60,963 nt of DNA, from IMG/VR virus record IMGVR_UViG_3300050004_000011, positions 1 through 60,963 of that record; one strand, written 5' to 3'. The notes under the pieces were generated by a model. It did not search any database. It saw only the letters and a list, made by a program, of their open reading frames with translations, and was not told the origin of the DNA. Position 1 is the stretch's first letter, and each line of letters starts with the position of its first letter. The DNA comes from a virus. Its lineage: Duplodnaviria > Caudoviricetes. Below, piece after piece: positions 1-60,963 of the stretch. The position numbers and the translations under genes were made by a program.

Positions 1-11
1 GATTGATGGTG
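1..11. repeat. Terminal overlap GATTGATGGTG (copy at 60953-60963); circular contig
   Basis: Identical 11-mer at both ends and an ORF intact across the join. Confidence 0.85.
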
Positions 12-319
12 TGACCGAGAGCGCACCACCAGTAAGCGATCGCGCTCACGTTGGCGCCGCTGGTGTCGACCAGGGACGCGACGGGCACCTCGATGGGGTA
101 CCTCTGACCGGCTGCGAGCGGGATGGTGAGCGTGGTACCCTTCGCCGTGACCACCACAGCGGACTCGGCGGTCGCGCCGGCGTTGAACACGTCCACGAGT
201 TGAGCAGCGTGGTCGGGGCGGCCCACCACCGTCGTCAGGTCTGTGGTGGCGTAGTTGGCGGCGTAGGTCGTGCTGTAGTCTGCAGCGCGATTCCGGTTCA
301 CATCAGAAGGATTCTGCAC
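1..319 (-). CDS. Small putative virion protein spanning the circular junction (ends at stop 60942-60944)
   Basis: GTG at 319 opens a frame (VQNPSDVNR...WWCALGHTIN) that continues through the terminal overlap to PAP-stop, 3 nt before the ATG at 60938. Confidence 0.7.
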   Translation of the reverse strand, partial: MQNPSDVNRNRAADYSTTYAANYATTDLTTVVGRPDHAAQLVDVFNAGATAESAVVVTAKGTTLTIPLAAGQRYPIEVPVASLVDTSGANVSAIAYWWCALGHTIN

Positions 320-520
320 ACACTAGCATACCATGCGGAGCAACAACTGGCCACACGTGGCGCCACGCAAAACGACAACTCAAAGCGACAAGTGACGCCA
401 CCCCCGAAAACACGGCAAAAAACAACTGTCGTGTGCAGTGCTGTCGGAACCCCGCGTCACTTCAGAACAATTACGTTTCTTATTGACACGGGGAACCGAA
501 TGTGAAAATGACCGCACCGC

Positions 521-565
521 CCTCTCACGCCGGTAACACGGGTTCAATTCCCGTTGGGGTCACCA
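521..565 (+). other. attP core: 3' half of tRNA-Glu(CTC), anticodon loop to CCA
   Basis: CCTCTCACGCCGGTAACACGGGTTCAATTCCCGTTGGGGTCACCA has T-arm GGTTCAATTCC and a CCA end; no 5' half; lies 4 bp from the integrase stop. Confidence 0.85.
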
Positions 566-569
566 ATAA

Positions 570-1766
570 TTACGAGAGGTTGCAGGACGCGCCGGAATCC
601 AAATCGACAGTTTTCGTTGTCGGAATGGAATACTGGGCCAAAGCTGCCTCGAAATCCATTTCCGTTTCGTCCTGGGGCGCGGCCGGCAGCGCCGCCGGCA
701 GCGCGGCCTCGGGGATGTGGATCACGTCGGGGATGTGGTAGCGCTGGTGGGTGGACATGCTCTTGTGCCCGCTCGCGCGCATCGCCGTCTGTGCGTTCAG
801 GCCGCTGGCCGCCACCGCGGTTACGTAACTGCGCCGGAACGAGTAGAAGTCCGTCCGCTTCGTCTTGTCGGTGGCGTCGTGGAGCTCCGCGCGGGTGATG
901 CCTGCCTCGAGCAGCGCCTGGCGCAGATCGCGCGCGTAGGAGTGCTTCTGGAAGGGGAACACCAGACCACTGTCGGGCCTGCCCGCGTCGTCCCACCAGC
1001 CCCGCAGCGTGGCGGCTACGAGCTGCGGCAGGCCAAGGCGCTCGCGGGGGGCGGGCTCGGCGTCCTCGTCGGCGTGGTGCTCCGTCTTGGGCCTGGGGGC
1101 GTCAGCCCACATCCAGTTAGTTCGGTCCAGGTCCTCCCAGTCCCAGGCGTGCATGTCGCTGGGCCGCAGGCCGCCGAAGCACCTGCTCACGAGGGCCATG
1201 ATCGCGAGCTGCCGGCGCGGGCCGCGCACGTGGTGGGCGAAGAAGGCGGTGAACTCACTGTCGGTCAGCAGCACCCGCTTGCGGCGGTCGCGTGCAATTT
1301 TCGGGATGCGCACCCGCTCACCCTTCGCCGGGTTGTACTCGAGCACCTCGTCGCGCACGAGCTCGGCGAACACCTTGCTCATGTCCACGTGCAAATGCTT
1401 GACCGTGTCCAGCGCCAGGCCCGCGGCGCGCGCGGCCTCGAGCACGGCAGAGATCTGACCGCTCTTGATCGAAGTGACCGCAAGGTGACCCAGCACGGGC
1501 CAGGCGTACCTGCGCAGTCTGGAGAGGCGCTCATCCGCGGTGCGCATGCCGTCACGCTCGAGGACGGCGCAGACCCGCGTGCAGGCCTCGCGGAAGGACT
1601 CGGCGCCGGGCTCCGGTGTGGGGCCCCCGGCCACCAGTTCACGCATTCTGACCAGAGCCAGCCCCCGGTCGGTGGTGTGCAGCGGTATCAGCTTCCCACC
1701 CGCGATTCGTGCGGAAAACCCGCGCCCGGTGGGGACCAGTGTTCCAGTTCGTTTTCGTCCGGCCAT
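570..1766 (-). CDS. int: Tyrosine recombinase/integrase
   Basis: GLRPSD, YSFRR, GHKS..THQRY catalytic pattern; adjacent att site; start placed at MAGRKR. Confidence 0.9.
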   Translation of the reverse strand: MAGRKRTGTLVPTGRGFSARIAGGKLIPLHTTDRGLALVRMRELVAGGPTPEPGAESFREACTRVCAVLERDGMRTADERLSRLRRYAWPVLGHLAVTSIKSGQISAVLEAARAAGLALDTVKHLHVDMSKVFAELVRDEVLEYNPAKGERVRIPKIARDRRKRVLLTDSEFTAFFAHHVRGPRRQLAIMALVSRCFGGLRPSDMHAWDWEDLDRTNWMWADAPRPKTEHHADEDAEPAPRERLGLPQLVAATLRGWWDDAGRPDSGLVFPFQKHSYARDLRQALLEAGITRAELHDATDKTKRTDFYSFRRSYVTAVAASGLNAQTAMRASGHKSMSTHQRYHIPDVIHIPEAALPAALPAAPQDETEMDFEAALAQYSIPTTKTVDLDSGASCNLS

Positions 1767-1855
1767 GCTGTTGCTCCTTTGAACGGCGCTTATGGAAGTT
1801 TCTTTAGATAAAAAAAGACCACAAGTCATTTGACGCGCTGGCGACTCAGTGCACA

Positions 1856-2716
1856 ATGCATCTCATGACTCGCTCAGCAGCAACATCATCCGCACAACAC
1901 CGCGCCGTTCGTCAACCCTCCACCGTGTCCCAGCCGGCCCCCGCGCGCCAGGCGTTTCAGGTGAGTTTTGCCACGCTGGAAGAAGAAGCGGCGCACTACG
2001 ACCGACTGGCCGCTGATGCGCGCGCCCGCAAAGCCGAGCTCGAAGAGAAGGCGCGCCTGGAAGAGGAAGCACGTCTGGCCGAAGAGGCACGCAAAGCCGA
2101 AGAAGCACGCCTGGCGGCCGCCGAGGCCGAAGAAGCAAAGGAAGCCGAAATGATGCACACCACCAACGACAAGCAGAAGAAGTCTCGCTCCGCCAAAGCA
2201 AAGACCAAACTGGCCGCAGCCGAAAAGGAACGGCGCGAAGCCGCGAAGGCTGCGGCAGGGCAAAAAAAGGGCATGTTCACGCTGCGCAAGCAAATCAAGG
2301 CCGTTGGGATAACGGGACAGCGTCTCGAGAAACTGCTCTCAGAAATTCAATACATGCGGTCGGATGTGGTCGAAGCAGACGACGAGGAAGAGATCCCCAC
2401 CACTTACACAGGAACGGGTATGGGCGAAAGACTCGAAGAAATCATGGAGCTCGTGGACGAACTGGGCGTGATCTCGGCCCCCGAGGTCTCCAAGCGCGTG
2501 CTCGGCAAGGGTGGCAAAAAGTGGGAGGGCAACCCAGTTCGGCAGCAACTCATGAAGTTGGTGCGACAGGGACACCTGCAATCCGCGTCGTGCAAGGTCC
2601 CGCAAATGAGTGGCGGTATCGTCAAGCGCAGCCCCACCATCATCTACGCCCGCACCGACGCCGCACTGATGGCCTACAAGCTGAAAATGGAAGAAGATCG
2701 CAACCCCAAGCAGTGA
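1856..2716 (+). CDS. Ala/Glu/Lys-rich coiled-coil protein with C-terminal winged-HTH-like domain; possible regulator
   Basis: EEARLAEEARKAEE repeats; ISAPEVSKRV...VRQQLMKLVRQGHL resembles a wHTH; divergent from int. Confidence 0.5.
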   Translation: MHLMTRSAATSSAQHRAVRQPSTVSQPAPARQAFQVSFATLEEEAAHYDRLAADARARKAELEEKARLEEEARLAEEARKAEEARLAAAEAEEAKEAEMMHTTNDKQKKSRSAKAKTKLAAAEKERREAAKAAAGQKKGMFTLRKQIKAVGITGQRLEKLLSEIQYMRSDVVEADDEEEIPTTYTGTGMGERLEEIMELVDELGVISAPEVSKRVLGKGGKKWEGNPVRQQLMKLVRQGHLQSASCKVPQMSGGIVKRSPTIIYARTDAALMAYKLKMEEDRNPKQ

Positions 2717-2792
2717 TCCCCGAAACAGACCGTCGATCAGGACAATCCCAATAGTTGGGCACACTTGACCCCGATCCACACCCTTCCGTCGA

Positions 2793-4352
2793 TCACCGTC
2801 GGTTGGCGATCTTCGCCAGGTTCTCTCGGTACCGCCTCGATTTGTCCGCGAGGCGGTCCAGGGCCTGGGTGGTGGTGTCAACGTGATCGTCGTGGGTGAA
2901 CCGGGGGAACTTGATGTGCTCCTCCCTGACCACGTCGGCGCCGATGATGTACTCGATCTTGTCCACCTTGCGCGAGTCCCCGGGCGGGTACACCACCTGC
3001 CCTGACTCCCACTTCTCGGTGTGGACGTGGTAGCGCTCCTCCTTGGACCCCTGCGGCTCCACGCCCTTGATGCCGGGGAATTTTGATTGCATCTCCTCGA
3101 TGATCGCTGGACCGTTTGCCTTGAGCTCGATCAGCTTGATTTTTGCCCGGTGCCAGTGCGGGCGGGACTGCGCGAGCGTGAACTGCGCCTTGGACGCCAC
3201 GTAGTTCCAGTGCCCACCGACCCAGTCGATCAGACAGTACATCTCCGGGCGCCCCTCGAGCTTGCGCACGATGTAGTCATTTTGGGTGTTGGGCACGCGC
3301 GCCATGCGGTCAGCCAGGCTGCTGAAATACTCACGCACCTCGGCCAGGTCGCGGGTCACGCACCAGAGCTCGCCAGCCACCTTGCTGTGGCTCTCCTTGG
3401 TGCCCTTCGACGAGAAGTCCCACGACTGCACGAAGGTGCCCTTGGTGGGCGCGGAGATCCACTCGAGGCGCGTCCAGGACTCCTCCACGAAGCCGCCAGT
3501 GGCAGGCGTCGGGTCCTGCTGTAGTTGCGCCGAGGCCTCGTTCTTGAGCTTGATCTCCTGGGCGCGTACACGCTCCTCAGGGAACAGTTCCGGCCAGAGC
3601 AGTTCGCCCACTTCCTTGCGCGGGTCGCGAGCCCACATGCTGCGTTTCACCTGCCGTGCCGGCAGGACCAGGCTCTCGTAGCCCTCCGCGATGCACCGCC
3701 CCGCCAGGTCATTGCTGTGAACCCTTTGCATCACGACAACAATCCAGCGCTTAACGCGGGTCTGCAGGGTGCCATCAAACCATGCATCAACTTTCTTGAA
3801 TGCTGCCTCGCGCCCCAAAATTGCATCTTGAGGTTTGAGTGGATCGTCGATGATGATCCCGTCAACGTGACGTCCGGTTCCCTTCCCCTCTGGACTCGTA
3901 TTAAATCGAAATCCACCACGCGAATTTTTGAACTCGCGCAGAGCTGGCGCCTCCTTGCGCAGCTTCACGTACGGATAAGCAGTCTTGTATCGAGCATCGT
4001 TCAGGATGCTGATCATTTGCTCGCTTTGGTTGTTGAGCAGTGACTGGTCGAAGCTGCCCGCCAAAAAGCTGCAGCCCGGATCAAGTGTCCAGAACCATGC
4101 GGGCCAGAAGACGCCTACCATTTTGCTTTTGCTATGGCCGGGAGGAATGTTGATCACGAGGCGCTTGACTTCGCCCAACGTGACTGCGGTCAGATATTCG
4201 CAAATGGCCTCAAGATGCCAATTATCCAAAAAGTCTCGGGGGTCTGTGACGCCCCAGAACTGGCGGACAAATTCGTGTAAACCGCCCCGATCGATCAACT
4301 CCCGCATGATCAGGGCTTCTTCGGGGTCGAACTCGGTGTCGGCGTCAAGCAT
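2793..4352 (-). CDS. terL: Terminase large subunit
   Basis: INIPPGHSKS Walker A, IIIDDP Walker B, QSWDFS and HDDHVD nuclease motifs. Confidence 0.93.
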   Translation of the reverse strand: MLDADTEFDPEEALIMRELIDRGGLHEFVRQFWGVTDPRDFLDNWHLEAICEYLTAVTLGEVKRLVINIPPGHSKSKMVGVFWPAWFWTLDPGCSFLAGSFDQSLLNNQSEQMISILNDARYKTAYPYVKLRKEAPALREFKNSRGGFRFNTSPEGKGTGRHVDGIIIDDPLKPQDAILGREAAFKKVDAWFDGTLQTRVKRWIVVVMQRVHSNDLAGRCIAEGYESLVLPARQVKRSMWARDPRKEVGELLWPELFPEERVRAQEIKLKNEASAQLQQDPTPATGGFVEESWTRLEWISAPTKGTFVQSWDFSSKGTKESHSKVAGELWCVTRDLAEVREYFSSLADRMARVPNTQNDYIVRKLEGRPEMYCLIDWVGGHWNYVASKAQFTLAQSRPHWHRAKIKLIELKANGPAIIEEMQSKFPGIKGVEPQGSKEERYHVHTEKWESGQVVYPPGDSRKVDKIEYIIGADVVREEHIKFPRFTHDDHVDTTTQALDRLADKSRRYRENLAKIANRR

Positions 4353-4389
4353 GTGTAGTCATTTCAGGTAGGCCGGGATCCAGCGTCCA

Positions 4390-4569
4390 GTTGCAGATTC
4401 CAGGGCCTGCACGCCCTTTGGTTTGTGCCGCGGAGCACACCGCACTGACGTTCCTGCTCCCGTTGCAGATTCCAGGGCCTGCACGCCCTTTGGTTTGAGT
4501 GCATTGCTTGGCGCCGCGCAGGACGCCCGCACCGTTGCAGATTCCAGGGCCTGCACGCCCTTTGGTTTG
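4390..4569 (-). CRISPR. Mini CRISPR array: 3 identical 36-bp repeats, two 36-bp spacers
   Basis: Repeat (minus strand) CAAACCAAAGGGCGTGCAGGCCCTGGAATCTGCAAC at 4390-4425, 4462-4497, 4534-4569; unique spacers 4426-4461 and 4498-4533; 7 bp after the nuclease stop. Confidence 0.95.
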
Positions 4570-4576
4570 TCGTCAT

Positions 4577-5860
4577 TCACGCAGCCAAGGATATCGAGGC
4601 TTTGTGGAGGATGTTGCGAGCGGCGTTGATATCCGCGTCTTCGACGTGTCCGCAGCCAGGTGCTACGCACGTGTAGAGTTTGCCGTTCCTGGCTTCTTTC
4701 GCCACGTTGCCGCAATGCGAGCAGGTCTGGCTGGTATAGGCGCAATCCACCTCTCGCACGCGGTCACCAAGTCGCAGTTTGATGACATCCAGCGTCGCGT
4801 GCATGTAGGACAGCCCGCCTGTGTTGCTCTTGAAGTTCTTCGCAAGTTTCTCAACAGCAACGAACTCGTGGAGCTCAAGGCGCGGTAGTAATTCGGAGTG
4901 CAGCCAGTGTACCACGCGACGCTTGTCTGCTTGGTCGATGCGGGCAATCTTGCGGCGCGCACCAACGATCTGCTCAGGACAACGACTCAGGTCAGCCACC
5001 GACTGCAGGGCCGCTCGCGCGGTACGTGCCAGCGCAGTGCGGTCATTTTTCTTGGTGTAACCGTCACTGAGAGCCACCAGATCAGTCTGACCGACATCCA
5101 GCCCGACGCCAGGAGAAACAGGTGTAGTCAGTTTACGCGCAGGCACGATACACTTAACCGCGGCGTACCAACCGTCCGCACGCAAGTTGAGAGTCACACC
5201 CTGCACTTGCTTGCCTGGGATCGGTCGCCGAAGACGTCCCAGCAGAACCATCCCGTTCACCTTGATGCGCGCGTTGTACCAAGGCGCTCCTCGCCGCTCC
5301 CCGTAGAACCCTCCGGTTTCGACCAGAGGTGCGTTCCCCCACACCAGCGGGGCCGGGTCGTTTCTGCGCTTGTAGTTGGCGCGCTTGGTCCTCATCACAC
5401 GCTTTACCGTGTCGCGATACAACACCGCGTTGCCCAGACGACCGTAGATTGAGCGCAGGTCCTGGTACGAATCCTTGCGCCAATCTAGCTCCGGGCGACC
5501 TTTCACAGCGGCGTCGATCTGCTTGTAGTATTTCATCCACACACCCGACGCCAGCACGTCTTTGCAAGCACGCTTGTGCTCGCGCCAGAGCTCTTTGACC
5601 GCCAGTTTTTCTTCGTCAGTCGTTGGCGTCGGGGGGTTCGGAGGCTCTGGCATTACCGGTGCGTCGCCCACCAATTGCTCGCGTTTCGCACAGGCCTTGC
5701 GAGCGTTCTTGACGTCCTCACGCCCACGAACGATGTGGTTGGTGATGTTGCGCACCTCGTCTTGCAGGACGCGCAGGGTTGCGTGTGCTTCCGCGTCGGG
5801 GTAGAGACGGATAAGCTCGACACGTAGTTCGGTGTTCGGTGGTAGTATCAGTTTGTTCAT
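4577..5860 (-). CDS. Compact type V CRISPR effector (TnpB/Cas12f-like RuvC nuclease, 427 aa)
   Basis: N-terminal IRLYP; RuvC-I VGLDVG, RuvC-II VAVEKL, zinc finger TSQTCSHCG...CVAPGC, RuvC-III DADINAARNI; flanked by CRISPR repeats. Confidence 0.92.
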   Translation of the reverse strand: MNKLILPPNTELRVELIRLYPDAEAHATLRVLQDEVRNITNHIVRGREDVKNARKACAKREQLVGDAPVMPEPPNPPTPTTDEEKLAVKELWREHKRACKDVLASGVWMKYYKQIDAAVKGRPELDWRKDSYQDLRSIYGRLGNAVLYRDTVKRVMRTKRANYKRRNDPAPLVWGNAPLVETGGFYGERRGAPWYNARIKVNGMVLLGRLRRPIPGKQVQGVTLNLRADGWYAAVKCIVPARKLTTPVSPGVGLDVGQTDLVALSDGYTKKNDRTALARTARAALQSVADLSRCPEQIVGARRKIARIDQADKRRVVHWLHSELLPRLELHEFVAVEKLAKNFKSNTGGLSYMHATLDVIKLRLGDRVREVDCAYTSQTCSHCGNVAKEARNGKLYTCVAPGCGHVEDADINAARNILHKASISLAA

Positions 5861-5880
5861 GGTTCACACACCGTTGTCTA

Positions 5881-5916
5881 GTTGCAGGTTAGAGGGTCTG
5901 CACACCCTGTGAATCA
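5881..5916 (-). CRISPR. Solo degenerate repeat upstream of the effector, followed by a 20-nt guide-like segment (5861-5880)
   Basis: 26/36 identical to the array repeat; stem AGGGT/ACCCT replaces AGGGC/GCCCT; GTGCAG loop and CTGCAAC end invariant. Confidence 0.85.
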
Positions 5917-7611
5917 AAGCCACAGGCGCCCACCCCTCATCGTCAAAATCGCTCGCTTGCCATTATGGTAGACAACGGTGTGCGAAACGCTCCACGAGCT
6001 CGGACCGTGTGCGTATGGCAGCCGCCTGTTGCACACCCCCGATGAGAACACGCCGTCGCGGATGCACGCCTTGTGGCTGTGCCCCTTCACGATGCGTGTG
6101 GCCATGCGCGAGTACGCCGCGTCGCTGCCGCGCGAGCCATCAGGGCCTCGATCGCCGTGGAGTCCGCACTCGACGGGGTGGTCCGGCGGCCCCACCACGA
6201 AGGACTCATCGCCGCCCAGGAACCGGGCCAGGCTTCCGACGCCATGCCGCTGCATCGCCCACTCCAGGAAGTGCCACCCCTGCCCCTCGCGCAGCGCGCG
6301 GACGCGCGCCAGCTGGGCCTCGAGGTAGAGCTCGGCGTTGGGCAGGTCGGTCTTATAATCCGCCTCGTCCAGCCAGCGCTCTCCGTGAACGTCGTGGTTG
6401 CTCGCCACCACGACTGTCTGGCAGAAGTCACGGTGGGCTAGGTGCAGCAGCGTTGCGGTCACTTTGAGCTCGGCCTCCACGGTGTCGACATCAGCGCCAC
6501 CGATGTGCTTGGCGAAGCGCGCCGCGAAGGACTTCACCTCGTGGTGGCTCCGGTTGCGAAATGAGAGCGTGTCGTGCCAGAGTTGCACTCGGGGCCGCAG
6601 GGTGTCGATCACGCTGTCGGTTCGCCCCCAGTTCAGAGCGCGGACCGCAGGATCAATCTCGCTCGCGTGTATGTCTCCCCAAGATATGGCTTCGACGCGG
6701 TGTCCGCGGGTCACCTGCCCGTCCGCCACGCGGAACGTCAGATCGTGGAACGCGCCGTCGTCGTCCGCGTTCAATTGCCGACACCACCAATTCTCCGAGA
6801 CCAGGTCGACCTCAACAATGAGAGCACCGAACTGGTGATGGAACTCCGCTTTGATGCCCTCTTTTTTGGCGATGTAATTTCGCTGGGTGACGGCGCCGGT
6901 CGTGAAATTCAGCTTGGGCGGGCGCTCACCGATGACCGGCACGCTCTCGAGCGCGATCTTGGCGTGCGGGAAGATGCCCGACGCCGGTCCCGAGTACGAC
7001 TCCAATCCCGATAGTGGGCGGACCGCGGTCGGCAGGATGTTCATTTCTGCGCACCACAGCAGGTCCGGCGCCAAACGCCACTGGCAACTACCGTGCTTCT
7101 GGGGGTCGTCGCAGATGTACTGCTGGATGGCTGGATCGTACCAGAGCCCCTCGTGGTCGCTGCTGCTCGCACGCCCTGCCTTGGTGGCCTTCGCGCCGTA
7201 CGCAGATTTGTTGTAGCTGAACCTAGACACCATGATGCGAGCACCAGTGGCCTCCGCGTACGCTTCCAGGTTTGCCAGGAACTCCGCGTGCACTGGCGTG
7301 TTGTTCTGCGCGCTGGTCAAGATGTAACGGGCCACCTCCGGGCGGTGCGCGCCGGTGCACAGGTCGTTGGGTTGCGGTGCGGGGACGTGCCCGTGCACTA
7401 TCGGGCCGCTGTCGGGGGCCGGTTGCGCGGCGGCGCGGGCGCGGGCCTGCACGGAACGCAAGCGTGACTGAAGTTTGGTGCGCTTCCAGCCGAGCGCCTG
7501 CGCAGCGGTGTTCTGACTGCCGTGCTCCACCAGGGCCTCGATGGCGGTGCGCTCGGTAGTGCTCATGGGGAGATCGAGCAGGCTGGCGTACGGGTTGATG
7601 GGTGCGGTCAT
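5914..7611 (-). CDS. HTH plus metallophosphoesterase-fold protein (T5 A1-like nuclease)
   Basis: ILTSAQNNTPVH, WGDIH, SNHD, HGD, GHSH motifs; N-terminal HTH; start at MTAPINP. Confidence 0.7.
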   Translation of the reverse strand: MTAPINPYASLLDLPMSTTERTAIEALVEHGSQNTAAQALGWKRTKLQSRLRSVQARARAAAQPAPDSGPIVHGHVPAPQPNDLCTGAHRPEVARYILTSAQNNTPVHAEFLANLEAYAEATGARIMVSRFSYNKSAYGAKATKAGRASSSDHEGLWYDPAIQQYICDDPQKHGSCQWRLAPDLLWCAEMNILPTAVRPLSGLESYSGPASGIFPHAKIALESVPVIGERPPKLNFTTGAVTQRNYIAKKEGIKAEFHHQFGALIVEVDLVSENWWCRQLNADDDGAFHDLTFRVADGQVTRGHRVEAISWGDIHASEIDPAVRALNWGRTDSVIDTLRPRVQLWHDTLSFRNRSHHEVKSFAARFAKHIGGADVDTVEAELKVTATLLHLAHRDFCQTVVVASNHDVHGERWLDEADYKTDLPNAELYLEAQLARVRALREGQGWHFLEWAMQRHGVGSLARFLGGDESFVVGPPDHPVECGLHGDRGPDGSRGSDAAYSRMATRIVKGHSHKACIRDGVFSSGVCNRRLPYAHGPSSWSVSHTVVYHNGKRAILTMRGGRLWL

Positions 7612-7847
7612 TTTTGGGCGGTGTCCTGGGTGCGGAGGCGGTACAGGGCGCGCAGCGCGACACCCAACGAAATGAAGCTGAAGGCGAGCATGCCCGGCAG
7701 TCCTGAGTAGTAGGAGAGCAAGCCCCAGCCGACCTGGCTTGAGAGACACACCCACCAGCCCAACACGTAGCGCTGCTCGGCCAGCAGCCAGCGCGTGAGC
7801 ACAGACCAGACGCACATCACCCAACTACCGAGCTCGATGGCGGTCAC
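7608..7847 (-). CDS. Small multi-pass membrane protein
   Basis: Three hydrophobic segments; GTG start overlapping the upstream stop. Confidence 0.55.
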   Translation of the reverse strand: MTAIELGSWVMCVWSVLTRWLLAEQRYVLGWWVCLSSQVGWGLLSYYSGLPGMLAFSFISLGVALRALYRLRTQDTAQK

Positions 7848-8245
7848 GACTTGGCCGCCAGTCGCACGCGGGCCGCGGCGGCGTCTCGGGCGGATCGGCG
7901 CGTCATCAGATCCACCACCCCGGCGGGAGGCGGAACGGCAGGACGATCCAGCAAGAATGTTTCGCCGGTTACAGGATTTCCCAGGGATACTATCGAGCTC
8001 CAAGGAAGCTCACAGAAGTATGGTTGGCCTCCGAAAGACAGCATGCAGGCAATGCGCCGCACGTTCACGTGCAGATTGGACATCGGCACAGGAGTATGGA
8101 AACCGATCTCCAGGTACAGGCGTTCGTCGTCAAGGAACTCGTCTGGCACGCGCACGTCCACGTGACGCGGGTCTAGGCAGATCAAAACGTTGCCATGATT
8201 GAGCATGTTCAGAAAGAATTGCGTTGGGGGCTGCGGTGCGGTCAT
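7844..8245 (-). CDS. SspB-like ClpXP adaptor protein
   Basis: LDPRHVDVRVP...LSFGGQPYFCELPWSSI resembles the SspB fold signature. Confidence 0.65.
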   Translation of the reverse strand: MTAPQPPTQFFLNMLNHGNVLICLDPRHVDVRVPDEFLDDERLYLEIGFHTPVPMSNLHVNVRRIACMLSFGGQPYFCELPWSSIVSLGNPVTGETFLLDRPAVPPPAGVVDLMTRRSARDAAAARVRLAAKS

Positions 8246-8751
8246 TTGTTGGTGCCCTTGGCTTTGGCTTTGAGTGCTTGGTACATGCGTAGCTCTTCGA
8301 CGGTGAATTTGGACAGGTCCTCGCGGCCGCCGGCGCCGTCGGCACCCACGGTTTTGAGTTGGATCTCGCGCAGCAGGTGCACCGCGCCCACGATGTCCTT
8401 TAACGATGCAACGGCGTGTGGCTCGGTGCTGCACTGCTGGACCAGCTTGGTGGACTCGATCTCGGCGACGCGCACCAGGTTGTCCAGGATCTTGGCGGTG
8501 CTGGTGGCTTGGTCGGGCGCCAATTGCTGGGCCCTATCAAACGCCGACGCGCGCTGGGCCCACTCCCAGGCCTGGGCGGTGGCCTGCATGGCGGCGGGAG
8601 GGGCGCCACGACTGACACCCTTCTCGACCCAGTCGATGAACCCCCAATACTCGGCGTCGGTCTCGCCGGTGCGCTGCTCCCAGAGCTGCTCGAGGGCGAC
8701 GATCTTGTTGACAGAGCGCACGGTGCGCGAGAGAGAACCCCCGCGACTCAT
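8242..8751 (-). CDS. Putative terminase small subunit
   Basis: WEQRTGETDAEYWGF...WEWAQRASAFD pattern and C-terminal DLSKFTVEEL; lies between portal and terL. Confidence 0.55.
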   Translation of the reverse strand: MSRGGSLSRTVRSVNKIVALEQLWEQRTGETDAEYWGFIDWVEKGVSRGAPPAAMQATAQAWEWAQRASAFDRAQQLAPDQATSTAKILDNLVRVAEIESTKLVQQCSTEPHAVASLKDIVGAVHLLREIQLKTVGADGAGGREDLSKFTVEELRMYQALKAKAKGTNK

Positions 8752-9167
8752 GGGTACCCAGCAGCCGCGATACCTGCCAGGATATCAGTGATAGGGTCGC
8801 TGTCCTGTACCCAGGAGGTGTGTTTGATGATCACGTGCGGTGAGTTCTTCGGCAAGTTGTCGACCCAGTCATCCAGCAACACGCGGTTGATCTCAGTACG
8901 CTCGTCCAGGTGCTTCTGCCAATAGGAAGAAGGACCCGGGTCGGGAATGTGGATCACACCGGCCTCAAACAATTGTTTGACGATGGCCGTACGACTCGAA
9001 TGCAATTGCATTCCGCCAGGCAGTCCGAAGTTCATGCGCTTCAGCAGCCCGCGGTACTGCCAGGGAGTCATCGGTGCCCAGCACAGGCTTTCGGCGGTCA
9101 GGGCGGCTTGGGTCTGCACTCGGCGGCGCCGTCTGGCGCGGACTTTGGCGTTGCTCATTCCTCGCAC
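8748..9167 (-). CDS. Hypothetical protein
   Basis: ORF coupled to neighbours by overlapping stop/start. Confidence 0.55.
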   Translation of the reverse strand: MRGMSNAKVRARRRRRVQTQAALTAESLCWAPMTPWQYRGLLKRMNFGLPGGMQLHSSRTAIVKQLFEAGVIHIPDPGPSSYWQKHLDERTEINRVLLDDWVDNLPKNSPHVIIKHTSWVQDSDPITDILAGIAAAGYP

Positions 9168-9273
9168 TCCGTCAGGATGCAGTTCAAGGTTTCGATGATG
9201 TCGTCACCGTCGTACACGCCATCCTCATCCGTCTCTTCGATCAGCGCCTCGATGGCTTCGCGCAGCGTTCGCA

Positions 9274-9522
9274 TCACTCCCCTCCCTCGGTGAGGTCACT
9301 CGGATCGCCGCGCCAGATGGGGGTACTCTCGTCCCCGGACGTGTGCTCACTGACTCGAAGAATGGTACCCTTCAGTAGTTTGACCCATGCGGTCAGATCG
9401 TGCAGCTCGATTGGGTCCACGTTGTCGTAGAGCTCCTCGGTGGCGGCCTCCACGAGCTCGCGGAAGGCCTCGGGGGTCAGCTGGGTGTGTCGGGTGCGGG
9501 GGTATCGGTTGGTGTTGCTCAT
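9274..9522 (-). CDS. Hypothetical protein directly downstream of a solo repeat
   Basis: ATG at 9522, 30 nt after the repeat. Confidence 0.55.
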   Translation of the reverse strand: MSNTNRYPRTRHTQLTPEAFRELVEAATEELYDNVDPIELHDLTAWVKLLKGTILRVSEHTSGDESTPIWRGDPSDLTEGGE

Positions 9523-9552
9523 GATACTTTCAGGCGGTGTGGAAGGTGTGGT

Positions 9553-9588
9553 GTTGCAGATTCTACGGCCTGCACGCCGTGTGGTCAT
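9553..9588 (-). CRISPR. Second solo repeat, ~3.7 kb from the effector, followed by guide-like ACCACACCTTCCAC
   Basis: 29/36 identical to the array repeat; compensatory stem ACGGC/GCCGT; intergenic. Confidence 0.88.
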
Positions 9589-9589
9589 T

Positions 9590-9901
9590 TCATCCAACAA
9601 CGTTGCTGAGGAACACGTTGTGATCGGGGTCGTAGGGTTGGGGGCTGTCTGCGTCTAGGATCGAGATGTCCGTCTCGATGTAATGAAAGGTGTGGTCAAA
9701 TCGATGGGTGATGGTGCGGGGCGGGCCGCCGCGATCGGGCCGCCGGTGGAACTCGGCCACGAACTGCCCGTTGCCGCCGACCCGGAAGTGGTCGAACAGA
9801 GCCCACTCACTCTCGGGCACGCTCTCGACCCACTTCATGATGGTGGGCACCAAGTCGGGGCGCCAGTTGCGAGCAAGTCCGATGATTGAATATGAGTACA
9901 A
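9590..9901 (-). CDS. Hypothetical protein containing the self-match of the solo-repeat guide
   Basis: ORF with AAAGGA RBS before a TTG start. Confidence 0.6.
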   Translation of the reverse strand: MYSYSIIGLARNWRPDLVPTIMKWVESVPESEWALFDHFRVGGNGQFVAEFHRRPDRGGPPRTITHRFDHTFHYIETDISILDADSPQPYDPDHNVFLSNVVG

Positions 9902-10000
9902 GGTGTCCTTTGGTGGTTGTTAACCGGGGCAACCCGCCCCCCTGAAACAATCCTGACACAGCAAAAGAAACTGACCACAACTTTCGGGAGGAAAGTTTCG

Positions 10001-10696
10001 TCAGCGCTGTGGGGTAGATCCCGGACCAGGTGGGCGCACAATTGGGTACGCTTGGCACCGACACTGGTTTGGTTCACCCGGGCATCCGTGAAAGTCAGGC
10101 AGGTCCGTTAGTGGCGGTCTGTCCCAACGCTGCACGGTGCCTTCCAGCCGCCAGTGCATGGCGCGCACCTTCGAATCGTTTTGGGTTGTCCAAATATACC
10201 ACCCTGCCCCCGCCGCTTCGGCGATGATGCGCACCTGGCGCGCGTGCTCGCGCAGCACGTGGCGGGCGGCAGCGCCCGACGCAGACTCGAGGATGGTGGC
10301 CAGCGCGGCGGCCCTGAGGGCACGCTGCACGGCCCGGGTCACGGTCGCCACCCAACCGGCGGGCGCGGGCGTCGGGGCAGCGCGAGCGGCCTCCCTGGCG
10401 GCGCCCGGGGGCAATGCGGATACCACTCCCCGGCGGGCCCCTATACCGATCGCGCGCAGGGCCTTTTGGGCGGCTTCCTTCCAGCGCGTCCCCAGTGTGG
10501 GTCGGGGCTCCGCATCGTTCACCAACGCCCCCGATTCGCGCAATTCAATCACCAGCGCGGCGCGCAGCGCCGCTATCACAGCATCGGGCGGGCGCGGGCC
10601 GCGCCGGCGGCGCACCGCTGTGGACGGCACCACTGTGCTGCGCGGGTCAGGGCGCCCGTTGGGCGGCAGCCGGGGAACTCGCGGGCGGCGGATCAC
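10001..10696 (-). CDS. Head morphogenesis protein (SPP1 gp7/Mu F-like)
   Basis: YIWTTQNDSKVRAMH...PGEPNQCRC motif; follows the portal. Confidence 0.8.
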   Translation of the reverse strand: MIRRPRVPRLPPNGRPDPRSTVVPSTAVRRRRGPRPPDAVIAALRAALVIELRESGALVNDAEPRPTLGTRWKEAAQKALRAIGIGARRGVVSALPPGAAREAARAAPTPAPAGWVATVTRAVQRALRAAALATILESASGAAARHVLREHARQVRIIAEAAGAGWYIWTTQNDSKVRAMHWRLEGTVQRWDRPPLTDLPDFHGCPGEPNQCRCQAYPIVRPPGPGSTPQR

Positions 10697-10905
10697 AGAT
10701 CGAAGGCCTTGACGTAGTCGGCGGCGGACTGGAAGTTCTTGAACTTGCGGCAGTGCTTGCTGTGGCGCGGCAGGTAAACCCAGCCAGCGCTGCGCCCGCG
10801 CGCAGTGCAAAGAGACACCGTGGCTACGTAGTCGTCGTTGCGCCACAACTGCCAGCCTTTGCCGTCAGTCCAGATTGGGATCCATCCGTCTTTTGGTGCG
10901 GTCAT
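10693..10905 (-). CDS. Small hypothetical protein
   Basis: Coupled ORF between portal and head morphogenesis gene. Confidence 0.5.
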   Translation of the reverse strand: MTAPKDGWIPIWTDGKGWQLWRNDDYVATVSLCTARGRSAGWVYLPRHSKHCRKFKNFQSAADYVKAFDL

Positions 10906-12416
10906 TTTTCCTCTGCGCGCTGCTTCTGGGCAATCTTGGCGGCGCCCTGCTTGCCGGGGGCGCCCTGCGGCGGGACCTCTTCGGGCTCCCCTGCCCCCGA
11001 GACGTCGTCGCGGCTGTCCTCCGCATCAGCGCCAGACACCTCCACGAAGGTGCCAGCAGCGCGGGCCTCCGCAATCTGCTTGGCGGAGTAGCCCATGTCC
11101 CAGTAGATCTTGTCGGCGTTCGCGTGCGCTGTCCTGGTTTGGGCCTTTTCGTTGTCGGAGCTCTCCCACAGTGAAGGCCATTCCACTTCCACTTCCTTGC
11201 CGCCGTTGACCGCGGTGAGGAGCGTGCCCAGCTTGGGGCCCAGGTAGTATTTTTGGTAGTTCTGGCACGTGTTGTAGAACTGCGTCAGGTCCGCCTCTCC
11301 CTTGCTGTTGGCGTTCAGCCCGCTCGGACTCGAGGAGAAGAAAATACTGGCGGGCGTCTCGGCGCAGCCGGCCACGTTGGCCATGAGTTGCTGCATGATG
11401 GCGGGGATGTCCGTCATGCTCGCCTCGGTGCGCTCGAACTCCTCATCGTTGTCCTTGTCGAGGAACATCATCCGGTGCACGGAGCGGGTCTCCTGCAGCA
11501 CGCGCAGGCGGTCCTCGATCAGGTCCTTGGCCTCACTCGCGAGTCCCTCCACGAGGCCAGACAGTTTCATGACGCCGATGCTGGCGTCCTGCAGGATGTT
11601 GCTCACCGCTGACCACGCGAGGCCGTAGCGCCCGATGTCCTGGAGCACGGGCGTGAGCACACTGACGCCGAGCTCGGGCTGCGCGTGGCTGCCGGTCACG
11701 TCGAACACGTCCAGGCCGGTGTTGGGGACGCGCAGCGGTCGCCCGGAGAACCGAATCGATCGGGACGCATGAAAGATCTGCCCGACTCGCGGGTGCAGCG
11801 GCCCATAGGCGTTGGCGATCACCTGGTACACGGACGGCATGCCGAAGAGCGGCGAACGCGGATCCATGTCGCGCTTCAGGACGCGGAGCTCGTGCTGCGC
11901 GAAGAGATCGAAGAACGCGATACCGCCCTCGCGCTGCTCGTCAGTGAGTGGGGTGAACGGCATCCCTTTGTTGTAGCCGATCCACAGCACGCTCCCGCCG
12001 TGCGCGCGGCCGTCGAGCACCCCGCGCTCGAACACGCCCCGGGGGAAGCGCTCGTTGCGGTTCAATTGCGAGAACGTCTTGAGCAACTCACTGCTGGCCG
12101 GCGTGCCCGCGCCGTCGCCCTTGATACCGTACCCGCGCACCAGGGCCACGCTGGGCATCTTCTCGATGATGCGATCGGCAAGCCAGTCGTAGGTGTAGAG
12201 CTTGTCCACCGTCATCGGGGTGGGGATCTGCCCGGACCGGTACTGCAGCGCGGCCGTGGGGTCCAACCCGGGCATTCCCAACCCCGTCATGGGGTTCATC
12301 CAGCCGGACGTGGTGACAGACACCCCCGAGGGGCACAGCGCGGTGCTCGAGTCGGTGCGGGGGGCGGGCGCCGGGGGCGCCGCGTCGAGAAAACGGGACA
12401 GGTTGCGTGTGCGCAT
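10902..12416 (-). CDS. Portal protein (DUF1073-like)
   Basis: SGWMNPMTGLG, LYTYDWLADRIIE, DPRSPLFGMP, IFHASR, PSGLNA motifs; 504 aa. Confidence 0.85.
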   Translation of the reverse strand: MRTRNLSRFLDAAPPAPAPRTDSSTALCPSGVSVTTSGWMNPMTGLGMPGLDPTAALQYRSGQIPTPMTVDKLYTYDWLADRIIEKMPSVALVRGYGIKGDGAGTPASSELLKTFSQLNRNERFPRGVFERGVLDGRAHGGSVLWIGYNKGMPFTPLTDEQREGGIAFFDLFAQHELRVLKRDMDPRSPLFGMPSVYQVIANAYGPLHPRVGQIFHASRSIRFSGRPLRVPNTGLDVFDVTGSHAQPELGVSVLTPVLQDIGRYGLAWSAVSNILQDASIGVMKLSGLVEGLASEAKDLIEDRLRVLQETRSVHRMMFLDKDNDEEFERTEASMTDIPAIMQQLMANVAGCAETPASIFFSSSPSGLNANSKGEADLTQFYNTCQNYQKYYLGPKLGTLLTAVNGGKEVEVEWPSLWESSDNEKAQTRTAHANADKIYWDMGYSAKQIAEARAAGTFVEVSGADAEDSRDDVSGAGEPEEVPPQGAPGKQGAAKIAQKQRAEEK

Positions 12417-12475
12417 ATCTCAAAAGGGTAGCATGATGTGGTCGTTTGTGCCCGCGGGCCTGCCCGATAGTGTGG

Positions 12476-13027
12476 TCATTTCTTGTGGTCCTGCCAGGGC
12501 ACGTGGCCTACGCCCGGCACGAAGAATCCCCACCCGCGCCCGGAGAGCGGTCCGGCGAAAAACAGGGTCCAGACACCGCGCGCGCCGGGACCGGGGTGCA
12601 ATTGGGTGATCCGGTGGTACTTCGATGCCCGGATAAAATTGAACCAGCGCACGCGGCGGGTGCGGACGGAACGCCCAAACGGTGTGGCCCAGATACCGGG
12701 CGCCACCTGGTGGTGTGCCTGGTGGTCCAGCGGTGCGTGCGGGTCCACGCCCAGGATCTCCTCCGTGTACGAGCCCCAGAGCACTATCGAGAAGCTCCAC
12801 GCGAAGCTGTGATTGTGGTGCCCGTCGGTGTCGCCGGCCAGGAAGTGGTTAAGGTACACCCGCCACTCGTTGGAGCCGGACACGGCCTGCTCACGCAGAC
12901 TGTAGCGATCCATGTACGGCATGTTGCTGGGCCCGCCGGGCGTGGCGGGGCGCAGCAGGTGGCGCACCCACCCACACAGGCGAGTCAGACGCCGGGTGGT
13001 GCCGCTGTTGCCGGCGGGGGTGGTCAC
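12476..13027 (-). CDS. Cupin-like hypothetical protein
   Basis: HHNHSF..SIVLWGSYTE..YHRI..WTLFF. Confidence 0.5.
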   Translation of the reverse strand: MTTPAGNSGTTRRLTRLCGWVRHLLRPATPGGPSNMPYMDRYSLREQAVSGSNEWRVYLNHFLAGDTDGHHNHSFAWSFSIVLWGSYTEEILGVDPHAPLDHQAHHQVAPGIWATPFGRSVRTRRVRWFNFIRASKYHRITQLHPGPGARGVWTLFFAGPLSGRGWGFFVPGVGHVPWQDHKK

Positions 13028-14412
13028 GCCCCGCCCCCGGCGCCCTTGCTGGCTTTGGCGGCGCGGTTGGCCAACTCGCACACAGCCAGGAAAGCTAGCC
13101 GCTCGTCATCGTTCTCTGGCGAGTCGCCGATGTAGTCTCGCCAGTACACCAGCGTCTCCTCGCGAATGTCCTCTGTCGCCTCCAGCACCGCGCGCTCTTC
13201 GGGGGTGCACGTGTTGATCAGGTCACTCAGCGGGGTGCGGGCGTGTGCAGGCAGCCCTAACTCGGACTCCAGCTCCTTCACGCGGGCGGCGAGTTGGTTG
13301 CGCTCGGCTTCGAGCTTTCGGTAATTCAACAGCGGAGCTGCCCGCTCTGTCTCATTTGAGAGGTCCGCTAGTGCATCAATGGCCTCGGAAGCCGTCACGA
13401 AGCCGTCGCAGGACGCGCGGCGCAGAAGCCACTGCAATCGTTGGCGGATCCTCTCCAGTAGCTGGCTGTCCCGCTCCGCCGCATCAGCTCGGGCGTTGGC
13501 GGCCTCTAGGCGCGCCTTGTACTCGTCGCACCACTTCTCCAGCTCGGCAATCTTGGTCTTGGCGGCGGCGAGTTGTTCGATCAGTTCCGCGACCCGTGCG
13601 TTGTCGGCTCGGGCCACGTTCGCCCAGTCGTTGCCCCATGTCTCCAGCTCCGCAATCCGGGCGTTGGCGCGGTTTCGCTCGGCCGTTAGCGCGGCTCTCT
13701 CGGCGTCGCACTTGTCCACGCACTTGAGCTTCAGCTCCGCAATCCGGGCGTTGGCGGCGGCGAGGTCGGCACGGTCTTGTCGCCAGTGAATAAGCACGTC
13801 ATGTGGTTCCAAGTCATCAACCATCGCCTGGTAGTCGGCGAGACGGGATTCCAGCGAGACGTTCTCTGCGCGAACCTTCGCCAGTTCACTGTCAGCCATG
13901 CGCCTCAGGATGTCGTTGCCTTGCTCGGGAGTTACCGCCTGCCCCTTCGGCGCCTCGGGCTGGCAACGCTCGCACGGGGTCTCCGGTGAGCAGTCCGCGG
14001 ACCCTGCTGGCAAGGGCGCCTCGGGCTGGTCGGCGAGGACGGCGTCAAGCGCAGCCAGCCATGACGGAAGTGGCGAGTCGCGGTACAGAGCATCTGGCAA
14101 CCGCCCCAACTTATTGCGCAGGCTGTTTAGCACGGCCCGCACGCGCTTCAGGGTCGCGTTGGCGGCGGCGATGCCAGCGCGAATGTCATTGGGCGAGGCC
14201 TCGAATGGGTCCAATCTCAGCGTTTGACACGCGGCGGCGTGGCTGCGCCGCAGCTGTTCGTACTCAGCTTCGTCTGGGAATGTCTCCTCAACTGACGCAA
14301 CCAACTGCCGCGCTCTGGTGCTGGTGAGTGCTGCGTCGTAGTGGTCGTGACCTTGCGCGGCCAGTTCCAGCAGGCGGGCCCAGGTCAGTGGTACGGGGTA
14401 TCCGGCGGTCAT
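13024..14412 (-). CDS. Long coiled-coil protein
   Basis: Repeated ANARIAEL heptads. Confidence 0.65.
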   Translation of the reverse strand: MTAGYPVPLTWARLLELAAQGHDHYDAALTSTRARQLVASVEETFPDEAEYEQLRRSHAAACQTLRLDPFEASPNDIRAGIAAANATLKRVRAVLNSLRNKLGRLPDALYRDSPLPSWLAALDAVLADQPEAPLPAGSADCSPETPCERCQPEAPKGQAVTPEQGNDILRRMADSELAKVRAENVSLESRLADYQAMVDDLEPHDVLIHWRQDRADLAAANARIAELKLKCVDKCDAERAALTAERNRANARIAELETWGNDWANVARADNARVAELIEQLAAAKTKIAELEKWCDEYKARLEAANARADAAERDSQLLERIRQRLQWLLRRASCDGFVTASEAIDALADLSNETERAAPLLNYRKLEAERNQLAARVKELESELGLPAHARTPLSDLINTCTPEERAVLEATEDIREETLVYWRDYIGDSPENDDERLAFLAVCELANRAAKASKGAGGGA

Positions 14413-15047
14413 TTGGTGGCTGCTTTCGTGGTGGGGGTGGTGTATCGAGAGCGGGCGTGACGTTCCTGTAGCCAATCACCAACGGTCCGCCCGTTGGGGC
14501 CCAGCAACGCCGCATGATCCGGGATCGCGAAGTACACAATGCTCCGTTGCACTTCCGCCAGTGCGGTGACGTGGTGTGGCGTGGCGGGTCCCAGCCCCAC
14601 CAACTCACCGAGCTCGCCCAGGTGCACGGCACCCAACTCACCCAGTCCGGGGTTGGGGACGTTGCGGTACAGGTTCAGCGTGAACAGATCCATGTCCGTG
14701 TGCACCGCGCTCGCCCCCACGCCGACGGGGTATTCGAGGACGCGCAGGCAACCAAACTCCAAACGCGGGCGGTATGCAGAAGGCACGTACCATTGGAGTG
14801 CGAGTCGATACGCCCGACTCGCGGCGTACTCCAGATAACCTTGCAACAGGTCCTTGTCGTCGCTCCAGGGCATCTGCTCGAGGTACTTCATTGCCACGTG
14901 CGCGAATTTCTTCCCGGTGTCCAGCGCGGCGGGGTCGCCGTTGGGGGCCTCCACCACCCCGCGCGCGGTGGCGTTGCCCGGGTAGTCGTCGCGGAACACC
15001 AGTGCGGCCAGCGCGGCGTAGTCGGCGGCGGTGAATAGTGGGGTCAT
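14409..15047 (-). CDS. 2OG-Fe(II) oxygenase
   Basis: LRVLEYP...HTD...H...RSIVYF facial-triad pattern. Confidence 0.75.
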   Translation of the reverse strand: MTPLFTAADYAALAALVFRDDYPGNATARGVVEAPNGDPAALDTGKKFAHVAMKYLEQMPWSDDKDLLQGYLEYAASRAYRLALQWYVPSAYRPRLEFGCLRVLEYPVGVGASAVHTDMDLFTLNLYRNVPNPGLGELGAVHLGELGELVGLGPATPHHVTALAEVQRSIVYFAIPDHAALLGPNGRTVGDWLQERHARSRYTTPTTKAATK

Positions 15048-15448
15048 CGATCCAACTCCGCGTCTTCCTCGGTGGTGGCAGCATCCGCGTACAGCGTCAG
15101 CCGTAGGGGGCTCTCTTCGTACCGCGAGTATCCGAAGAACTCGGCGCCGGTCGTCTTCAGCCAGTCGAAGAACGCGGCGATCTCTCCGTCGTAGTTCTTC
15201 AAGTCGGAGCGCGACACGAAGTGCAGTTCGCCACTGATGTCGTCGATCCATGCCTTGCTGAGCGGCTCCGGCTGGAAGTAGTAGCTAGAACAGCGACCGA
15301 TCGCGGTCCAGCGAGGCTTGCTGAAGAACTCGTGGAACGGTGCGTTGAAGGGTTTTGGGCCGTCGCCGAACATGAACTCCAAGACAGCACGAGCTGGGTC
15401 GTCGGCCTTGATGCGGCCGCTGACGAAGCATTCGGTATACATTCCCAT
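15044..15448 (-). CDS. Hypothetical phage protein
   Basis: MGMYTE...LKNYDGEI..FFDWL; coupled ORF. Confidence 0.6.
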   Translation of the reverse strand: MGMYTECFVSGRIKADDPARAVLEFMFGDGPKPFNAPFHEFFSKPRWTAIGRCSSYYFQPEPLSKAWIDDISGELHFVSRSDLKNYDGEIAAFFDWLKTTGAEFFGYSRYEESPLRLTLYADAATTEEDAELDR

Positions 15449-15524
15449 GGGGGTTGCGTGGCTCCTAGTAGTGGGTGGTACTAGGAGCCTAGCAGTCATT
15501 TGTTGCGAAGCAACCGCGATGCAG

Positions 15525-16037
15525 TCACTTTTGGATCGGCAATGAATAATCGTACTCGCGCGTGGTCGGCGCCAGCCGCAGCGCAGCCCTTCCAATGCCG
15601 ATCGCGTCGAGCACGTCGGAGTGGCAGCTCTTCGGGATGTCCCGGAACAGGCGCCGCTCCCCCACTGTCAGGGTTTTGGCGATGCCCTGCTGCATCTGCT
15701 CCTTGGACAGCTTGCTCTCCTGCCTCCACACCCGCGGCGGCAGGCGCAGGGACCGCTCCGCCGGTATGCACGCGAGTGTGAAGCCCGCCCGGAACGCCAG
15801 TGATAACAGATCATTGACGTCCACGGTGCGGACGCGCTTACGGCCCTTGTTGTCGGTGTAGGTCTTCGCCTTCTCGTCACCGAAGTACCACTGCCCCTCG
15901 GTGGCGGCGATCGTCCAGGGGGTCTCGAACACCCAGCGCTCGAGGCGGTGGGATGCCTGCAGCACGCGCCCGGTACCCCACTCGAGCTCCACCGCGCCCG
16001 GTTTTAGGCCTGGATCGATCGCCACCAGGCGCTTCAT
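15525..16037 (-). CDS. RuvC-like Holliday junction resolvase
   Basis: LVAIDPG, ATEG, PRVWR, DVLDAIGI. Confidence 0.7.
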   Translation of the reverse strand: MKRLVAIDPGLKPGAVELEWGTGRVLQASHRLERWVFETPWTIAATEGQWYFGDEKAKTYTDNKGRKRVRTVDVNDLLSLAFRAGFTLACIPAERSLRLPPRVWRQESKLSKEQMQQGIAKTLTVGERRLFRDIPKSCHSDVLDAIGIGRAALRLAPTTREYDYSLPIQK

Positions 16038-16570
16038 ATTGCGCCCGGCAGGCCCGCGGCGCGCAGCACGTCCGCCGCGCCGTCCACGAAGTGGAAGGGC
16101 CGATTGGCGCCCATGCGTAGGTGCTCCTCCACCAGGCGGTCCACCGCGCGCGCCCCTGCCTCGTCTTCGTACCGCCCCGCCTGCACGAACGGCTTCGTGC
16201 GCTTCAGCAGGCAGTTCACGTCCACGATGCCGGCCTCCTGCTTGCGCTTGCGCGTGGCGTTGCACAGATCCCGCAGCGTGCACCGGGTCGCGTGGTAGTG
16301 CCGCTCGTACACAGCCCCCAGGCCCAGCGGGCTGTCGGTCACGATGTAGTCCACCTTGCCGTACAGCGAGCTCTCCCGACGCAACTGCTTGGCGAAGATG
16401 TAGACGTCGTCCCACGGACCAATGGAAACCCCGCGCCACGCCCACTGCTTGACGTACTCCGTCACCAGCTCCACGCTCAGTCCGGCGAGCTTCATGCGCG
16501 CGAACACGTCGGCAGCGGTGGTGCTCTTGCCGCACCCCGAGCCAGCCCAGAGATTGATCACTGTGGTCAC
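16034..16570 (-). CDS. P-loop kinase/ATPase (AAA_28/NadR-like)
   Basis: INLWAGSGCGKSTT; VTDSPL. Confidence 0.75.
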   Translation of the reverse strand: MTTVINLWAGSGCGKSTTAADVFARMKLAGLSVELVTEYVKQWAWRGVSIGPWDDVYIFAKQLRRESSLYGKVDYIVTDSPLGLGAVYERHYHATRCTLRDLCNATRKRKQEAGIVDVNCLLKRTKPFVQAGRYEDEAGARAVDRLVEEHLRMGANRPFHFVDGAADVLRAAGLPGAI

Positions 16571-16965
16571 AGTGCACCCCCGTCCACCACGCGGCGGCCG
16601 TGCGTCAGGGTGGTGTGGTCAGTTTTGCCGGGCAGGATTTCGCGCCACGTCTTCGCCCACGGGCCGCGGAACGACAGCACCCACGTGCGGCCGAGGGAGA
16701 CCACCTTGTGTGTGGTATCGCGCGAGGTGAAGACGGGCCACCACGACGGGAAGTGAATGTCCACCCAACCGTTTTCATGGATCTCGTCCAGACTACCACT
16801 CAGCACCCAACTCACCGCGTTGAATGCGTGCGAGTGATAGGCGTCACGGCTGCCGTTCTCGAAGCGCAGCAGCACGATAGTGAATGCCCGCTTCCACTCG
16901 ATCAGGTTGTACGCCCACACCGTGGACTCGTGGCCTCCGTCCTTGCACAGATTGAACAGTTTCAT
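16567..16965 (-). CDS. Cupin-like hypothetical protein
   Basis: YHSHAF..VLSGSLDE..THKV. Confidence 0.55.
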   Translation of the reverse strand: MKLFNLCKDGGHESTVWAYNLIEWKRAFTIVLLRFENGSRDAYHSHAFNAVSWVLSGSLDEIHENGWVDIHFPSWWPVFTSRDTTHKVVSLGRTWVLSFRGPWAKTWREILPGKTDHTTLTHGRRVVDGGAL

Positions 16966-17167
16966 TCTTCCTCCGGTGTGGTCGGTTCCGCTTTCCTAAC
17001 AGCAGCTTTTTTCTCCGCAGAGTGTGCGGCCTTGACCAGACGCTTCGCCAGACTGCGTGCTTGGTTCGGGGTGAGCCAACAATCGAAATCACCCTCCACC
17101 TCGACAATCGGGGACAGCGGCCCGCTGTTGTAGATCCCCAGGATTCCCTTCACTCTTACTCTGGTGT

Positions 17168-17812
17168 TCATTTGGTCTCCGGGAACGTCGCGGCCGGGGC
17201 CGGGGGTGCGCCCAACGTCTCGGCGTACTCCTGGAGCTCGGCATACGCACGCCAGGCCTTGCAAGTCAGTTCTTCCAGTTTGTCGCAGGTGGGGTCGGCA
17301 CTGTCTAGTGCGTGTCGGCGTTGGCAGTCCTGGTGGTCGGCGCTCTTGCCGCGGGCGTGCTGCAATGGCTGACCGGGGTTGTGTTTCTCATTGGCGGCCT
17401 TGCTCCAGCCCGCCACAGCGACGACGGCTGCGGGGAAGTACGCATCGTGACCGCTCCACACCGGAAACAGCTTGCGGTCCGCAGAACTCTTGGGAAGCAC
17501 GCTGCCGCCCTTCCACGTGTCGCGCAGCAACTGCCAAAGTGACCTCGGCGCGGACTGCTCGGCGACGCGCTGGGCGCGGATGGCTTCGATGGGATCCGGT
17601 GTGGGTTGCAGGTGCTTCTCAAGGGCGGCGATGATCTTGTCCTCACCCTCTTCGCATTCCAGGTTCCAGTAAAGCTTGGACAGAGACTCCAAGAAGTCGT
17701 TGGTACTGATGAAGTCCACTTTCGCTGTGGTGCACACGTGTTGCAGTGAACAGGAAGTGTTGCGGACGTCTTTCAGTCTCTGCAGTAATCGCTTTTTTTC
17801 TTCGTTCGTCAT
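17168..17812 (-). CDS. dATP/dGTP diphosphohydrolase-domain protein (DUF5664-like)
   Basis: YFPAAVVAVA..NEKHNPGQPL..RH..AWRAYAELQ. Confidence 0.65.
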   Translation of the reverse strand: MTNEEKKRLLQRLKDVRNTSCSLQHVCTTAKVDFISTNDFLESLSKLYWNLECEEGEDKIIAALEKHLQPTPDPIEAIRAQRVAEQSAPRSLWQLLRDTWKGGSVLPKSSADRKLFPVWSGHDAYFPAAVVAVAGWSKAANEKHNPGQPLQHARGKSADHQDCQRRHALDSADPTCDKLEELTCKAWRAYAELQEYAETLGAPPAPAATFPETK

Positions 17813-18780
17813 GCTGCTTGCCTCTTCTGTTGTTGTAGGTAGTCGTTGCACTCGTCAGTGCCCCAGATCAGTAGTTGTCCGTCCCGCACCACGCGCTCTG
17901 CGCTCTTCGACCACGTGGCACTTGCCGATGCGGGGGCGCGCAGTTGCACGTCGGGCACCTTGCGGGCGCCATAGGTCTCTATCACGTGGGTGAGTTCTTC
18001 GGCGGCTTCTGTGACCCGATCGATCAGGCACTCGAGCAGCCAGGCGTCGTAGGCCTGCATCACCATGCGGCAGCCGTACAATGCCGACCCCGGGACGGCG
18101 TAGCAGCGCCGCTGGAGCTCGAACGTCACCTCACCTGCCACTAGTGCCCCGAGGCCCTGGAACGGGCTGTTGCACGCCGCGCAGTAGGTGGCCTTGCCCC
18201 GGCGCACCACGCTTCCGATCGACGGATGTCCAATGATGACGTGGTACATCCCATCCTGGCCGCGCGTCTCTCGCATGCGATCCAGGTAGTCCTGGTCGTT
18301 GGGGTTGGCCTTGCGCCAGAAGTTGCACAGGTGCACCGCCGCCGCTTCGCTCTCCTCCCTCGAGGGGCGGGGGTTGTCGTCGGTGGAGCCCAGCTTGATG
18401 CCGTAACTGGTGCGCGCGAACCCAACTAACGTGCGATCCGCCATGCCGCCGGGCTTGCCGAAGCCGGGGACCTTGCACATGTCCCGCTTCTTCTTCATGA
18501 GCTTGTCGGCGGGGCACTTCACGTGCGTGACCGGGTCCTCGCCCTTCGCCAGGCGGAAGAACTCGTTGTACCCCATGCCGGCGTACGCGCTGCCGGTCAG
18601 GCAGTGGAGGTCGATGCCGCTGTTGATCTGCTTGGCCTTGCGCCAGTCGTTGTTCAGCCAGATCTCCACCTGCGCGAGGGTCACCATCTCGAGGGCCTCC
18701 ACGTCGGCCTCGATGAATGCGTATCCGGTGCGGGGCACGAAGCACTCGCGCACGCTGAAGTCCTGCATGACTAACGGCAT
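17809..18780 (-). CDS. Family A DNA polymerase, C-terminal palm/fingers part
   Basis: VRECFVPR, motif A FIEADVEALE, DLH, motif B RDMCKVPGFG, NSPFQG, motif C QAYDAW; start uncertain (18780 or up to 18960). Confidence 0.85.
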   Translation of the reverse strand: MPLVMQDFSVRECFVPRTGYAFIEADVEALEMVTLAQVEIWLNNDWRKAKQINSGIDLHCLTGSAYAGMGYNEFFRLAKGEDPVTHVKCPADKLMKKKRDMCKVPGFGKPGGMADRTLVGFARTSYGIKLGSTDDNPRPSREESEAAAVHLCNFWRKANPNDQDYLDRMRETRGQDGMYHVIIGHPSIGSVVRRGKATYCAACNSPFQGLGALVAGEVTFELQRRCYAVPGSALYGCRMVMQAYDAWLLECLIDRVTEAAEELTHVIETYGARKVPDVQLRAPASASATWSKSAERVVRDGQLLIWGTDECNDYLQQQKRQAA

Positions 18781-18973
18781 GAGTTCACCGAAGCGATCCA
18801 ACGGGCGCGAGGTTGCGTGAGAGGTCGACACCCGCACTGGTCGGGTTGACGGCACGGAGGTGTGCCTGCGTGCCTGCGTTCTTGCCAAGACATGCAGCGC
18901 CCGGGCAGCGCGCCAGGTCCGCTGCAATTGTGTTTCTTTGCTGGCGTGCACAGACGCCACTTGCTGCGATCGA

Positions 18974-19480
18974 TCATTTGCACTCCGGTCGCTCCCACTC
19001 GCAGCTCATATCGCCGCACAACTCCCAGATGTCCGCCAACGAGATGCAGTGACTGGCGTCGGGGTTGCCCTTGGGCCCCATCACGCCGGCGTGCTTGTGG
19101 TGGTCGGCACCCAGCAGGTGCCCCCACTCGTGCGTTGCCGTGCGCTCGATCTCCTCATCGGAGCGCGACATGTCGATCTCGATAGTGGTGCCGTCCCAGC
19201 ACCCCGTCACCGACAGGAGGTCCCCGCACTCGAACGTGCCCCAGCGAGCGCGGACCTGCGGCATGGGTGCGGTCAGATTGGTGGCGCCCTGCCAGCGCGC
19301 GGCACCGCGCTGCACGGCCTCGCGGGCGGTGATGCCGCAGCCCGACAACAAACACCCGAGCACTATCGAGAGAGGGATCAGCAGCAGGATCCACCTACCG
19401 CCATCCTGGTGAGGGCAGTCACAGTTAGTGTCGATCTCGTGCTCGGTAAAACAGTCGTTGCATTGTGCGGTCAGTTTCAT
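18974..19480 (-). CDS. Lipoprotein with HExxH metallopeptidase motif, between the polymerase halves
   Basis: Hydrophobic stretch plus LLSGC lipobox; THEWGHLLGADH...VM. Confidence 0.65.
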   Translation of the reverse strand: MKLTAQCNDCFTEHEIDTNCDCPHQDGGRWILLLIPLSIVLGCLLSGCGITAREAVQRGAARWQGATNLTAPMPQVRARWGTFECGDLLSVTGCWDGTTIEIDMSRSDEEIERTATHEWGHLLGADHHKHAGVMGPKGNPDASHCISLADIWELCGDMSCEWERPECK

Positions 19481-20988
19481 TGGTTCACCTGGGGCTCGCA
19501 GTTCGGGCAGGTCAGCACCGTCAACTTCTTGGCCACCTTCGCGGCGGTGTCGGGGTCCACCGAGAGTTCGTAGTCGCACGTCGGGCACGCAGCGAAATAG
19601 AAGCTGGTGCGCCGAAAGTTCAGGCAGTTCGGATCCGAGGACGACTGCCGCAGGTTGTTCGTCACGCCGATGCGCGTGTGCACCACCCCGCGCGCGAAGA
19701 TGAGCATGTCCTTGCTCATCAGTGCCACGTATTCGTTATATTGGCCCCACGCTTCGAGCTCGTGGTTCTGGGAGTCCTGCAGCACGTGCCGGCTCGTGGC
19801 CACCTGCCCGCCGCCGGACACCTTGCCCGTCTTCTTGTCCTTCTTCGGCTCCGTCAGCGGGGGCCTGCCCTCGTACGCCAGCGTGACCGCGGCCTTCAGG
19901 GCGGTGGTGTTCTTGCTCCACGCCGCCGTGCCGTCCGCGTTCAGGCGCTGCAACTTACAGCCGGGGCACGCGCGGTGTTTGGCGGCGCGGCGATCCCACG
20001 CAGCCACCTTCTTGGCAGTCGCCTTCGGACCCGCGGGCCTTGCCTCCATTTGCACGGGGCACACCCGGGGCGCCTTGTGCCCGGCCGCTAGTGCTGCGGC
20101 GTGGTCGCGCACTCGTTGCTGCTGCTTGTCCCACGTGGCGGCCTTCTTGGGGTCCTCGGGTCTCGTCGAGTCGGGGCGCACTCGACCGCTGGCGATGGCG
20201 GGCTTCAGGAAGCCGTTCACCTGCGCTGCGTCCTGCAGGCGCCGGAGCGCGCTCTTGGCGGCTACGGCCAGGTCACTGACGGCCGCGGGGTTCACCTTCA
20301 GGCCGTACGTGCGCCACAGGTGGTGACCCAGGTACGTGCGAACTGTCTGGCCCAGGTCCTCGAGGCGCACCAGCGGCGCCCGGCCGTTGACGGGAGTGCA
20401 CCCGCGCTCGATCATGCGGGCTGCTAGTGGGAGCATGATCTGGCCGTCGTAGTCGGCGTAAGGGAACCAGGGGTCGGGGATGCTCTCCGCGCCGTACCAC
20501 AATCCAAAGCTGGTCCTGACGTCCACCGTCGCGCCAGTGAAGGGGCACGTGGCCTCCGTGTGCTTGTCGGGGGGCGGAAGTCCGTACTGCAGACACACCT
20601 TGTCGAGCCCCAGCGGGCCACCGATGTCCCCGCGCGCGATCTGGATCATCCGCTGCAGGTACATGGTGTCGAGGACCCGGCACTCGAGGAGTGCGGTCCA
20701 GATGAGCTCTCGCAACTCGGGGTACCACTCCAGGAAGCAGCCGATGTCGAACGGGCCGTTGTGAAACCAGATCTGGCTGCGCTGCCGATCGAACATGTGG
20801 AACAGCCCATCGCGCACCCGCTTCGTGACCAGCACCTCGTGGCTGCCGCCCGTGTCCCCGAACTGCAGGCACACCGTGGGCGGGGCCTGTAGTGCGCGGT
20901 CGCCGATCTTGAAGGACTCGCTGTCACCCCCAAGCGCATCGCGCGGCAGTAGCGCCATGGCGGACGGGAGTGCGGTGAGGATGCTCAT
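19477..20988 (-). CDS. Family A DNA polymerase, N-terminal 3'-5' exonuclease/thumb part with C-terminal zinc ribbon
   Basis: DSES, FHNGPFD, LDTM, YADYD exonuclease motifs; RQSSSDPNCLN; CPTC...CPNC. Confidence 0.82.
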   Translation of the reverse strand: MSILTALPSAMALLPRDALGGDSESFKIGDRALQAPPTVCLQFGDTGGSHEVLVTKRVRDGLFHMFDRQRSQIWFHNGPFDIGCFLEWYPELRELIWTALLECRVLDTMYLQRMIQIARGDIGGPLGLDKVCLQYGLPPPDKHTEATCPFTGATVDVRTSFGLWYGAESIPDPWFPYADYDGQIMLPLAARMIERGCTPVNGRAPLVRLEDLGQTVRTYLGHHLWRTYGLKVNPAAVSDLAVAAKSALRRLQDAAQVNGFLKPAIASGRVRPDSTRPEDPKKAATWDKQQQRVRDHAAALAAGHKAPRVCPVQMEARPAGPKATAKKVAAWDRRAAKHRACPGCKLQRLNADGTAAWSKNTTALKAAVTLAYEGRPPLTEPKKDKKTGKVSGGGQVATSRHVLQDSQNHELEAWGQYNEYVALMSKDMLIFARGVVHTRIGVTNNLRQSSSDPNCLNFRRTSFYFAACPTCDYELSVDPDTAAKVAKKLTVLTCPNCEPQVNQ

Positions 20989-21235
20989 CGGCGGGCCGAA
21001 AAGTGTACGGGGCCCTGGACGAACGTCAGTTTGCCGCCGGGACGCAGGCGCGTCAGACCGCGGGTCTGCACCCACAACTGTAGGCGCTCTTCATTGAACC
21101 CATCGGGGTAGTGGACTATGATCTCGTCGAAGTGCTCGCCGACGAGTGCGTTCAACATGTCGATGTGTCTGTCACCGTTGGGACGGCGCCCGGGGAACTC
21201 CAGCGCGTGGTGGCCGTGAACGTGCAACGTCTTCA

Positions 21236-21736
21236 TCAAAACGTGACCGTTCCTTTGATCACGATGCCGCCGATAGTCAGCGCCACGTCTTCGGCGCGGT
21301 ACGTGACCGTCTTCGGGCCGTGGTACTCGCACACCGCGCGCACGCAGGTGCCGCCGCAGCACATCTCGGGCAGCACGCTGGCCGCGGGGGCCGCCGGGGG
21401 CGGCGCCGCAGGGGCGCTCGCGGTCAGGTAGCCCTTATGCGTGCAATAGGAGGCGTGCATGCCGTTCCACCAGTTGCAGCGCGAACAAGACTTCTGGGCC
21501 TTGCCAGGGCGCGGGTACTTGCTGCAAGCCGTTGAGTGCCAGCCCTTGCACCCTGTGCACTCCGCGCAGTCACCCGGCAGCATGATGTGGCCTGTGGCTG
21601 GTGGCGGGGCTGCCGCCGGCGCCTTGGGACACCAAGCCTGGTGATCAACAACTCCGAAACAATCCATGCAGTACATTTGGTGGGCTCCGTGGGCGGGGCC
21701 CCGCCCGGCATCACTACCGGGCGGGGGTGCGGTCAT
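21236..21736 (-). CDS. Cys/His-rich small protein
   Basis: Three CxxC-x(3-6)-H-xxx-C units with Pro/Ala linkers. Confidence 0.55.
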   Translation of the reverse strand: MTAPPPGSDAGRGPAHGAHQMYCMDCFGVVDHQAWCPKAPAAAPPPATGHIMLPGDCAECTGCKGWHSTACSKYPRPGKAQKSCSRCNWWNGMHASYCTHKGYLTASAPAAPPPAAPAASVLPEMCCGGTCVRAVCEYHGPKTVTYRAEDVALTIGGIVIKGTVTF

Positions 21737-21738
21737 TT

Positions 21739-22281
21739 TCAGGCGGCTTGGGCCGGGGTGTACGTGTCGCGGGGGTACTTCTTCACCGTGACGCCGTCCT
21801 GCTCGAGGTGCTTCGGATCCAGCTTGCCCGTGTCCTTGTTCGGGCGGGCCTCTTCGAGCTCGCGCTTGTGGTTCATGGGGAGGCCCATGAGTACCTTCGC
21901 GACGCCGGGCTCGGCCTTGCAGATGCTGAGCAGGTTGCCCAGCGCCTCGGGGGCGTTGAACGCGAGGATGTCCGTGCTGCCTGTGGCCGCCATGAGGATC
22001 GGCGTCATGTTGCGCCAGCAGATGGCGTTGTCGATCTCACCCGCGCCCTGGTTGAAGCGCATGATGTACGTGGCGCCCGCTTGCACCGCGTCGTTGTTGC
22101 TCTTCGTCACCTGGAACTCGAACTCGAAAAACTTGCCCTTCTTCTTGCCCTTGTCCGTCCTCACGTGCTGGAGCAGCACCTGGCCCGCGTACTCGGCGCG
22201 AGGGAAAAACGGCGTGAACTGCTTGGATGCCAAGGATGCGGCGTTGAAAGTGGATGCGAAATCGTCGTCAATACCATACAT
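21739..22281 (-). CDS. Hypothetical replication-module protein (possible SSB)
   Basis: Strongly GC3-biased codons; lies between helicase and polymerase; function is a guess from position. Confidence 0.5.
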   Translation of the reverse strand: MYGIDDDFASTFNAASLASKQFTPFFPRAEYAGQVLLQHVRTDKGKKKGKFFEFEFQVTKSNNDAVQAGATYIMRFNQGAGEIDNAICWRNMTPILMAATGSTDILAFNAPEALGNLLSICKAEPGVAKVLMGLPMNHKRELEEARPNKDTGKLDPKHLEQDGVTVKKYPRDTYTPAQAA

Positions 22282-22337
22282 AGTGTGTGTGTCGTTTCTG
22301 TGTTTGTTGTTGTGTTGAGTCGCACCCGCAGGTGCGG

Positions 22338-22808
22338 TCATTTGTTGAGGGCCCACGAGTGGAGGGGCCACTCGGGGTTGATGCCCTTGATGTGAGCCAC
22401 AGCCTCGTCGCGCGTGAGCTCGTCGAACCCCTTGGCAGAAAGGTCGCCGAAGAAGTCGAGCGGGCAATCGCGTCCGGTCTCGCGTCGGTAGATCTCCTCT
22501 GCGATGAGACTGTGCGAAGGATCTCCGTTGCCGTGTTGGAACTCTTCCTTGGCTGCGAGGCGCTTCGCTAGCGGGCGGCGCAAGGCCTCGATGTGCCCTG
22601 CCATGCAACTGGCGGTCTTGCACGAGGCAACCTGGACAGTCTCGCCGAAGTCCTGTTCATTGCCACCGACCACGAACTCTTTCATGTGGAACGTGCGCTT
22701 CTCGTTCTCGATGCTGGCGATCAGTTCCTTCTCGAATGGGTGCAGGCGGCGGGCTCTGGGTTTCTTGGTGGTGTCAGTCATGGCTGTGGTCCTTGTTGGT
22801 GCGGTCAT
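22338..22808 (-). CDS. Hypothetical protein
   Basis: ORF with CKTASCMAGH. Confidence 0.55.
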   Translation of the reverse strand: MTAPTRTTAMTDTTKKPRARRLHPFEKELIASIENEKRTFHMKEFVVGGNEQDFGETVQVASCKTASCMAGHIEALRRPLAKRLAAKEEFQHGNGDPSHSLIAEEIYRRETGRDCPLDFFGDLSAKGFDELTRDEAVAHIKGINPEWPLHSWALNK

Positions 22809-22810
22809 TT

Positions 22811-23260
22811 TCAGTCGCGAAAACTGTTGTAGTGGCCGAACGTGGCACCGCTCGCGAGTTTGCGGCCGGTGGCCACCTCTTCGCTGTAGTAGCCGTTCGA
22901 ACTCCCGTACCAGCGCACGGTCACGTAGCCCTTCACGGTGGCGAACTTGTAGAACGTCCAGGTGAAAGAATCGTAGTCGGGTGCGTCGTCGGCCCGGGTC
23001 GGGGCCTCGTTGCTGACGTCTTCGCACATCACTAGCGGGCTGCCGATCAGGTCCTCCACGTCGCCGTCGATCTGGTTGACTTCCACACTCTCGCAGCAGT
23101 CCTGAGAGTGGAAGAAGCGGAACTGGTCGCCGCTCTCCGCGGTGAACAGCACGCTCTCACTACCCACCTCGAGGCCTTCGATCCGCGTGATCGTCTGACC
23201 CTTCATGTGGCCCAGCACGTCGCCCTCGCTCCGAAACAACTCTTCTACTCCTCTGAACAT
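22811..23260 (-). CDS. Hypothetical phage protein
   Basis: HSQDCCESV...RWYGSSNGYYSE; AAAAGGA RBS. Confidence 0.7.
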   Translation of the reverse strand: MFRGVEELFRSEGDVLGHMKGQTITRIEGLEVGSESVLFTAESGDQFRFFHSQDCCESVEVNQIDGDVEDLIGSPLVMCEDVSNEAPTRADDAPDYDSFTWTFYKFATVKGYVTVRWYGSSNGYYSEEVATGRKLASGATFGHYNSFRD

Positions 23261-23272
23261 AGTGTGGTCCTT

Positions 23273-24934
23273 TTATTCCTCGGGTATCTCGACGACTACT
23301 CGGTCCACGCGCTTCCACGCGGGCCCGGCATCACTATCAGGATAGCCCGTGCGGGCGTGGCACGCTAGCGCCATTTTTCGAGGTGCGGTCAGATCTTTCT
23401 CGGCGACCAGTGATTCCTTCTCGCTCTTCGCGCACGCCATCCAGTCCTCGAGGCAGCCGAAGAGGAGCTCCACGTACACGGCATCGCAGGGCTGCAGGCT
23501 GCGATGCGTCCTTCCGAACCACTGCTCGCAGGCGTCGTTGTTACTGGGCGGCGACATGAACAGGTTGCGGTTGTATCGGTACTGCAGGTTCTTGCCGGTG
23601 CCACACGATTTGGTGCTGCAGATGATCACTGGCGCGATCTGCCCGGTAGTGGGGCGGCAGATCTGACTGATGTGCCCTCCTCGCTGGTTCTTGGCGCCCG
23701 CCCCGTAGTAGGGCCAGCCCGTCATGCGCGCCAGCTCTTCGCCCACGCCGGTGTGCGACACCCAGATGATGCTGCCACCCTGCGAGCGCCCGGCAAGCCG
23801 TGCGCTCTTTGTCCCCCACTCCTTGGCCCAGTCGAGCGCGGCGCGGGACAGCCAGGTAGTGGTGGTCACCGGGCGGTAGGTGTCCTTGACGGCCAGCCAC
23901 TCGCGGTACGGGCCCGAGGGCAGCCGCCCCGCCACGACGGCCTTGGAGATCTGCCCGGGTGTGTCCCAGGGGCCGCCAGGGGCCTTGTCGTCCTGGATGA
24001 GCGTGTTGCACATGCCGAACCACGCCTTGCGCTTGTCGAGGTAGTCCTGCGGCGGGCGTGGCACGTGCTCGTAGAACATGCCGTTGCTGAAGCAGCGCGC
24101 TAGCCCCCACTGCTCGCCGATGCCGCTGTCCAGCTTCCAGCCGTCGGGGGCCTCGCCGTCCTTGCGCAGGCGGTCCCAATGGCTCTCCATTTCCGGGGGC
24201 ATCGGCATGACAGTGTGCTTGATGTGCAGCGGCTTGTCGGTGTAGGTCTCCGCGCTGATCACGATGCCGGGCGTGTTGCGGATGATGTCCCACGTCTTCG
24301 TGTGGAAGGCGTCGTCCTCCTCGAGGCGTTTGCAGAACTCCTTGAACTCCCGCCCCTCGGGCCTCCCGTCCTCACTGATGGGAATGGGCCCTCCGCGGTC
24401 CGCACGCAGCGCCGGCACCGCCCACAGCAGCATGTGCGCGTACGTGGCGAACTGATCGCCGGGACTGCCCGATAGTGCCAGTAGCGGCACGTCGGGGTGG
24501 GCCTGCCGCCACCGGTCCACCCGGCGCGCGCGCGAGCTCTCCTTGACGGCCTTCACCTTCTGGGATTCGTCCAGGATCAGGCACGTCGGGTTGTAATTGT
24601 CCAGCAAATGGGCACCGCTCTCGGGGCCCAGCGTTTCGTAGCTCTCGAGCAAGTACTTGGTGGGGATCTGCCAGTGGAGCCGGAAGCGCTCCAGGTCATC
24701 AGTCATCTGCCTTATGTTGGACGCCTCCGTCAGGATGAGGGGACGCGCGCCGCCGATGACCGCCAGCGCAATGGCGCAGATCAATGATTTCCCCAGGCCT
24801 ACCGACGCATTCGTGAAGAGACCGCCCCCACTGGCGGCCAGCAGACACAGGCCCTGCACGGGACGCAGGGCCATGGTGCCAGTGGGAGTGCGGTAAATAT
24901 TTGTCAGCGCCGCCGCGATGGCCTCTGGTGTCAT
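23273..24934 (-). CDS. SNF2-like superfamily 2 helicase
   Basis: VGLGKS, LILDESQ, LSGSP, GTGKNLQ, EQWFGRTHR. Confidence 0.8.
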   Translation of the reverse strand: MTPEAIAAALTNIYRTPTGTMALRPVQGLCLLAASGGGLFTNASVGLGKSLICAIALAVIGGARPLILTEASNIRQMTDDLERFRLHWQIPTKYLLESYETLGPESGAHLLDNYNPTCLILDESQKVKAVKESSRARRVDRWRQAHPDVPLLALSGSPGDQFATYAHMLLWAVPALRADRGGPIPISEDGRPEGREFKEFCKRLEEDDAFHTKTWDIIRNTPGIVISAETYTDKPLHIKHTVMPMPPEMESHWDRLRKDGEAPDGWKLDSGIGEQWGLARCFSNGMFYEHVPRPPQDYLDKRKAWFGMCNTLIQDDKAPGGPWDTPGQISKAVVAGRLPSGPYREWLAVKDTYRPVTTTTWLSRAALDWAKEWGTKSARLAGRSQGGSIIWVSHTGVGEELARMTGWPYYGAGAKNQRGGHISQICRPTTGQIAPVIICSTKSCGTGKNLQYRYNRNLFMSPPSNNDACEQWFGRTHRSLQPCDAVYVELLFGCLEDWMACAKSEKESLVAEKDLTAPRKMALACHARTGYPDSDAGPAWKRVDRVVVEIPEE

Positions 24935-25101
24935 GCTTCAATCAGGCGGAAGGGAGAGGAAGACCACGATCGCAACCAGCCAGGTAAATGGCCACGCTGC
25001 TCCGAGCACACAGCAGGCAATAAACCCGTTGGCGCCGCCTTTCGAGCCCACCTGAGCCGTGAGAAGTGCTACCAGGATGTAGAGCGCCCAGAGTGCTTCG
25101 A

Positions 25102-25437
25102 TCATTCTTCGTCCTCGCAGTCCTCGTCGTCCTCGTACTCTTCTTCGACGTAGCGACACTCTTCCAGGTCGATCTTGAACTGAAAGGGTTCCACCGGTTG
25201 ACAATTGTCGAAATCGTCGATGAACTTGCTGACTTCCTCGGAGGCGGTCATCGAGTAGCTTTCGCCGTCGTCTGTTTGGAAACAGATGACGCAATCCACT
25301 TCCACATCGACCACGCCCGGCACCTGTTCCTTGATGGCCAGTGCCACTGCGCAGCAACTACTTTGCTTCCGTTCGCCGCGATCGATGTGCTCCTGCTCCA
25401 CCCGAACGGTGATCTGACGATCCGCGCAGGTGGTCAT
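25102..25437 (-). CDS. Acidic hypothetical protein
   Basis: GAGGAGG RBS; CCAVALAI. Confidence 0.6.
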   Translation of the reverse strand: MTTCADRQITVRVEQEHIDRGERKQSSCCAVALAIKEQVPGVVDVEVDCVICFQTDDGESYSMTASEEVSKFIDDFDNCQPVEPFQFKIDLEECRYVEEEYEDDEDCEDEE

Positions 25438-25600
25438 GACTGCACCTCCTCGGGATCGTAGCAACGTTCCCACGAGCCTTTGGGGTAGAGCGCGACGAAG
25501 CCGGCGTCCTTGTCAGTCAGCCACAAATCGCCGTCGTCCTTCGTCTCGACCACCTCTGCGTTCGGGTGATTGTACCGCATCCCCTGCTTCGTCTCGACGA

Positions 25601-27076
25601 TCACAGCGCACCTCGCACGCGGCGGAAGAGCTCGGCCAGGATGCGCTCGGTGCTGACCGCGTCGAAGAACGCGGGCGGCGGGGGCGTGGTGGGTACCGCG
25701 GCGGGCGCCGCCACCGGTGCGGTCACTTTCGTGCAGTCCGCCTCGAGCGCGAGCGTGGCCAGCGCGTCCACCACCTCAGGCGGGTTGACCCCCGCACCCA
25801 GGGGTGCGACCGGGGGCTTCGGCGGGCGTCCGCGGGAGCGCTTGGGGGCGGCGGGCTCAGCCGAGGGCGCAGAGGCGGCACTGGGTGCCGAATCTTGCGA
25901 GGGTTCGGCCACAACCGCCACAGACTCCGCCGGAGCAGTTGGCTGCGGCTGTGCCGTGGCGGATGTTGCCGCGCCAGCGGGCGCGGGCGTTGCGCCAGGC
26001 GGTGCGGTCACTTTTGGGTCCGTCTTGGGCTCCGTCACGCCGGTGTTGACGCCAGCGGCGCGGTTCTTCATGAGGGCATTGAGTCGTTCTTGTGGGGTCA
26101 TTTTTGGTCGTACTTTCAGTTGGATGAGATCGAGGATGGGGGTTCCGAGTTCTTCGAAGTTACAGGCGTATGCTTCACCGACGCCGCACCACATGCCCGA
26201 CTTGCGGCAGGCCTCGAAGTTGCGGTCGAAGTCATTCAGGCTAGCAGACGGATTGGCGTAGTGCCACTCGTGGATGGCGTTGATGCGCGCGACCAGCGGC
26301 AGGATGGTGTTGTGCATGAATGCTGTCGCTTCTGCGGGCGACACGAATGCGGTCACTTCCCAGGCGCGTGGGTTGCCCTTCGTCAGGAAGTACAGCCAGC
26401 GCGGGCGGCCCACACGGGCGTGCTTGGCGACCGGGTCCCACCAGCGCCAGTGCTTGGGGCCGCACATGGGCCCGGAGACCACCGCCGCGCAGCCGGTTCC
26501 CCATCCATCACAACCGCACTCCTCGGTGGGGCTCGGCAGCGGCGGGCAGTACCAGTGCGCGTCGCACAACAGGATCCAGGCGTACTTCATGACCTGGATG
26601 TCCTTCTTCAGCGCGTAATCGCTGTCGTCATCTGCCACCAGCGCGTACGCCGGATTGCCGCAGGTCTTCAAGTCGTTGTAGACCATGCTACCCAGCAGCG
26701 GGTCCGCGCGCTCGAGGTGCCCGTCCAGGAACGCCAGGTACGGGCTCCCGTCCGGGAGCGTGCCCACGTGCTCGTACTCCACCAGCATGTCGCCGCACTG
26801 ACTGATCAGGTGCGCGCCGGAGCGCAAAATGCGCCCTGTGGGGCTCTCGGGGTTGGGGACCTCCCCTGTTGCCTGGAGCACCTCTCCCGCCTCGTGCAGC
26901 GCTGTGCCGCCGCGCAGGGCGTCGGTCTCGGCCTGCTTTAGACCGAACAGGTAGTGGCCAGCGAGTTTGCGTTCACAGCCGGGCTTGCCCTTCTCGCCGC
27001 CAACCGATTTGAGTCGGCTCGCGCTGATGGTGGGGCGCTCGTACGCGGCGCGGATCAGAGCGACGTTGGTGACCAC
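25601..27076 (-). CDS. PD-(D/E)xK (RecB/Cas4-like) exonuclease with Pro/Ala tail and AT-hook
   Basis: SASRL, GTALHE, FLD..DLKT, Q..KY, C-terminal Cys cluster; KRSRGRPPK. Confidence 0.75.
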   Translation of the reverse strand: MVTNVALIRAAYERPTISASRLKSVGGEKGKPGCERKLAGHYLFGLKQAETDALRGGTALHEAGEVLQATGEVPNPESPTGRILRSGAHLISQCGDMLVEYEHVGTLPDGSPYLAFLDGHLERADPLLGSMVYNDLKTCGNPAYALVADDDSDYALKKDIQVMKYAWILLCDAHWYCPPLPSPTEECGCDGWGTGCAAVVSGPMCGPKHWRWWDPVAKHARVGRPRWLYFLTKGNPRAWEVTAFVSPAEATAFMHNTILPLVARINAIHEWHYANPSASLNDFDRNFEACRKSGMWCGVGEAYACNFEELGTPILDLIQLKVRPKMTPQERLNALMKNRAAGVNTGVTEPKTDPKVTAPPGATPAPAGAATSATAQPQPTAPAESVAVVAEPSQDSAPSAASAPSAEPAAPKRSRGRPPKPPVAPLGAGVNPPEVVDALATLALEADCTKVTAPVAAPAAVPTTPPPPAFFDAVSTERILAELFRRVRGAL

Positions 27077-27643
27077 TAGTAGGTCTCCAAATCTGCAATC
27101 AGTTCGGCCGCGCGTTGCGCTCTGACTGGGTCGGGATACGGACCGTGAATCTCACATTCTAATGAGGCCAGCAGCCTCTCGAAGGCGTTGTCCGGTGTTG
27201 AGCCAGTACCCCACAGAAGACCTTCAGGATAAAACGTCCAGCCCGCACCCTCTCCTGTGCGATCCACCAACCATAGATTCAGATTGGGGTTGTGGTACGC
27301 CGGTAACTCGGGGCGAGTCGGGTGCTTCTCACGACGCATTGGAATGTCGTAATTCAGCCACGTGCGGATATGAATCACGTTGTGTCTCACGGCACATCCC
27401 TCCGGTTCGGGGCGTCGAGGCGGATGCGGCCGGTGCCGTTGCAGCCGTTGCAGCCGGCGGCCTTGTGCTTCGTGCCCTTGACCCATTCGATCATGCAGGG
27501 GCAGGGTTTCTCGAGCGGCGCGCCGTGGCAGCCGGCGGTGGGGTACGTGTATCCGTAGTACCGCGCGAACAGTGTGTTCTCGGACTCGCGGCGCCACGTG
27601 CGTAGGGATATCTCGTCGCCGTGCGGCAGCAACCTGTTGCTGA

Positions 27644-27895
27644 TCACGCTTCCTCCTCAGCGGTCTCGACCCACGTGGCCTCGAAGTCAACGTTCACACC
27701 GCCCGGGCCGACGGCAAGCGGCACGCCCGACCAATCGCCTCCGGTCGGCACACGCACGGTCAGCTTGATGGTGATCTGCTCTGATTCCCAGGGGGCCTCT
27801 TCTGGCAATAGCGCCTGCACCACGGCTTTCAGCTTGTTGACGGGGATGCTACCTTCAATGGTTGTGGTCTTTTTGCTGCGGGTGGTGCGGGGCAT
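27644..27895 (-). CDS. Small hypothetical protein
   Basis: GGAGG RBS before ATG. Confidence 0.55.
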   Translation of the reverse strand: MPRTTRSKKTTTIEGSIPVNKLKAVVQALLPEEAPWESEQITIKLTVRVPTGGDWSGVPLAVGPGGVNVDFEATWVETAEEEA

Positions 27896-27963
27896 GGGTC
27901 CTCCGGGGCGGTGATTGGTGCGGTCACTTTGACTGTGGCAGACACGGGACTGCGGCGCCAGTA

Positions 27964-28509
27964 TTATTCGCCCGTCTCGGGATTGAATAGTCCACACGCA
28001 ATCCGCGTACAGACGAACTCGAGGGACATCTCGTCAATCCAGGTAGTTGGGTTGCTGGGTGCCGACAGCAGGTGCCCCGCGGCTTCAACGTGTTCGTGCG
28101 CGGTGTGGCCCCGGTGCATCAGCAGTGCGTGGCCGAGCTCGTGCATCAGGGACCCGCCTGAGCAATACCCCGACGGCTCTGTGGCGATCTCAATGCGCAC
28201 CAACCGCCCGGACATCTTGTGGACCAAACCCCCACACAGTTCCCTGTCCAGGTCGAACACCTGCTGCAGAAACACCACCGGCACCCCGCCCCCCGCCACT
28301 TCCACAGGCACACCCGTTGCAGTTGTCCAGCGCGCTGCCGCTGCTTCGACGACACCGGGGCGGTCTTCATTGGCCTGCAACCTCAGTGGCTGTGGTTCTT
28401 TGTCGCCTGCGGCACTACATCCAAAAAGAAACGCCGCCCCGAGTAGAGCGGCGTATCGCGTGGAAAGGGTCATCAGACTCATATTGATCTGATCGACCGG
28501 TGCGGTCAA
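27964..28509 (-). CDS. Lipoprotein with HExxH metallopeptidase motif
   Basis: LFGC lipobox; LMHELGHAL..GH. Confidence 0.6.
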   Translation of the reverse strand: MTAPVDQINMSLMTLSTRYAALLGAAFLFGCSAAGDKEPQPLRLQANEDRPGVVEAAAARWTTATGVPVEVAGGGVPVVFLQQVFDLDRELCGGLVHKMSGRLVRIEIATEPSGYCSGGSLMHELGHALLMHRGHTAHEHVEAAGHLLSAPSNPTTWIDEMSLEFVCTRIACGLFNPETGE

Positions 28510-28513
28510 ATCT

Positions 28514-29722
28514 TTATGGCCAATCTATGCCGTCCGACTGGTACACCTGGCTGCCCCTCGTGAAATACAGCTTCCCGTTGGCGATCCCGAATGCGGCCAC
28601 TGTGTTGCCAGGGAACACCATTGGTGAGCTCCACGTGAGCCCCCCGTCCTGGCTGGCAATAGCTGTCGTGTTCACCGCGAACAATGAGTTGGGGCACAGA
28701 ATGACCATGAGACCTGTGTTCTTACACACGAGTAGTCTGACCTTACTGTCTGGCAATGCAGATGACAGTGGGAAGCCGTCATCCGCCAGCGTGATGTTGC
28801 GTACAGTGCTCCACGTGTTGCCGTCCGTGCTCGAGCTCACCCGCAAACTTGTGCCTCCGGCGTACGCGAAGACGTGCCAAATGGTGTCCCCGCCGTTGCC
28901 AGCGACCCACCCAGCATTGGCCGCTGTGATTGACGCGGTGTCGACGGAGCCACTGGCATCCGACCACGACGTGCCGCCGTTGGTGGACCTGCTGAACTTG
29001 GGGAACAACCCTCCGTCGATACCGCACACCACTACCGTGCCGTTGGAGAGCACCGCCATGCCGGATTGCGTTGAGTCTAGGCTGGTGCTGGCGCTCGACC
29101 ACGCTGTGCCGTTCGCACTGAAGTGCACTAGGGCGCCGGTGGAACGATTGCACAGGAAGCGTGCGGAGGACGGATCATAAACGATCGTCTGCGGCACACC
29201 TCCAATAGCCGCGCCGGCAGTCCACGTCTGGCCCCAGTCATCTGAAAAACAATTGTTGTTGCCACCGGTACCTACCGCAATCACCCGCGGCGTGGCGGCC
29301 CCGTTGTCGGCAGCATCAGTAACCAAACTGGTGATACTGGCGAGCGTCCCTCCCAGCGAAAAGTAGTCGCAGTCGTAGGACTCGATCACCCCTGTGGAAT
29401 TGCACTTCAAGGCCAACGTCTGAAGGCCTTGTGAGATTGCGTTGCTAGCGTGCCACGCGGCCATACTGGCGCCAGTGTCGTCGATCGTGGTACCAGCCAG
29501 TCTCATCTCGCGTAGGCGCAGGTTGACGACGCCGGCCTGGCGCTTCTGTGGTTTAGTGAGTTGGTTGAACACGTAGTTGAGGTGCTGTGCGCCTGCACGA
29601 CCGGGCACGAAGCCTTCGGAGCTGAGCGCAACACCCGGGTCCACTTTCGTGGGGGTGCCTACGGCGCTACCATTTGTGTAGTTGTTGTCGCTAGCCCATT
29701 CGCGGGGGATGGTGATGCTCAT
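28514..29722 (-). CDS. Tail fibre/receptor-binding protein with Asp-box repeats
   Basis: SDDWGQTW, STNGGTSW, STDGNTW, SQDGGLTW; follows baseplate genes. Confidence 0.7.
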   Translation of the reverse strand: MSITIPREWASDNNYTNGSAVGTPTKVDPGVALSSEGFVPGRAGAQHLNYVFNQLTKPQKRQAGVVNLRLREMRLAGTTIDDTGASMAAWHASNAISQGLQTLALKCNSTGVIESYDCDYFSLGGTLASITSLVTDAADNGAATPRVIAVGTGGNNNCFSDDWGQTWTAGAAIGGVPQTIVYDPSSARFLCNRSTGALVHFSANGTAWSSASTSLDSTQSGMAVLSNGTVVVCGIDGGLFPKFSRSTNGGTSWSDASGSVDTASITAANAGWVAGNGGDTIWHVFAYAGGTSLRVSSSTDGNTWSTVRNITLADDGFPLSSALPDSKVRLLVCKNTGLMVILCPNSLFAVNTTAIASQDGGLTWSSPMVFPGNTVAAFGIANGKLYFTRGSQVYQSDGIDWP

Positions 29723-30312
29723 AGAATCCTTACGTCAAATAGTCCGGGGTCAACGCTCCCCGGGTCGGTGGTGTCGTCCAGGTCAATGCCCGTTGATTCG
29801 TAGTCGTAGTCTCCGTCATCGATGTGACTGATGAACACATGCATCCGCACGCCCAACGACCTGGTCCTCGGCAGGAGGAAGATCAGCGCCTCAATCTCTG
29901 CTTCGGTGAACGCCTCGTGCGGCAACACTGCCATCGTGGCGGGTGAGTAATGGTGCACCTGAATCTCAGGTGTACTACCGGTCGCGATGTGGATGACGTT
30001 GATCAGGTCATCCGTCAGAGTGCGCGACTTGTTGGCCGCGATCTTAGCGCGGATGACAGCTCGGTAGATCTCATCATCGGCCCAGAAACGCGGCTGGCCT
30101 ACGATGCGTCCCAGCACGTTCAGTCGCGCCGTGTCGGCGTTGTCGATGTGGTGGATCTCGAGCACTTCCCACGCGGCGTCCTCGAGCTCTTGCACCCTGC
30201 GCGTCATTGCGAGCAGCAGGCTGGCAATGCGCGGACGCCCCCAGAAAGGGCCCACGAGTTTCACGAGCGCTGCGTGGAAGTGCTCGTTGCCGGTGATGGC
30301 GGTGAGTGCCAT
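29719..30312 (-). CDS. Baseplate wedge protein (DUF2612-like)
   Basis: IDNADTARLNVLGRIVG..DDEIYR..I.AKI. Confidence 0.75.
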   Translation of the reverse strand: MALTAITGNEHFHAALVKLVGPFWGRPRIASLLLAMTRRVQELEDAAWEVLEIHHIDNADTARLNVLGRIVGQPRFWADDEIYRAVIRAKIAANKSRTLTDDLINVIHIATGSTPEIQVHHYSPATMAVLPHEAFTEAEIEALIFLLPRTRSLGVRMHVFISHIDDGDYDYESTGIDLDDTTDPGSVDPGLFDVRIL

Positions 30313-30800
30313 CAGCGCGGCTCCGCCAGCATGGCGCGGAAGCGGTTCATGTCCACCAGCTTGCCGGGGCAGGTCTTCTTCGGGTCAGGGGCACCGAACA
30401 GCACCACCTCGCGATGGCCAATGAAATGCGCCCAGGGAATGCCGAAACGCTTCTGCAACGCCCAGCACAACTCGAACAGACTGTCGTACTGCGCGAGCGT
30501 GAAGTCGCGGATGTCCCCGTCCCCGGCCAGTCCGATCCCGGTGCTGTTGGTGTTGAAGCCCTTAGCGTGCGAGCCCACCAGTTCCAGTGGGCGACCGAGC
30601 TCCACGAGCCCGTTCATGCGGATCCAGAAGTGGTATCCGATGTCATTCCAGCCGTTCCCGGTGCGGTGCCACGCGCGGATCGCCGCCGCGCTAGTGTCGT
30701 TGTTCACGCCGTCGCCCTCGGTGTGGATGACACCGAACGTGATCGTGCGGACACCCGCGCCGCGCCGAACGGCGTCAAGAACTTCAGCCGGAAGACTCAT
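30312..30800 (-). CDS. N-acetylmuramoyl-L-alanine amidase (endolysin)
   Basis: VIHT, GWNDIGYH, GSHAKGFN, GHRE, KTCPG. Confidence 0.9.
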   Translation of the reverse strand: MSLPAEVLDAVRRGAGVRTITFGVIHTEGDGVNNDTSAAAIRAWHRTGNGWNDIGYHFWIRMNGLVELGRPLELVGSHAKGFNTNSTGIGLAGDGDIRDFTLAQYDSLFELCWALQKRFGIPWAHFIGHREVVLFGAPDPKKTCPGKLVDMNRFRAMLAEPR

Positions 30801-31041
30801 CGGGCGAGCTCCCCCCGGACGGCGGCAGCGATTTCCCGGAGCCAGCCCGCGGTCGCGCGCGGGCAACTACCGACAGACCCAACTCTAGTGACGCCTGTGT
30901 CAGTTCCCTGATGTCGTCCTTGTGCTCTTCGTGAAGACGATCGAGCTGCTTGCGCAGGCTGTTTGTCTGCTTCCACAGGACTGTCACCACTCCTGCCAGA
31001 GTTGAGATCGCGCCGAGTAGTGTTCCGTGCCATGTATCCAA
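30784..31041 (-). CDS. Small single-TM protein (possible holin/antiholin)
   Basis: N-terminal TM plus coiled coil, just upstream of the amidase. Confidence 0.45.
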   Translation of the reverse strand: MDTWHGTLLGAISTLAGVVTVLWKQTNSLRKQLDRLHEEHKDDIRELTQASLELGLSVVARARPRAGSGKSLPPSGGSSPDESSG

Positions 31042-31056
31042 GATCCTTTCGAAGCC

Positions 31057-31458
31057 TCAGAATGACATCCAAACGGTACTGCCGACATAAACCAACGCCA
31101 TGCGTGCGTAGTTGGATGTCATTGAGGCAGTTCCGCCTGTCGCCAACGTTGCGCCTGTAAGCACGGCAGTGATGGTGCCTGGGTCGGACGTGCCTTCTAC
31201 GTCTAGGATTTGCACGTCACGACGTCCGCTAGCAGACGGTAGCGGTAACGTGATGCTGCGCGCGCCACTGCCGGTCACCAGGATCACCGGCGACTTCCCG
31301 TCCCACGTACCGCTGCCTGCGATGATCTGCTGCTGCGGGTGGTACTCCAGGTTGGTGCCTGCCGCGTCCACGTGCACGGTGTACCCGGCCTCGCTGGCGA
31401 TCGGCGCGTTGATGCCGTTCGTGTAGTTCTGGATCAAAGCAAAATCGAGTGCGGTCAT
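31057..31458 (-). CDS. Putative tail/virion protein
   Basis: ITLPLPSASG beta-rich; follows baseplate J. Confidence 0.5.
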   Translation of the reverse strand: MTALDFALIQNYTNGINAPIASEAGYTVHVDAAGTNLEYHPQQQIIAGSGTWDGKSPVILVTGSGARSITLPLPSASGRRDVQILDVEGTSDPGTITAVLTGATLATGGTASMTSNYARMALVYVGSTVWMSF

Positions 31459-31459
31459 T

Positions 31460-32632
31460 TTAGGATGCGTCTCCAGTCACGACGATGTCTGACGCATCGA
31501 AGGTCGCGATCTCGTCCGAGTCGATTGAGATGTTGGCGGTGCCGCTCGGGCTTGCCGCGATGCCGGTCTGCACGAAAGTGACGTCGTCCACGCCGTCCAC
31601 AGCGAACACGGCCGATAGGATCTTGTAGTAGATGACGTCGTCGCCCACGCCCAGAGTGGCAACAGCCTCGAGGATGGCGTTCTGAACGTCCTCAGCGGCC
31701 ACGCCAACGGCAGACACCACTTCGACGTCCACGAAGATGGGAACCGCTGTGGCGCGTTCGAACGCGACGTTGGTCGTGGTGCCGTCGGCCTTCGTCGCCG
31801 TGCCGCTCTCGCCGCCAAGGGCTGGAATACCTGCCGGGCGCGTGTCGTGAATGGCCTGCGCGATCTCGTCGTCATCGGCTGCACCGGGGTCACCGTCCCA
31901 CACCACCACGCGGAAGCTGTGCGGCGACAGCGCGCCCACCGTCGCGTCAGTGGTGTTCTCCTCCACCAGCACCTGCTCGACGCCGTCCACCTGCAGCACG
32001 TCGGCGCGCATGGCGTCCAGGGTACCGCTGCCGGCGCGCGCCAGGCTCGCCTCGCGCTCCGCGCGCAGGTCTTCGATGTCCTGCACGTCACTGCCGGGCG
32101 TGGCATCCGCGGCGTTCGTGACGCTGTTCCAGCCCGCCACGCTACCCGCGATGATCGTCAGCGTGCCGGCGGCCGCGCTGAACTCGCTGCCCGCGCTCTC
32201 TGCCTCGAACACCGCCGAGTAGTTGCCTGCCGTGGTGCTGACGACGGCGTCGCGATTCACCCAGCGGTTGGCGGGCTCGTCCACCACGTGCGCGACCAGG
32301 TCGCCGGCGGCGTACGTCTCGCTGGCGTCCAGGTTCACGGTACACGTGCAGAGACCCTTACTCTCCCCGTCGCGCGTGACGCCCGTCAGTAGGCTCAGCG
32401 CAACCAGGCGGGCGTCCGTGGCGTTGTCGGGGTCGAAGCCATTGACGGCCTCCTCGAGGACCTCCCAGGCCTGCGCCAGGTGGTCCGCGAAGATGCGCAC
32501 GATGTTGCCGATCGCCGTCGACTCCGACACGTCGAGCTGTGCCGAAATGGTCCCGCGCAAATCGGTGGCGATGTCGGCGGCGATCTCCTCCTGGAGAGCT
32601 CGCTCGAAGCCTTCGGCTGTCAGGCCGCTCAC
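31460..32632 (-). CDS. Baseplate J-like protein
   Basis: GLTAEGF, FDPDNA, GWNSVTN, GTLDAMRA, PHSF, PAGI. Confidence 0.85.
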   Translation of the reverse strand: MSGLTAEGFERALQEEIAADIATDLRGTISAQLDVSESTAIGNIVRIFADHLAQAWEVLEEAVNGFDPDNATDARLVALSLLTGVTRDGESKGLCTCTVNLDASETYAAGDLVAHVVDEPANRWVNRDAVVSTTAGNYSAVFEAESAGSEFSAAAGTLTIIAGSVAGWNSVTNAADATPGSDVQDIEDLRAEREASLARAGSGTLDAMRADVLQVDGVEQVLVEENTTDATVGALSPHSFRVVVWDGDPGAADDDEIAQAIHDTRPAGIPALGGESGTATKADGTTTNVAFERATAVPIFVDVEVVSAVGVAAEDVQNAILEAVATLGVGDDVIYYKILSAVFAVDGVDDVTFVQTGIAASPSGTANISIDSDEIATFDASDIVVTGDAS

Positions 32633-33027
32633 GCTGCCGCCGCCACGAAATCAAGGGTGTCTGTAATCACTGCACCGTCCGTCACCACTGCGAAGTCCAC
32701 ATATAGGGTAGCATCTGTGGTCGTTTTGTCGACACGTAGGGTCAGTTTCCGCACGCTGATCACCCCCGGGGTCTGGATGAGCATTTCGTAGAACCGGCGG
32801 CGAACGAGCTCCACCGAGGCGCCCGCCACCAGGATCTCGTCGAAGTAGGGCATACCTACGTTGAGGTCATATCGCCAGGACCCCTTGTACGTGGCGGCGC
32901 GCACCTTGATGTTTTGGCGCACCTTCTCGGCCGCGCCCACGAGTACGAAGTCCCGCCCGTCGTCGGTGAGCTCGAGATCGCCGAGAACTGGAAACCCGCG
33001 GAAGAACGTCACTTGGGCCCCCACCAC
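32629..33027 (-). CDS. Baseplate wedge/sheath initiator (gp25/W-like)
   Basis: YKGSWRYDLNVGMPY..TPGV; synteny. Confidence 0.7.
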   Translation of the reverse strand: MVGAQVTFFRGFPVLGDLELTDDGRDFVLVGAAEKVRQNIKVRAATYKGSWRYDLNVGMPYFDEILVAGASVELVRRRFYEMLIQTPGVISVRKLTLRVDKTTTDATLYVDFAVVTDGAVITDTLDFVAAAA

Positions 33028-33145
33028 AGGAAGGCCAGCACGATACCGAAAGCGAGCACTGCTGCGCAGTCCGCCACGGCGTTGCGTAGCATCGATTTGA
33101 TGAATCCCATGGGTACCACTTCCTTTACTACTGGCGGGGTGCTGG

Positions 33146-33796
33146 TCACGTGGCCTTTACTTTCGTGGCTCCGACGGAGAGCCCAGCCACGTAAGCGACC
33201 TTGGCGGCGTTGAGCGCAGCCACGAATGCGGGTCCGCCGCCGGGCGCTGTGATGCTGCCGGCGGCGCTGATGATGAGATCGAGCAAGTCAGTCATTCCAG
33301 CCTGCGTCGGGGTCTTCAACGCGACCGGGTCGCTGGCGCTATCGCTGCCCAGGTGCACGGCGCTGCTGTGCGCGAGCGTCACGTGCCCTCCAGTGACTGC
33401 CATGGGCGAGCCCTCGCGCCGCAGACCGGGGATGGCGACGGCGTTCAGGTCGTGCCGCGCCAGCATCTTGGGGGCGCTCACGCTGCCCGTGTCCCACCAG
33501 CCCGAGAAGTCGCTCTCGCTGAAGAGCACCATCACCGTGTCGCCGGCGGCGAGCGGCACGTGCAGGCCGCCCGAGGCCCCGCCGGGCCAACACACAGGTA
33601 CGTCGTCCAGCACCGGCACGGTAGTCATCTCTCCGTTTTCACCCTTGAGCTGCACCGCCAACTGGACGGACGCCACTTGCGTGGTGCTGTCGTAGCTCTT
33701 GACGATGCCGGGGCAGGACGTGTGAATGCGTTCCGCTAGTTGGTCCTGCACCGCACGCAGGATCTCGGTCCAGTCCGGATCGTTGATGTCACTCAT
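33146..33796 (-). CDS. Baseplate spike (Gp138-like)
   Basis: HTSCPGIVKSYD, DVPVCWPG, GD.V.VLFSE, RHDLNAVAIPG. Confidence 0.85.
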   Translation of the reverse strand: MSDINDPDWTEILRAVQDQLAERIHTSCPGIVKSYDSTTQVASVQLAVQLKGENGEMTTVPVLDDVPVCWPGGASGGLHVPLAAGDTVMVLFSESDFSGWWDTGSVSAPKMLARHDLNAVAIPGLRREGSPMAVTGGHVTLAHSSAVHLGSDSASDPVALKTPTQAGMTDLLDLIISAAGSITAPGGGPAFVAALNAAKVAYVAGLSVGATKVKAT

Positions 33797-34788
33797 AGCG
33801 ATGCCGCCCTACTGCCCGCCGCTGGCGGCGTGCCCACCCACGACACGTACCAGTCCTGCCCGTTGCTGGAGCCGGTGTGCTGGGTCTTCTCGACGATGAA
33901 GTTGCCCGTCACGCGCGTGCTCTCGACTCGGAATACCCTGCCGGGCAAGAGGTCCGCATTCAAGAGGCTTTTGCCTGTCACCTTGCCGAACTTGTCGATC
34001 TGCGGCGTGTCGATAAGCCCTGTCTCTGGCGTCAGTAGTGGGCCTGTCCCCGGCACCGTGGCGGTACCGACTGGGCCTGCGTAAAATGCGCCATCCTGCA
34101 CACTCCACCCCATGCCCACCGAGCGCATCAATTGCTCGAGATTGGTGGCGCTGTCGCCGTGCATGGTGATCGCCTTCGGCAGCGTGCGGCCTCCCGCGAG
34201 AAACCCACCCACCTCGAGCGCGGCGAGAGTGTTCTTGAGACCGCCCTCCCCTACCCCGAGCGTGGTCACCAGTGCTTTGACCACCGACGTCAATGGGGTG
34301 CCCTTCGGGAAGGTGCGGCTGATCTTGGCCGTCGTGATGCTGCGCTCCCCGTCTCCACCCGAGATCTGCGTCAACCAGTCAGGGCCTTGGCGCCAGGAGG
34401 ACACCTTGCGCAGGATGCCGAAGAACACCTGCCCCACACGATCGCCGTAACCGGCTTCGATACGCACGGTGACGCCGCCGTCCTGCGGGGCGAAGGCCAC
34501 GCCAGCCTTGGGCTTCTTAGGCTTCTTCGGATTCGTGACGGACAACTTCTTGGCGCGCACGGTGCCGGAGCCCTGCCCGAAGCCGCCGGATAGTTGCTCG
34601 AGCTCAGCGCGTGTGTCCTCCGACAAGTTGTAGATGAGCACGTTGGCGTTGTTCGGCGTGAGCGTGCGGTCGCGCTGCACGTTGAACGTGAACGACAGCG
34701 GGCGGAGCTCGTCCTCGCTGCCAAACTGCTTGTCGCCCACGGTCAGGCGAAAGCTGCGGCGGAAGAGGGTGTCCTTGGACAGTGTCAC
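33793..34788 (-). CDS. Baseplate hub protein
   Basis: PNNANVLIYNLS, IEAGYG, WSVQDG, TPETGLI. Confidence 0.8.
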   Translation of the reverse strand: MTLSKDTLFRRSFRLTVGDKQFGSEDELRPLSFTFNVQRDRTLTPNNANVLIYNLSEDTRAELEQLSGGFGQGSGTVRAKKLSVTNPKKPKKPKAGVAFAPQDGGVTVRIEAGYGDRVGQVFFGILRKVSSWRQGPDWLTQISGGDGERSITTAKISRTFPKGTPLTSVVKALVTTLGVGEGGLKNTLAALEVGGFLAGGRTLPKAITMHGDSATNLEQLMRSVGMGWSVQDGAFYAGPVGTATVPGTGPLLTPETGLIDTPQIDKFGKVTGKSLLNADLLPGRVFRVESTRVTGNFIVEKTQHTGSSNGQDWYVSWVGTPPAAGSRAASL

Positions 34789-35174
34789 AGGCCGTCCTCG
34801 AAGGTGATGCCATCTGCGGTGTTCTCAGCAGCTGTGGTTGACTCGGTGTAGTACAATTGACAACGCCCGCTCGGACCTAGATCGTACAATCCGGGCAGTT
34901 TGCGAAACGACTGACTGTCTCGCACGACGGACCACGCAGTCAGTTTCCCTGGCGGTCTTTCTGGCATTGCGGCGCGACGCAACAGGTCTGTACCAATGGT
35001 GACCAGTTGTCCTGTCAGGATGGCGACGCCGTCGAGCGTAGCCAAGTCGAACACCCACCCACCTCGGCGCTCGCCGAAACGAAAGGTGAACTGATAGTCG
35101 GTTCCCTCCAACTGCGTGCGGAAGACGTAGTGGGGTGTACCGTCAGTTAGTGTGGGGACTACTAGAATAGCCAT
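34785..35174 (-). CDS. Baseplate plug-like protein
   Basis: Size, synteny and YQFTFRF..W motif. Confidence 0.6.
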   Translation of the reverse strand: MAILVVPTLTDGTPHYVFRTQLEGTDYQFTFRFGERRGGWVFDLATLDGVAILTGQLVTIGTDLLRRAAMPERPPGKLTAWSVVRDSQSFRKLPGLYDLGPSGRCQLYYTESTTAAENTADGITFEDGL

Positions 35175-36023
35175 TTAGGGCCAAAAGGCTTTCTTCCACT
35201 GGTCAATGCCTGTGTTGACACGGTCGGTGGCCTTGGCGAGGTCACTGACCGGGGGCGGGGGCGGACCATGAATGGGTCCGACTGCCGATGGCTTGTTGCC
35301 TTTGTTCACCTTCGGCAGCGCGCGGAAGTCCGCGGGGTCGGGTAGCGACACGGTCGTGCCAGTGACCGTGCGGAACGCGCGTGCGGTCACTTTGAAGGTG
35401 CCCATGCCCGCCTTGCCCGCCTGCTGCAGCAACTCCACCTTGGTGAGCAAATAGTCGATGTAAAGCCTTCCCTTGAAGGACACGGTCACGAGCAGAGCGC
35501 CGTTCATGATCTCAACGAGACGGTCGTGCACATCGCCCACGCGATCCACTGCGCTGGCACTCTGCAGCGTGGACACGCGCAACGACGACGCTGTGGTCTC
35601 CACCTTGCTGCCCGACATCTGGTCCGAATTGCCGCCGGCCGCGCCGAGCAGACTGCTGATCGCGCCGCGAAGGCCTGTCGACAGTAACAGGAACCCGCCC
35701 GGCTGGAACGCGCTAGGCTGCACCTTGATGGGGTGCGTCTGGGCCTTCAGCTTCTGCCCCGGCGCCGAGATCTCTCCTGAGGTCATGGTGAAGCCGTTGC
35801 CCGCAGTCATGGGTGTCTGCGTGACCACCAGGTCCAGTGACAGTGACTCCGGCTGGATCACCACGTGATCTGTGATGACGGCCCCGGTCTCCACCACGTG
35901 GTCGGTCAGTTTCGCTTCGCGCGTGTCGTTGGCGGTCATCACCACGTCCACGTCCAACGTGCTGGTGTTGCCCGAGGCGTCCTGCCACGAGAACAGACTT
36001 TCGACTCTGGATTCAGAAGCCAT
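35175..36023 (-). CDS. Dit-like tail tube initiator
   Basis: TDHVVETGAVITDH motif; follows tape measure. Confidence 0.75.
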   Translation of the reverse strand: MASESRVESLFSWQDASGNTSTLDVDVVMTANDTREAKLTDHVVETGAVITDHVVIQPESLSLDLVVTQTPMTAGNGFTMTSGEISAPGQKLKAQTHPIKVQPSAFQPGGFLLLSTGLRGAISSLLGAAGGNSDQMSGSKVETTASSLRVSTLQSASAVDRVGDVHDRLVEIMNGALLVTVSFKGRLYIDYLLTKVELLQQAGKAGMGTFKVTARAFRTVTGTTVSLPDPADFRALPKVNKGNKPSAVGPIHGPPPPPVSDLAKATDRVNTGIDQWKKAFWP

Positions 36024-37741
36024 TACTGCGCCACCCCGAACGAAGCCCCGATGGCGTCCCTACCCCTGTCCGCGATTGCTGCGCGAGCAACAGCGTCACC
36101 TGCCCGGTTGGCAATATCTCTCGACACCTCTGGTGTGGCGCTACCTTGCACGACGATGTTGTTGTTGATGGTTGGTGCGGCACCGCCCCAAGGCACACTG
36201 CCAGCGCTGCCCGGCACACCCCAGGGCCTGTTGTTTACGCTCACCTCAGGCTCGCGAAACATCCCCCCGTGGTTCCTCATATTGGTTGTGGTGTCAGAGG
36301 ATCCCAGCCACCCGTTGACAGTGTCGTTTGCCCGACTGCTCCAACTCTTGATCATCTCAGGCAAATCGAACGACTTCATGTTGTCGATTCGTGCCTCTGC
36401 CTTGAAGGCAGGAGAGCCTTGCTCATACCTGCTGTCAGCTAGAACCGGAGAAAGGTTCTCTGCGTTGTGTCCTTCGTCCGGCTTGTCAACAGCACCTAGT
36501 TTGGCGATGCCTAGAAAATCAGCGACCTTGTCGCCCAAAGCCAAACGCAACGTGTCCCGAAGGGCATATCCGAGGTGTTCGATCTTTGCCTGGACGTACT
36601 CCACGGCTTTGCCAACCCACTCGACAGCGGAGTCGTAGAAGTTCTTCCACGTGGCGGATTGTCGTGCTGGATCTCCCAGCCACGAGAAGAAGTCTTTGAC
36701 CGACTCCCAAACCTCGCCGATCGCCTGACGCGCCTTCTCGGCACCACCCTCGCCGAAGATCTTCTCGAAGAAGCGTCCGATGATGCTGTCGCCGCCACGC
36801 ATGAACGTGACGAAGTCTTGCAGCACCAGGTACAGCGCGATGAACGGCGCCAGCGTCAGCAGCAAGTTGACTGCCAGCGCTCCGAACGCAACCGTCAACG
36901 CGCCCACCACGATGATGGCTAGCGCGATGAACGTGTTCATCGCTTCGCCCTTCTCGATCCACTCCTGTGTCCACTGGACCAAGTCACCAAGATGCTTGAT
37001 GAGCATCGTGAAAAACGGCATCATCTGCTTGATCAGCATGAGCCACTCAGTGGCGAAGCGCGTCTTGATGTTCTCGAAAGTTGGGGTCCGCTTCGCGAAC
37101 GCCCTGTCCAATTCCGGACCAGCGTCGCGGATGGCCTTCACCACGAGCTCCGAGGTGATCTTGCCGCTCTTCGCGAGCGACATGAGCTGGTCTTCGGTGC
37201 CGCCGGCGGCCCGCGCGATGATCTTGGCGAGCTCGGGCGCCTGCTCCTGGATCGAGCGGATCTCTTGCCCGCTCGCCTTGAAGTTGGTGCCGATGCCTTG
37301 CGCCAACTGGATGAGCGCCCCGCGCGACTCGCTGGCGGTGGCGCCGCTCAGAATCGTGGCCTGGTTCAGGCGGTGCGTAAAGTCGATGACCTCTTCCTGC
37401 TCGAGCCCCAGCCGCTTGGTGACCAGCGAGTACCTCTGGAAGAGCTCGGTCACGTCCTCGACAGGCGTGTACGTGTCCCGCGCGATCTTCACCACGCCGC
37501 GCTGGGCCGTGGTGAACTCGTCCGTCGTGGTCGTCACGTTGCGGATGCGGTTCTCGATCTGAGACCAGGCGTCCGCACTGTCCGTCAGCGCGCGCACCGA
37601 GAGCGCCGCCAGCGCGAAGCCGGCGATGCGCTGGAGCTGGTTGAACTTGACGACCAGTCGCGCGACGTTGCTCTGCGCTTCGATCAGTGGGGACTGATCG
37701 ATGTCGACGCCGAACCGGACAAAGATATCCCTGAGGCTCAA
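36023..37741 (-). CDS. Tape measure protein
   Basis: ALIQLAQG..QEIRSIQEQAP..GKITS tape-measure domain with TM segments. Confidence 0.88.
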   Translation of the reverse strand: MSLRDIFVRFGVDIDQSPLIEAQSNVARLVVKFNQLQRIAGFALAALSVRALTDSADAWSQIENRIRNVTTTTDEFTTAQRGVVKIARDTYTPVEDVTELFQRYSLVTKRLGLEQEEVIDFTHRLNQATILSGATASESRGALIQLAQGIGTNFKASGQEIRSIQEQAPELAKIIARAAGGTEDQLMSLAKSGKITSELVVKAIRDAGPELDRAFAKRTPTFENIKTRFATEWLMLIKQMMPFFTMLIKHLGDLVQWTQEWIEKGEAMNTFIALAIIVVGALTVAFGALAVNLLLTLAPFIALYLVLQDFVTFMRGGDSIIGRFFEKIFGEGGAEKARQAIGEVWESVKDFFSWLGDPARQSATWKNFYDSAVEWVGKAVEYVQAKIEHLGYALRDTLRLALGDKVADFLGIAKLGAVDKPDEGHNAENLSPVLADSRYEQGSPAFKAEARIDNMKSFDLPEMIKSWSSRANDTVNGWLGSSDTTTNMRNHGGMFREPEVSVNNRPWGVPGSAGSVPWGGAAPTINNNIVVQGSATPEVSRDIANRAGDAVARAAIADRGRDAIGASFGVAQ

Positions 37742-38409
37742 AACGCCATCTCCCGGGCCAGAACGGCTTTCTTCACGCGCCGGTCGCGCCACACTCGCAA
37801 CGAGTTGGTGCGTTGCGTCTCCCGATACTGCTCATTTCCGAAGAACGACTTGTCGTAGTTCTGAGCTTCCGGACTCGCCCAACGTGTTGCCAATGCTGCG
37901 CGAATCTGAGCGTTGCCGTCGGCCTCACAGCGCGCCTTCGCTTGCGCCCGGGTCTTCTCCACGCCGAGCTTCTTCGTTGCGGAGATCTTCCGACCCTTTG
38001 CCTTTTGGTCTACTCTCTTTGCCGCAATCTGCTGCCCAACCATGCGCGCAGCCCTCACCGCGGGATCTTCCCAACTGGCTGCAACAGCCGCACCCTTACG
38101 TGCACGTGCTGCCGGATGCAACCCGGCCACGCCGTCCCCGCCGGCCGTCATGTTGTAGGCAGACTTGTATTGCTGGATCAGCGCGCACTCGCTGGCCGCC
38201 GCGTCCTCGGGAGTTCTGGCGCTAGCCACCACTTGCCAGTCGAAGCCTTGTTCTCCGTACTTGCGCAGCGCTTGACAAAACACGCGCACGCCGCCGTTTC
38301 TTGCCTCCGACAGATGACAGGCCCAACGTTGCTCTGCAGGCAGTGACGTCATTCCGACGTACTGCTTGCCGTTCGTCTTGTTGGTTACGACGTAGAGGGA
38401 GACCATCAC
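37738..38409 (-). CDS. GIY-YIG homing endonuclease
   Basis: LYVVTNKTNGKQYVG, RW..H, YNMTAGGDG. Confidence 0.85.
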   Translation of the reverse strand: MMVSLYVVTNKTNGKQYVGMTSLPAEQRWACHLSEARNGGVRVFCQALRKYGEQGFDWQVVASARTPEDAAASECALIQQYKSAYNMTAGGDGVAGLHPAARARKGAAVAASWEDPAVRAARMVGQQIAAKRVDQKAKGRKISATKKLGVEKTRAQAKARCEADGNAQIRAALATRWASPEAQNYDKSFFGNEQYRETQRTNSLRVWRDRRVKKAVLAREMAF

Positions 38410-38696
38410 CGACCCTGCTGTTGCTTGGCGGCCGCTTCCGCGGCCGCGTTCATGCGCGCCTTGGCGTCACCCATGGCGTCGAGGATGCAATTGGCGTCGT
38501 CCACGCGATCGATGTCCCAGTGCTCGAAGATCTCGTGAGCAGACTGGCCTCGCATCTCTTCACTCGTGACGATTCGCCAGACTGCCCACTCGTCGATCAG
38601 GTAGTCTTCGGGGAGCTCGAGACGGCCGGCTCGGCTTGCGGCGGGGTCGGCATTTTCTTCAGCAGCCCCGCGAGAGGGCCGGACCCGTCTAAAAAA
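38406..38696 (-). CDS. Tail assembly chaperone -1 frameshift extension (gpT-like)
   Basis: Open -1 frame after slippery T TTT TTA at 38690-38696. Confidence 0.7.
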   Translation of the reverse strand, partial: FFRRVRPSRGAAEENADPAASRAGRLELPEDYLIDEWAVWRIVTSEEMRGQSAHEIFEHWDIDRVDDANCILDAMGDAKARMNAAAEAAAKQQQGR

Positions 38697-39037
38697 GCGC
38701 CGTACTCCCCCTGGACGCACTCGACCAGGAACTGCACGACGTGGTCGGGGCGGCCCCCGAAGACGTCTTCGACGAACGGCGCGAGTTGCGTCCAGTTCGG
38801 GCGCGAGTCGCTCATGAACTCGGCCTTGGCCGTGAAGATGTCTAACAGTTCCGGCAGGCAGTCGAGGCCTTCGACGGCGCGCGCGACGGCGTTGCCAACC
38901 TGTCCCGCGGGGGCGTTGTGCGCTTCTGCGAGCGCTGGCATCAGCACCTTGCCGACGAGCTTGAGGCCGGCGAGGCTGGTCTTCACCTTGAGGCGATTAA
39001 CTCGGAAGTTGGTCTCCCCGACTTTGAACTCTTTCAT
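38597..39037 (-). CDS. Tail assembly chaperone
   Basis: Position between tube and tape measure; slippery site. Confidence 0.75.
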   Translation of the reverse strand: MKEFKVGETNFRVNRLKVKTSLAGLKLVGKVLMPALAEAHNAPAGQVGNAVARAVEGLDCLPELLDIFTAKAEFMSDSRPNWTQLAPFVEDVFGGRPDHVVQFLVECVQGEYGAFLDGSGPLAGLLKKMPTPPQAEPAVSSSPKTT

Positions 39038-39055
39038 GGTGGTGGTCCTGTGCGG

Positions 39056-39602
39056 TCACTTCTTGGCGGTGGGTTTGGTGTTGCGGGCGATGAACTGAAG
39101 GCGGAGTGCGGCCTCGAGCGCGCGGCGCGCCGCGGGGGCGTCGCCGCTGCGTAGGGCGGACACCAACTCGGTGACCACCTCGCGCACGGGCGCCGCCAGG
39201 CTGGCGATGGCCAGTACGAGCCCCATCATTTGCAGGCCTCCTGGCTCTTCTGGAACTCTTCCAGGATCTCGTCCCGCGAGGGGCACTCGGAGATGTCCAC
39301 GCCGGCGTCACCGATGCGGCACTCCCGGTCCACGCGCGCCTGCGCGTAGAGGTCAGCCGCCGCGTAGCACAGAGCCCGGCTCGCCGGGGGTAGCGCGGCG
39401 CTGCACGCCACGAAGCAGAGGGCGAGTAGGAGAACCCGCATTACTACTGGACCCCCGCGTCGCCGGACACCGTGGTGCCACAGCGGCAGGGCTCGCACTT
39501 CGGCGCGGGCGCCGGGGAGGGGCTGTAGAGCCCGAACGCCGTGGCGAGTACGACTGCGATGCCGAATGCCTTGGCCGCGTTGGCTTTGGTCAGGTGCTTC
39601 AT
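39056..39602 (-). CDS. Three small membrane/lipoprotein ORFs (39444-39602, 39226-39441, 39056-39229)
   Basis: Hydrophobic N-termini; FVAC lipobox in the middle ORF. Confidence 0.5.
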
Positions 39603-39603
39603 G

Positions 39604-40044
39604 CTAATTCCCGCCCAAAATAAATTGTCCCGGCTCGATGATCGCGATGAGCTCCCAAGACACATCGGGCTTGGTGATGCCGAAACTCTGCTCCGGGAAG
39701 CCGATGATGCGGCAGCGGTCGGTCATGATGATCGTGCTGCCGTTGGCGTCCTTGCACAGGAGTGGAGCGATGCCTGCGCCGTTCGAGGCCTGGCGATCCG
39801 CGATGTGGATGGCCGTCAGTTTCGCGTGCTCCGCGGACGTGCCCTTGAACGACAACGAGATGTTGTAGACGTCGTTGTTCGTGCCGCAGAACGCGACGTG
39901 GCCGTCGGCGCCGGGGCCCTCGATCACGTACCCGGGACCGTTGGCGGAGATTTTGAAGAACGGGTCAGCGCGACCGTCGCCCAGCGCGATGCCGGCGAAG
40001 ACGACCGAGACAACTTTTGATTCGTATACGGCCAGACGTGACAT
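39604..40044 (-). CDS. Tail tube protein
   Basis: 146 aa directly after the sheath; GADG motif. Confidence 0.75.
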   Translation of the reverse strand: MSRLAVYESKVVSVVFAGIALGDGRADPFFKISANGPGYVIEGPGADGHVAFCGTNNDVYNISLSFKGTSAEHAKLTAIHIADRQASNGAGIAPLLCKDANGSTIIMTDRCRIIGFPEQSFGITKPDVSWELIAIIEPGQFILGGN

Positions 40045-40088
40045 TTAGTAAATGACTGCCTTTCGAGAATGACGTGCGGTCATTTTCA

Positions 40089-41423
40089 TCAGAATGAGAC
40101 GACGCCCTGGATCACTGTTTTTTGCATGTCATTGGGCATCACACACGCAAACTTGATGCTGCTGAGCAGCCCCGCGACCTTGTCCGCTGCACTGAGCGTG
40201 GACGCGCGCGGCACGGTGACCGTGAAGTTCGGCTCGATGATGCCCTGCGACTGGAAGTTGCTGAGCACGCCGCGGACCGCCGCCTCCTGCATGGCGAACC
40301 CGGTGTCGCTCATGGGGACGTACTCGTTGCTGAGGAACACGGCGAGCACAGCCTCGCGCATGCGCGCATCCAGCAAGTGGATGGCGTCGTTGATGCGCAG
40401 CGAGCGGCCCGACGAGGCTCGACCGAACCATGTGTGCGCCGTGCCATCGTTGAGCGCGTACACGTTGACGTTCTTGCCCTTGGCGTTCGCGATGTGCGTC
40501 GCCGTGAGCGCGTCGGCGGTCACGCCCGAGAGCTGCTTGAAGTGGTAACCGCTAGTGCCGGGGTCGAGCGCGCTCTGGCGCCCCACGATGCACGCCGCGA
40601 GGTTTCCGGGCATGTCGTTCGAGTGCCACACCGAGGCGTCATCGTAGAGGTTGCCGAAGAAATCGTTGCCCACGCCCGTGCCCGCCGCGTCGGCGATGTT
40701 GGTCGTGTCGGCGCTGTGCGCGAAGAAGGGGTTGCCGTTGGCCTCAGCCCACGCCGCCGCCGCATTGTTCTCGGCCTCGCTGAACGAGTCGATCACGAAG
40801 CGGTAGAAGCTGTGGTCACTTGCGGCCGCGGCCAGGTCCGTCGCGATGCCGGCGTCCGTGCTCGCGTCGAGCAGCTTGATCAGGCGCGGGTTGTGCCCGG
40901 AGATCATGACAGGCTCGCCCGGCGTGGCGCCGGTGAACGTGAGCTTGGTGGCCGTCGCGCTGTCGGGCGCCACCGCCGCGCCCGCGATGCCCGCGAGGCT
41001 GGCATCGATCAGGATCTCGAGAGCATCACAGATGCTGTTGACCGTGGCCGCAGCCGGCACGGTGTAACTGATGTCGCTCTCGACACCCTTATAGGTGAGC
41101 GTGAACGAATAGACCAAGCCTTCGGTCGTCAAGAGCGGCGTGAAGTCCAGGACGCTGGTCGTGAGCGCCGCGCGCTTGTACACGAGCACCTGGTCCGCGT
41201 GGGGCTCTTGCGATGCCATGCTGGACGCGAGCAGGTACCCTCGGTCAGTGAGGGCGAAGCCGTCCGTGACCATGGCCGCGAGACCTTCGCTAGAGAGCTC
41301 GTAGAGCGTGCCGCCGGAGACCGGCGCGTCACAAAATATTGCGGGCGTTCCGAAAGATGCCGCCTGGGACGCGCGGGTACCCAAAATTATGCTGACACTG
41401 ACGACTTGCGTGGAGATACTCAT
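40089..41423 (-). CDS. Tail sheath protein (DUF3383-like)
   Basis: ASFGTP, FKQLSGV, VPMSDTG, VIQGVV. Confidence 0.85.
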   Translation of the reverse strand: MSISTQVVSVSIILGTRASQAASFGTPAIFCDAPVSGGTLYELSSEGLAAMVTDGFALTDRGYLLASSMASQEPHADQVLVYKRAALTTSVLDFTPLLTTEGLVYSFTLTYKGVESDISYTVPAAATVNSICDALEILIDASLAGIAGAAVAPDSATATKLTFTGATPGEPVMISGHNPRLIKLLDASTDAGIATDLAAAASDHSFYRFVIDSFSEAENNAAAAWAEANGNPFFAHSADTTNIADAAGTGVGNDFFGNLYDDASVWHSNDMPGNLAACIVGRQSALDPGTSGYHFKQLSGVTADALTATHIANAKGKNVNVYALNDGTAHTWFGRASSGRSLRINDAIHLLDARMREAVLAVFLSNEYVPMSDTGFAMQEAAVRGVLSNFQSQGIIEPNFTVTVPRASTLSAADKVAGLLSSIKFACVMPNDMQKTVIQGVVSF

Positions 41424-41483
41424 TTTTGGGCCTTTAGTAGGTTAGCACCACATGTAGGTGCGGTCAATTCAGTGTGGTCATTT

Positions 41484-42071
41484 TCAGGAGGGGCGGACCA
41501 CGTCCTGGTCCAGGTCCGGGATGGGGTCCTCCCCGGTGTCCACCTCGGTCTCGGCGAAACGCACGGTTTGCATGTTGGGCGTCGCCTCGGACGTGGCGGG
41601 GTCCAGCGGGAAGTCAATGACGGCACGGAAGCCGAGCTCGAAGGCATAGGCACTGATGGTGCGACCCTCGTGCGCGAAGCTGATGTGGTGCACGTAGGTG
41701 CTCTCGTCGTGCTGCACCACCACCCCGCTGTCGAGCTCGAGTGAGGGGTTCAGCAGACCGGCGCGGATCTTGTGCAGCGCCACGTTGGCGTCATGGTTCG
41801 GTGCGTTGAAGATGCTCTCACAGCGGACCTGCACGCGGATGTAGTAGAGGGACGACAGGCGCCAGTACCAGGTGCCGGGGCTGTCTTCGTCCTCCACATG
41901 GCAGTTGCGGTCCTGCAGGCACTGCTCGTACAGGATGTCGAGGATCGCGAACGTCTTGGCCGCCGGGCGTGGCTCGTCCACCCACGTCACCGCGGCGTCG
42001 CTCGAGAAGGCGTTGCAGCCCTGCACCGCAGCCTTGATAGCTGTTTGGACGTCTCCGAAGGAAACGGTCAC
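41484..42071 (-). CDS. Neck/tail terminator protein
   Basis: Synteny before the sheath. Confidence 0.6.
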   Translation of the reverse strand: MTVSFGDVQTAIKAAVQGCNAFSSDAAVTWVDEPRPAAKTFAILDILYEQCLQDRNCHVEDEDSPGTWYWRLSSLYYIRVQVRCESIFNAPNHDANVALHKIRAGLLNPSLELDSGVVVQHDESTYVHHISFAHEGRTISAYAFELGFRAVIDFPLDPATSEATPNMQTVRFAETEVDTGEDPIPDLDQDVVRPS

Positions 42072-42583
42072 TGCTTGCCCCCTCGGGTCGAGAAGGACCA
42101 GAAACTGCGCAGCAGGCCCTTCGTGACCACCTTCGCGTGGATCGAGCGCATCAGTTGTCCGGTCTCCACCAGCGGGCGGGTCTCGGGGCTCTTGCCCCAC
42201 AGCGTGCGGGGTGCGTTCTTGGGCTTGATCTGACCGGCGGCGATGCGACCCACCATGGTGGCCTGCGCGCGCTGCGCGAGCACCTGAAGCGGGCCTGGAT
42301 CAAAACGTTGTGTGCGCACCATCTCCGCCAGTGCGCGGCGCAACTGATCGGTCACCCTCGAGGCGTGCAGCCCCACCCAGCCCCGGAACCACGGGCGCGC
42401 TGGGATGTCCGCAGCGGCGCTGCCGAACTCGTTGATGGTGGCCACCTCACCCACCGTGAGCGGGCCGTCGCCGTGCTTCTGGTCGAAGTCCTCGGGCTGG
42501 ATGCCCACGTTGAGATCGACGTTGATGCGTCGAACGAGGTTCAACGCGCCAGAATCGCGGATGTGCAGGCGCACCTGGTTCAT
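42068..42583 (-). CDS. Neck/tail completion protein
   Basis: INEFG..IPARPW..NAPRT..PLVETGQL. Confidence 0.75.
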   Translation of the reverse strand: MNQVRLHIRDSGALNLVRRINVDLNVGIQPEDFDQKHGDGPLTVGEVATINEFGSAAADIPARPWFRGWVGLHASRVTDQLRRALAEMVRTQRFDPGPLQVLAQRAQATMVGRIAAGQIKPKNAPRTLWGKSPETRPLVETGQLMRSIHAKVVTKGLLRSFWSFSTRGGKQ

Positions 42584-42876
42584 CAGACCACGCGCGAGCG
42601 CCCGCAGGCGAACGCTTTCTTGCGCTCGTGCAGGTCCTGTGAGTAGGTCGTCGGTTTCCCCGGCTGGCTCAGGTTGGCGTTCCGCCCCATGGGGGTCTGG
42701 GCAAGCGTGTCGGCACACTGAAGGTAGACGATGTCGTCTCGGACCTCTTCCGGCCACGCGGACCCGATGCGGCGCTCTGCGCGCGCGAGCACCGCTGTCA
42801 CCAGCGCATCGTCCTCCGCATGCAGTGGCTCAAACTCGGGGTATTCGACCAGGAACCCCGCCACCGTCGCGGTCAC
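42583..42876 (-). CDS. Head-tail adaptor (DUF4054-like)
   Basis: FLVEYPEF...TTY. Confidence 0.65.
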   Translation of the reverse strand: MTATVAGFLVEYPEFEPLHAEDDALVTAVLARAERRIGSAWPEEVRDDIVYLQCADTLAQTPMGRNANLSQPGKPTTYSQDLHERKKAFACGRSRVV

Positions 42877-43157
42877 GCCTTGCCGCCCCCGTGCGGGGTG
42901 CGGGAGAACTTGTTCTTGCCCTGCGGCGCGGGGCGCTGCGCCACCTGCACCTGTTGGAGTGCAGGAGACGTGAACTCGCCTCCAGGCGCGCGCGCGAACT
43001 CGGGCTCGTACTCCGCCTGCCCGCTCTCCACCAGGAGCTCCACCGCTGCCGAGTCGTCAGCCGGCACATTCCAGTAAGTGGGGTATTCGGGCGCCAGCGA
43101 GATGCCGCCTAGAATGACGGTACGCACGCCGGGTTTCAGTCTTGCTCTCAGCTTCAC
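42873..43157 (-). CDS. Small hypothetical head-module protein
   Basis: ORF between major capsid gene and adaptor. Confidence 0.5.
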   Translation of the reverse strand: MKLRARLKPGVRTVILGGISLAPEYPTYWNVPADDSAAVELLVESGQAEYEPEFARAPGGEFTSPALQQVQVAQRPAPQGKNKFSRTPHGGGKA

Positions 43158-43302
43158 GCTTTGCTCCAGGAAAAGAGATGCCCCGGCGGCTTGCGCCGCC
43201 GGGGCTTCATCACCACCACCAACCACTCACCCGCGGTGCACCCGCCGCGCTCGGGGAAGAGTTAGTCCCACACCCCTATCGGGGTGTGGGTTGCGGTCAT
43301 TT

Positions 43303-44280
43303 TCAGAGACCGCTCATCTTGCAGACGTTCGTGGGGTTCAGACACCGCACGCCGCCCGTCGCCATCTTGCCGGGCACCAGGTACCCGTTGGTACCGCGAA
43401 GCGCCTGACCGAACTGCAACTCACGCTGCATCAGCATCTTCGGACGGAAGGGGCTGAGATGATTCCAGGCCATGGCGCACGGCGTGACGCTGGTACCTTG
43501 CGTGGCGAGGGGCTCCCAGATCTCGATCTCGACGCCGGGGCGCTCCGCGCGGAAAATCGTCAAGGCGCTGCGCTCGAGAGAGTCGGTGCGCGTCTTGTTG
43601 GCCTTCTGCCACTGCGCGAGCGGCATGACGATCCGCGTCGCCTTGTCGCGCTGTTTGCTGGCGATGATCACGCCGTCGCACAGGCGATGCAGGTCTTCAA
43701 CAATCTCCGCCGCGGTCGCAACGGCCCACGTGGTGCCCGTACCGGCCTTGGTGACCGCGGTCACCGAGGTGACGTCCGCCAGGTTGCCGAGACCCTTGAG
43801 CGTAACGCCGTTCGCGGTGTGACCCACGCTGGCAATGACCTCAAGGAAGTTCTCCGCAGCCATGTTGCAGGCGTCGATGTTCTCCGTACCGAGCGAGAAG
43901 CCCACCTTGGCCGCCAACTCCAGATCACGGTCGAACACGCCGTAGGCGAGGCCGAACTCGTAGATCTTGAGGAACTGGTTGCTCGTCGAGAAAGACGGCA
44001 TCGGGAGCTCTTGCGTCGGGGACTTGTTCGTCAAGTTGACGGGTTCCTCGATGTACTCCTGGTACTTGCGGTCCTCGATCTGGTGCGCCCACGAAGCCAC
44101 CGGTTCGACGTCGATGATCCCGCGCCAGAAGTTGGGGCGGTACAGCGTACGGTGCTTCCCCATCAACTGAGTCAGCTCCTGCGGGTACACCAGTGAGTCC
44201 TGGCGGACGCCCTGGGGCACTAGCACGCCCGCGGGGGCGATGCCGGGGACGTTACCGCCCTGAAAAATCTCGATCTTCAT
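43303..44280 (-). CDS. Major capsid protein (DUF2184-like)
   Basis: 325 aa after decoration protein; ELAAK, GL.N, TGGV. Confidence 0.8.
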   Translation of the reverse strand: MKIEIFQGGNVPGIAPAGVLVPQGVRQDSLVYPQELTQLMGKHRTLYRPNFWRGIIDVEPVASWAHQIEDRKYQEYIEEPVNLTNKSPTQELPMPSFSTSNQFLKIYEFGLAYGVFDRDLELAAKVGFSLGTENIDACNMAAENFLEVIASVGHTANGVTLKGLGNLADVTSVTAVTKAGTGTTWAVATAAEIVEDLHRLCDGVIIASKQRDKATRIVMPLAQWQKANKTRTDSLERSALTIFRAERPGVEIEIWEPLATQGTSVTPCAMAWNHLSPFRPKMLMQRELQFGQALRGTNGYLVPGKMATGGVRCLNPTNVCKMSGL

Positions 44281-44298
44281 GATGTTCCTGGTTGTCCT

Positions 44299-45069
44299 TT
44301 ACTTGGCCGGGACGCGGACCTTGGCGACGCCGGCACCGGCGGTGGCGGAGATGAATTTGTACCCGGGAAGCAGCACACAGCGCGCCGGGGCGGTGAACAC
44401 GAATTGACTGGTCTGTGCAATCTCGAGGATGCCGTTGACCGCCGTGATCGACAGTGCTGCGTTGTCCTCGGTGGCGTCGAACGCCGTGCCGGCGTTGATG
44501 AGGGCCGCTAGGCCTTCGACGATTTCCTGCGCGGTCGCCGTGGCGTCCGTGTTCAGGGTGTACGTCTCGGTGACGACGCCGTTGTGCAGCGTGAGGCTGT
44601 ACGTGTTGCCGACAGAAGCCGTGACGGCCACGGGGGTGGCGATGATGCCGCCCGCGGGGTAGTCGCTGCCGCTGCGGAACTTGCCGAGAACGGTGTTGTC
44701 GCCGCCATCGCTGGTGATGCGGACGCATACCTTGCCGTCGACCGCAACCGCCGCTTCGACGGGAACCCAGACGTAGCCCTCTTCGAGAATGCTCGCCTGG
44801 TCACCGAGCAGGTAATCCGCTGCCGCGTTGACGTCGTTCTTGAACTCGGGGTCCAAGAGAACACCGAGCAGCGCCTTGGCTTCCGCCACCGTGGTGGGGA
44901 CCTTGCAGGACTTGCCCGCAACGGCGCCGCCGGTGACGCCAAGGCCGGCGTCGACATTCGCGTCAACAACGCGGGTCAGCGTGCTGCCGGTGTAGCCCTT
45001 GGAGCTCGCGGCGATGTGCCCTGCCTGACCGGCGGTCGGGACTTCGAGCGTGGAAATGAATGATGCCAT
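44299..45069 (-). CDS. Capsid decoration/cement protein
   Basis: EEGYVWV...GKFR; lies between protease and capsid gene. Confidence 0.7.
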   Translation of the reverse strand: MASFISTLEVPTAGQAGHIAASSKGYTGSTLTRVVDANVDAGLGVTGGAVAGKSCKVPTTVAEAKALLGVLLDPEFKNDVNAAADYLLGDQASILEEGYVWVPVEAAVAVDGKVCVRITSDGGDNTVLGKFRSGSDYPAGGIIATPVAVTASVGNTYSLTLHNGVVTETYTLNTDATATAQEIVEGLAALINAGTAFDATEDNAALSITAVNGILEIAQTSQFVFTAPARCVLLPGYKFISATAGAGVAKVRVPAK

Positions 45070-45071
45070 GA

Positions 45072-46139
45072 TTACTTGCTCCCCTCACCCTTCGCCAGCT
45101 TGGCGAGGTGGGCGCTGAAATTCTCGTCGTTGTCGAGGTTGGTGACGGCCACATCCGTGCGGACCTCGCCGGGCTTGGGCGCGTAGAACTGCGCGGGCGC
45201 GTCCGTGCGCGTGAGACCTGTGAACAGGCCTTCCACGAAGGCATCACTCTTGTCCGTGACAGAAGCGGCTCCGTAAGAAGCAACAACCGCATCCTTGCGG
45301 ATATCGCTGTCGCTCTTGCCTGACGTCTCGTACTCGGCAGGTAGAAACTGCGCCGCAGACTTGAGCAGGTTCAGACGGCCGCTGACGCGCGCATCGATCT
45401 TGGCTGGGGTCAGTTCCGCTTCGGCCTTGTCGGCGCGGGCCTTTTCCGCCGCGAGAGCACCTTCAGCCTTGTCGGCGCGATCGGTCGCTACCTTGACGGC
45501 GGACTTGTGGTCCGCATCCAACTTGTTGATGTGTGCCTCAGAGCCGTATTCAAACTCCTGGCCATCGATTTTGATTTTCATTGCTTGCCCATCGAGCCGG
45601 AGACGTGCTTCGGCGCCGGCACGCGCCTTTGAGTTACGATCGAGGATCGCGACATGGTTGAATCGGATGTTGCGCTGCACTGCGTCGTACTTCTCCCCGC
45701 TCGGGGTGACGCCGGGGGTGAAGTCGAGTTCGCAGGAGTACCCGCAGCTGACCTCGGGTGCCGCATCGGTGCGGTCAATTTCAGCGAGGACCTTGCCGTC
45801 ACTGATGACGAGCGGGGCGCGCAGCCAGAGCTCATCGGAGCCGTCCACCTTCACGCGAGCCTCGGGAGGCGCGTCGGAAACGTGACCGATCTGATGATCG
45901 CGCACGTTCTCGGGTGTGACGGACTCGGAGGGGTGATTCAGCGTGACTGGAACCGAGCCCAGGCTGGCGAGGCTGTCCGCGGCGAACACCTCATCCTCGG
46001 GGCGGTACTCGCGCAGGTCCCCGTAGACCTGGATGCCCGTCCTCGAAATGGTGGCGGGCACGCGAACGGCCCCCGCGCCGGTTCGGCTGAACTTGCCGAG
46101 CCGGGAGACATCAGAACGTTGGACGCGAGCTAAATTCAC
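45072..46139 (-). CDS. Prohead protease/scaffold (DUF2213-like)
   Basis: RTGIQVY, YRPEDEVF, VTLNHP, EVSCGY, NHVAI, RAG. Confidence 0.9.
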   Translation of the reverse strand: MNLARVQRSDVSRLGKFSRTGAGAVRVPATISRTGIQVYGDLREYRPEDEVFAADSLASLGSVPVTLNHPSESVTPENVRDHQIGHVSDAPPEARVKVDGSDELWLRAPLVISDGKVLAEIDRTDAAPEVSCGYSCELDFTPGVTPSGEKYDAVQRNIRFNHVAILDRNSKARAGAEARLRLDGQAMKIKIDGQEFEYGSEAHINKLDADHKSAVKVATDRADKAEGALAAEKARADKAEAELTPAKIDARVSGRLNLLKSAAQFLPAEYETSGKSDSDIRKDAVVASYGAASVTDKSDAFVEGLFTGLTRTDAPAQFYAPKPGEVRTDVAVTNLDNDENFSAHLAKLAKGEGSK

Positions 46140-46199
46140 AGTACCCTACAAGGGTAGCAGGGTGTAGTCCTTTGTGCAATTAGGTGCGGTCATTTTTAT

Positions 46200-46733
46200 T
46201 TACTCCTGACCCGCAGAGTTGATCTGGTTGTTCCACAGGCGGAACGAAGGTGCCGCCACGGAGTCCAGGAACTTCACGTCGCTCACGTGCAGGCCCCACT
46301 TGGCGGCCTTCTTGCACGAGCGTCGCTCGAGCTCTGCCATCACGGTGCCGCCCAGCACTTCCTTGGACGACCGCCGGGGCACGAGCCAGCCCAACTCACC
46401 GGAGACCAGGTCCTGGACGTTGGCGCGGCCGTCGCACACGTTGAGCAGGTACTTCCGCGCGTCAGTGACGTTGAACGTGACAGCGGTGCGGAGCACCACG
46501 TCAATGCCATCTTTAGTGCGCAAACTTTGCGGATCACAGACCATGCTGTAGTCGCGGGCATCCTCAGCCTCAAGGCTCTCGAGGATCGGCCACTTCCACA
46601 CGAGCCCCGGCGAAACGGTGCGATTGGGTACGCCGAGGCGCCTCACGAAGCCGACCTGCTCCGCGTCGAGCACGGCCCAGAAGAGCAACTGGCGCCAGAA
46701 CTGCGCGAGAAAACTGAAGACGGAGGCCAGCAC
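46200..46733 (-). CDS. SPFH/Band 7 domain protein
   Basis: PGLVWKWP, QSLRTKDG, KWGL. Confidence 0.75.
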   Translation of the reverse strand: MLASVFSFLAQFWRQLLFWAVLDAEQVGFVRRLGVPNRTVSPGLVWKWPILESLEAEDARDYSMVCDPQSLRTKDGIDVVLRTAVTFNVTDARKYLLNVCDGRANVQDLVSGELGWLVPRRSSKEVLGGTVMAELERRSCKKAAKWGLHVSDVKFLDSVAAPSFRLWNNQINSAGQE

Positions 46734-48067
46734 TAGCGCCAGTCCACGCTGACATCCAGATGGCTTCGGACGTAACTGCACGCGCAATTGCACCCGGCGC
46801 CGCCTACCAACCCCACCAACAGCAAGAAGATCACTAAGGGTCTGAGATCAAATGAATACATTTTATGGCCTTTCCACGTCCGCGCACACCGAGGCGCCCG
46901 CCGAGTCACGCCAGCGCCCGTCGGCATGCTGCACTTCTGCGCACACCGTCACGCGCGTGACACACCCCGTCTGCAGGCCGAGCCCGAACGCCGTGGCGAT
47001 GAGCAGCACGGCCAGGGCCTTGCGTTCGCCTCGGGTCAAGGAGTGCCTCGGAAGTCGTCGGGCACACCGCCGTCACCCCACAGGTCGGTAATCATCAACT
47101 CCTCCAGGTAGAGCTCCGCGCTGCTCGCGCCACACAACCAACCCCAGAAAAACGTCTCGAGCAGCGTGGGCGCGGTCAGGACGGCTTGCGCGGCGAGGCG
47201 GCGGCGATCGGTCAGGTCCACGTGCGGCCTCGACAACACCAACCAAACGCTGTTTCCACACGCACCATGATGTGACTCTGTTGCAGGTGCACCACGCGGG
47301 TCTTCTCCCCCACCGACAGTATTGGCGCCGGCCTGATCGGGTTGCGCCAGTTCGGTGCTAGACCGTGGTGCGCCAGCAGCGCCGCGACTTCGGCGGGGGT
47401 CACGAGTCCACCCCAACGGCGCGTTCGAACCCCGAGGCCCGCTCTCGCAACACGCGCGCCTGCTCGATGCAGCGGTCTCGGACCGCCGCCACCGCCGCTT
47501 CGCGCGTCGGAAAAACGTCCGCCGCGTCCACGTGCGTGCGGTATCCAGAATACTGCACACCCTTCACCAGCACGACCCGCTTCGCGGTGCGCCTCAGGAT
47601 CTCAACCTGACCAAACACCGGCGGGTTGTCGGTCAGTCGCGTGCACCCTCCCAACCCGAAGTCTGCCATCCAGACTATCTCGTTCATGCGTCCACCGCCC
47701 CGGCGACCAGCGTGCGACCGGCTGCGTCGAACACCTCGTAGTATTTGCGGCCCTTCTCGCGCACCTGCGGCTTCAGTCGCGCCAGGAACGTCTCCCGGAA
47801 CTCGGCGTCGCCCCACTCGGCGCTCTCCGCGCGCGAGAGGTACACCTTCACTTTGGCTCCCATGCTCATGGGACCCTCTTCCACTCGCCAGAGGCGAACT
47901 CGCTCGGGACGCGGGGTGGGCGCAACGAAGGCGGCCGGTTCGCACGCACGATGCGCAAGGCCATGATGACACCCACGACCTGCAGGAGCAGGAGGGCGCC
48001 GGTGAGTATCATTGGTGTGGTCATATGTTGAGTATGGCAGGGGTTGAGACTGGCGCCAGTGATGCGG

Positions 48068-48592
48068 TCATTTTTGCCAGATGAGAAGAACACACCCGAA
48101 CTTGGGTGACGAGCGGCGTCCCGTCTTGGGGTCCAGGATGGGGGCTCCGTCCTTGAGGAAGTGCGTGCGACCCTGCAAGAACTCGGTGGTGAACGAGGAC
48201 CACCCACCCGGTAGTGGATCTGCTTTGCCATCTCGCAAGTGCTCCACGGCCTCCTGCCACCACGGCTGTTCCGTGCGAGTGGCGGGCACCAGCATCACCA
48301 CGAGGTCGGCATCGCTGTCCCACGCCTTGAGCACCCACGACACGATGTCACTGAAGGGTGGGTTGCAGAACGCGCGAGCTCCAGCCCAATTGCCGGTAAG
48401 GCCATTGAGTCCTGGCTGCACCTCCACTGTGTCGTGGTATGCGTGCTCGGTGTAGAACTGCTGGCACTTGGCATTGGCTGGAGTGGCGCACACGTCCAGG
48501 TTGAAGCTGAAGCGCTCATCCAGGCTCTCGAACAACTCAGGAGGCGTCTCGCGGACGTCGTCCTCCGGCAGCATTGGCTCGTGGCGGTTCAC
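48068..48592 (-). CDS. Phage DNA N6-adenine methyltransferase
   Basis: ETPPELF, FNLDVCA, FCNPPFS, LVPA.RT. Confidence 0.85.
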   Translation of the reverse strand: MNRHEPMLPEDDVRETPPELFESLDERFSFNLDVCATPANAKCQQFYTEHAYHDTVEVQPGLNGLTGNWAGARAFCNPPFSDIVSWVLKAWDSDADLVVMLVPATRTEQPWWQEAVEHLRDGKADPLPGGWSSFTTEFLQGRTHFLKDGAPILDPKTGRRSSPKFGCVLLIWQK

Positions 48593-48839
48593 AACCACGC
48601 ATCCTTCTCGTCGAGCGGGGTCGGCGGCGCGCTGTCGGGCGCTGGCGCTGGCGCGGGCAGCGTGGGGGCGCACGATGATGGCGGCGGCGCGGGGATCGTG
48701 GGGCGGGTCTCGAACTCTGGATCACGCGCGAGCGTGTGCAGCAGGTCATCGTTCAGTCGGGGGCGTACGTCGTGGCGCATGATATCGAACATTTCGTTGT
48801 CTGAGTAGGGTTGGAGCCATTCAGGCCAGTGGGGTGTGG

Positions 48840-49379
48840 TCATTTTATGGCCGCCGAACACGTGCACTGGATAGCAGCACGCACGAAGGCCTGATAGTAG
48901 ACGTACTCTTCGTACGCTGCGATTGCATCATCGCTAGCTCTGTAAGTACGGGGGTTGCTGTTCACGAACTCGGGCACGCCGTTGTTCACCGCCTGGAACT
49001 CGCTCGCCTTGAGTTCGATGGGGAGCTTGCGCTCGAGCGCCTTGGCGAAGGCGGGCATGTGCACCCGCAGGAACCTGAGATCGAAGTCGAGCGCTCGGTT
49101 GCAGATGGCGTCGGCGCGCGTCCACGGACCCGCGAGCAGCATGCCCTCCACCTGGCTGAGGCGCTTGGCGTGCTCACCGCCGAAGCACTCCTCGATCAGG
49201 GCCGCATGAAATGCTGGCGCCTTGAAGCTGTCGGGCTCGTGCGCGATGACCTCGCTGAAGGTGTGCAGCACGTCGAGCTTGTCCGCATCGAGCAGGATGC
49301 AGCAGACCTCGAGGATCTGATCCTTGTGCTCATTGAAGCCAGAAGTACTTAAATCTAGTATTAAAATCGTTGCGGTCAT
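48840..49379 (-). CDS. Oligoribonuclease/DEDDh-like protein with altered active site
   Basis: LDLSTSG..DQILEV, FDLRFLRVHMP, YRASDDA. Confidence 0.7.
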   Translation of the reverse strand: MTATILILDLSTSGFNEHKDQILEVCCILLDADKLDVLHTFSEVIAHEPDSFKAPAFHAALIEECFGGEHAKRLSQVEGMLLAGPWTRADAICNRALDFDLRFLRVHMPAFAKALERKLPIELKASEFQAVNNGVPEFVNSNPRTYRASDDAIAAYEEYVYYQAFVRAAIQCTCSAAIK

Positions 49380-50044
49380 ATGTTGTTTTTCTTGGTGGTT
49401 TGACGGTTCTGCGCTGCTTCGCGCATCTTGATGCGTGCTTCAGAACTGTGTTGTCTTCCTGTAGCGGCAGCACTCATTTTCGCTATGGTCTCTGGTGAAC
49501 GGGGAACGCCTTTCAGTGGTGAAGGTTTCCCTTGCTTGGTCTTGCTGATCTTGTCTCGAACCTCTTGCGTTCTAGGCATCCCTTTGCTGTCGGGACGAGA
49601 ACAACCCATTTTCCCTGCACTAATTCGTGCTCTTGTCTCAGCGTTTGGATTGCGACCGCGACCTGCCTCTGCGATCTTTCGCTTGGCTTCTTCCGTGTGT
49701 TTTTTGCCCAGACGTGCGGCTCGGTTCTTTGCTTTGGTTTCCTCGGTGTGTTTGAGACCCCACACACCTTCCCCGCCCGCAGTCAGGTTGTATTCGGGCT
49801 TGGTGAAGCGAATCAGCGAGATCTCAGCCAATCTGGCTAGTGCTACGTTCGGGAATCCTGCAACCACCTTGAACTCAAACACTTCAGGTCCGTGCTTGCG
49901 CAGAGCTCTGTGAAATTTCGTCTTGGGTCTGGTTCGAGAAAGGCTTCTGTGATCGTGGAACCTTCTGCCTGGTTTTTGCGAGATGCCTACGTACCGTGAG
50001 CCGTTGGCTGTATTCGTGACTTGGTACACCGCTACAGCATTCAT
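49376..50044 (-). CDS. GIY-YIG homing endonuclease with NUMOD3 repeats
   Basis: VYQVTN..YVG, YNLTAGGEG, repeated HTEE.K.K; low GC. Confidence 0.88.
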   Translation of the reverse strand: MNAVAVYQVTNTANGSRYVGISQKPGRRFHDHRSLSRTRPKTKFHRALRKHGPEVFEFKVVAGFPNVALARLAEISLIRFTKPEYNLTAGGEGVWGLKHTEETKAKNRAARLGKKHTEEAKRKIAEAGRGRNPNAETRARISAGKMGCSRPDSKGMPRTQEVRDKISKTKQGKPSPLKGVPRSPETIAKMSAAATGRQHSSEARIKMREAAQNRQTTKKNNI

Positions 50045-50553
50045 GAGTGAAGCTCCGGGCAGCAATGTGCGCAGATGCAATCGGGGTCTGCATGTCTCTT
50101 GCCAGACTCAGGGTAGATGTTGACGCGCTTGCCGGTGGTGTGATCGAGCCACGTGTGGCGCTTGCGGCGTTTCTTGTGGGGGCGCGAGTCGAAGGGCAGG
50201 CACTCCCACTCGGCGCCGTCCTCGGGGAACGCCAGCGCGTGCAGCACTGCGCGGGCTTCGGGCTCGTAGGGGAGCTCCAGCTGGTCCAGCGAGTTCAGCA
50301 GGCTCTCGAGCGCGGCTACCTCGCTGCGCTCGGCTACCGGAATCAGGATGCTGCCCTTCCAGCGGCCCGTGCAGCGCCCGCGACCCACGTGCTCTTCGTG
50401 GATGTCGGCGAAGAGCGGAAAGTCATACGGTGAATCGCGCGTGTCGAGCGTGCTGTACTTCGCCATCACCCAGCCCGTGCTGGTGTTCATGCTCGTGCGG
50501 ATGCTGGGCGTGATCTGCCGTGCAAACGAAGTGGCGGGGGGAACGCGGGTCAC
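50041..50553 (-). CDS. Hypothetical protein
   Basis: First ORF of the leftward unit, divergent from the primase. Confidence 0.55.
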   Translation of the reverse strand: MTRVPPATSFARQITPSIRTSMNTSTGWVMAKYSTLDTRDSPYDFPLFADIHEEHVGRGRCTGRWKGSILIPVAERSEVAALESLLNSLDQLELPYEPEARAVLHALAFPEDGAEWECLPFDSRPHKKRRKRHTWLDHTTGKRVNIYPESGKRHADPDCICAHCCPELHS

Positions 50554-50848
50554 AGATCAAGCATGACGTGGTCATTTTGATTGCGCAAGCAGATGCGGTC
50601 AATTTGTGCTACCTTGGAAGCTGGCGCGCATTTCGCACGCCAAGCACAGAAGGAACGACCGTGTACGGTATCAAACCGCCAGACCCAACCTACGTCAAAA
50701 TCAAGCGCCACCTGGACGCGATCGCTGGCATCCTACGCGAAGCTTCAGCCGAAGAAATCGACGCTTTCGAAGATTCGTTCTCGGACAATTCGGTGATCGG
50801 CTTCGCAATAAACGCTGTGCGTGACTACTCGAAGGCGGTTTCAGGTCG

Positions 50849-53155
50849 ATGAACGCACAAAGCACAACCCCCGGTCACGCAGAACACGTGCCGGGGGTCC
50901 AGGAGACCGAGACCGAAACCAACTACTCCCAAGGTATCACTGAATTGACCGCAGCGCCACTATCCCTGACACTTTTCCTCGGCAACGAGACCAACACCAC
51001 CCCCACCGACGTCATCGAGCTCGAGTGGGAATCCCTCGAATCCACGCTGCGCCGCCTGACCGTGCCGGGCCCCAAGGGCTCTGCAGGCTACGTGGTCGCG
51101 GGCATCGTCACCGGTAACCGCTGCGAGGACAACACGGGCCCTGCAACAGCGTTGGTGGTCGACTATGAGCCACCCCCATCGCTGGCACCGATCGAATGGG
51201 ACTGCATCTGGCCCTGTGATTTCGTGGCCCATACCACCGCCTCACATGATCCGGCTGGCGTGGGCGAGCGTTGGCGTGTTTTTTTGCGCCTCGCCGAAGA
51301 TATCCCCGCCGACCGGTACAAGCAGGCCCGGCGGGCTATCGAAGCGGACCTGCCACCGGGCAGCAAGATCCGCGGCCGGAGCCAGCCGGCCTTCCTGCCA
51401 ACGCGCCACGACACCCTCTACATGAACCAGACCGGTGCCGGCGGTCTGGATTGGCGTTTGCTGCTCGCCAGCGCCCCTGTGGGAGGCCCGTTAGTTGTCG
51501 GTGAGCGTTCTGTGGGGGAGGCGCCCGACCCCGCCCTGGTGGCGCGCCTGCTCGACCAGTGGGTGCGGGTGTGGCCGGAGACCAACCGCCACGATGCGTC
51601 GTTTGCCCTCGGAGGCCTGCTCGCGCGCGGCAGCTGGCCGGATGACGTGTGCCTGGCCTTCGCCGAACAGATCCTGTTCAAGACGGACAGCAACGTGGAG
51701 GACGGCCTCGAGTGCGTGGAGCTCAGCCTGGACCGGGTCGGAGACGGCGAGACCGTATACGGCTTCCCCACCCTGCTCGGCCTGCTGCGCCTGCCGGAGG
51801 GCATCCCCACCAGCCAGCGCTCCGCGGTGCTGACCACGTTCCTCGAGAGCTTCGTGGACGCCATGAAGCCCCCCGCCCCGCCGCCAGCGCCCGCCGCCGT
51901 GGTCACGTGCGAGGGCGACCCGCCTCGCGTCGATCCCAGGGACGAGGCGTTGAACACGTGGGACGCTTTTCTGCACAAGCACCCCAAGACGGGCAAGCGC
52001 CTCGCGAACAGCTGGAACCTGGAGAACACCTTCGAGAACCATCCGTCATGGGACGGCGTGTTCGCGTGGGACGAGTTCGCCAGCAAGGTGGCGATCCTAC
52101 GGGACGGCCCCGACGGGAGCGGAATCTACGCCGGGAATTACTGGAGCCCCGACAACGGAGGCGCCTTCGCCATTCAGGTCTGGTTCACGGCCAAGAAGTT
52201 CGACGAGTTCTCGAAGACGCTGCTCATCGACGCGATCCACCGCGAAGCCGGCAAGCATTCGTTCCACCCCGTGCGTAAGTACCTGGACGAGCTCCCCCTC
52301 TGGGACGGCGTCGATCGCAACCTGTCCACGTACCTGGGCGCCGAGCAGACGGAATACCACCGAGCGGTGTGCGGGGCCTGGCTCCGGAGTGCTGTCGCTC
52401 GCGTCATGCAGCCGGGCTGTCAGGCGGACAGCATTCTGGTCCTCGAGGGGCGACAGGGTGCGCGCAAGAGCACCGCACTGCGGGTCCTCTGCCCCGACAC
52501 CCGCCACTTCCTGGTGGTGCGCTCGGACATTCGCTCGAAGGACTTCCTCAGCAACATGCGCGGGCGCTGGATCGCAGAGTTCGCTGAGGTTGACAAGCTC
52601 ATCGGCAGCCGGGACGCCAGCGAGCTCAAGGACATTCTGACCACCACCATCGACGTCTACCGCAAGGCCTACGGCGTGGACGACCTCGCGTACCCGCGCC
52701 AGCTCGTCTTCGCGGGCACCACCAACGAGCATGACTACCTGAAGGACCCCACAGGCAACCGCCGATATTGGGTGGTGCTCTGCGGCGAGCTCATCGACAC
52801 CGACGCGCTACTGCGGGACCGAGACCAACTCTGGGCCCAGGCCTACTCCGAGTACCTGCTCGGCATTCCCCACTGGCTGGACAGCCAAATGTCCGGGGTC
52901 GCCGCCGAGCAGGCCTCTGAGCGCCTGGAGAGTGACGACTGGGAGGTGGTGATCGAGACCTACCGCGCAGAACTGACCGCACTCGAAGACGGATTCACCA
53001 CCACCGACGCCCTCGGGAAATTGCCCGGAGCCATCCCCGTCGCGCAGATCGACCAGAAGCACACCCGCAGAATGGCGAAAGTCCTCAGGAAACTCGGCTT
53101 CGAATATCGCCGCAAGCGCGCGGGCGGCAGCCGAATCAAGCGCTGGTTCGCCTGA
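50849..53155 (+). CDS. Primase-like N-terminus fused to a VapE/VirE P-loop helicase
   Basis: VDYE, HTTASH, RWRVFLRL; FHPVRKYL, LEGRQGARKST, GTTN..YLKDPTGNRRYW. Confidence 0.88.
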   Translation: MNAQSTTPGHAEHVPGVQETETETNYSQGITELTAAPLSLTLFLGNETNTTPTDVIELEWESLESTLRRLTVPGPKGSAGYVVAGIVTGNRCEDNTGPATALVVDYEPPPSLAPIEWDCIWPCDFVAHTTASHDPAGVGERWRVFLRLAEDIPADRYKQARRAIEADLPPGSKIRGRSQPAFLPTRHDTLYMNQTGAGGLDWRLLLASAPVGGPLVVGERSVGEAPDPALVARLLDQWVRVWPETNRHDASFALGGLLARGSWPDDVCLAFAEQILFKTDSNVEDGLECVELSLDRVGDGETVYGFPTLLGLLRLPEGIPTSQRSAVLTTFLESFVDAMKPPAPPPAPAAVVTCEGDPPRVDPRDEALNTWDAFLHKHPKTGKRLANSWNLENTFENHPSWDGVFAWDEFASKVAILRDGPDGSGIYAGNYWSPDNGGAFAIQVWFTAKKFDEFSKTLLIDAIHREAGKHSFHPVRKYLDELPLWDGVDRNLSTYLGAEQTEYHRAVCGAWLRSAVARVMQPGCQADSILVLEGRQGARKSTALRVLCPDTRHFLVVRSDIRSKDFLSNMRGRWIAEFAEVDKLIGSRDASELKDILTTTIDVYRKAYGVDDLAYPRQLVFAGTTNEHDYLKDPTGNRRYWVVLCGELIDTDALLRDRDQLWAQAYSEYLLGIPHWLDSQMSGVAAEQASERLESDDWEVVIETYRAELTALEDGFTTTDALGKLPGAIPVAQIDQKHTRRMAKVLRKLGFEYRRKRAGGSRIKRWFA

Positions 53156-53440
53156 GGGCCCCCGTGTCTCAGGGTCCCTCCGCAGCGAGGGGCCCACCTC
53201 AGGGCCCGACCTAAATCCAGACAGTTGTTGGTGTATTCCTGGCTGGGTACCTGTCCCCCTGAGTATTTCTATTTATTCATAAGGAAGGTGGTAGCGCACA
53301 TACCCCCTCCCCCTGTTTTATAGGAGGTTGTGAGCTCGAACCAAAATCGAGGGCCCGGGGGGCCCAGCAAGCACTTTCAGGAGTACTATCGAGCAGTTAG
53401 CCTCAGGGACCCGGAGTTGGGTGGGCCCCCGAGAGGTGCC
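53153..53440. other. Putative replication origin
   Basis: About nine (CTC)AGGGNCCC-like repeats flanking an AT-rich core just after the primase-helicase. Confidence 0.5.
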
Positions 53441-54274
53441 CAGCCACCGGGCCAATTACCGAATATCCGTCAGCGAGCCGGACGTTTCCTGAGTTAAATC
53501 AGCACTGTAACGCCTCTGGCGAAAATATGGGGGATCAGCCGCGTGACCGGGACCCATTTTCCCAAAAATATCTGGGAAATACGCATACATGACTGCGAGC
53601 TCGCGCCGATCCGCACCGTGAGGCCACCCCCCAGGCCCGCCGTTCGCCTAGCACACATACGCGCACACTATCGGGCATGTCGTTGCGATAATCGGCCTGT
53701 CTAAATGGGCGCTTTCCTTAATGATATCATGCATGTGCACCGGCGTAATAGGCCGGTAACAGTGTCAACCCAGGGAGTGACCATACACTACACTACATGA
53801 CCATACAACACATGCACTGTCACACATATGCAACCCTGTGGTTGCGCATCCCATGATATAACACACTGTGTTAATTGGCCCATGACCCTATGCCCATATG
53901 TGGCCCTATGTGTACCAAGGTGGAATTAACACAGTGCACCATACCCAGTGTGCGCACTCACCCCACACCAGGTAGTGCACCGAAACGGAATTATGCCTCT
54001 CGAAAGAAAGTGACCTGACCAATTAAAAGTGACTACAGTCCTGCGTCGTGTTACCGTTCATCTAGGTATGAGCAGCAACAAGGCCCACGCAATCGAGACC
54101 GCAACCATGCCGCGCGACCCCCGCGTCCCCAGTGACATGCTCTCGCTCCACTGTGCCGCCACGCTGTCTTTCTGCCCCGTTCGCTCCGCTGAACGCCGCG
54201 CTCGCACTGACTATGTCGCGAGCTTGATTAGCGACGCGCTCGACGCCAAGGCGTGATAAAGTGACCGCACTGAA

Positions 54275-55159
54275 GTGACGATCCAATACCTGACCGGAGC
54301 GCACAACGCGGGTGTAGAGGGCATCGCCCACGACCGCAATATCGGCCTGCTAGTGCAGCCTGGCAATCGTTATGACTTGCAGGTGCACAACTATCCCGTG
54401 TGGGCGGGTGACAACGGCGCCTTTACCACTGTGAAGGGCGGCTTTTCTCCGGAGCGTTTCCGCACCATGCTGGCCCGCCCCAACTTGCTGGCGGCCCACG
54501 AAGGTCGTCTGGTTGAATACGTTGCCGAGGTGGAAGGCCGTCTCGAGCTCGAGACCTATGCGGCGCCCACGGTTGCCGCGGCGCATGCATTCGTGGCCGG
54601 CTGCGATGCTGCGCGCGTGTGTCATTCACCGTGCCTATTCGTGGTGGCGCCTGACGCGCTCATAGTGGGCGCGGACGGGCATGTCCGTGGTGATGCCGTG
54701 GCCACACTCGAGCGATTCGACGTGTGGGCGCCTGAGATCCGTGCCGCGGGCTTTCCCGTCGCACTCGTTGCACAGAACGGCCTCGAGCAATGGCTGGACT
54801 ATGTGTGGTGGGATATGGTCGATGTGTTGTTCCTCGGCGGCGGTCCCGATCCAGCGCTAGTCACCCGGGCCAACCGCAAGGGCGAGTGGAAGCTGTCCGA
54901 GCTCGCTCGAGAGTGCGTTGTCCGAGCTCAACTCGAGGGCAAGCCCACACACATGGGTCGCGTCAACTCCTACAAGCGAATGGCACTCGCACAGGCATGG
55001 GGCGTGGACACCGCGGACGGTACGTTCCTCGCGTTCGGCCCTAAGAAAAACCTACCACGGCTAGTAAAGTGGCTAGACAAGCTGAATCTGACCGCACCGC
55101 CCGCACTACTGCCGGGCGTGCCCGCAAACATCCACCAAAACATACAAAAGGCGTCATGA
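54275..55159 (+). CDS. Putative TGT/DpdA-like TIM-barrel protein
   Basis: GDNGAF, VAPD, LFLGG, HMGRVNS, DTADGT motifs. Confidence 0.5.
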   Translation: MTIQYLTGAHNAGVEGIAHDRNIGLLVQPGNRYDLQVHNYPVWAGDNGAFTTVKGGFSPERFRTMLARPNLLAAHEGRLVEYVAEVEGRLELETYAAPTVAAAHAFVAGCDAARVCHSPCLFVVAPDALIVGADGHVRGDAVATLERFDVWAPEIRAAGFPVALVAQNGLEQWLDYVWWDMVDVLFLGGGPDPALVTRANRKGEWKLSELARECVVRAQLEGKPTHMGRVNSYKRMALAQAWGVDTADGTFLAFGPKKNLPRLVKWLDKLNLTAPPALLPGVPANIHQNIQKAS

Positions 55160-55560
55160 AAGTATATCTCGCAGGGCCGATCAATGGCCGCACCGACAGT
55201 GAGTGCAAAGACTGGCGCGCGCTCGCCACAACCGAGCTCGGGGCGGACAACGTGTTTGACCCGATGGTGAGGGACTATCGGGGGCGCGAAGGCGAGCTCG
55301 GTATTGCCAAGGCGATCGTGGAACAGGACAAGGCAGACATCGATGCGAGCTCGGATGTGCTCGTATACTTCGACAGCCCGTCCGTGGGGACGGCTATGGA
55401 AATCCTGTACGCGTGGCAACGAGGTAAGCGCGTGTGGGTATGCAACGTGAGCGGCAAGGCACCATCGCCGTGGCTCGTGTATCACTCGCGGTGCATTCAG
55501 AGCTCGCTCGCGGACACCATCTCTGCAGTGCAGTGCTACCACGCCCGCACTGCAGTGTGA
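55156..55560 (+). CDS. Nucleoside 2-deoxyribosyltransferase-family protein
   Basis: KVYLAGP, D...ID, SVGTAMEI. Confidence 0.85.
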   Translation: MKVYLAGPINGRTDSECKDWRALATTELGADNVFDPMVRDYRGREGELGIAKAIVEQDKADIDASSDVLVYFDSPSVGTAMEILYAWQRGKRVWVCNVSGKAPSPWLVYHSRCIQSSLADTISAVQCYHARTAV

Positions 55561-56084
55561 ATCTGACCGCACCGTAGGAATCGACAACGGTCTGCGCTTT
55601 TACCTTCTTGTGAATCTGACCGCAGCCGTTCATAGTAAGTGAGGGCAGCGACGCTGACCTCCCCCGCCGGTGGCACCGGCTGAACCCCTCCCTTGGTGGC
55701 GATGATGACTGGGACAGGCAATTACGCGGCCAGCAAACAGCGATAGCGATACCGCGGCGAATCAAGCGGTAACCAAAGCCCGGCACCCCACAAGGTGACC
55801 GGGCATACGGCATTAGGAGACCCTGAAAATGGCCACATCACACCGCATGTCCGCTGCCCGCCGCTCGCTTGCCACGATCATCGCAGTTGCCGCACTACTC
55901 GCATGCGCTGGCATGGCCCGCGCTGATGTGTGCACGAAGGGCAAGCCGGTCATCACTACCGACAGTGCAGGCCGCACGATCATCACCACCCCCAAGGTGT
56001 GTGTGGTGACCCCCACCACGAAGTGACAGCCAGTTAGTTTTTTCGATCCCAAAACTGCAAAATAATTTCAGGAGACCAATTCCC

Positions 56085-56417
56085 ATGACCTCAGCAATCG
56101 AATCCGCCTCGTTTCAGACCTACGCCGCTTGGCTCGATGAACAACGCAACTTCGTGAGCTATGATGACAGCACCGAGCGCGCGGACTGGCTCGCGGACAA
56201 CGCGCCCGGTCACTTCCACGAACCCGATTACGCCGCGGCCGCGGCTGAACTAGGGCTCTCGTTTGACCCTGCCAACTTTGAGTACGACAGCAACGAGGGG
56301 CAGCAGATCACGGAATCGGCCGAGGCCGACATGACGAATACCGAACGCGGGTGGCTGCTGTCGTGGGAGTGGTCGGTCGACGAAAATGATACCGCTCCCG
56401 GCCCCAAGCGAAAGTGA
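56085..56417 (+). CDS. Acidic hypothetical protein
   Basis: AGGAG RBS. Confidence 0.6.
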   Translation: MTSAIESASFQTYAAWLDEQRNFVSYDDSTERADWLADNAPGHFHEPDYAAAAAELGLSFDPANFEYDSNEGQQITESAEADMTNTERGWLLSWEWSVDENDTAPGPKRK

Positions 56418-56472
56418 CCGCACCTGCTCAAGTCTGACCGCAACCACCCGTTCACATTTACAGGAGCCAATC

Positions 56473-56844
56473 ATGACCACCACGAAAAACACCACCTGCG
56501 CTGACCTCGTTCTGACTCACATCGTCGATGCCCGCGCCGGCAATCGGGCCGTACACTTCCCGCAATGGCTTGATGCACACGAAGCTGCCTGGCGCGCGCC
56601 GCGTGCGGGTGGTGAGCGCGCCATCAAGTCGCTGATCGACGGCTACGCCGCGCTCGCTGATGCATCCTTCTCCGGGTGCGGTATCCTGCTAGGCGATGAT
56701 GCGTTCTATTGTGACCATGCGGTGTCTCTCGTGGACGCCATGCGCGCAGCCCTGAACCTAGACTGTGGGCGACTGGACTGTGGTACGCTGGACCGACTCC
56801 TCTGCAGGCTGGCGGCCGCGAGTGGCGTCACCCTGGACGAGTAA
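56473..56844 (+). CDS. Hypothetical protein
   Basis: AGGAG RBS. Confidence 0.6.
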   Translation: MTTTKNTTCADLVLTHIVDARAGNRAVHFPQWLDAHEAAWRAPRAGGERAIKSLIDGYAALADASFSGCGILLGDDAFYCDHAVSLVDAMRAALNLDCGRLDCGTLDRLLCRLAAASGVTLDE

Positions 56845-56914
56845 TTCACCGACTCGCCCTACCGACCCGCCCGGCCTTGCGCCGATTGGCGGGTTTCGGG
56901 CGTTCGTGAGGACC

Positions 56915-57364
56915 GTGAATTGTCAGGTTTGCAGCAAAGTGATACCGGCAGGTACGCCTAAAAGACCGCGCAAAGTTTGCTCTATTGCTTGCCGATCTAA
57001 GCTTCCTAGCGGGAAGTGGATCCTACCTGACCGCCCCCTAACAGGTAAGGAACGTCGCGCAAGGTGTGCAGCAAAGCACCCTACTGCGATGACACGATAC
57101 AAGCGCAAGCATCGTTTGAAGCAAAAAGGTCTGACGGTTCAACAATTCTTAGACATGCTCGCGTTGCAAGATGGTAAGTGCTGTCTGTGTGAACACGTCC
57201 ACGTGGAAGGTGATGCACGAAAGTCGCTGGTTGTAGATCACTGTCATCGGTCTGGGTGCATTCGTGGACTCTTGTGCCACAGTTGCAATCGAGCAATCGG
57301 CTTGATGAAAGATGACTCCGAACGGTTGCGAAACGCTGCACAGTATTTGGAGATCTTCAAATGA
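56915..57364 (+). CDS. Endonuclease VII-type HNH homing endonuclease
   Basis: QDGKCCLC, VDHCH..G.IRGLLCHSCN; low GC. Confidence 0.88.
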   Translation: MNCQVCSKVIPAGTPKRPRKVCSIACRSKLPSGKWILPDRPLTGKERRARCAAKHPTAMTRYKRKHRLKQKGLTVQQFLDMLALQDGKCCLCEHVHVEGDARKSLVVDHCHRSGCIRGLLCHSCNRAIGLMKDDSERLRNAAQYLEIFK

Positions 57365-58410
57365 GTCTCCGCCCTTACCAGGTTGCAGCTGTCAATCAGA
57401 TTGGTGCTCATTGGGCTGCCGGACGTCGCAGAATATGCCTATCGCTCCCAACCGGAGCCGGGAAAACCGTGGTTGCTGGCGCGTGCCTGGCCCCTGCACG
57501 CAATCCACTAGCGCTCGTACACACTGACACGTTGCACGATCAGGTGTCCCGCCGACTGCCGCGCACGACCGTGCACACAATTCAGGGCGCGCTCGCCCGA
57601 GGCCGATCGTTGGCCGCGCACGACATTGTGTTTTTGGATGAGTGTCACCACATTGTTAGTCCGGAGTGGGTCCGCGCGCTCGCGTTGCTGTCTCCGAGCG
57701 CGTTGATCGTGGGAATGACCGCGACACCCGAGCGCGCGGACGGGACCGGCCTGGACAACGCCTTTGACGCGCTCGTCAGCACGGCGCGCTATTCGGATCT
57801 GTTGCGCGATCGGTACCTGACCCCGTGCGACGTGCTGCCGTGTGATGGCATGCCCCCTGCGCAGGCCTACTTGGCTCACGGCCGTGGCCGCCCTGGGGTG
57901 CTGTTCGCCACCACTATTGTGGAGTGCAGGGCAGCTGTGGCCACGCTCCGCCGGGCTGGCGTGCGGGCGGCATGCCTGGACAGCACCGTGCCCGGACCCG
58001 CCCGGCGGGCCTTGGTGGCGGCGTACGACCGTGGTGAGCTGGACGTGCTCGCCAGTCCCATGGCACTGGCCGAGGGCTTTGACAGCCCGCGCGCGGAAGT
58101 CTGCATCCTGGACCGCCAGTGCGCACACGTGGGCACGTACCTGCAAATCGTGGGGCGCGTGCTCCGAGTGCACCCCGGAAAACAGCGCGCGCTCGTGCTG
58201 GACTGTCGGGGCGCGGCCGAGCGCCACGGTCATCCGACCGCCGACCGCGTCTACAGCCTGACAGGGCGCGGCATCCGTCCGGCAGCTGCCCCGGAGTCCC
58301 GCCCTGCTCCGCCTCGCTCCGGCGTGGCCCCGCGGCCCGGCACGACGGCGCCGTGGGGCGGTGTGCTCGAGCAGGCTGTCGGGTGGTTTAAGGGGTGGCT
58401 AGCAGCGTGA
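57361..58410 (+). CDS. DExH-box helicase
   Basis: LRPYQ, PTGAGKT, DECHH, TATP, EGFD, QIVGRVLR. Confidence 0.9.
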   Translation: MSLRPYQVAAVNQIGAHWAAGRRRICLSLPTGAGKTVVAGACLAPARNPLALVHTDTLHDQVSRRLPRTTVHTIQGALARGRSLAAHDIVFLDECHHIVSPEWVRALALLSPSALIVGMTATPERADGTGLDNAFDALVSTARYSDLLRDRYLTPCDVLPCDGMPPAQAYLAHGRGRPGVLFATTIVECRAAVATLRRAGVRAACLDSTVPGPARRALVAAYDRGELDVLASPMALAEGFDSPRAEVCILDRQCAHVGTYLQIVGRVLRVHPGKQRALVLDCRGAAERHGHPTADRVYSLTGRGIRPAAAPESRPAPPRSGVAPRPGTTAPWGGVLEQAVGWFKGWLAA

Positions 58411-58586
58411 CACGCCTACACCAGACCTCGATATCCTACCCAGACTCACATTATCTCACGTTTACCCACATTGTGTGCATTTATCCTACTTTAACCTACA
58501 TTTACATACATGTAGGTTTTGGTAGGTATTTGTATGCGATGTGGGTTTTTGTCGTTTTTTTAGCGCGCTTGGTAGCGCTAGCGCTA

Positions 58587-58664
58587 GGGAAATTTTTCAC
58601 CGTTTCCAGGGGAATTTTTTTCGATTCCTGGGGGAAATTTTTTCGTCCTCTTGGGGGATTTTTT
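58587..58664. repeat. Four phased G(3-5)A(1-3)T(5-7) units
   Basis: T-tracts start at 58593, 58615, 58638, 58659. Confidence 0.75.
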
Positions 58665-58932
58665 CCTCGGGCTCGGCCGCCGGCGGCAGCACAGTGGTGT
58701 TCGGTCCCTCAAGCCCAAACACCCAGGGCGGGACGGTGGGCGACCAGCGCGCGACCGAGAATGTGACGCTGGTGTGGCGTACGAGCTCGACCCACGCGCC
58801 GCATTTGCAGGTCACGCAGTAGGTGCCAGATATGTCGGTACCCTTGTCGGGGTCGTCAAGCGATCTCCTACAGTGGGGACAGATCGGCTGACCGATCCGG
58901 GGTGCGGGCAAATCAATGGGGGGTGGTGCCAT
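58597..58932 (-). CDS. Small zinc-finger protein
   Basis: CPHC...CKCG. Confidence 0.45.
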   Translation of the reverse strand: MAPPPIDLPAPRIGQPICPHCRRSLDDPDKGTDISGTYCVTCKCGAWVELVRHTSVTFSVARWSPTVPPWVFGLEGPNTTVLPPAAEPEEKIPQEDEKISPRNRKKFPWKR

Positions 58933-58985
58933 GTGACGGACTTGGTACCGACACAGGCCCGTGACAACCCCGACACGGATCGATT

Positions 58986-60149
58986 TCAGGCGTGCAACTG
59001 CACGTTCGTTCCACCAGGAACCAGCTTGATCCAACCAGAGCGTGTGGTGCTGACGCCCGTTAGTTGTGCGATGTCGGGCAAGTATTGCATGTTGAACACG
59101 CTGTACAGACCAGCGTCGTTAATGTTGTACGTGCTCACCTGGTTGCCGCCAATGACCGTGTGACTTGCTAGACCACTGGTGCGAATGGCGTCACCGGTGA
59201 GACCGGGGCCAAAGTAATTTTTCTCCACCGAGTTCATCTGAGTGAGGCCGGCAGTGCCTTCGATCCACACGCCGTGCCCGCGTTCGGTGGTGGCACCGAC
59301 CGGGTTGTTGATGATCTCGAGGTAGTTGTTCACCACGTCAGTGGAGCTCACGCGCGTGATTTTGATGCCAGCACGATCCAAAAGCACTAGCGGGCTCACC
59401 ACACCGTTGCCGTGCACCAAATTGCGCGTGACAGTGTTGTTGCGGGGGGCCAGCGCGTTGTCGACACTCATCAAGTGAATGCCGGCGTTAGCCCAATAAC
59501 TCATGTAGTTGTCGCTCACTAGATTGCCGGCGGGTGTGTGCAACAGGATACCAGTCTGGCTCGCGCCGATGCGACAGCGCACGATCTCGGTGTCGATGGG
59601 GCGTTGCAAATAGATGCCGTAGCCCTTGTTGAAATCCTCCGTCAGAATGTGGTGGAATGAGCATCGCACCACGCCCTGCAGGTTGGTGCCCATGATGATC
59701 CCGCTCTGACCAGAGGCGTTCGTGCCACGCAACTGGAAGTGGTGGAAGCTGCTGAACTCACCGGTAGTTGCTGAAGGGAACTCACCACGGATCGCCGCGC
59801 CCGAGCCCGAGTACTTCAGAATGCTCTGCTCACCACAGCCAAAGATCTCGACACGCTCATCGAGCTCGAGCGGAGTGGTGAAGTTGAATGTGCCCTTGGG
59901 AAAGTACAGTGCGCTGCGCGCAGCAAGCGCCACGGTGAGCGCAGCCTGAATGGCTACTGTCGAATCAACTGCTGGGTTGGTGCTCGCGTAGAACGGGCGA
60001 GCAGTAACATCGATCACGCCCCCGCCGTTGTCATCTCCGGGGGGCCCCGCAGGCCCCGCAGGGCCTCGAGGCCCTGGCACCCCGCCGCGGTTGATCTGAG
60101 GCGATGGCGCGTGCGTGGAGAACGTACGCATGTTGGGAGGTATGGGCAT
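58986..60149 (-). CDS. Tailspike/depolymerase with parallel beta-helix and short collagen-like linker
   Basis: GPRGPAGPAGPPG; DSTVAIQAAL..LYFPKGTF pectate-lyase-3-like start; Asn/Ile ladders. Confidence 0.8.
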   Translation of the reverse strand: MPIPPNMRTFSTHAPSPQINRGGVPGPRGPAGPAGPPGDDNGGGVIDVTARPFYASTNPAVDSTVAIQAALTVALAARSALYFPKGTFNFTTPLELDERVEIFGCGEQSILKYSGSGAAIRGEFPSATTGEFSSFHHFQLRGTNASGQSGIIMGTNLQGVVRCSFHHILTEDFNKGYGIYLQRPIDTEIVRCRIGASQTGILLHTPAGNLVSDNYMSYWANAGIHLMSVDNALAPRNNTVTRNLVHGNGVVSPLVLLDRAGIKITRVSSTDVVNNYLEIINNPVGATTERGHGVWIEGTAGLTQMNSVEKNYFGPGLTGDAIRTSGLASHTVIGGNQVSTYNINDAGLYSVFNMQYLPDIAQLTGVSTTRSGWIKLVPGGTNVQLHA

Positions 60150-60152
60150 TTT

Positions 60153-60938
60153 TCAGACGAGAGGTGCGGAGTTTTTAAAACCGATGCGGTCAGTTGCTGA
60201 CCAAATGCCTCGCACAGCCTCCGAGTATTTGACACCCGCAGAGATGAAAACGTCCCTCCCAGCGCGCCCGATGAATGGAAGCGTGGACAAGTTGCTGCGG
60301 CGATTGCCGAGCATGATGTCACCTGGTGCCGCCTGCATTGCTGCGGGGAAAGCACCGGGGGTACCTGCTTGGTCTGCGGGCGTCAGCGCGAGCTCGGTCA
60401 GATCCGCCGTGATGACGACCTTGTCTGCTTCGGCCGCCAGCGTATCAACTTCGAAGGTGAAGAACTTGGGGGTGGCCGTCACCACGTTGATGGCCGTGGC
60501 AGCGCGGCGCGCGACCAGCCCTGTAGCGTCGTTGTAAATGGCCAACCTGAGAGACTCGTCGGAGGCGATGGTGATCACCATCGATTCGGTCGCGGCCGGG
60601 TCGTTGCTTGCGCCAGGGCCGACACGGAACAGATAGTGCTGCACCGTGAGGTTATCGGCCTCAAGCCACAGACCGAGCGCGAATTTGGTCGTGTGGAAAC
60701 ACGCGGCGGGCAACAGCAGACAGTCGGTGTCGAACGTCATGCTGCCGTCGGCCGCGCCGTTCGGCTGGCGCACGCCTGTTGGTTGTGCTGCCGCCGTGCC
60801 GCCGTGCCGGTCGGCGATGGTGCTGATCGCACCTGTAGTCCCGTTGCGCAACCAGTACGTCGTGCGCGTCGCTGGGTTGAACCCCGTCGCCCCGCCCAGC
60901 AGCATGCGGTGGTGGCGGCTCAATAGTGTGCCGACCAT
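60153..60938 (-). CDS. Putative virion beta-sandwich (LamG/ConA-like) protein
   Basis: Beta-rich composition; co-transcribed with the tailspike. Confidence 0.5.
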   Translation of the reverse strand: MVGTLLSRHHRMLLGGATGFNPATRTTYWLRNGTTGAISTIADRHGGTAAAQPTGVRQPNGAADGSMTFDTDCLLLPAACFHTTKFALGLWLEADNLTVQHYLFRVGPGASNDPAATESMVITIASDESLRLAIYNDATGLVARRAATAINVVTATPKFFTFEVDTLAAEADKVVITADLTELALTPADQAGTPGAFPAAMQAAPGDIMLGNRRSNLSTLPFIGRAGRDVFISAGVKYSEAVRGIWSATDRIGFKNSAPLV

Positions 60939-60963
60939 GGATCAGGGTGCCGGATTGATGGTG

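Follow-up and report, generated by a model that had tools for sequence, protein, structure and literature searches.

Why does a phage carry a CRISPR array of only two spacers, and where does one of these spacers come from, if its translation resembles a baseplate protein of the very phage that bears it? The array lies in an entire IMG/VR virus record (60,963 bp, 63% GC), which is the whole stretch of DNA analysed here, hereafter called the window, and which CheckV rates as 100% complete. According to scans against PHROG and Pfam the phage looks temperate and myovirus-like, and among the soil sequencing runs it was found in one (share 0.95), with small parts of it in two others. The carrier is a temperate soil myovirus, in which the PHROG and Pfam scans recognised the following genes:

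570-1856: integrase
2793-4352: large terminase
10902-12416: portal
30312-30866: amidase
31460-34788: baseplate hub and wedge genes
36023-37792: tape measure
40089-41423: tail sheath
43303-44280: major head protein

The same scans also recovered a DNA polymerase, helicases and a primase, together with two GIY-YIG homing endonucleases; Rfam and tRNA scans of the 60,963-bp window returned neither an Rfam family nor a tRNA. The array itself is composed of three identical 36-nt repeats (repeat identity 100%) and two 36-nt spacers, and it adjoins the gene of a nuclease that has a repeat-like copy on its other side:

4390..4425, minus strand: CRISPR repeat 1, an exact 36-nt copy, the last in the direction of the effector gene
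4426..4461, minus strand: spacer 1, 36 nt; its plus strand read from 4427 gives AAEHTALTFLLP
4462..4497, minus strand: CRISPR repeat 2, an exact 36-nt copy
4498..4533, minus strand: spacer 2, 36 nt
4534..4569, minus strand: CRISPR repeat 3, an exact copy, the first after the effector and 7 nt past its TGA stop
4577..5860, minus strand: effector, a predicted RNA-guided nuclease with the TnpB/Cas12f fold, 427 aa, its stop 7 nt before the array
5881..5916, minus strand: degenerate fourth repeat (pseudo-repeat), in the stretch from the upstream gene's stop to the effector start region
5863..5986, minus strand: structured element, in which 18-nt inverted-repeat arms (5863-5880 and 5969-5986) enclose the pseudo-repeat

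The first step towards an answer is the identity of the nuclease. The effector exceeds the cut-off of the Pfam family PF07282 (Cas12f1-like TNB domain; 6.5e-15, 55.5 bits, cut-off 26.3), and it falls below those of the more specific NCBIfam models, namely guided_TnpB, which it matches over its full length (85.8 bits, cut-off 100), IS200_TnpB (48.6 bits, cut-off 425) and CRISPR_Cas12f2, which matches the C-terminal 55 residues only (32.1 bits, cut-off 450). Metagenomic collections hold 26 homologues of 425-447 aa that are 50-69% identical to it. The residues D255, E337 and D410 as well as four zinc-ribbon cysteines are invariant in 27 homologues, and the three acidic residues align with the motifs GVDLG, VEDL and DRDENAALNI of a TnpB-like PDB chain; the RuvC D-E-D triad of the effector is intact. 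With a family profile, a designed TnpB-like nuclease and ISDra2 TnpB come out as the nearest solved relatives (1e-13 to 1e-14), and Cas12f chains from the PDB match the effector sequence at the C-terminus only. In sequence comparison ISDra2 TnpB (E 2.7e-13) also ranks ahead of Cas12m (2.4e-8) and Cas12p (3.1e-6). An AlphaFold model (pLDDT 86, pTM 0.68) finds its best folds in AsCas12f, CnCas12f1 and ISDra2 TnpB (E about 1e-14), with further matches to ISFba1 TnpB, Cas12p and LaTranC (range 1e-14 to 1e-11) at 12-18% identity; such matches place the fold, not the subtype.

In size the effector resembles both Cas12f and the TnpB proteins of IS200/IS605 elements, with which it also has its fold, its RuvC triad and its TNB zinc ribbon in common, and it differs from each of them. 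In comparison with Cas12f (V-F), it lies far below the curated Cas12f2 cut-off, and an anti-repeat on the sense strand was not found; in comparison with IS200/IS605 TnpB, it lies below the guided_TnpB and IS200_TnpB cut-offs, and the Y1 transposase TnpA is absent from the phage genome (the control was detected in 7 of 14 genomes). Judged from sequence and predicted fold, the effector family of 425-447 aa appears to stand between TnpB and Cas12f, and therefore bears on the path from transposon nuclease to CRISPR effector.

Further insight comes from relatives in other phages. A search of genome contigs recovered no relative of the effector, and those in viral contigs reach only ~27-32% identity. 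Nevertheless, in five of the six distant IMG/VR relatives examined an array with different spacers follows the gene at 0-90 nt on the same strand:

L165, L167, L168, L169, L172: distant relative loci with an adjoining array
L171: distant relative locus without one

The L165 repeat has in common with the repeat of the window the core GCGTGCAGGCC and the ending CTGCAAC, and its hairpin contains a compensatory pair. Because of the same-strand layout of the relatives and this repeat likeness, we read the array in the direction of the gene, with the repeat first and the guide after it; the guide of spacer 1 is accordingly predicted to be the reverse complement of the plus strand. In this orientation the repeat has the 3' end CTGCAAC, the last five letters of which resemble the guide RNAs of Un1Cas12f1, where GCAAC stands directly before the guide.

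One rival explanation gives the array no task at all: it could be an inherited or decaying relic of a TnpB-like cassette that guides nothing, its spacers being left over from the conflicts of a former carrier or representing duplicated transposon-end sequence. Such an origin would fit the presence of just two spacers without adaptation genes, as well as the repeat-like copy on the other side of the gene, where a transposon would have its second end, and type V arrays are thought to derive from the guide-RNA segments of TnpB (bioRxiv 10.64898/2026.03.27.714800; 10.64898/2026.09.14.751636). The third-codon-position GC of the effector gene (0.68) is also lower than in most genes compared, i.e. 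0.76-0.88 in 11 of 13 other genes and 0.75 in one more, and this suggests a later acquisition of the effector. Against decay stand three repeats that are 100% identical, catalytic residues and zinc-ribbon cysteines kept invariant in 27 homologues, and a gene-plus-array layout that recurs in five of six distant relatives examined, with other spacers; the genome also lacks TnpA. We consider a relic very unlikely, and regard the locus as a phage-borne minimal type V CRISPR system, which is probably aimed at related phages.

What spacer 1 is directed against is suggested by its translation, and the comparison involves one further gene of the phage:

29719..30312, minus strand: DUF2612 baseplate-associated gene, the phage's own allele, 197 aa, containing EAEIEALIFLLP
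29869..29904, minus strand: own site homologous to spacer 1, encoding EAEIEALIFLLP, with the 5' flank TGGTCCTC

The product of this gene matches the Pfam family DUF2612 (PF11041) with 38 bits (cut-off 23.5) and PHROG baseplate or structural families at 1e-17 to 1e-5, and its neighbours are the amidase and the baseplate wedge and hub genes. An initial annotation, made from the letters of the window, had noticed that the plus strand of the spacer encodes a peptide resembling this baseplate protein. Our comparison bears this out, as AAEHTALTFLLP and EAEIEALIFLLP are identical in 8 of 12 residues; the frame begins at 4427, not at 4426, from which 4426-4461 translates in frame 1 as CRGAHRTDVPAP. 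The last codon of AAEHTALTFLLP takes G4462 from repeat 2, and CCN encodes proline whichever base follows. Recounting also reproduced the reported nucleotide identity of 21/36 to 29870-29905, which becomes 22/36 in the codon register (4427-4462 versus 29869-29904), and the many third-position mismatches that had been remarked on amount to 8 of 14 in that register. Four of the eight shared residues are written with different codons in spacer and gene, as expected of a diverged homologue. The GC content at the three codon positions of spacer 1 (0.75, 0.50 and 0.83) suits the proposed frame in a sequence that is too short for this to count, and spacer 2 shows no phase.

Is this likeness more than coincidence? 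The CRISPR system could be real and the resemblance to the baseplate protein accidental, with spacer 1 derived from an unrelated gene, be it of another phage, a plasmid, an integrative element or a host; we hold this to be a serious possibility, with odds clearly below even. Base identity alone is not beyond chance, since 18 other sites of the window match spacer 1 at 21/36 bases or better. At the peptide level, a match of 8/12 anywhere in the six frames was obtained with 168 of 600 composition-matched random 36-mers (28%) and with 79 of 300 shuffled versions of spacer 1, and another frame of the spacer itself (PRSTPH*RSCSR) has an equally good match of 8/12 that is meaningless. BLOSUM62 scoring against the own genome, translated in six frames, places other matches without meaning above this one (p about 0.5). 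In addition, the Cas12r spacers of Lalka phages are mostly directed against integrative elements, not against sibling phages (bioRxiv 10.64898/2026.04.20.719267). A coincidence becomes less easy to accept once the comparison is confined to real proteins: against the 68 likely proteins of the phage (18,280 aa) just 74 of 3000 random 36-mers reach 8/12, i.e. 2.5% for a single spacer and about 5% for a pair.

The gene family to which the baseplate protein belongs provides a more specific comparison. Among 5.8 billion proteins searched, 48 homologues of the DUF2612 protein were recovered, and a profile search of 1.84 billion representatives yielded, in its best 150 matches, 147 that were new. In the block aligned with EAEIEALIFLLP, homologues have AAQHTALEYLLP, ASVKTALTFLLP and ANELTALRFLLP, each of which is identical to the spacer peptide in 9 of 12 residues, and AAEMSALEYLLP also occurs there (8/12). 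From the 32 closest homologues, excluding the DUF2612 protein of the phage itself and the 88% twin of that protein, we built a position-specific subfamily profile. On it the spacer peptide obtains 23.0-23.6 bits, peaking precisely in the homologous position, and the peptide of the phage itself 24.9 bits. This score was reached by 4 of 20,000 random 36-mers in six frames, and 23.6 bits by 11 of 332,211 stop-free control peptides taken from four real phage genomes without DUF2612 and from the reversed window; both the height and the place of this peak argue against coincidence. The four residues in which the spacer peptide differs from the own protein (A, H, T and T) point in the same direction, as they are more family-like than random ones (p = 0.022); when chance 8/12 matches to the DUF2612 protein were simulated, just 5.7% of them scored as high as observed.

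The support from profiles rests on the close subfamily, because a broad profile that takes in all 193 members of the family gives the peptide no more than 12.9 bits, a value attained by 846 of the 332,211 controls and not significant, which speaks for a chance likeness. Indeed, within the DUF2612 family the motif xALxFLLP occurs in the close subfamily alone. Two routes lead to an overall estimate. In the first, the probability for two spacers at 8/12 is multiplied by that of the family-like score (0.05 x 0.057 = about 0.003); in the second, the log-odds bound 2^-23.6 is multiplied up for two spacers, six frames and ~18,000-20,000 positions of the proteome (about 0.02-0.04), and the ceiling for coincidence lies at about 0.03-0.04. 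After correction for multiple tests, we estimate the overall chance at about 0.003-0.04, a range that again weighs against an accidental resemblance. As judged from these sequence comparisons, the likeness of the peptide appears moderately above chance, and only once the homologous gene family is included.

A direct test would be the recovery of the protospacer. The initial annotation had proposed a short BLASTN search, with a DUF2612-like gene as the expected hit, and no such match was obtained in phage and plasmid records or in contig scans, as would also be the case if the likeness were accidental. With blastn, spacer 1 and the whole array matched phage and plasmid records only in pieces of 17-49 nt in unrelated genes (best E 0.1-5). 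In viral contigs there was no exact match of spacer 1 and none of its last 20 bases, which are those predicted to be PAM-proximal, and a codon-degenerate pattern for AAEHTALTFLLP, which includes spacer bases 2-36, had no match in viral, metagenome or genome contigs. Spacer 2 similarly had none in viral contigs, phage and plasmid records or homologue loci. Among the contigs of three soil runs that align to 4300-6000, none contained the spacer only; they show the array and the effector gene, and gaps in this cover were given no evidential weight. A protein search around the TALTFLLP of the homologue P0029 scored two candidates and returned the query alone.

The range of these searches is indicated by the DUF2612 genes that the DNA collections contain. 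A search of viral contigs with the single protein found nothing, and an alignment-based search gave 80 viral loci, of which those covering most of the protein are at most 43% identical and a few short partial matches reach up to 51%. The corresponding search of metagenome contigs gave another 80 loci with a best protein identity of 64%, and close relatives of the phage are barely present in the collections searched. In these 160 homologue loci no spacer match exceeded the reversed-spacer control: the best base match of spacer 1 in 1.7 Mb is 24/36, at which three sites tie, and the maximum of the control is also 24/36. In the homologue L085 the homologous site is among the three best matches, and in L005 the homologous site has 24/36 in codon register. 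A peptide scan of all homologue loci in every frame with both spacers gave none with at least 9/12.

A precedent is found in one of the distant relatives with an adjoining array. In the phage L167, spacer 1 agrees with the tail of that phage's effector gene in 30 of 35 bases, and spacer 3 matches a gene next to it in 28 of 37; altogether 3 of 10 spacers tested resemble genes of the own genome at p <=0.02. Arrays of this kind therefore carry spacers that look like diverged copies of genes of their carrier. Hence the earlier proposal that spacer 1 was acquired from a related, competing phage is upheld in part: it agrees with the fit to the subfamily profile, with the family-like differing residues (p = 0.022) and with the example of L167, and set against it are the failure of the searches to recover a protospacer and the 12.9 bits of the broad profile. 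We assign a probability of roughly 0.6 to the full reading, i.e. that the system works and that spacer 1 stems from the DUF2612 gene of a rival phage.

On that reading, nuclease and array most likely constitute an interference module complete in itself. The effector gene and the array are most likely co-transcribed, and the transcript would be cut to crRNAs in which a handle derived from the repeat and ending in CUGCAAC precedes the guide. As in other members of the family, the guides would steer the nuclease to cut matching DNA beside a 5' PAM. The guide of spacer 1 would pair with the sense strand of a DUF2612 gene, and the spacer most likely stems from the DUF2612 baseplate gene of another phage that is moderately related, whose protein we estimate to be about 55-70% identical to that of the carrier. 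A cell or lysogen harbouring the phage would then destroy the superinfecting rival, and the allele of the phage itself would escape, since 14-15 of 36 bases differ, five of them among the 20 near the predicted PAM.

The family alignment also makes a prediction about the flank of the target. The residue following LLP is lysine in 28 of 34 subfamily members and arginine in this phage, so that CTTN or TTTN would be expected in the source gene, 5' of the target on the guide-sense strand; the own site has CCTC at the predicted PAM position. A T-rich 5' PAM would thus suit the flank of the source gene as far as it can be predicted from the homologues, and the near-self matches of the L167 spacers have other flanks.

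New spacers would have to come from elsewhere, because Cas1, Cas2 and Cas4 are absent from this phage genome, which is rated complete and was searched with positive controls that were detected. The statement in the initial annotation that acquisition must use machinery not encoded in the phage agrees with this absence, and its second half, the use of outside machinery, is better worded as a likelihood: possible sources are the adaptation enzymes of the host or recombination with other arrays. Such help would be needed for adaptation only and not for interference, the effector being encoded beside the array.

If the guide pairs in part with the own allele, it could also serve to regulate it, i.e. 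spacer 1 would bind the DUF2612 gene of the phage without cutting. Over the first 20 guide positions, which are predicted to be PAM-proximal, the own allele agrees in 15, with mismatches at 3, 6, 12, 13 and 18. Positions 3 and 6 are taken to belong to the seed, as in Cas12 enzymes. Moreover, the 21/36 identity is equalled or beaten at 18 other sites of the window. CrRNA-like guides with partial complementarity do regulate genes in other CRISPR types (bioRxiv 10.1101/2023.03.03.530964), but the known regulatory guides act on promoters of cas or cargo genes and not on distant structural genes, and we hold self-regulation through spacer 1 to be very improbable.

The preferred reading, a spacer taken from the baseplate gene of a rival, has parallels among known systems. 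The portogloboviruses SPV1 and SPV2 carry virus-borne mini-arrays with one or two spacers against close relatives, and are themselves mutated at the orthologous site (Medvedeva et al. 2019, PMC6858448). They have in common with our phage an array of one or two spacers, the lack of adaptation genes, and a proposed role in the exclusion of related viruses. In SPV1 and SPV2 the orthologous locus of the carrier is mutated and hence untargeted, and the own site of our phage differs at 14-15 of 36 positions from a spacer for which no matching virus was found. The differences lie in the nuclease and in the closeness of the target: the SPV arrays come without a cas gene and borrow the effector of the host, whereas the phage supplies its own nuclease, and SPV spacers are identical or nearly so (at or close to 100%) to sibling viruses, whereas for the phage no protospacer was found and its own allele is 58-61% identical in bases. 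If the preferred reading is true, the locus would be a bacterial-virus counterpart of archaeal SPV1 and SPV2 in which guide and TnpB-sized nuclease are both carried by the phage. The target would be the rival's allele of a structural gene that the carrier also owns, and superinfection exclusion would be tied to the divergence of baseplate genes.

Other type V systems of phages offer a second set of comparisons. Cas12r of the Thermus Lalka phages has 564 aa, is described without adaptation genes and has spacers mainly against integrative elements, and the gain of its spacers is ascribed to host enzymes (bioRxiv 10.64898/2026.04.20.719267). The 'hacker' Cas12p, likewise a type V effector of phages, has 500-700 aa (bioRxiv 10.1101/2025.01.20.633832), and MvCas12m, the Cas12m of a myxophage, 610 aa (bioRxiv 10.64898/2026.09.14.751636). 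All three resemble the present system in combining a single RuvC effector with a short array in a phage that is not accompanied by cas1, cas2 or cas4, and in having a proposed role against rival mobile elements; the effector of our phage, with 427 aa, is smaller than any of them. TranC nucleases are, in turn, TnpB-sized and are described with 3-20 repeats of 32-38 bp and no nearby adaptation genes, and the ultra-compact CauTranC9 comes from a Caudoviricetes genome and has native spacers that target phages (bioRxiv 10.64898/2026.03.27.714800). A TnpB-sized nuclease, a short array and the lack of adjoining adaptation genes are therefore shared with TranC. LaTranC, whose PDB chain is the sole TranC sequence compared, matches the effector in the C-terminal zinc-ribbon region only (E 4.7e-8) and in its fold at E 4e-11. 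Mini-arrays of viruses, adaptation-less type V systems of phages and intermediates between TnpB and Cas12 have all been described already, and the gain is an added example. The small effector family may also interest those who search for compact genome editors.

Finally, the structured element upstream of the effector deserves attention. Its arms (5863-5880 and 5969-5986) are complementary at 17 of 18 positions (94%), and a 135-nt region folds more stably than shuffles in either orientation (z-score -4.4 for the minus and -3.2 for the plus strand). The enclosed pseudo-repeat has, in a 40-nt register, 73% identity to the repeat and has retained the hairpin via a compensatory change. The repeat RNA pairs significantly with one sequence only, the antisense strand of the pseudo-repeat (0 of 200 shuffles as good), and a search for a tracrRNA anti-repeat on the sense strand gave no significant partner (41 of 200 shuffles as good). 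In the distant relatives L165, L167, L168 and L172, no pseudo-repeat lies upstream of the gene. Upstream of cas12a, isolated repeat-like sequences occur frequently, and a regulatory function is assumed for them (bioRxiv 10.1101/2023.03.03.530964). Quite speculatively, and with rather poor odds in our estimation, the effector and its 26 homologues might constitute an unclassified, phage-borne CRISPR lineage derived from TnpB and among the smallest that are tied to arrays, in which the array is joined to the gene's end and the upstream element acts as an antisense tracrRNA or as a guide that autoregulates the effector's expression; the system would then be a complete, self-regulated weapon of phage against phage, directed at alleles of structural genes such as DUF2612. 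The pseudo-repeat, read from 5916 down to 5881, extends from the upstream gene's stop codon to 20 nt ahead of the effector's ATG.

In the L167 array of phage record G002, a viral locus that carries a distant relative of the effector and comprises 15 repeats, two spacers resemble genes of the very phage in which they reside:

L167 7329-7363 and 7473-7509, phage record G002: spacers resembling own-phage genes

Spacer 1 agrees with the tail of the phage's own effector gene at 30 of 35 bases, with a second site matching at 26/35, and spacer 3 agrees with a neighbouring gene at 28 of 37. Judged from these likenesses, sibling phages look like the apparent targets of both spacers.

The same array contains short irregular units (7797-8290), whose spacers measure 19, 24 and 26 nt, as well as two copies of a single 24-nt spacer. 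In L168, the locus of another distant relative, one 36-nt spacer is likewise duplicated in tandem. Such short units and repeated spacers suggest duplication within the array rather than new acquisition.

Upstream of the window's own effector gene lies a degenerate copy of the array's 36-nt repeat:

Window 5881-5916: degenerate fourth repeat, between the stop codon of the upstream gene and the effector's ATG

Its repeat hairpin is maintained by a compensatory change. An inverted arm of 18 nt lies on either side of it, and the two arms are complementary at 17/18 positions. Folding of the whole element (5863-5986) gives z-scores of -4.4 for the minus strand and -3.2 for the plus strand. The element may act as an antisense tracrRNA or as an autoregulatory guide, or it may be the relic of a transposon end. 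Within the array itself, a terminator-like hairpin followed by TTGGTTTG was scored on the plus strand of each repeat (4402-4417, 4474-4489 and 4546-4561); these hairpins may block antisense transcription entering the array, or be coincidental.

Third-codon-position GC is 0.68 in the effector gene (4577-5860). Of 13 other genes set against it, 11 have values of 0.76-0.88 and one more (57361-58410) has 0.75. The low value hints that the effector cassette arrived later than the remaining genome.

The window also contains two GIY-YIG homing-endonuclease genes (37738-38409 and 49376-50080), one directly after the tape-measure gene and the other adjoining a DNA methyltransferase-like gene (48068-48673). 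Two further genes, at 12476-13081 and 16567-16965 inside the replication and early region, match phrog_4786 (annotated in PHROG, a phage protein family collection, as cysteine dioxygenase); these putative cysteine dioxygenase genes are cargo out of the ordinary.

Follow-up and report, generated by a model that had tools for sequence, protein, structure and literature searches.

A phage-borne TnpB/Cas12f-like effector led by a solo CRISPR repeat, with a predicted RNA stem between its 5′ leader and the upstream gene

Introduction

Why should the short segment between a standalone CRISPR repeat and the start codon of a phage nuclease gene match, in inverted orientation, the end of the gene that precedes it? 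This question is raised by a 60,963-nt stretch of Caudoviricetes DNA (IMG/VR record IMGVR_UViG_3300050004_000011, positions 1 to 60,963; hereafter the window), in which a compact TnpB/Cas12f-like effector is preceded by a solo repeat and a guide-like leader and followed by a small CRISPR array. An initial annotation had described this arrangement correctly, including the effector, the solo repeat, the leader, the inverted match in the 3′ end of an A1-like gene and a neighboring CATAAT hexamer, and had offered three non-exclusive explanations: a homing guide against relatives, autorepression of the effector promoter, and RNA pairing that hides the translation start. The anatomy stood in full, and the three explanations turned out to be supported unequally.

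Results

The Effector and Its Array

The features of the locus are collected in table 1. The effector carries the Cas12f1-like TNB domain (PF07282, E = 6.5e-15), its RuvC motifs align with GVDVG, TEHL, and DRDENAA of ISDra2 TnpB, and D255, E337, and D410 are invariant across 27 sequences. In the AlphaFold2 model (pLDDT 86), the top folds are Cas12f and TnpB; Foldseek matched it to AsCas12f (8j12; E = 2.6e-14, TMq 0.57) and to ISDra2 TnpB (8h1j/8bf8; TMq 0.55, TMt 0.63). The predicted protein combines the RuvC-like D-E-D triad and C-terminal TNB zinc ribbon expected of type V effectors, and a direct-repeat array with unique spacers lies next to it.

Table 1. Features of the effector locus and its surroundings in the window
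Feature	Position	Strand	Remarks
Large terminase gene (TerL) and preceding leader	2793..4389	-	37-nt leader past the last repeat (4389-4353), then the terminase gene (ATG 4352)
Mini CRISPR array	4390..4569	-	Repeats 4569-4534, 4497-4462, 4425-4390
Array spacers	4533-4498, 4461-4426	-	36 nt each
Effector, 427 aa, TnpB/Cas12f fold	4577..5860	-	RuvC D255/E337/D410, C-terminal zinc ribbon
Arm B	5861..5880	-	20-nt spacer-like segment, the entire 5′ leader of the effector
Handle core of solo repeat, 27 nt	5907-5881	-	Hairpin GGGU/ACCC and loop-tail pseudoknot
Solo repeat	5881..5916	-	73% to array repeat
A1-like "DNA transfer protein" gene	5914..7611	-	Natural C-terminus ...GGRLWL-stop, conserved in homologues
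CATAAT, -10-like hexamer	5962..5967	-	Directly 3′ of arm A
Arm A	5969..5988	-	Spans A1-like codons V-S-H-T-V-V-Y (partial) and matches the leader in inverted orientation
Putative protospacer (arm A)	5969..5988	+	5′ flank ATGG at 5965-5968
Second solo repeat	9553..9588	-	Stem CGGC/GCCG, compensatory

The array starts 7 nt past the effector stop and consists of three 36-nt repeats with a period of 72 nt. Its two spacers gave no match longer than 11 nt within the window and none in the fetched loci, and their best E-values against GenBank phages were 1 and 0.4.

The effector family comprises 26 relatives of approximately 425–447 amino acids at 50–69% identity. In a limited literature search, no name for this family was found in the sources covered, which is not a claim that the family is unpublished. 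The effector has the fold, the TNB domain and the RuvC motifs in common with AsCas12f and ISDra2 TnpB, but it is only 13–18% identical to solved Cas12f and TnpB chains, and 9–10% identical to two dCas12f entries. It further differs from Cas12f and TnpB in its 36-nt repeat, in its 27-nt hairpin-plus-pseudoknot handle with no anti-repeat detected, and in its location, a 61-kb phage genome in which it is flanked by a DNA-transfer gene and TerL. Cas12p ("hacker") was considered as an identity and rejected: it is a different, larger family that uses a tracrRNA and a GTN PAM (10.1101/2025.01.20.633832).

Genomic Context and Relatives of the Cassette

The effector and array form a cassette between the A1-like gene and TerL, and all genes from portal to TerL have the same orientation. 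The A1-like gene belongs to phrog_1745 ("DNA transfer protein", E = 2.8e-159), the profile being matched to position 540 of 542, and it is separated from the effector by 53 nt that contain the solo repeat. A syntenic locus (L017; A1-like 68%, TerL 66%) lacks the cassette; its A1-like gene and TerL abut, the next ORF beginning 1 nt past the A1-like stop (stop-G-ATG). No handle or effector homologue was found at any of 80 A1-like loci from IMG/VR. Judged from this synteny, the cassette is an insertion at the junction between the A1-like gene and the next gene. The closest named phage, PhiJL001 (A1-like 50.7%), was set aside as a syntenic comparison, its gp07 being unrelated to the TerL of the window.

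A protein-seeded scan of metagenome contigs returned three loci of the family (L010, L011, and L012) and three more at 30% identity, and the same scan of genome contigs returned no effector relatives. In viral contigs, a scan with the single effector protein found none, and the family alignment found only relatives at 27–32% identity; a degenerate repeat pattern had no match in either viral or genome contigs. At the nucleotide level, positions 4300–6100 had no blastn match among GenBank phages. Contigs from one DNA run (X1) showed 0 differences from the window and were interrupted at the array. A second run (X2) provided short contigs from relatives: a 361-nt contig over 5395–5755 had 36 differences, and a 172-nt contig over 5110–5281 had 1 difference. 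Among the pieces listed from both runs none spans 5861–5988, and the variant rows shown include none at the two arms.

The relatives differ in how their effectors begin and in how their repeats are arranged. In L010 (59% effector identity), the effector starts 6 nt past a small upstream ORF, the array has seven repeats, and an upstream two-repeat array has a short spacer of 21 nt. In L011 (55% effector identity), which has no solo repeat, the effector start is an ATGA stop/start overlap with GGAGG. In L012, one repeat alone follows the effector, a TnpB-like layout, and the distant subfamily members L002 and L013 (approximately 30% identity) have homologous repeats and, by a regular-expression search, no upstream solo repeat.

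Three of the six array spacers of L010 correspond to diverged forms of its own effector gene and of the next gene (36/42, 29/36, and 21/24), and each of the three sites is flanked by TTN. Given a TT frequency of 0.053 in this locus, three such flanks have a probability of approximately 1.5e-4. These sites indicate a candidate 5′ PAM of TTN for the effector family, as drawn from three sites in one relative at 59% identity.

A Solo Repeat with a Preserved Handle

A covariance model built for the repeat family gave the solo repeat 48.5 bits (E = 2.5e-12), this copy being one of the 11 training sequences of the model; the best match outside the 17 repeat copies scored 9.3 bits. The handle fold has been retained by compensatory changes, with 106 of 106 cells paired and three pairs changed on both sides. 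Compared with the array handle, the solo handle is identical at 22 of 27 positions, all ten pairs are intact, and the changes in the stem are compensatory. Conservation of the solo copies is limited to the 3′ 27 nt of the repeat, and the 5′ 9 nt of this copy are unconserved and overlap the A1-like stop codon (5916–5914). As far as sequence and covariance go, the solo repeat is an intact crRNA-type handle, a degenerate repeat that retains the effector-loading part, as in CreR. Counted by eye, the handle is closer to that of L012 (25/27) than to the array repeat of the window (22/27), which suggests a separate history. No Rfam family matched within 3500–7000.

The second solo repeat precedes an 82-aa ORF (9522–9274), with 30 nt between it and the ATG. 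The guide of this repeat has a 10-nt match from position 1 at 9696, flanked by TTTG, which was dropped as support for DNA targeting because the intergenic region is natively rich in ACC(G/A)CAC motifs in L017. A possible promoter within this repeat (ATGACC-17-TAGAAT, 9588–9560) was also set aside, as it does not extend to the first solo repeat. Four of the six repeats found outside arrays in the window and L010 sit 20–40 nt upstream of a same-strand ATG; the fifth heads the two-repeat unit before the L010 gene at 3335, and the sixth lies among co-oriented genes. The same-strand placement also holds for the two that are on the opposite strand of L010.

An Inverted Match between the Leader and the Upstream Gene

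Read on the minus strand, the solo repeat ends in ...CCTGCAAC (5881) and is followed by TAGACAACGGTGTGTGAACC (5880–5861) and the effector ATG (5860). The plus strand at 5969–5988 reads TAGACAACGGTGTGCGAAAC. Direct reading confirmed that this site is identical to the leader at 18 of 20 positions, with the first 14 perfect and mismatches at positions 15 and 19. An inverted-repeat search likewise returned arms of 18 nt, 94% complementary and 88 nt apart. Arm A falls within the last 25 codons of the A1-like gene, where it encodes the conserved VSHTVVY.

When the whole window was scanned for inverted pairs (20-nt arms, at least 18/20 complementary, loop of 3–200 nt), the leader and the A1-like site were the one pair found, and 20 composition-preserving block shuffles contained three such pairs in total. 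Because such pairs are rare in shuffles and this one falls exactly between the repeat end and the ATG, we estimate the probability of its occurrence by chance to be of the order of 1e-5. The next-best match of the leader anchored at position 1 is shorter than 8 nt in the whole window.

A Predicted RNA Stem over the Effector Start

The two arms pair even better as RNA, at 19 of 20 positions, the mismatch at position 15 being a G.U pair. The predicted fold has a minimum free energy of -59.8 kcal/mol (z = -4.19), and 1 of 200 shuffled sequences was as good. In contexts of 150, 301, 501, and 701 nt, the pair probability was 0.97–1.00 for the central 16 pairs and 0.70–0.99 for the two pairs flanking them, and the leader positions were unpaired with a probability of at most 0.3. 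The stem, of 20–22 bp, covers the entire leader as well as the first two bases (A and U) of the start codon, so that by this prediction a stable structure would hide both the ribosome-binding region and the start. The leader itself contains no Shine-Dalgarno-like tetramer (GGAG, GAGG, and AGGA are all absent). Neither a sigma-70-like promoter nor a terminator-like site was predicted on the minus strand, whether between the arms or ahead of the effector gene; because the genes are also co-oriented, both arms should share one RNA. Among the three explanations proposed in the initial annotation, these predictions favor pairing that hides the start.

Start-site masking by RNA pairing is known in hairpins of T4 I-TevI, e, and soc, and in MS2 the translation of the coat gene opens the replicase start that the "Min Jou" interaction masks. 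A similar device may operate here. In a co-transcript, A1-like codons -25 to -19 would be the pairing partner of the leader, and the handle would be displayed in an 88-nt loop. Translation of the effector would be blocked in the folded read-through RNA, and ribosomes finishing the A1-like gene would melt arm A and open the effector start, as in MS2; alternatively, transcripts without arm A could be open, as in T4 I-TevI. Pairing of the leader would also prevent it from acting as a guide, and binding or cutting of the handle by the effector could add negative feedback. Co-transcription of the arms, the effect on translation and the binding of the effector to the handle are all presumed in this scheme. 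A precedent is provided by a TnpB RNP that is damped by an mRNA segment complementary to its guide RNA (PMC10278001). The close upstream ORFs in L010, L011, and L017 make it plausible that a coupling device arose after insertion of the 36-nt repeat.

As in those systems, the downstream start region is here predicted to pair with sequence of the upstream gene on read-through RNA, and upstream translation or a transcript that starts between the arms would open it. In contrast to MS2 and T4, the loop here holds a CRISPR handle and the masked segment occupies the guide position, so the nuclease might read or cut its own leader.

Two properties of the match argue against a stem. Pairing is strongest in the 14 nt by the handle and weakest by the AUG, which is the pattern of a PAM-proximal seed and is not required for start masking, and the complementarity starts exactly at guide position 1. 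In addition, the other repeat-led leaders (9553 and 4390 in the window, 3363 and 3799 in L010) have no comparable stem (z = -0.87 to +0.53), and the leader at 5757 in L010 reaches z = -2.2 through a different local pairing. No leader stem like that of the window is present in L010 or L011, so it is not a trait of the family. On balance, we tentatively favor a cis-acting RNA stem that couples or masks effector translation, with a likelihood that we place somewhat short of even.

Binding of the Effector to Its Own Upstream Region

Another possibility is that the handle and leader give rise to a crRNA-like RNA with which the effector binds 5969–5988 without cutting and lowers its own transcription, as CreR and tracr-L do. 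Several features are shared with these regulators: a degenerate repeat that keeps its handle (through the compensatory changes described above) just upstream of a single-effector type V gene, and a pseudo-spacer with a contiguous match of 14 nt from position 1 to a nearby upstream site, mismatches being distal. The length of the match is also close to that of the 21-nt spacer of the upstream array in L010, and the site, a short way upstream of the effector, has CATAAT next to it. CreR-type regulation is established for types I-B, I-E, and V-A, with canonical PAMs at the described targets (10.1101/2023.03.10.532045), and many V-A loci have standalone repeats upstream of cas12a (10.1101/2023.03.03.530964).

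However, the target here is flanked by ATGG and not by the TTN indicated by the 59%-identical relative. No promoter was predicted at the target either: by eye, CATAAT has no TTGACA-like hexamer at 16–18 nt, in agreement with the initial annotation that no good -35 was present; its context is not repeated elsewhere in the genome (with up to three mismatches, 22 matches versus 18.6 expected); and the sigma-70 scan, whose scope excludes phage-specific promoters, found no minus-strand site upstream of the effector. A block at this site would probably also be polar on the essential downstream TerL. None of the three guides of upstream solo repeats in L010 has a seed match of at least 10 nt in 7.6 kb, and L011 lacks the solo repeat. 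Unlike in CreR and tracr-L, the target lies inverted within the 3′-terminal coding sequence of the upstream gene, so that the arms also pair as RNA, and the phage-borne pseudo-spacer is the effector's own 5′ leader, which follows a single repeat and ends at the ATG, with no second degenerate repeat. The handle and seed speak for autorepression, the PAM and promoter predictions against it, and we regard it as unlikely.

A Guide against Rival Alleles

The leader could also direct the effector to the A1-like 3′ end of co-infecting relatives that carry no cassette or another one, with repair copying the cassette into them; the cut would fall 53–72 nt from the insertion junction, and self would be protected by the lost PAM and the two mismatches. 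The insertion itself, with a cassette-free junction in L017 and none of the 80 IMG/VR A1-like loci bearing a handle or effector homologue, is consistent with such mobility, as are the intact nuclease triad and the TnpB-like single repeat of L012. The closest A1-like proteins are 93% and 92% identical and lie on contigs of up to 27,182 and 59,809 nt; no effector homologue exceeds 69%, and none is listed on contigs of either length. The L010 spacers that hit diverged genes of its own cassette suggest that guides against the alleles of relatives are a habit of this effector family. One of the two mismatches is at a synonymous third-codon position, at which L017 has the base of the guide.

Against homing, the residue that follows VVY in the two proteins at 93% and 92% (P0043 and P0044) is Gln and Ser, respectively, where TTN requires a Lys or Asn codon, and the guide base at position 19 would encode Gly, which occurs in 0 of the 43 homologue C-termini inspected. 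The search for matching alleles that the initial annotation had called for found none in approximately 0.89 Mb of fetched loci, the guide matching only 12/20 in L017, at the corresponding 53–72 nt from the empty junction, and 11/20 in L010. The guide also points into the cassette, so beyond 20 nt no match is possible in a cassette-free genome. The "delocalized crRNAs" of CAST and the flank guides that TnpB obtains from its omega-RNA (PMC11656645, PMC10278001) resemble this locus in that a guide lies outside the array by an atypical repeat, with a TnpB-like effector and a target beside the insertion junction; complementarity also allows the mRNA of TnpB to damp the TnpB RNP. They differ in that the guide here points inward, the flank match is inverted and 20 nt only, and no susceptible allele was found among the fetched loci. 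The insertion and the L010 spacers leave homing some credit and the codons at the PAM and at position 19 reduce it, and we consider it quite unlikely.

Other Explanations

The leader may have no present function, being filler copied inverted from 88 nt away at insertion by template switching, or a truncated spacer remnant from the A1-like gene of a relative. The arms are close together and next to the insertion junction, the feature is absent from L010 and L011, and the handle nearer to that of L012 suggests a history of its own. On the other hand, the leader is the only unconstrained partner, arm A encoding a conserved peptide, yet 18 of 20 positions (19 as RNA) have been kept; the segment exactly fills the space from handle to ATG, and the handle is under structural constraint. 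A relic seems to us quite unlikely as well.

It is very unlikely, in our view, that the effector mRNA is itself a guide RNA, whose handle-bound leader both sets the dosage of the nuclease and directs flank cutting and homing. Masking of the leader in cis by A1-like RNA or its occupation by the protein would set the dosage, the leader would direct cutting near the end of the A1-like gene in co-infecting phages that are rivals or lack the cassette, so that the cassette is copied in, and the second solo repeat and five more in L010 would be further such units.

Many effectors of the Cas12f/TnpB fold use a tracrRNA, and within 3900–6100 the repeat has just one strong partner, the solo repeat read in antisense (-46.5 versus -31 kcal/mol or weaker elsewhere), but an anti-repeat transcribed from the plus strand and pairing with the array repeats is extremely improbable, given that the outside-array repeats lie before same-strand start codons or are co-oriented with their neighbors, that the substitutions in them keep each copy's hairpin and pseudoknot intact and weaken its pairing with the array repeat, and that no plus-strand promoter was predicted at the solo repeat.

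Discussion

Standalone repeats beside type V effectors are common, and their role has been established in few cases, all of which are PAM-dependent promoter binders. In this phage, the repeat lies within the effector's own leader, and the complementarity of the pseudo-spacer is at least as good between RNA strands as it is at the DNA level. The family also has practical interest as a compact nuclease, combining TnpB size with a 27-nt pseudoknot handle and no detectable tracrRNA. If the leader does act as a guide, it would link phage CRISPR cassettes to TnpB-style selfish homing. If instead the predicted stem controls translation, it would caution against taking every seed match as a DNA target, and it would represent a novel means by which a phage adjusts the dose of a nuclease that it encodes, a dose that matters because a phage must not cut itself.

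Gene Order and Effector Protein

The window is the entire virus record (60,963 bp), in which the minus strand carries, in order, portal, a head-morphogenesis gene, small ORFs, the A1-like gene, the 427-aa effector gene, the repeats, and the large terminase (TerL) gene. In an alignment to ISDra2 TnpB, the catalytic motifs of that protein are matched by GLDVG, VEKL, and DADINAARN of the effector, and the catalytic-motif residues are unchanged across 27 family members. The nearest folds to its AlphaFold model (pLDDT 86) are AsCas12f (E 2.6e-14, TMq 0.57) and TnpB (TMq 0.55/TMt 0.63). The family is tight and unnamed, comprising 26 metagenomic proteins of 425–447 aa with 50–69% identity. In a second soil metagenome (X2), short contigs are ~90–99% identical to portions of the effector gene (within 5110–5755); thus, close cassette-bearing relatives exist, none of which was found among the searchable contig collections.

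Eighty loci with A1-like proteins were taken from IMG/VR for comparison. None has the handle (the conserved 3′ part of the repeat) or an effector homolog, and a TerL homolog (66% identity) is present in only one, L017. This contig (A1-like protein 68% identical) keeps the gene order of the window from portal through TerL; its A1-like gene ends in CTGTAG, and the next ORF begins one base later. Solo repeat 2 is also absent in L017; the 83 nt of the homologous intergenic region there are CA-rich, and the motif ACC(G/A)CAC recurs in them. By gene-order comparison, the cassette is evidently an insertion.

Features of the window and of related contigs
Feature	Position	Strand	Details
A1-like "DNA transfer protein" gene	7611–5914	−	phrog_1745, E 2.8e-159; profile covered to position 540/542
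Solo repeat 1	5916–5881	−	fourth, degenerate repeat copy; 73% identity to array repeat
Effector, 427 aa	5860–4577	−	Cas12f1-like TNB domain, E 6.5e-15
Array	4569–4390	−	three 36-nt repeats, two 36-nt spacers
Last array repeat to TerL	4353–4425	−	TerL ATG 37 nt past repeat
TerL gene	4352–2793	−	
Solo repeat 2	9588–9553	−	stem CGGC/GCCG, compensatory; 3 nt past stop of 103-aa ORF; 30 nt upstream of ATG of 82-aa ORF (9522–9274)
L010, matches of array spacers 1, 2, and 6	4521–4562, 5991–6026, 5897–5920		
L010, two of four extra repeats outside array	3363–3457	−	opposite strand, 21-nt spacer; 27 nt upstream of ATG of 208-aa gene
L010, third extra repeat	3770–3799	+	
L010, fourth extra repeat	6729–6764	+	array form of pseudoknot pair retained
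L012, single repeat	710–745		after effector; no array on short contig; TnpB/omega-RNA-like layout
L017, at TerL-containing ORF	6208–6470		starts 1 nt past A1-like stop; about 86 extra N-terminal residues, no counterpart beside window TerL

Solo Repeats as Handles

Eleven distinct repeat copies were aligned (window array, two window solo copies, five variants from L010, a contig whose effector is 59% identical, and one each from L012, L013, and L002). Conservation is confined to the 3′ 27 nt, with the first 9 nt varying freely. The repeat folds into a hairpin (AGGGC/GCCCU) with a loop-to-3′-tail pseudoknot (UGCAG/CUGCA), paired in 106/106 cells, and three pairs are altered on both sides (GC to CG, CG to UA, and AU to GC); none of 500 shuffles reached the covariation score. 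Such a covarying hairpin-plus-pseudoknot handle is reminiscent of that of Cas12a. A covariance model found exactly five copies in the window, all of which were in its training set (three array and two solo repeats), the next match scoring 9.3 bits. Solo repeat 1, with stem GGGU/ACCC versus GGGC/GCCC in the array, is a functional-looking handle.

Four of the six non-array repeats in the window and L010 sit 20–40 nt upstream of a same-strand ATG; the fifth heads a two-repeat unit preceding the L010 3335 gene, and the sixth lies among co-oriented genes. Because of these positions and orientations, and since a search found no other anti-repeat, we interpret them as handles that form part of mRNAs rather than as tracrRNA genes.

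Several further observations concern these repeats. A −35/−10-like pair (ATGACC-17-TAGAAT) overlaps solo repeat 2, whose guide has a 10-nt match from position 1 at 9696–9677, inside the upstream ORF, with a TTTG flank; this match may be due to chance, since ACC(G/A)CAC motifs are native to the region and abundant there, as L017 shows. The TerL mRNA could begin with, or be cut at, the crRNA handle of the last array repeat, and the L010 array ends similarly, its last repeat being followed after 38 nt by the start codon of a 171-aa ORF. Three of the four extra L010 repeats (all but 6729–6764) carry a compensatory pseudoknot change, A-U to G-C. The L012 effector is 48% identical to that of the window over the 229 C-terminal residues present on the contig, and the L012 handle matches solo repeat 1 at 25/27 positions versus 22/27 for the window's own array.

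An Inverted Match between the Effector Leader and the A1-Like Gene

The A1-like stop codon (5916–5914) and the effector ATG (5860) are separated by 53 nt. Solo repeat 1 is directly followed by the leader TAGACAACGGTGTGTGAACC (5880–5861), which is identical at 18/20 positions, including 1–14, to plus-strand 5969–5988 (TAGACAACGGTGTGCGAAAC). On direct reading, the initial annotation was correct about both segments and about a CATAAT hexamer at 5967–5962. A genome-wide scan for inverted repeats (arms of 20 nt complementary at no fewer than 18 positions, separated by no more than 200 nt) yielded only this pair, and 20 block shuffles gave three such pairs in total; a chance pair at exactly the leader position is therefore very unlikely. 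The match is confirmed and is not due to chance. Among 43 homolog C-termini compared, the A1-like C-terminus (...VSHTVVYHNGKRAILTMRGGRLWL) is kept to the final residue, which indicates that the upstream arm is constrained coding sequence and that the leader is the partner free to evolve.

Possible Functions of the Inverted Match

Five readings, which are not mutually exclusive, were considered. We tentatively favor, at somewhat less than even probability, a cis RNA stem that would gate translation of the effector and might add feedback via the handle. In minus-strand RNA the arms pair at 19/20 positions, the difference at position 15 forming G·U. The 150-nt fold across them has an MFE of −59.8 kcal/mol (z −4.19). 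In folds of sequence contexts from 150 up to 701 nt, predicted pair probabilities are 0.97–1.00 over the central 16 pairs and 0.70–0.99 for the flanking pair on each side. The predicted stem buries the leader together with the first two bases of the AUG and leaves the handle within an 88-nt loop. The leader contains no Shine-Dalgarno-like tetramer. In L011 (effector 55% identical), the stop codon of the upstream ORF and the start codon of the effector overlap as ATGA, preceded by GGAGG, and in L010 the effector start lies 6 nt after a small ORF; the L017 ORF one base past the A1-like stop is similarly close. Insertion of a 36-nt repeat broke this close spacing; by linking the effector start to the last translated part of the A1-like gene, the stem would restore coupling of effector translation. 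Start-site coupling or masking by RNA pairing has parallels in MS2 and T4. It has also been reported (PMC10278001) that TnpB mRNA complementary to the guide RNA scaffold reduces cleavage in vitro. On the other hand, the perfect 14 nt are handle-proximal, which is a seed pattern, and the stem is found neither in other repeat-led leaders nor in L010 or L011.

CreR-like DNA binding, by which the effector would repress its own promoter, is unlikely. Three of the six spacers in the L010 array match sequence from L010's own effector gene and from the gene after the array, in diverged form (36/42, 29/36, and 21/24), which points to conflict between phages with related cassettes. The 5′ flanks of these protospacers (TTTT, GTTC, and TTTC) are all TTN, with a TT frequency there of 0.053; judged solely from these three sites, TTN is the family's likely PAM. 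The CreR elements described in 10.1101/2023.03.10.532045 target promoter-proximal sites with a canonical PAM, whereas the window site is flanked by ATGG and a sigma-70 scan predicted no minus-strand promoter upstream of the effector. The context of the CATAAT hexamer is not recurrent in the genome. Moreover, the three upstream solo-repeat guides of L010 have no seed match of at least 10 nt in its 7.6 kb, and L011 lacks any solo repeat. Thus, autorepression is contradicted on the PAM, which derives from three sites in a relative, and unsupported on the promoter. Shmakov et al. describe V-A standalone repeats without a conserved targeting pattern (10.1101/2023.03.03.530964).

A guide for homing or against rival alleles, the self site lacking the PAM, seems rather improbable. 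The insertion context, a nuclease intact in its catalytic residues, and the habit of L010 of targeting relatives' alleles agree with this proposal of the initial annotation. Close A1-like relatives (93% and 92%) come from contigs reaching 27 kb and 59.8 kb. No effector homolog comes from a contig of either length, which suggests that these contigs lack one, and effector homologs are all at most 69% identical. However, the 93% and 92% proteins carry Gln and Ser after VVY, where TTN needs Lys or Asn codons; the base at guide position 19 would encode Gly, found in 0/43 C-termini; and the guide matches L017 at only 12/20 and L010 at 11/20 positions. A neutral relic is about as improbable, and a tracrRNA anti-repeat is very improbable given that non-array repeats mostly precede same-strand ATGs.

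No anti-repeat was detected for this TnpB-sized effector family, whose repeats share the hairpin and loop-to-3′-tail pseudoknot. Solo repeat 1 is a standalone handle of crRNA type, with the leader of the effector as its pseudo-spacer; regulatory elements derived from repeats are already known from type V loci.

What the first reader, a model, noticed from the sequence alone, without database searches (positions are those of the whole stretch)
9539..9696. Remote solo repeat with a guide against a recoded site in its own neighbour gene
Seen: about 3.7 kb from the effector, an intergenic repeat is followed by (G)AC CAC ACC TTC CAC. The upstream gene (9696-9683) reads (G)AC CAC ACC TTT CAT. Both give DHTFH; identity is 12/14, both mismatches are synonymous C-to-T in self, and the site is preceded by TTG. 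Inference: a non-autonomous guide cassette of ~50 bp that uses the effector in trans to drive a second locus (itself and perhaps the small genes downstream). This is the third neighbour-matching guide, each starting at the first base after CTGCAAC.
Basis: partly seen in the sequence, partly recalled or inferred. Interest (0 to 1): 0.87.

Follow-up and report, generated by a model that had tools for sequence, protein, structure and literature searches.

The report
Orphan CRISPR guide unit in phage
A soil phage that carries its own miniature Cas12-type nuclease also keeps a stray copy of that nuclease's guide-RNA repeat 3.7 kb away, and its short guide nearly matches the gene next door, which fits phage-against-phage targeting but is not proven for this copy.

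Summary
The sequence facts are right. At 9553-9591 (- strand) lies a real, diverged copy of the 36-nt repeat of a mini-array that follows a 427-aa TnpB/Cas12f-like nuclease gene (4577-5860). A covariance model scores it 53.9 bits, and it keeps the stem through a compensatory pair. The 14 nt after it match 9696-9683 at 12 of 14. That site follows TTG, and both mismatches are synonymous.

The match alone is weak: p about 0.024, or about 1 in 21 among sites sharing the core of a dispersed motif, which supplies 8 of the 12 matched bases. It gains weight from a pattern. Two other terminal guides in the window, four spacers in relative L010 and two in L004 nearly match their own nuclease gene or adjacent genes. 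Five of the seven sites in the window and L010 follow TTN.

Best reading (0.4): an orphan crRNA unit that uses the phage's nuclease in trans against rival alleles of the neighbour gene, with the phage's own allele spared by mismatches. Homing ("drive") is untested. Rivals are CreR/CreA-like self-regulation (0.2) and a chance or motif-driven match (0.3). A TnpB-style empty-site origin is refuted by homologues. No relative's DNA for this locus could be fetched.

The parts
9553..9591 (-). Orphan (solo) repeat: variable 5' part, then the conserved 27-nt handle (5-bp stem ACGGC/GCCGT, loop GTGCAG, tail ending CTGCAAC).
   Evidence: cmsearch 53.9 bits, E 2.3e-15. Family D2, 75% identity over 40 nt. 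Stem and pseudoknot pair in 95 of 95 cells.
9539..9552 (-). Guide-like 14 nt starting at the first base after CTGCAAC. The next codon, ACC, may extend the homology to 17 nt (down to 9536).
   Evidence: Both protein homologues have T at the next position.
9683..9699 (-). Near-self site in the upstream gene: TTG (9699-9697) plus a 14-nt site. 12 of 14 bases equal the guide; the mismatches are at guide positions 11 and 14.
9590..9901 (-). Upstream neighbour gene (103-aa ORF; the database gene call is 82 aa from M22), function unknown. Conserved motif PDRGGPPRTITHRFDH.
   Evidence: No Pfam or PHROG family.
9274..9522 (-). Downstream neighbour gene (82 aa), function unknown. Its ATG lies 30 nt after the repeat.
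   Evidence: Homologues of 74-79 aa start at this ATG.
4577..5860 (-). Effector: a 427-aa TnpB/Cas12f-like RuvC nuclease.
   Evidence: Pfam Cas12f1-like_TNB 6.5e-15. D255/E337/D410 and 4 Cys invariant in 27 sequences. Model pLDDT 86; Foldseek to AsCas12f and TnpB, TM 0.55-0.57.
4390..4572 (-). Mini-array: 3 repeats, 2 spacers of 36 nt, period 72.
4372..4389 (-). Trailing guide after the last array repeat (18 nt of homology).
   Evidence: 15 of 18 bases match terL at 4091-4074, which follows TTC. All 3 mismatches are synonymous (WTLDPG).
4074..4091 (-). Near-self site of the trailing guide, inside the terminase large subunit gene (2793-4352).
   Evidence: terL assigned by phrog_38, 4.5e-56.
5881..5919 (-). 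Second solo repeat, between the DNA-transfer-protein gene and the nuclease ATG (stem variant AGGGT/ACCCT).
   Evidence: 51.9 bits.
5861..5880 (-). Guide of the upstream solo repeat. It ends at the nuclease start codon.
   Evidence: 14 of 14 and 18 of 20 match + strand 5969-5988.
5969..5988 (+). Near-self site of the upstream guide, in the 3' end of the DNA-transfer-protein gene. The 5' flank is TGG, not TTN.
   Evidence: The RNA stem with the guide has z = -5.16.

Best explanation
The element is an orphan crRNA unit of the phage's own compact type V (TnpB/Cas12f-like) CRISPR system. It is one repeat with an intact handle plus a short guide, parked in the 67-nt gap between two small conserved genes 3.7 kb from the nuclease gene.

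Inferred mechanism: it is transcribed with the operon on the - strand. The nuclease binds the handle in trans and trims 5' of it, giving an RNA of handle plus about 14-18 nt of guide. The guide derives from, and is aimed at, a TTN-flanked site in the version of the neighbour gene carried by related phages that co-infect the same cells. The phage's own copy is spared because it mismatches at positions 11, 14 and from 15 onward.

Cutting a rival genome next to this locus would exclude it. If the break is repaired from the carrier genome, this region would be copied in; that homing step is a possible consequence, not shown.

Shown here: the repeat, its conserved structure, the near-self match with its TTG flank, and the family-wide pattern. 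Inferred: expression, loading, guide length, the real target and the outcome.
For: 1. Real unit with an intact handle. It scores 53.9 bits. Only 3 of its 27 handle positions differ from the array repeat, and two of those are a compensatory pair. Stem plus pseudoknot pair in 95 of 95 cells with 3 covarying pairs, and 0 of 500 shuffles reach that.

2. The nuclease looks active and able to use short repeats. D255/E337/D410 are invariant in 27 sequences. True arrays follow its relatives: 7 repeats in L010, 4-8 in L002 and L013, 15 in L004. No anti-repeat was found in window 3900-6100.

3. Near-self guides recur.
- Window: 3 of 5 guides; uniform score p = 0.003, 0.024, 0.055, and 0.43 for the other two.
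- L010: spacers 1, 2 and 6 match 25/30, 24/30 and 21/24 to its own nuclease gene or the adjacent ORF, with 0 of 200 shuffles each. Spacer 7 matches 13/14. The other 5 guides tested there show nothing.
- L004: 2 of 15 spacers match 25/30 and 23/30 to its own nuclease gene and to the upstream neighbour. Across its complete 49.9-kb genome the only other hit is a 22/30 match.

4. TT at positions -3,-2 of 5 of 7 near-self sites, against a background of 3.6-5.3% (p = 8e-6; without this site 4 of 6, p = 1e-4). This site has TTG.

5. Every near-self site carries an escape feature, either seed mismatches or a defective flank.

6. In the window, 6 of 7 mismatches of the three guides are synonymous third-position changes. 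My binomial estimate is p about 0.007.

7. The guide's next codon is Thr, as in 2 of 2 protein homologues, whereas the phage's own gene has Tyr.

8. Precedent: in archaeal viruses with mini-arrays, the carrier's orthologous loci bear point mutations and the targets lie close to the arrays (PMC6858448, passages read).
Against: - The 12/14 match is marginal alone (p = 0.024; 1 of 21 motif-sharing sites scores as high). 8 of the 12 matched bases are the core of a motif with 23 ACC[AG]CACC copies on that strand. Three equal 12/14 matches lie elsewhere in the window.
- All thresholds were chosen after seeing the data.
- Homology stops after 14 (at most 17) nt, which is short for cleavage.
- No true protospacer was found for any spacer. 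Searches gave 0 hits in IMG/VR.
- No relative's DNA for this locus was reachable, so no TTC CAC allele has been seen. The two protein homologues read DHTIH and DHKYH.
- L002, L013, L005 and L009 arrays show no near-self spacers: 0 of 4, 0 of 4 distinct, 0 of 5 and 0 of 2.
- The phage's own site keeps an intact TTG and a 10-nt seed, which would equally suit self-binding.
- A 7-nt direct repeat, ACCACAC, flanks the handle, so the guide may simply be pre-existing intergenic sequence.
- Expression and loading are untested.
Confidence: 0.4

Rival explanations
1. Regulatory cr-like RNA, as with CreR or CreA. The solo unit guides the nuclease to bind, not cut, the phage's own site (TTG plus 10-nt seed, 12/14). 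The bound complex acts as a roadblock or repressor for transcription running from the head genes into the downstream genes, which include the nuclease gene 3.7 kb further on.
For: - Stand-alone repeats whose spacers are partly complementary, from the PAM side, to targets in their own locus are common and experimentally shown for types I-B, I-E and V-A (bioRxiv 2023.03.10.532045 and 2023.03.03.530964, passages read).
- This site has an intact TTG flank made by a minor TTT codon and 10 contiguous PAM-proximal matches.
- The protospacer is on the coding strand.
- The sister solo repeat lies directly upstream of the nuclease gene. It has a perfect 14-nt seed against a site that abuts a CATAAT hexamer, which is the classic CreR position.
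Against: - The target lies inside a coding region, about 100 nt before its stop, and no promoter-like site was predicted there.
- The array's trailing guide and L010 spacers 1, 2 and 6 have seed mismatches that would prevent self-binding, so the family pattern is not regulatory.
- The perfect-seed sites of the upstream guide and L010 spacer 7 lack the TTN flank (TGG, CTC).
- 10 nt is at the low end for stable binding.
Confidence: 0.2
2. The repeat is real, but the guide match is coincidence helped by the dispersed motif. The unit then works without a guide (RNA processing site in the operon, sponge that titrates the nuclease, recombination scar or decaying array remnant), or it now serves as a promoter.
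For: - 8 of the 12 matches are the motif core, and the motif-conditioned null is about 1 in 21.
- Three other 12/14 matches exist in the window.
- The handle is flanked by the direct repeat ACCACAC, and its 5' flank is a full motif copy (GAAATGACCACAC) directly after the upstream stop. The 'guide' may therefore be the rest of a split motif copy.
- L010's three non-array guides tested (7001, 4036, 3598-) show no near-self match.
- The solo variant creates ATGACC-17-TAGAAT, a -35/-10-like pair.
- In 5 of 7 cases terminal repeats sit 20-38 nt before the next start codon, which suits a role in mRNA processing.
Against: - Beyond the motif core, the next two codons still encode the same dipeptide, F-H. 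Four of 4096 hexamers would do so (my calculation).
- The TTG flank has a 3.6% background.
- Among 24 motif copies read, only these two are followed by TT.
- The two other terminal guides of the same genome also match neighbours.
- The promoter-like hit is weak: 9 of 12, with 4 found against 1.0 expected in 5.9 kb.
Confidence: 0.3
3. TnpB-style homing guide. The unit plus the gene's C-terminal tail was inserted into an ancestral gene that ended DHTFHTA*, and the guide is the flank that matches the empty site in full.
For: Read in the gene's frame, the guide gives DHTFHTA followed by a stop. The nuclease is TnpB-like.
Against: Two of 2 homologues (67% and 56% identity, 104 and 102 aa) keep the whole tail after DHTxH, so the tail is native. 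No TnpA was looked for and no transposon ends were seen. The repeats form arrays.
Confidence: 0.03
4. RNA anti-CRISPR decoy. A solitary repeat mimics the host's CRISPR repeat to poison host Cas proteins.
For: Solitary repeat units in phages are known to act this way (PMC10651486; only the search listing and the start of the abstract were seen).
Against: The repeat is that of the phage's own array and nuclease. A scan of 185,579 species genomes for the handle pattern gave 2 single hits with broken stems (15.8 and 17.5 bits) and no array.
Confidence: 0.03

Closest known systems
Virus-borne mini-CRISPR arrays in interviral conflicts (Sulfolobus portogloboviruses SPV1/SPV2; PMC6858448, passages read; review PMC11656645, passages read)
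   Same: Spacers carried by a virus target close relatives. The carrier's orthologous locus has point mutations that prevent self-targeting. The targets lie close to the array, a proximity the authors called unexplained.
   Different: Those arrays borrow the host's Cas machinery and host-type repeats. Here the phage encodes its own 427-aa nuclease, the repeats match no host array found, and one guide unit sits alone 3.7 kb from the array. No matching rival genome has been found here.
CreR / CreA and other cr-like regulatory RNAs (bioRxiv 2023.03.10.532045 and 2023.03.03.530964, passages read)
   Same: A stand-alone, diverged repeat with a conserved handle, followed by a short spacer-like stretch that is partly complementary, from the PAM side, to a site in its own locus. 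About half of V-A loci have such repeats, mostly upstream of cas12a, as with the copy at 5881-5919.
   Different: Known targets are promoters of cas or toxin genes in cellular genomes. This target is inside a phage structural-module gene, and most near-self guides of this family have seed mismatches.
Phage-encoded compact type V systems: Cas12r of Thermus Lalka phages (bioRxiv 2026.04.20.719267, outline and passages) and Cas12p 'hacker' (bioRxiv 2025.01.20.633832, abstract and sections 5 and 7)
   Same: A TnpB-like nuclease gene in a phage is followed by a short array and is proposed to act in conflicts between mobile elements. Cas12r works with crRNA only.
   Different: Cas12r is 564 aa with 29-bp repeats, and its spacers hit integrative elements. 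Cas12p is 500-700 aa, uses a GTN PAM and needs a tracrRNA. This protein is 427 aa with 36-nt repeats, a pseudoknot handle and an apparent TTN flank. Neither paper, in the parts read, reports remote solo units or neighbour-matching guides.
TnpB/omegaRNA transposon homing (PMC10055086 and PMC10690162; search listing and start of abstract only)
   Same: The same protein superfamily. A guide placed next to a structured RNA cuts the allele that lacks the element and promotes copying by recombination.
   Different: No transposon ends or TnpA were seen. The repeats form arrays. The empty-site model fails for this locus.
Free-standing homing endonucleases of phages and their marker exclusion (recalled textbook knowledge; no call)
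   Same: A nuclease cuts a rival's allele of a gene near its own insertion site, the carrier allele is resistant through nearby polymorphisms, and flanking markers are co-converted.
   Different: There recognition is by protein, not RNA. Homing is not shown here.

Membership tests
Type V CRISPR-Cas (Cas12/TnpB-derived effector with array) | RuvC-like nuclease with the D-E-D triad and a zinc-ribbon TNB domain | tested here: met
   D255, E337, D410 and C380/C383/C398/C403 are invariant in 27 sequences. Pfam PF07282 6.5e-15. Foldseek to AsCas12f and TnpB, TM 0.55-0.57.
Type V CRISPR-Cas (Cas12/TnpB-derived effector with array) | Adjacent array of direct repeats with unique spacers | tested here: met
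   3 repeats and 2 spacers in the window. 7 repeats in L010. Arrays also in L002, L013, L004 and L005.
Type V CRISPR-Cas (Cas12/TnpB-derived effector with array) | Membership of a named subtype (NCBIfam or Pfam model above cut-off) | tested here: not met
   guided_TnpB scores 85.8 bits, below the cut-off of 100. Cas12f2 scores 32 against 450. Best PDB sequence hits among natural proteins are TnpB at about 3e-13, and only over residues 196-422.
Type V CRISPR-Cas (Cas12/TnpB-derived effector with array) | RNA-guided interference with a PAM | not testable with these tools
   There is only an inferred TTN flank, at 5 of 7 near-self sites.
Solitary crRNA unit of the cognate system | Repeat copy outside the array with the conserved handle and structure | tested here: met
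   53.9 bits. Stem and pseudoknot are kept, with a compensatory pair.
CreR/CreA-like regulatory cr-like RNA | PAM-proximal partial complementarity to a PAM-flanked site in its own locus | tested here: met
   TTG plus 10 contiguous matches, 12 of 14 overall.
CreR/CreA-like regulatory cr-like RNA | Target at the promoter of a cas, toxin or cargo gene | tested here: inconclusive
   The target lies inside the 3' part of a coding region. No promoter-like site was predicted there by a sigma-70 scan, which may not suit this host.
CreR/CreA-like regulatory cr-like RNA | Conservation of the unit and its target in related loci | not testable with these tools
   No relative's DNA for this locus was reachable.
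Virus-borne anti-virus spacers (interviral conflict) | Spacer matches a related virus | tested here: inconclusive
   Two 22-nt exact scans of IMG/VR gave 0 hits. There is indirect support only: L010 spacer 2 matches the orthologous self gene at 29 of 38 with non-synonymous differences, and L010 spacer 5 matches the window at 861-834 at 21 of 28.
Virus-borne anti-virus spacers (interviral conflict) | The carrier's orthologous locus is mutated so that it is not targeted | tested here: met
   All 7 near-self sites in the window and L010 have seed mismatches, distal mismatches or a non-TTN flank.
TnpB omegaRNA of an IS200/IS605-type element | The guide equals the flank of an insertion, and the target equals the uninterrupted site | tested here: not met
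   Homologues keep the C-terminal tail that the model requires to be inserted.
RNA anti-CRISPR (Racr) solitary repeat | The repeat mimics a host CRISPR repeat | tested here: not met
   No array with this handle in 185,579 species genomes, only 2 weak single hits. The host is unknown, so absence is not proof.
Homing (gene-drive-like) element | Cleavage of the element-free allele and copying of the element by repair | not testable with these tools
   Only the proximity of near-self sites to the repeats is seen: 89-300 nt in the window and 0.2-1.7 kb in the complete L004 genome.

The most novel reading that the evidence does not exclude
Phage-borne compact Cas12 cassettes and their detached single-guide satellites work as programmable homing systems. 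Each guide is aimed at the rival allele of the gene beside it, or of the nuclease gene itself. The carrier allele is immunised by synonymous recoding or by loss of the flank. A cut in a co-infecting relative is then repaired from the carrier, which spreads the cassette or the 50-nt satellite. That would be a natural RNA-guided gene drive among phages, with the solo unit at 9.5 kb acting as a non-autonomous rider.
Probability: 0.15. Interest if true: 0.85.

Novelty: new variant of a known kind. Interest (0 to 1): 0.55.

Why it matters
If the reading holds, a small phage carries a self-contained RNA-guided weapon against its own kin. The weapon consists of a 427-aa nuclease, a mini-array and detached single-guide units, each guide placed next to the gene whose rival allele it targets.

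This would extend the mini-array interviral conflict seen in archaeal viruses to bacteriophages that bring their own nuclease. It would also offer an explanation for the unexplained closeness of targets to arrays noted in that work. And it would make RNA-guided homing between phages directly testable.

The nuclease family is of practical interest too. It is 427 aa, has a 27-nt pseudoknot handle and shows no sign of a tracrRNA, which makes it a very compact candidate genome-editing enzyme. For the solo unit itself the case is still circumstantial.

Tried and rejected
- **Relatives' DNA for the 9.5-kb locus was not obtained.** Megablast and tblastn against 50,697 phage records gave no match for the region or the 103-aa gene. 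terL reaches at most 34% identity. IMG/VR protein-pattern scans with the nuclease, terL and the 103-aa family gave no close relative.
- **Sequencing runs.** One holder was listed, the probable source, and no RNA holder was listed. Laying its contigs showed no variant allele and no joint at the locus. Neither result is evidence either way.
- **Spacer targets.** Exact 22-nt scans of IMG/VR for the two array spacers gave 0 hits. Window guides against the other loci gave nothing at 72% or more.
- **Coding N-terminal extension from ATG 9588.** It is in frame and has the start motif, but it was rejected because 5 homologues start near the ATG at 9522.
- **TnpB empty-site model.** Rejected.
- **Dispersed motif as a -35 box.** Rejected: 4 of 51 copies have a TANNNT at the right spacing.
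- **RNA pairing of the solo guide with its site.** They are direct repeats, and the region's fold has z = -0.19.
- **Rare-codon argument for recoding.** Kept only as weak support.
- **Known RNA families.** Rfam gave no family in 4200-10100 at E of 1 or below.
- **tRNA genes.** None in the window.
- **Function of the neighbour genes.** No Pfam or PHROG family. The Atlas gave scores of 0.89 or lower and nothing usable.
- **Literature.** Six searches found no paper on this repeat or nuclease family.
Full report
**What the window is.** It is a complete 60,963-base virus record (CheckV 100%) with 63% G+C. From about 2.7 to 50 kb the genes run on the - strand. Around the finding, the order on that strand is as follows:
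- portal (10902-12416)
- MuF-like head protein (10001-10846)
- a 103-aa gene (9590-9901)
- an 82-aa gene (9274-9522)
- three small ORFs
- a DNA-transfer protein (phrog_1745; ORF 5914-7824)
- a 427-aa TnpB/Cas12f-like protein (4577-5860)
- the large terminase (2793-4352; phrog_38)

No cultured phage is close: terL reaches at most 34% identity.

**The system the solo repeat belongs to.** Directly after the stop of the 427-aa gene lie three 36-nt repeats with a period of 72 nt, so there are two 36-nt spacers.

The protein has Pfam Cas12f1-like_TNB (6.5e-15). It scores below the NCBIfam cut-off for guided TnpB (85.8 against 100). Its best PDB sequence relatives among natural proteins are TnpB (about 3e-13, residues 196-422). 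An AlphaFold model (pLDDT 86) matches AsCas12f and TnpB at TM 0.55-0.57 with 16-17% identity.

Among 40 database proteins with E of 0.001 or less, 26 are full-length relatives at 50-69% identity. In the alignment of all 27 sequences, D255, E337, D410 and four zinc-ribbon cysteines are invariant. The nuclease therefore looks active.

Relatives whose DNA could be fetched carry real arrays. L010 (59% identity) has 7 repeats. L012 has one repeat after the gene. L002/L003/L014 and L013 (about 30% identity) have 4-8 repeats with a related handle. L004, L005 and L009 have 36-nt repeats of another type, 15 copies in L004.

No Cas1 is encoded in the window. No anti-repeat was found within window 3900-6100.

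**The handle.** Eleven distinct repeat variants share a 5-bp stem, a GTGCAG loop and a tail ending CTGCAAC. The loop bases GCAG can pair with the CTGC of the tail to form a pseudoknot. All 95 of 95 cells pair. Three pairs change on both sides: G-C/C-G, C-G/U-A and A-U/G-C. No shuffle out of 500 reaches the observed pairing or covariation score, and slid controls pair at 12-46%. The variable 5' third of the repeat and the conserved 3' 27 nt fit a Cas12a-like crRNA with a 5' handle and a 3' guide. Neither Rfam nor the literature searches recognise the repeat.

**The observation.** Model R1 finds exactly five copies in the window: the three array repeats, one at 5881-5919 and one at 9553-9591. 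They score 51.9-60.6 bits, and the next hit scores 9.5 bits.

The copy in question begins at the stop codon of the 103-aa gene and ends 30 nt before the ATG of the 82-aa gene. Five homologues of the 82-aa gene (74-79 aa) start at that ATG, so the repeat is intergenic. The in-frame ATG at 9588 is not the gene start.

Within the 27-nt handle the copy differs from the array repeat at three positions, and two of those are a compensatory stem pair.

The 14 nt after CTGCAAC equal 9696-9683 at 12 of 14. That site follows TTG, and both mismatches are synonymous in the frame DHTFH.

**How much of it is chance.**
- Of 6000 random 14-mers in the window, 99 (1.65%) have a match of at least 12/14 within +-200 nt.
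- A single anchored score was applied to all five guides against 8000 random positions. It gives p = 0.003 for the guide at 5880, 0.024 for this one, 0.055 for the array's trailing guide, and 0.43 for each of the two array spacers.
- The first 8 matched bases, ACCACACC, are the core of a dispersed motif. TGACCRCA occurs 51 times where 6.4 are expected, and ACC[AG]CACC occurs 23 times on the - strand. Among the 21 other such sites, 1 scores as high as this one.
- Three further 12/14 matches lie elsewhere in the genome.

Taken alone, the match would not carry the interpretation.

**What raises it.**

1. The two other terminal guides behave the same way.
   - The trailing guide of the array matches terL codons 88-93 at 15 of 18. 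The site follows TTC, and all three mismatches are synonymous.
   - The guide at 5880 matches + strand 5969-5988 at 14 of 14 and 18 of 20, with one synonymous and one non-synonymous difference.
   - Six of seven mismatches at third positions has a binomial probability of about 0.007 (my calculation).

2. L010 shows the pattern more strongly.
   - Spacer 1 matches its own nuclease gene at 25/30.
   - Spacers 2 and 6 match the ORF next to the array at 24/30 (29/38 over the full length, with amino-acid changes) and at 21/24. For spacers 1, 2 and 6, 0 of 200 shuffles reach the score.
   - The trailing guide (spacer 7) matches that ORF at 13/14, but not beyond (p = 0.97 at 30 nt).
   - The other five guides tested in L010 show nothing.

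3. L004 has a different repeat type, and its complete 49.9-kb genome was read. Two of 15 spacers match its own nuclease gene (25/30) and a gene 1.7 kb upstream (23/30). The only other hit genome-wide is a 22/30 match.

4. Five of the seven near-self sites in the window and L010 have TT at -3,-2, against a background of 3.6-5.3% (p = 8e-6; without this site 4 of 6, p = 1e-4). This site has TTG.

5. Every near-self site carries something that would spare the carrier. Four sites have seed mismatches. The two sites with perfect seeds have a non-TTN flank (TGG, CTC). This site has mismatches at 11, 14 and onward.

6. The guide's next codon is Thr, as in both protein homologues of the neighbour gene, whereas the phage's own gene has Tyr.

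Negative results belong here as well. L002, L013, L005 and L009 show no near-self spacer: 0 of 4, 0 of 4 distinct, 0 of 5 and 0 of 2.

**Reading.** The best-supported explanation is that these phages aim part of their guides at variant alleles, in related phages, of their own cassette and of the genes beside it. This was reported for archaeal viruses with mini-arrays, where the carriers' orthologous loci bear point mutations and the targets lie close to the arrays for unexplained reasons (PMC6858448). The unit at 9553-9591 would be a detached member of that arsenal, served in trans by the nuclease.

I put 0.4 on this whole chain. The repeat being a functional binding unit seems considerably more likely than that. 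The weak link is the biological reality of its 14-nt match.

Nothing here tests it (0.15).

**Rivals.**

*Regulation.* A CreR/CreA-like regulatory role is a serious alternative. Such RNAs have exactly this anatomy: a diverged stand-alone repeat with a PAM-side partial match to their own locus. This site keeps its TTG and a 10-nt seed, and the TTG is made by a minor TTT codon. Against it, the target lies inside a coding region with no promoter-like site, and most near-self guides of the family could not bind their own site.

*Coincidence.* A motif-driven coincidence remains substantial (0.3). The handle is flanked by the direct repeat ACCACAC. Its 5' flank is a complete copy of the dispersed motif placed, as at other gene junctions, right after the upstream stop. 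The 'guide' may therefore be the remainder of a split motif copy. What that does not explain is the identical F-H dipeptide after the core, the TTG flank, and the behaviour of the sister guides.

*Empty-site model.* The TnpB-style model is refuted. Both homologues keep the C-terminal tail that the model needs to be an insertion.

*Decoy.* A decoy against a host system is unlikely. No array with this handle was found in 185,579 species genomes.

**'Recoded in self'.** The phage's own gene uses TTT and CAT (0.20 each genome-wide), while the guide has TTC and CAC. terL uses ACA (0.13) and CTT (0.09) at two of its three mismatches. This fits escape by synonymous change. However, windows of 10 codons with at least 5 minor codons make up 13% of all such windows, so the support is weak.

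**Novelty.** Solitary repeats, viral mini-arrays aimed at relatives and phage-borne compact type V systems are all in print. Three things appear new in the six searches made:
- this nuclease and handle family
- a detached single-guide unit belonging to the phage's own system
- the recurrence of guides that nearly match the carrier's own nuclease gene and adjacent genes

I class it as a new variant of a known kind. Interest is moderate to high for the family pattern and moderate for this unit, whose own evidence is circumstantial.

Noticed in passing
window, 51 sites (e.g. 7610, 8244, 10904, 21735, 22340, 22807, 31457 on -; 509, 50946, 55089-56435 on +): A dispersed oriented motif, RAAA-N-TGACCRCAC(C). 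It occurs 51 times where 6.4 are expected, and its strand follows gene direction in both arms. The N-TG is ATG, GTG or TTG in 38 of 51 copies and often opens an ORF, yet 13 copies have CTG and several lie inside genes. It is not followed by a -10 box (4 of 51). It may be a start-associated or regulatory signal; its function is unknown.
   Followed up: partly
window 5861-5988 (- strand RNA): The guide of the solo repeat upstream of the nuclease gene pairs with 5988-5969. This makes a long stem (MFE -63.9 kcal/mol, z = -5.16) that encloses the repeat hairpin and covers the nuclease start codon. The DNA site abuts a CATAAT hexamer at 5967-5962. This suggests autoregulation of the nuclease, either CreR-like at the DNA level or by occluding translation at the RNA level.
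   Followed up: partly
window 9584-9578 and 9552-9546: A perfect 7-nt direct repeat, ACCACAC, flanks the 26-nt handle of the solo unit. The 33 nt between are a multiple of three, in frame with ATG 9588. It could be a footprint of insertion by microhomology into a motif copy. It is unexplained.
   Followed up: partly
window 9588-9560 (-): The solo variant of the repeat creates a -35/-10-like pair, ATGACC-17-TAGAAT (9 of 12). Its predicted start would fall at about the first guide base. The evidence is weak: 4 such sites were found where 1.0 was expected in 5.9 kb.
   Followed up: no
L010 3599-3694 (-), 3997-4035 (+), 6962-7000 (+): L010 has four repeats outside its array: an oppositely oriented two-repeat mini-array with a spacer of only about 18 nt, a solo copy about 160 nt upstream of the nuclease gene, and a solo copy 1 kb downstream of the array. 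Three of them carry the covarying pseudoknot variant GCGG/CCGC.
   Followed up: partly
L010 4757-4786; L004 7613-7642: In two different loci, the first spacer of the array nearly matches the carrier's own nuclease gene (25/30 each). This suggests that rival variants of the cassette target one another.
   Followed up: partly
L013 9552-9923; L005 9427-9533; L004 8431-8862: Identical spacers recur within arrays: one spacer occurs four times in L013, and there are duplicates in L005 and L004. The window has no Cas1. These arrays seem to grow by unit duplication or recombination rather than by ordinary acquisition.
   Followed up: no
window 861-834 (-) versus L010 5847-5874: L010 spacer 5 matches the window phage at 21 of 28. 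This hints that L010's array is aimed at genes of phages of this group. The window gene at that place was not identified.
   Followed up: no
window 4353-4389, 5861-5880, 9523-9552; L010 5994-6031, 3572-3598: In 5 of 7 cases terminal or solo repeats lie only 20-38 nt upstream of the next gene's start codon, so the 'guide' doubles as that gene's 5' leader. In two window cases the leader contains CCTGAAA.
   Followed up: no
window 7611 versus 7824: The DNA-transfer-protein ORF is listed from TTG 7824 (636 aa). The PHROG match begins at residue 110, and an ATG at 7611 carries the dispersed start motif, so the true start may be 7611 (565 aa).
   Followed up: no
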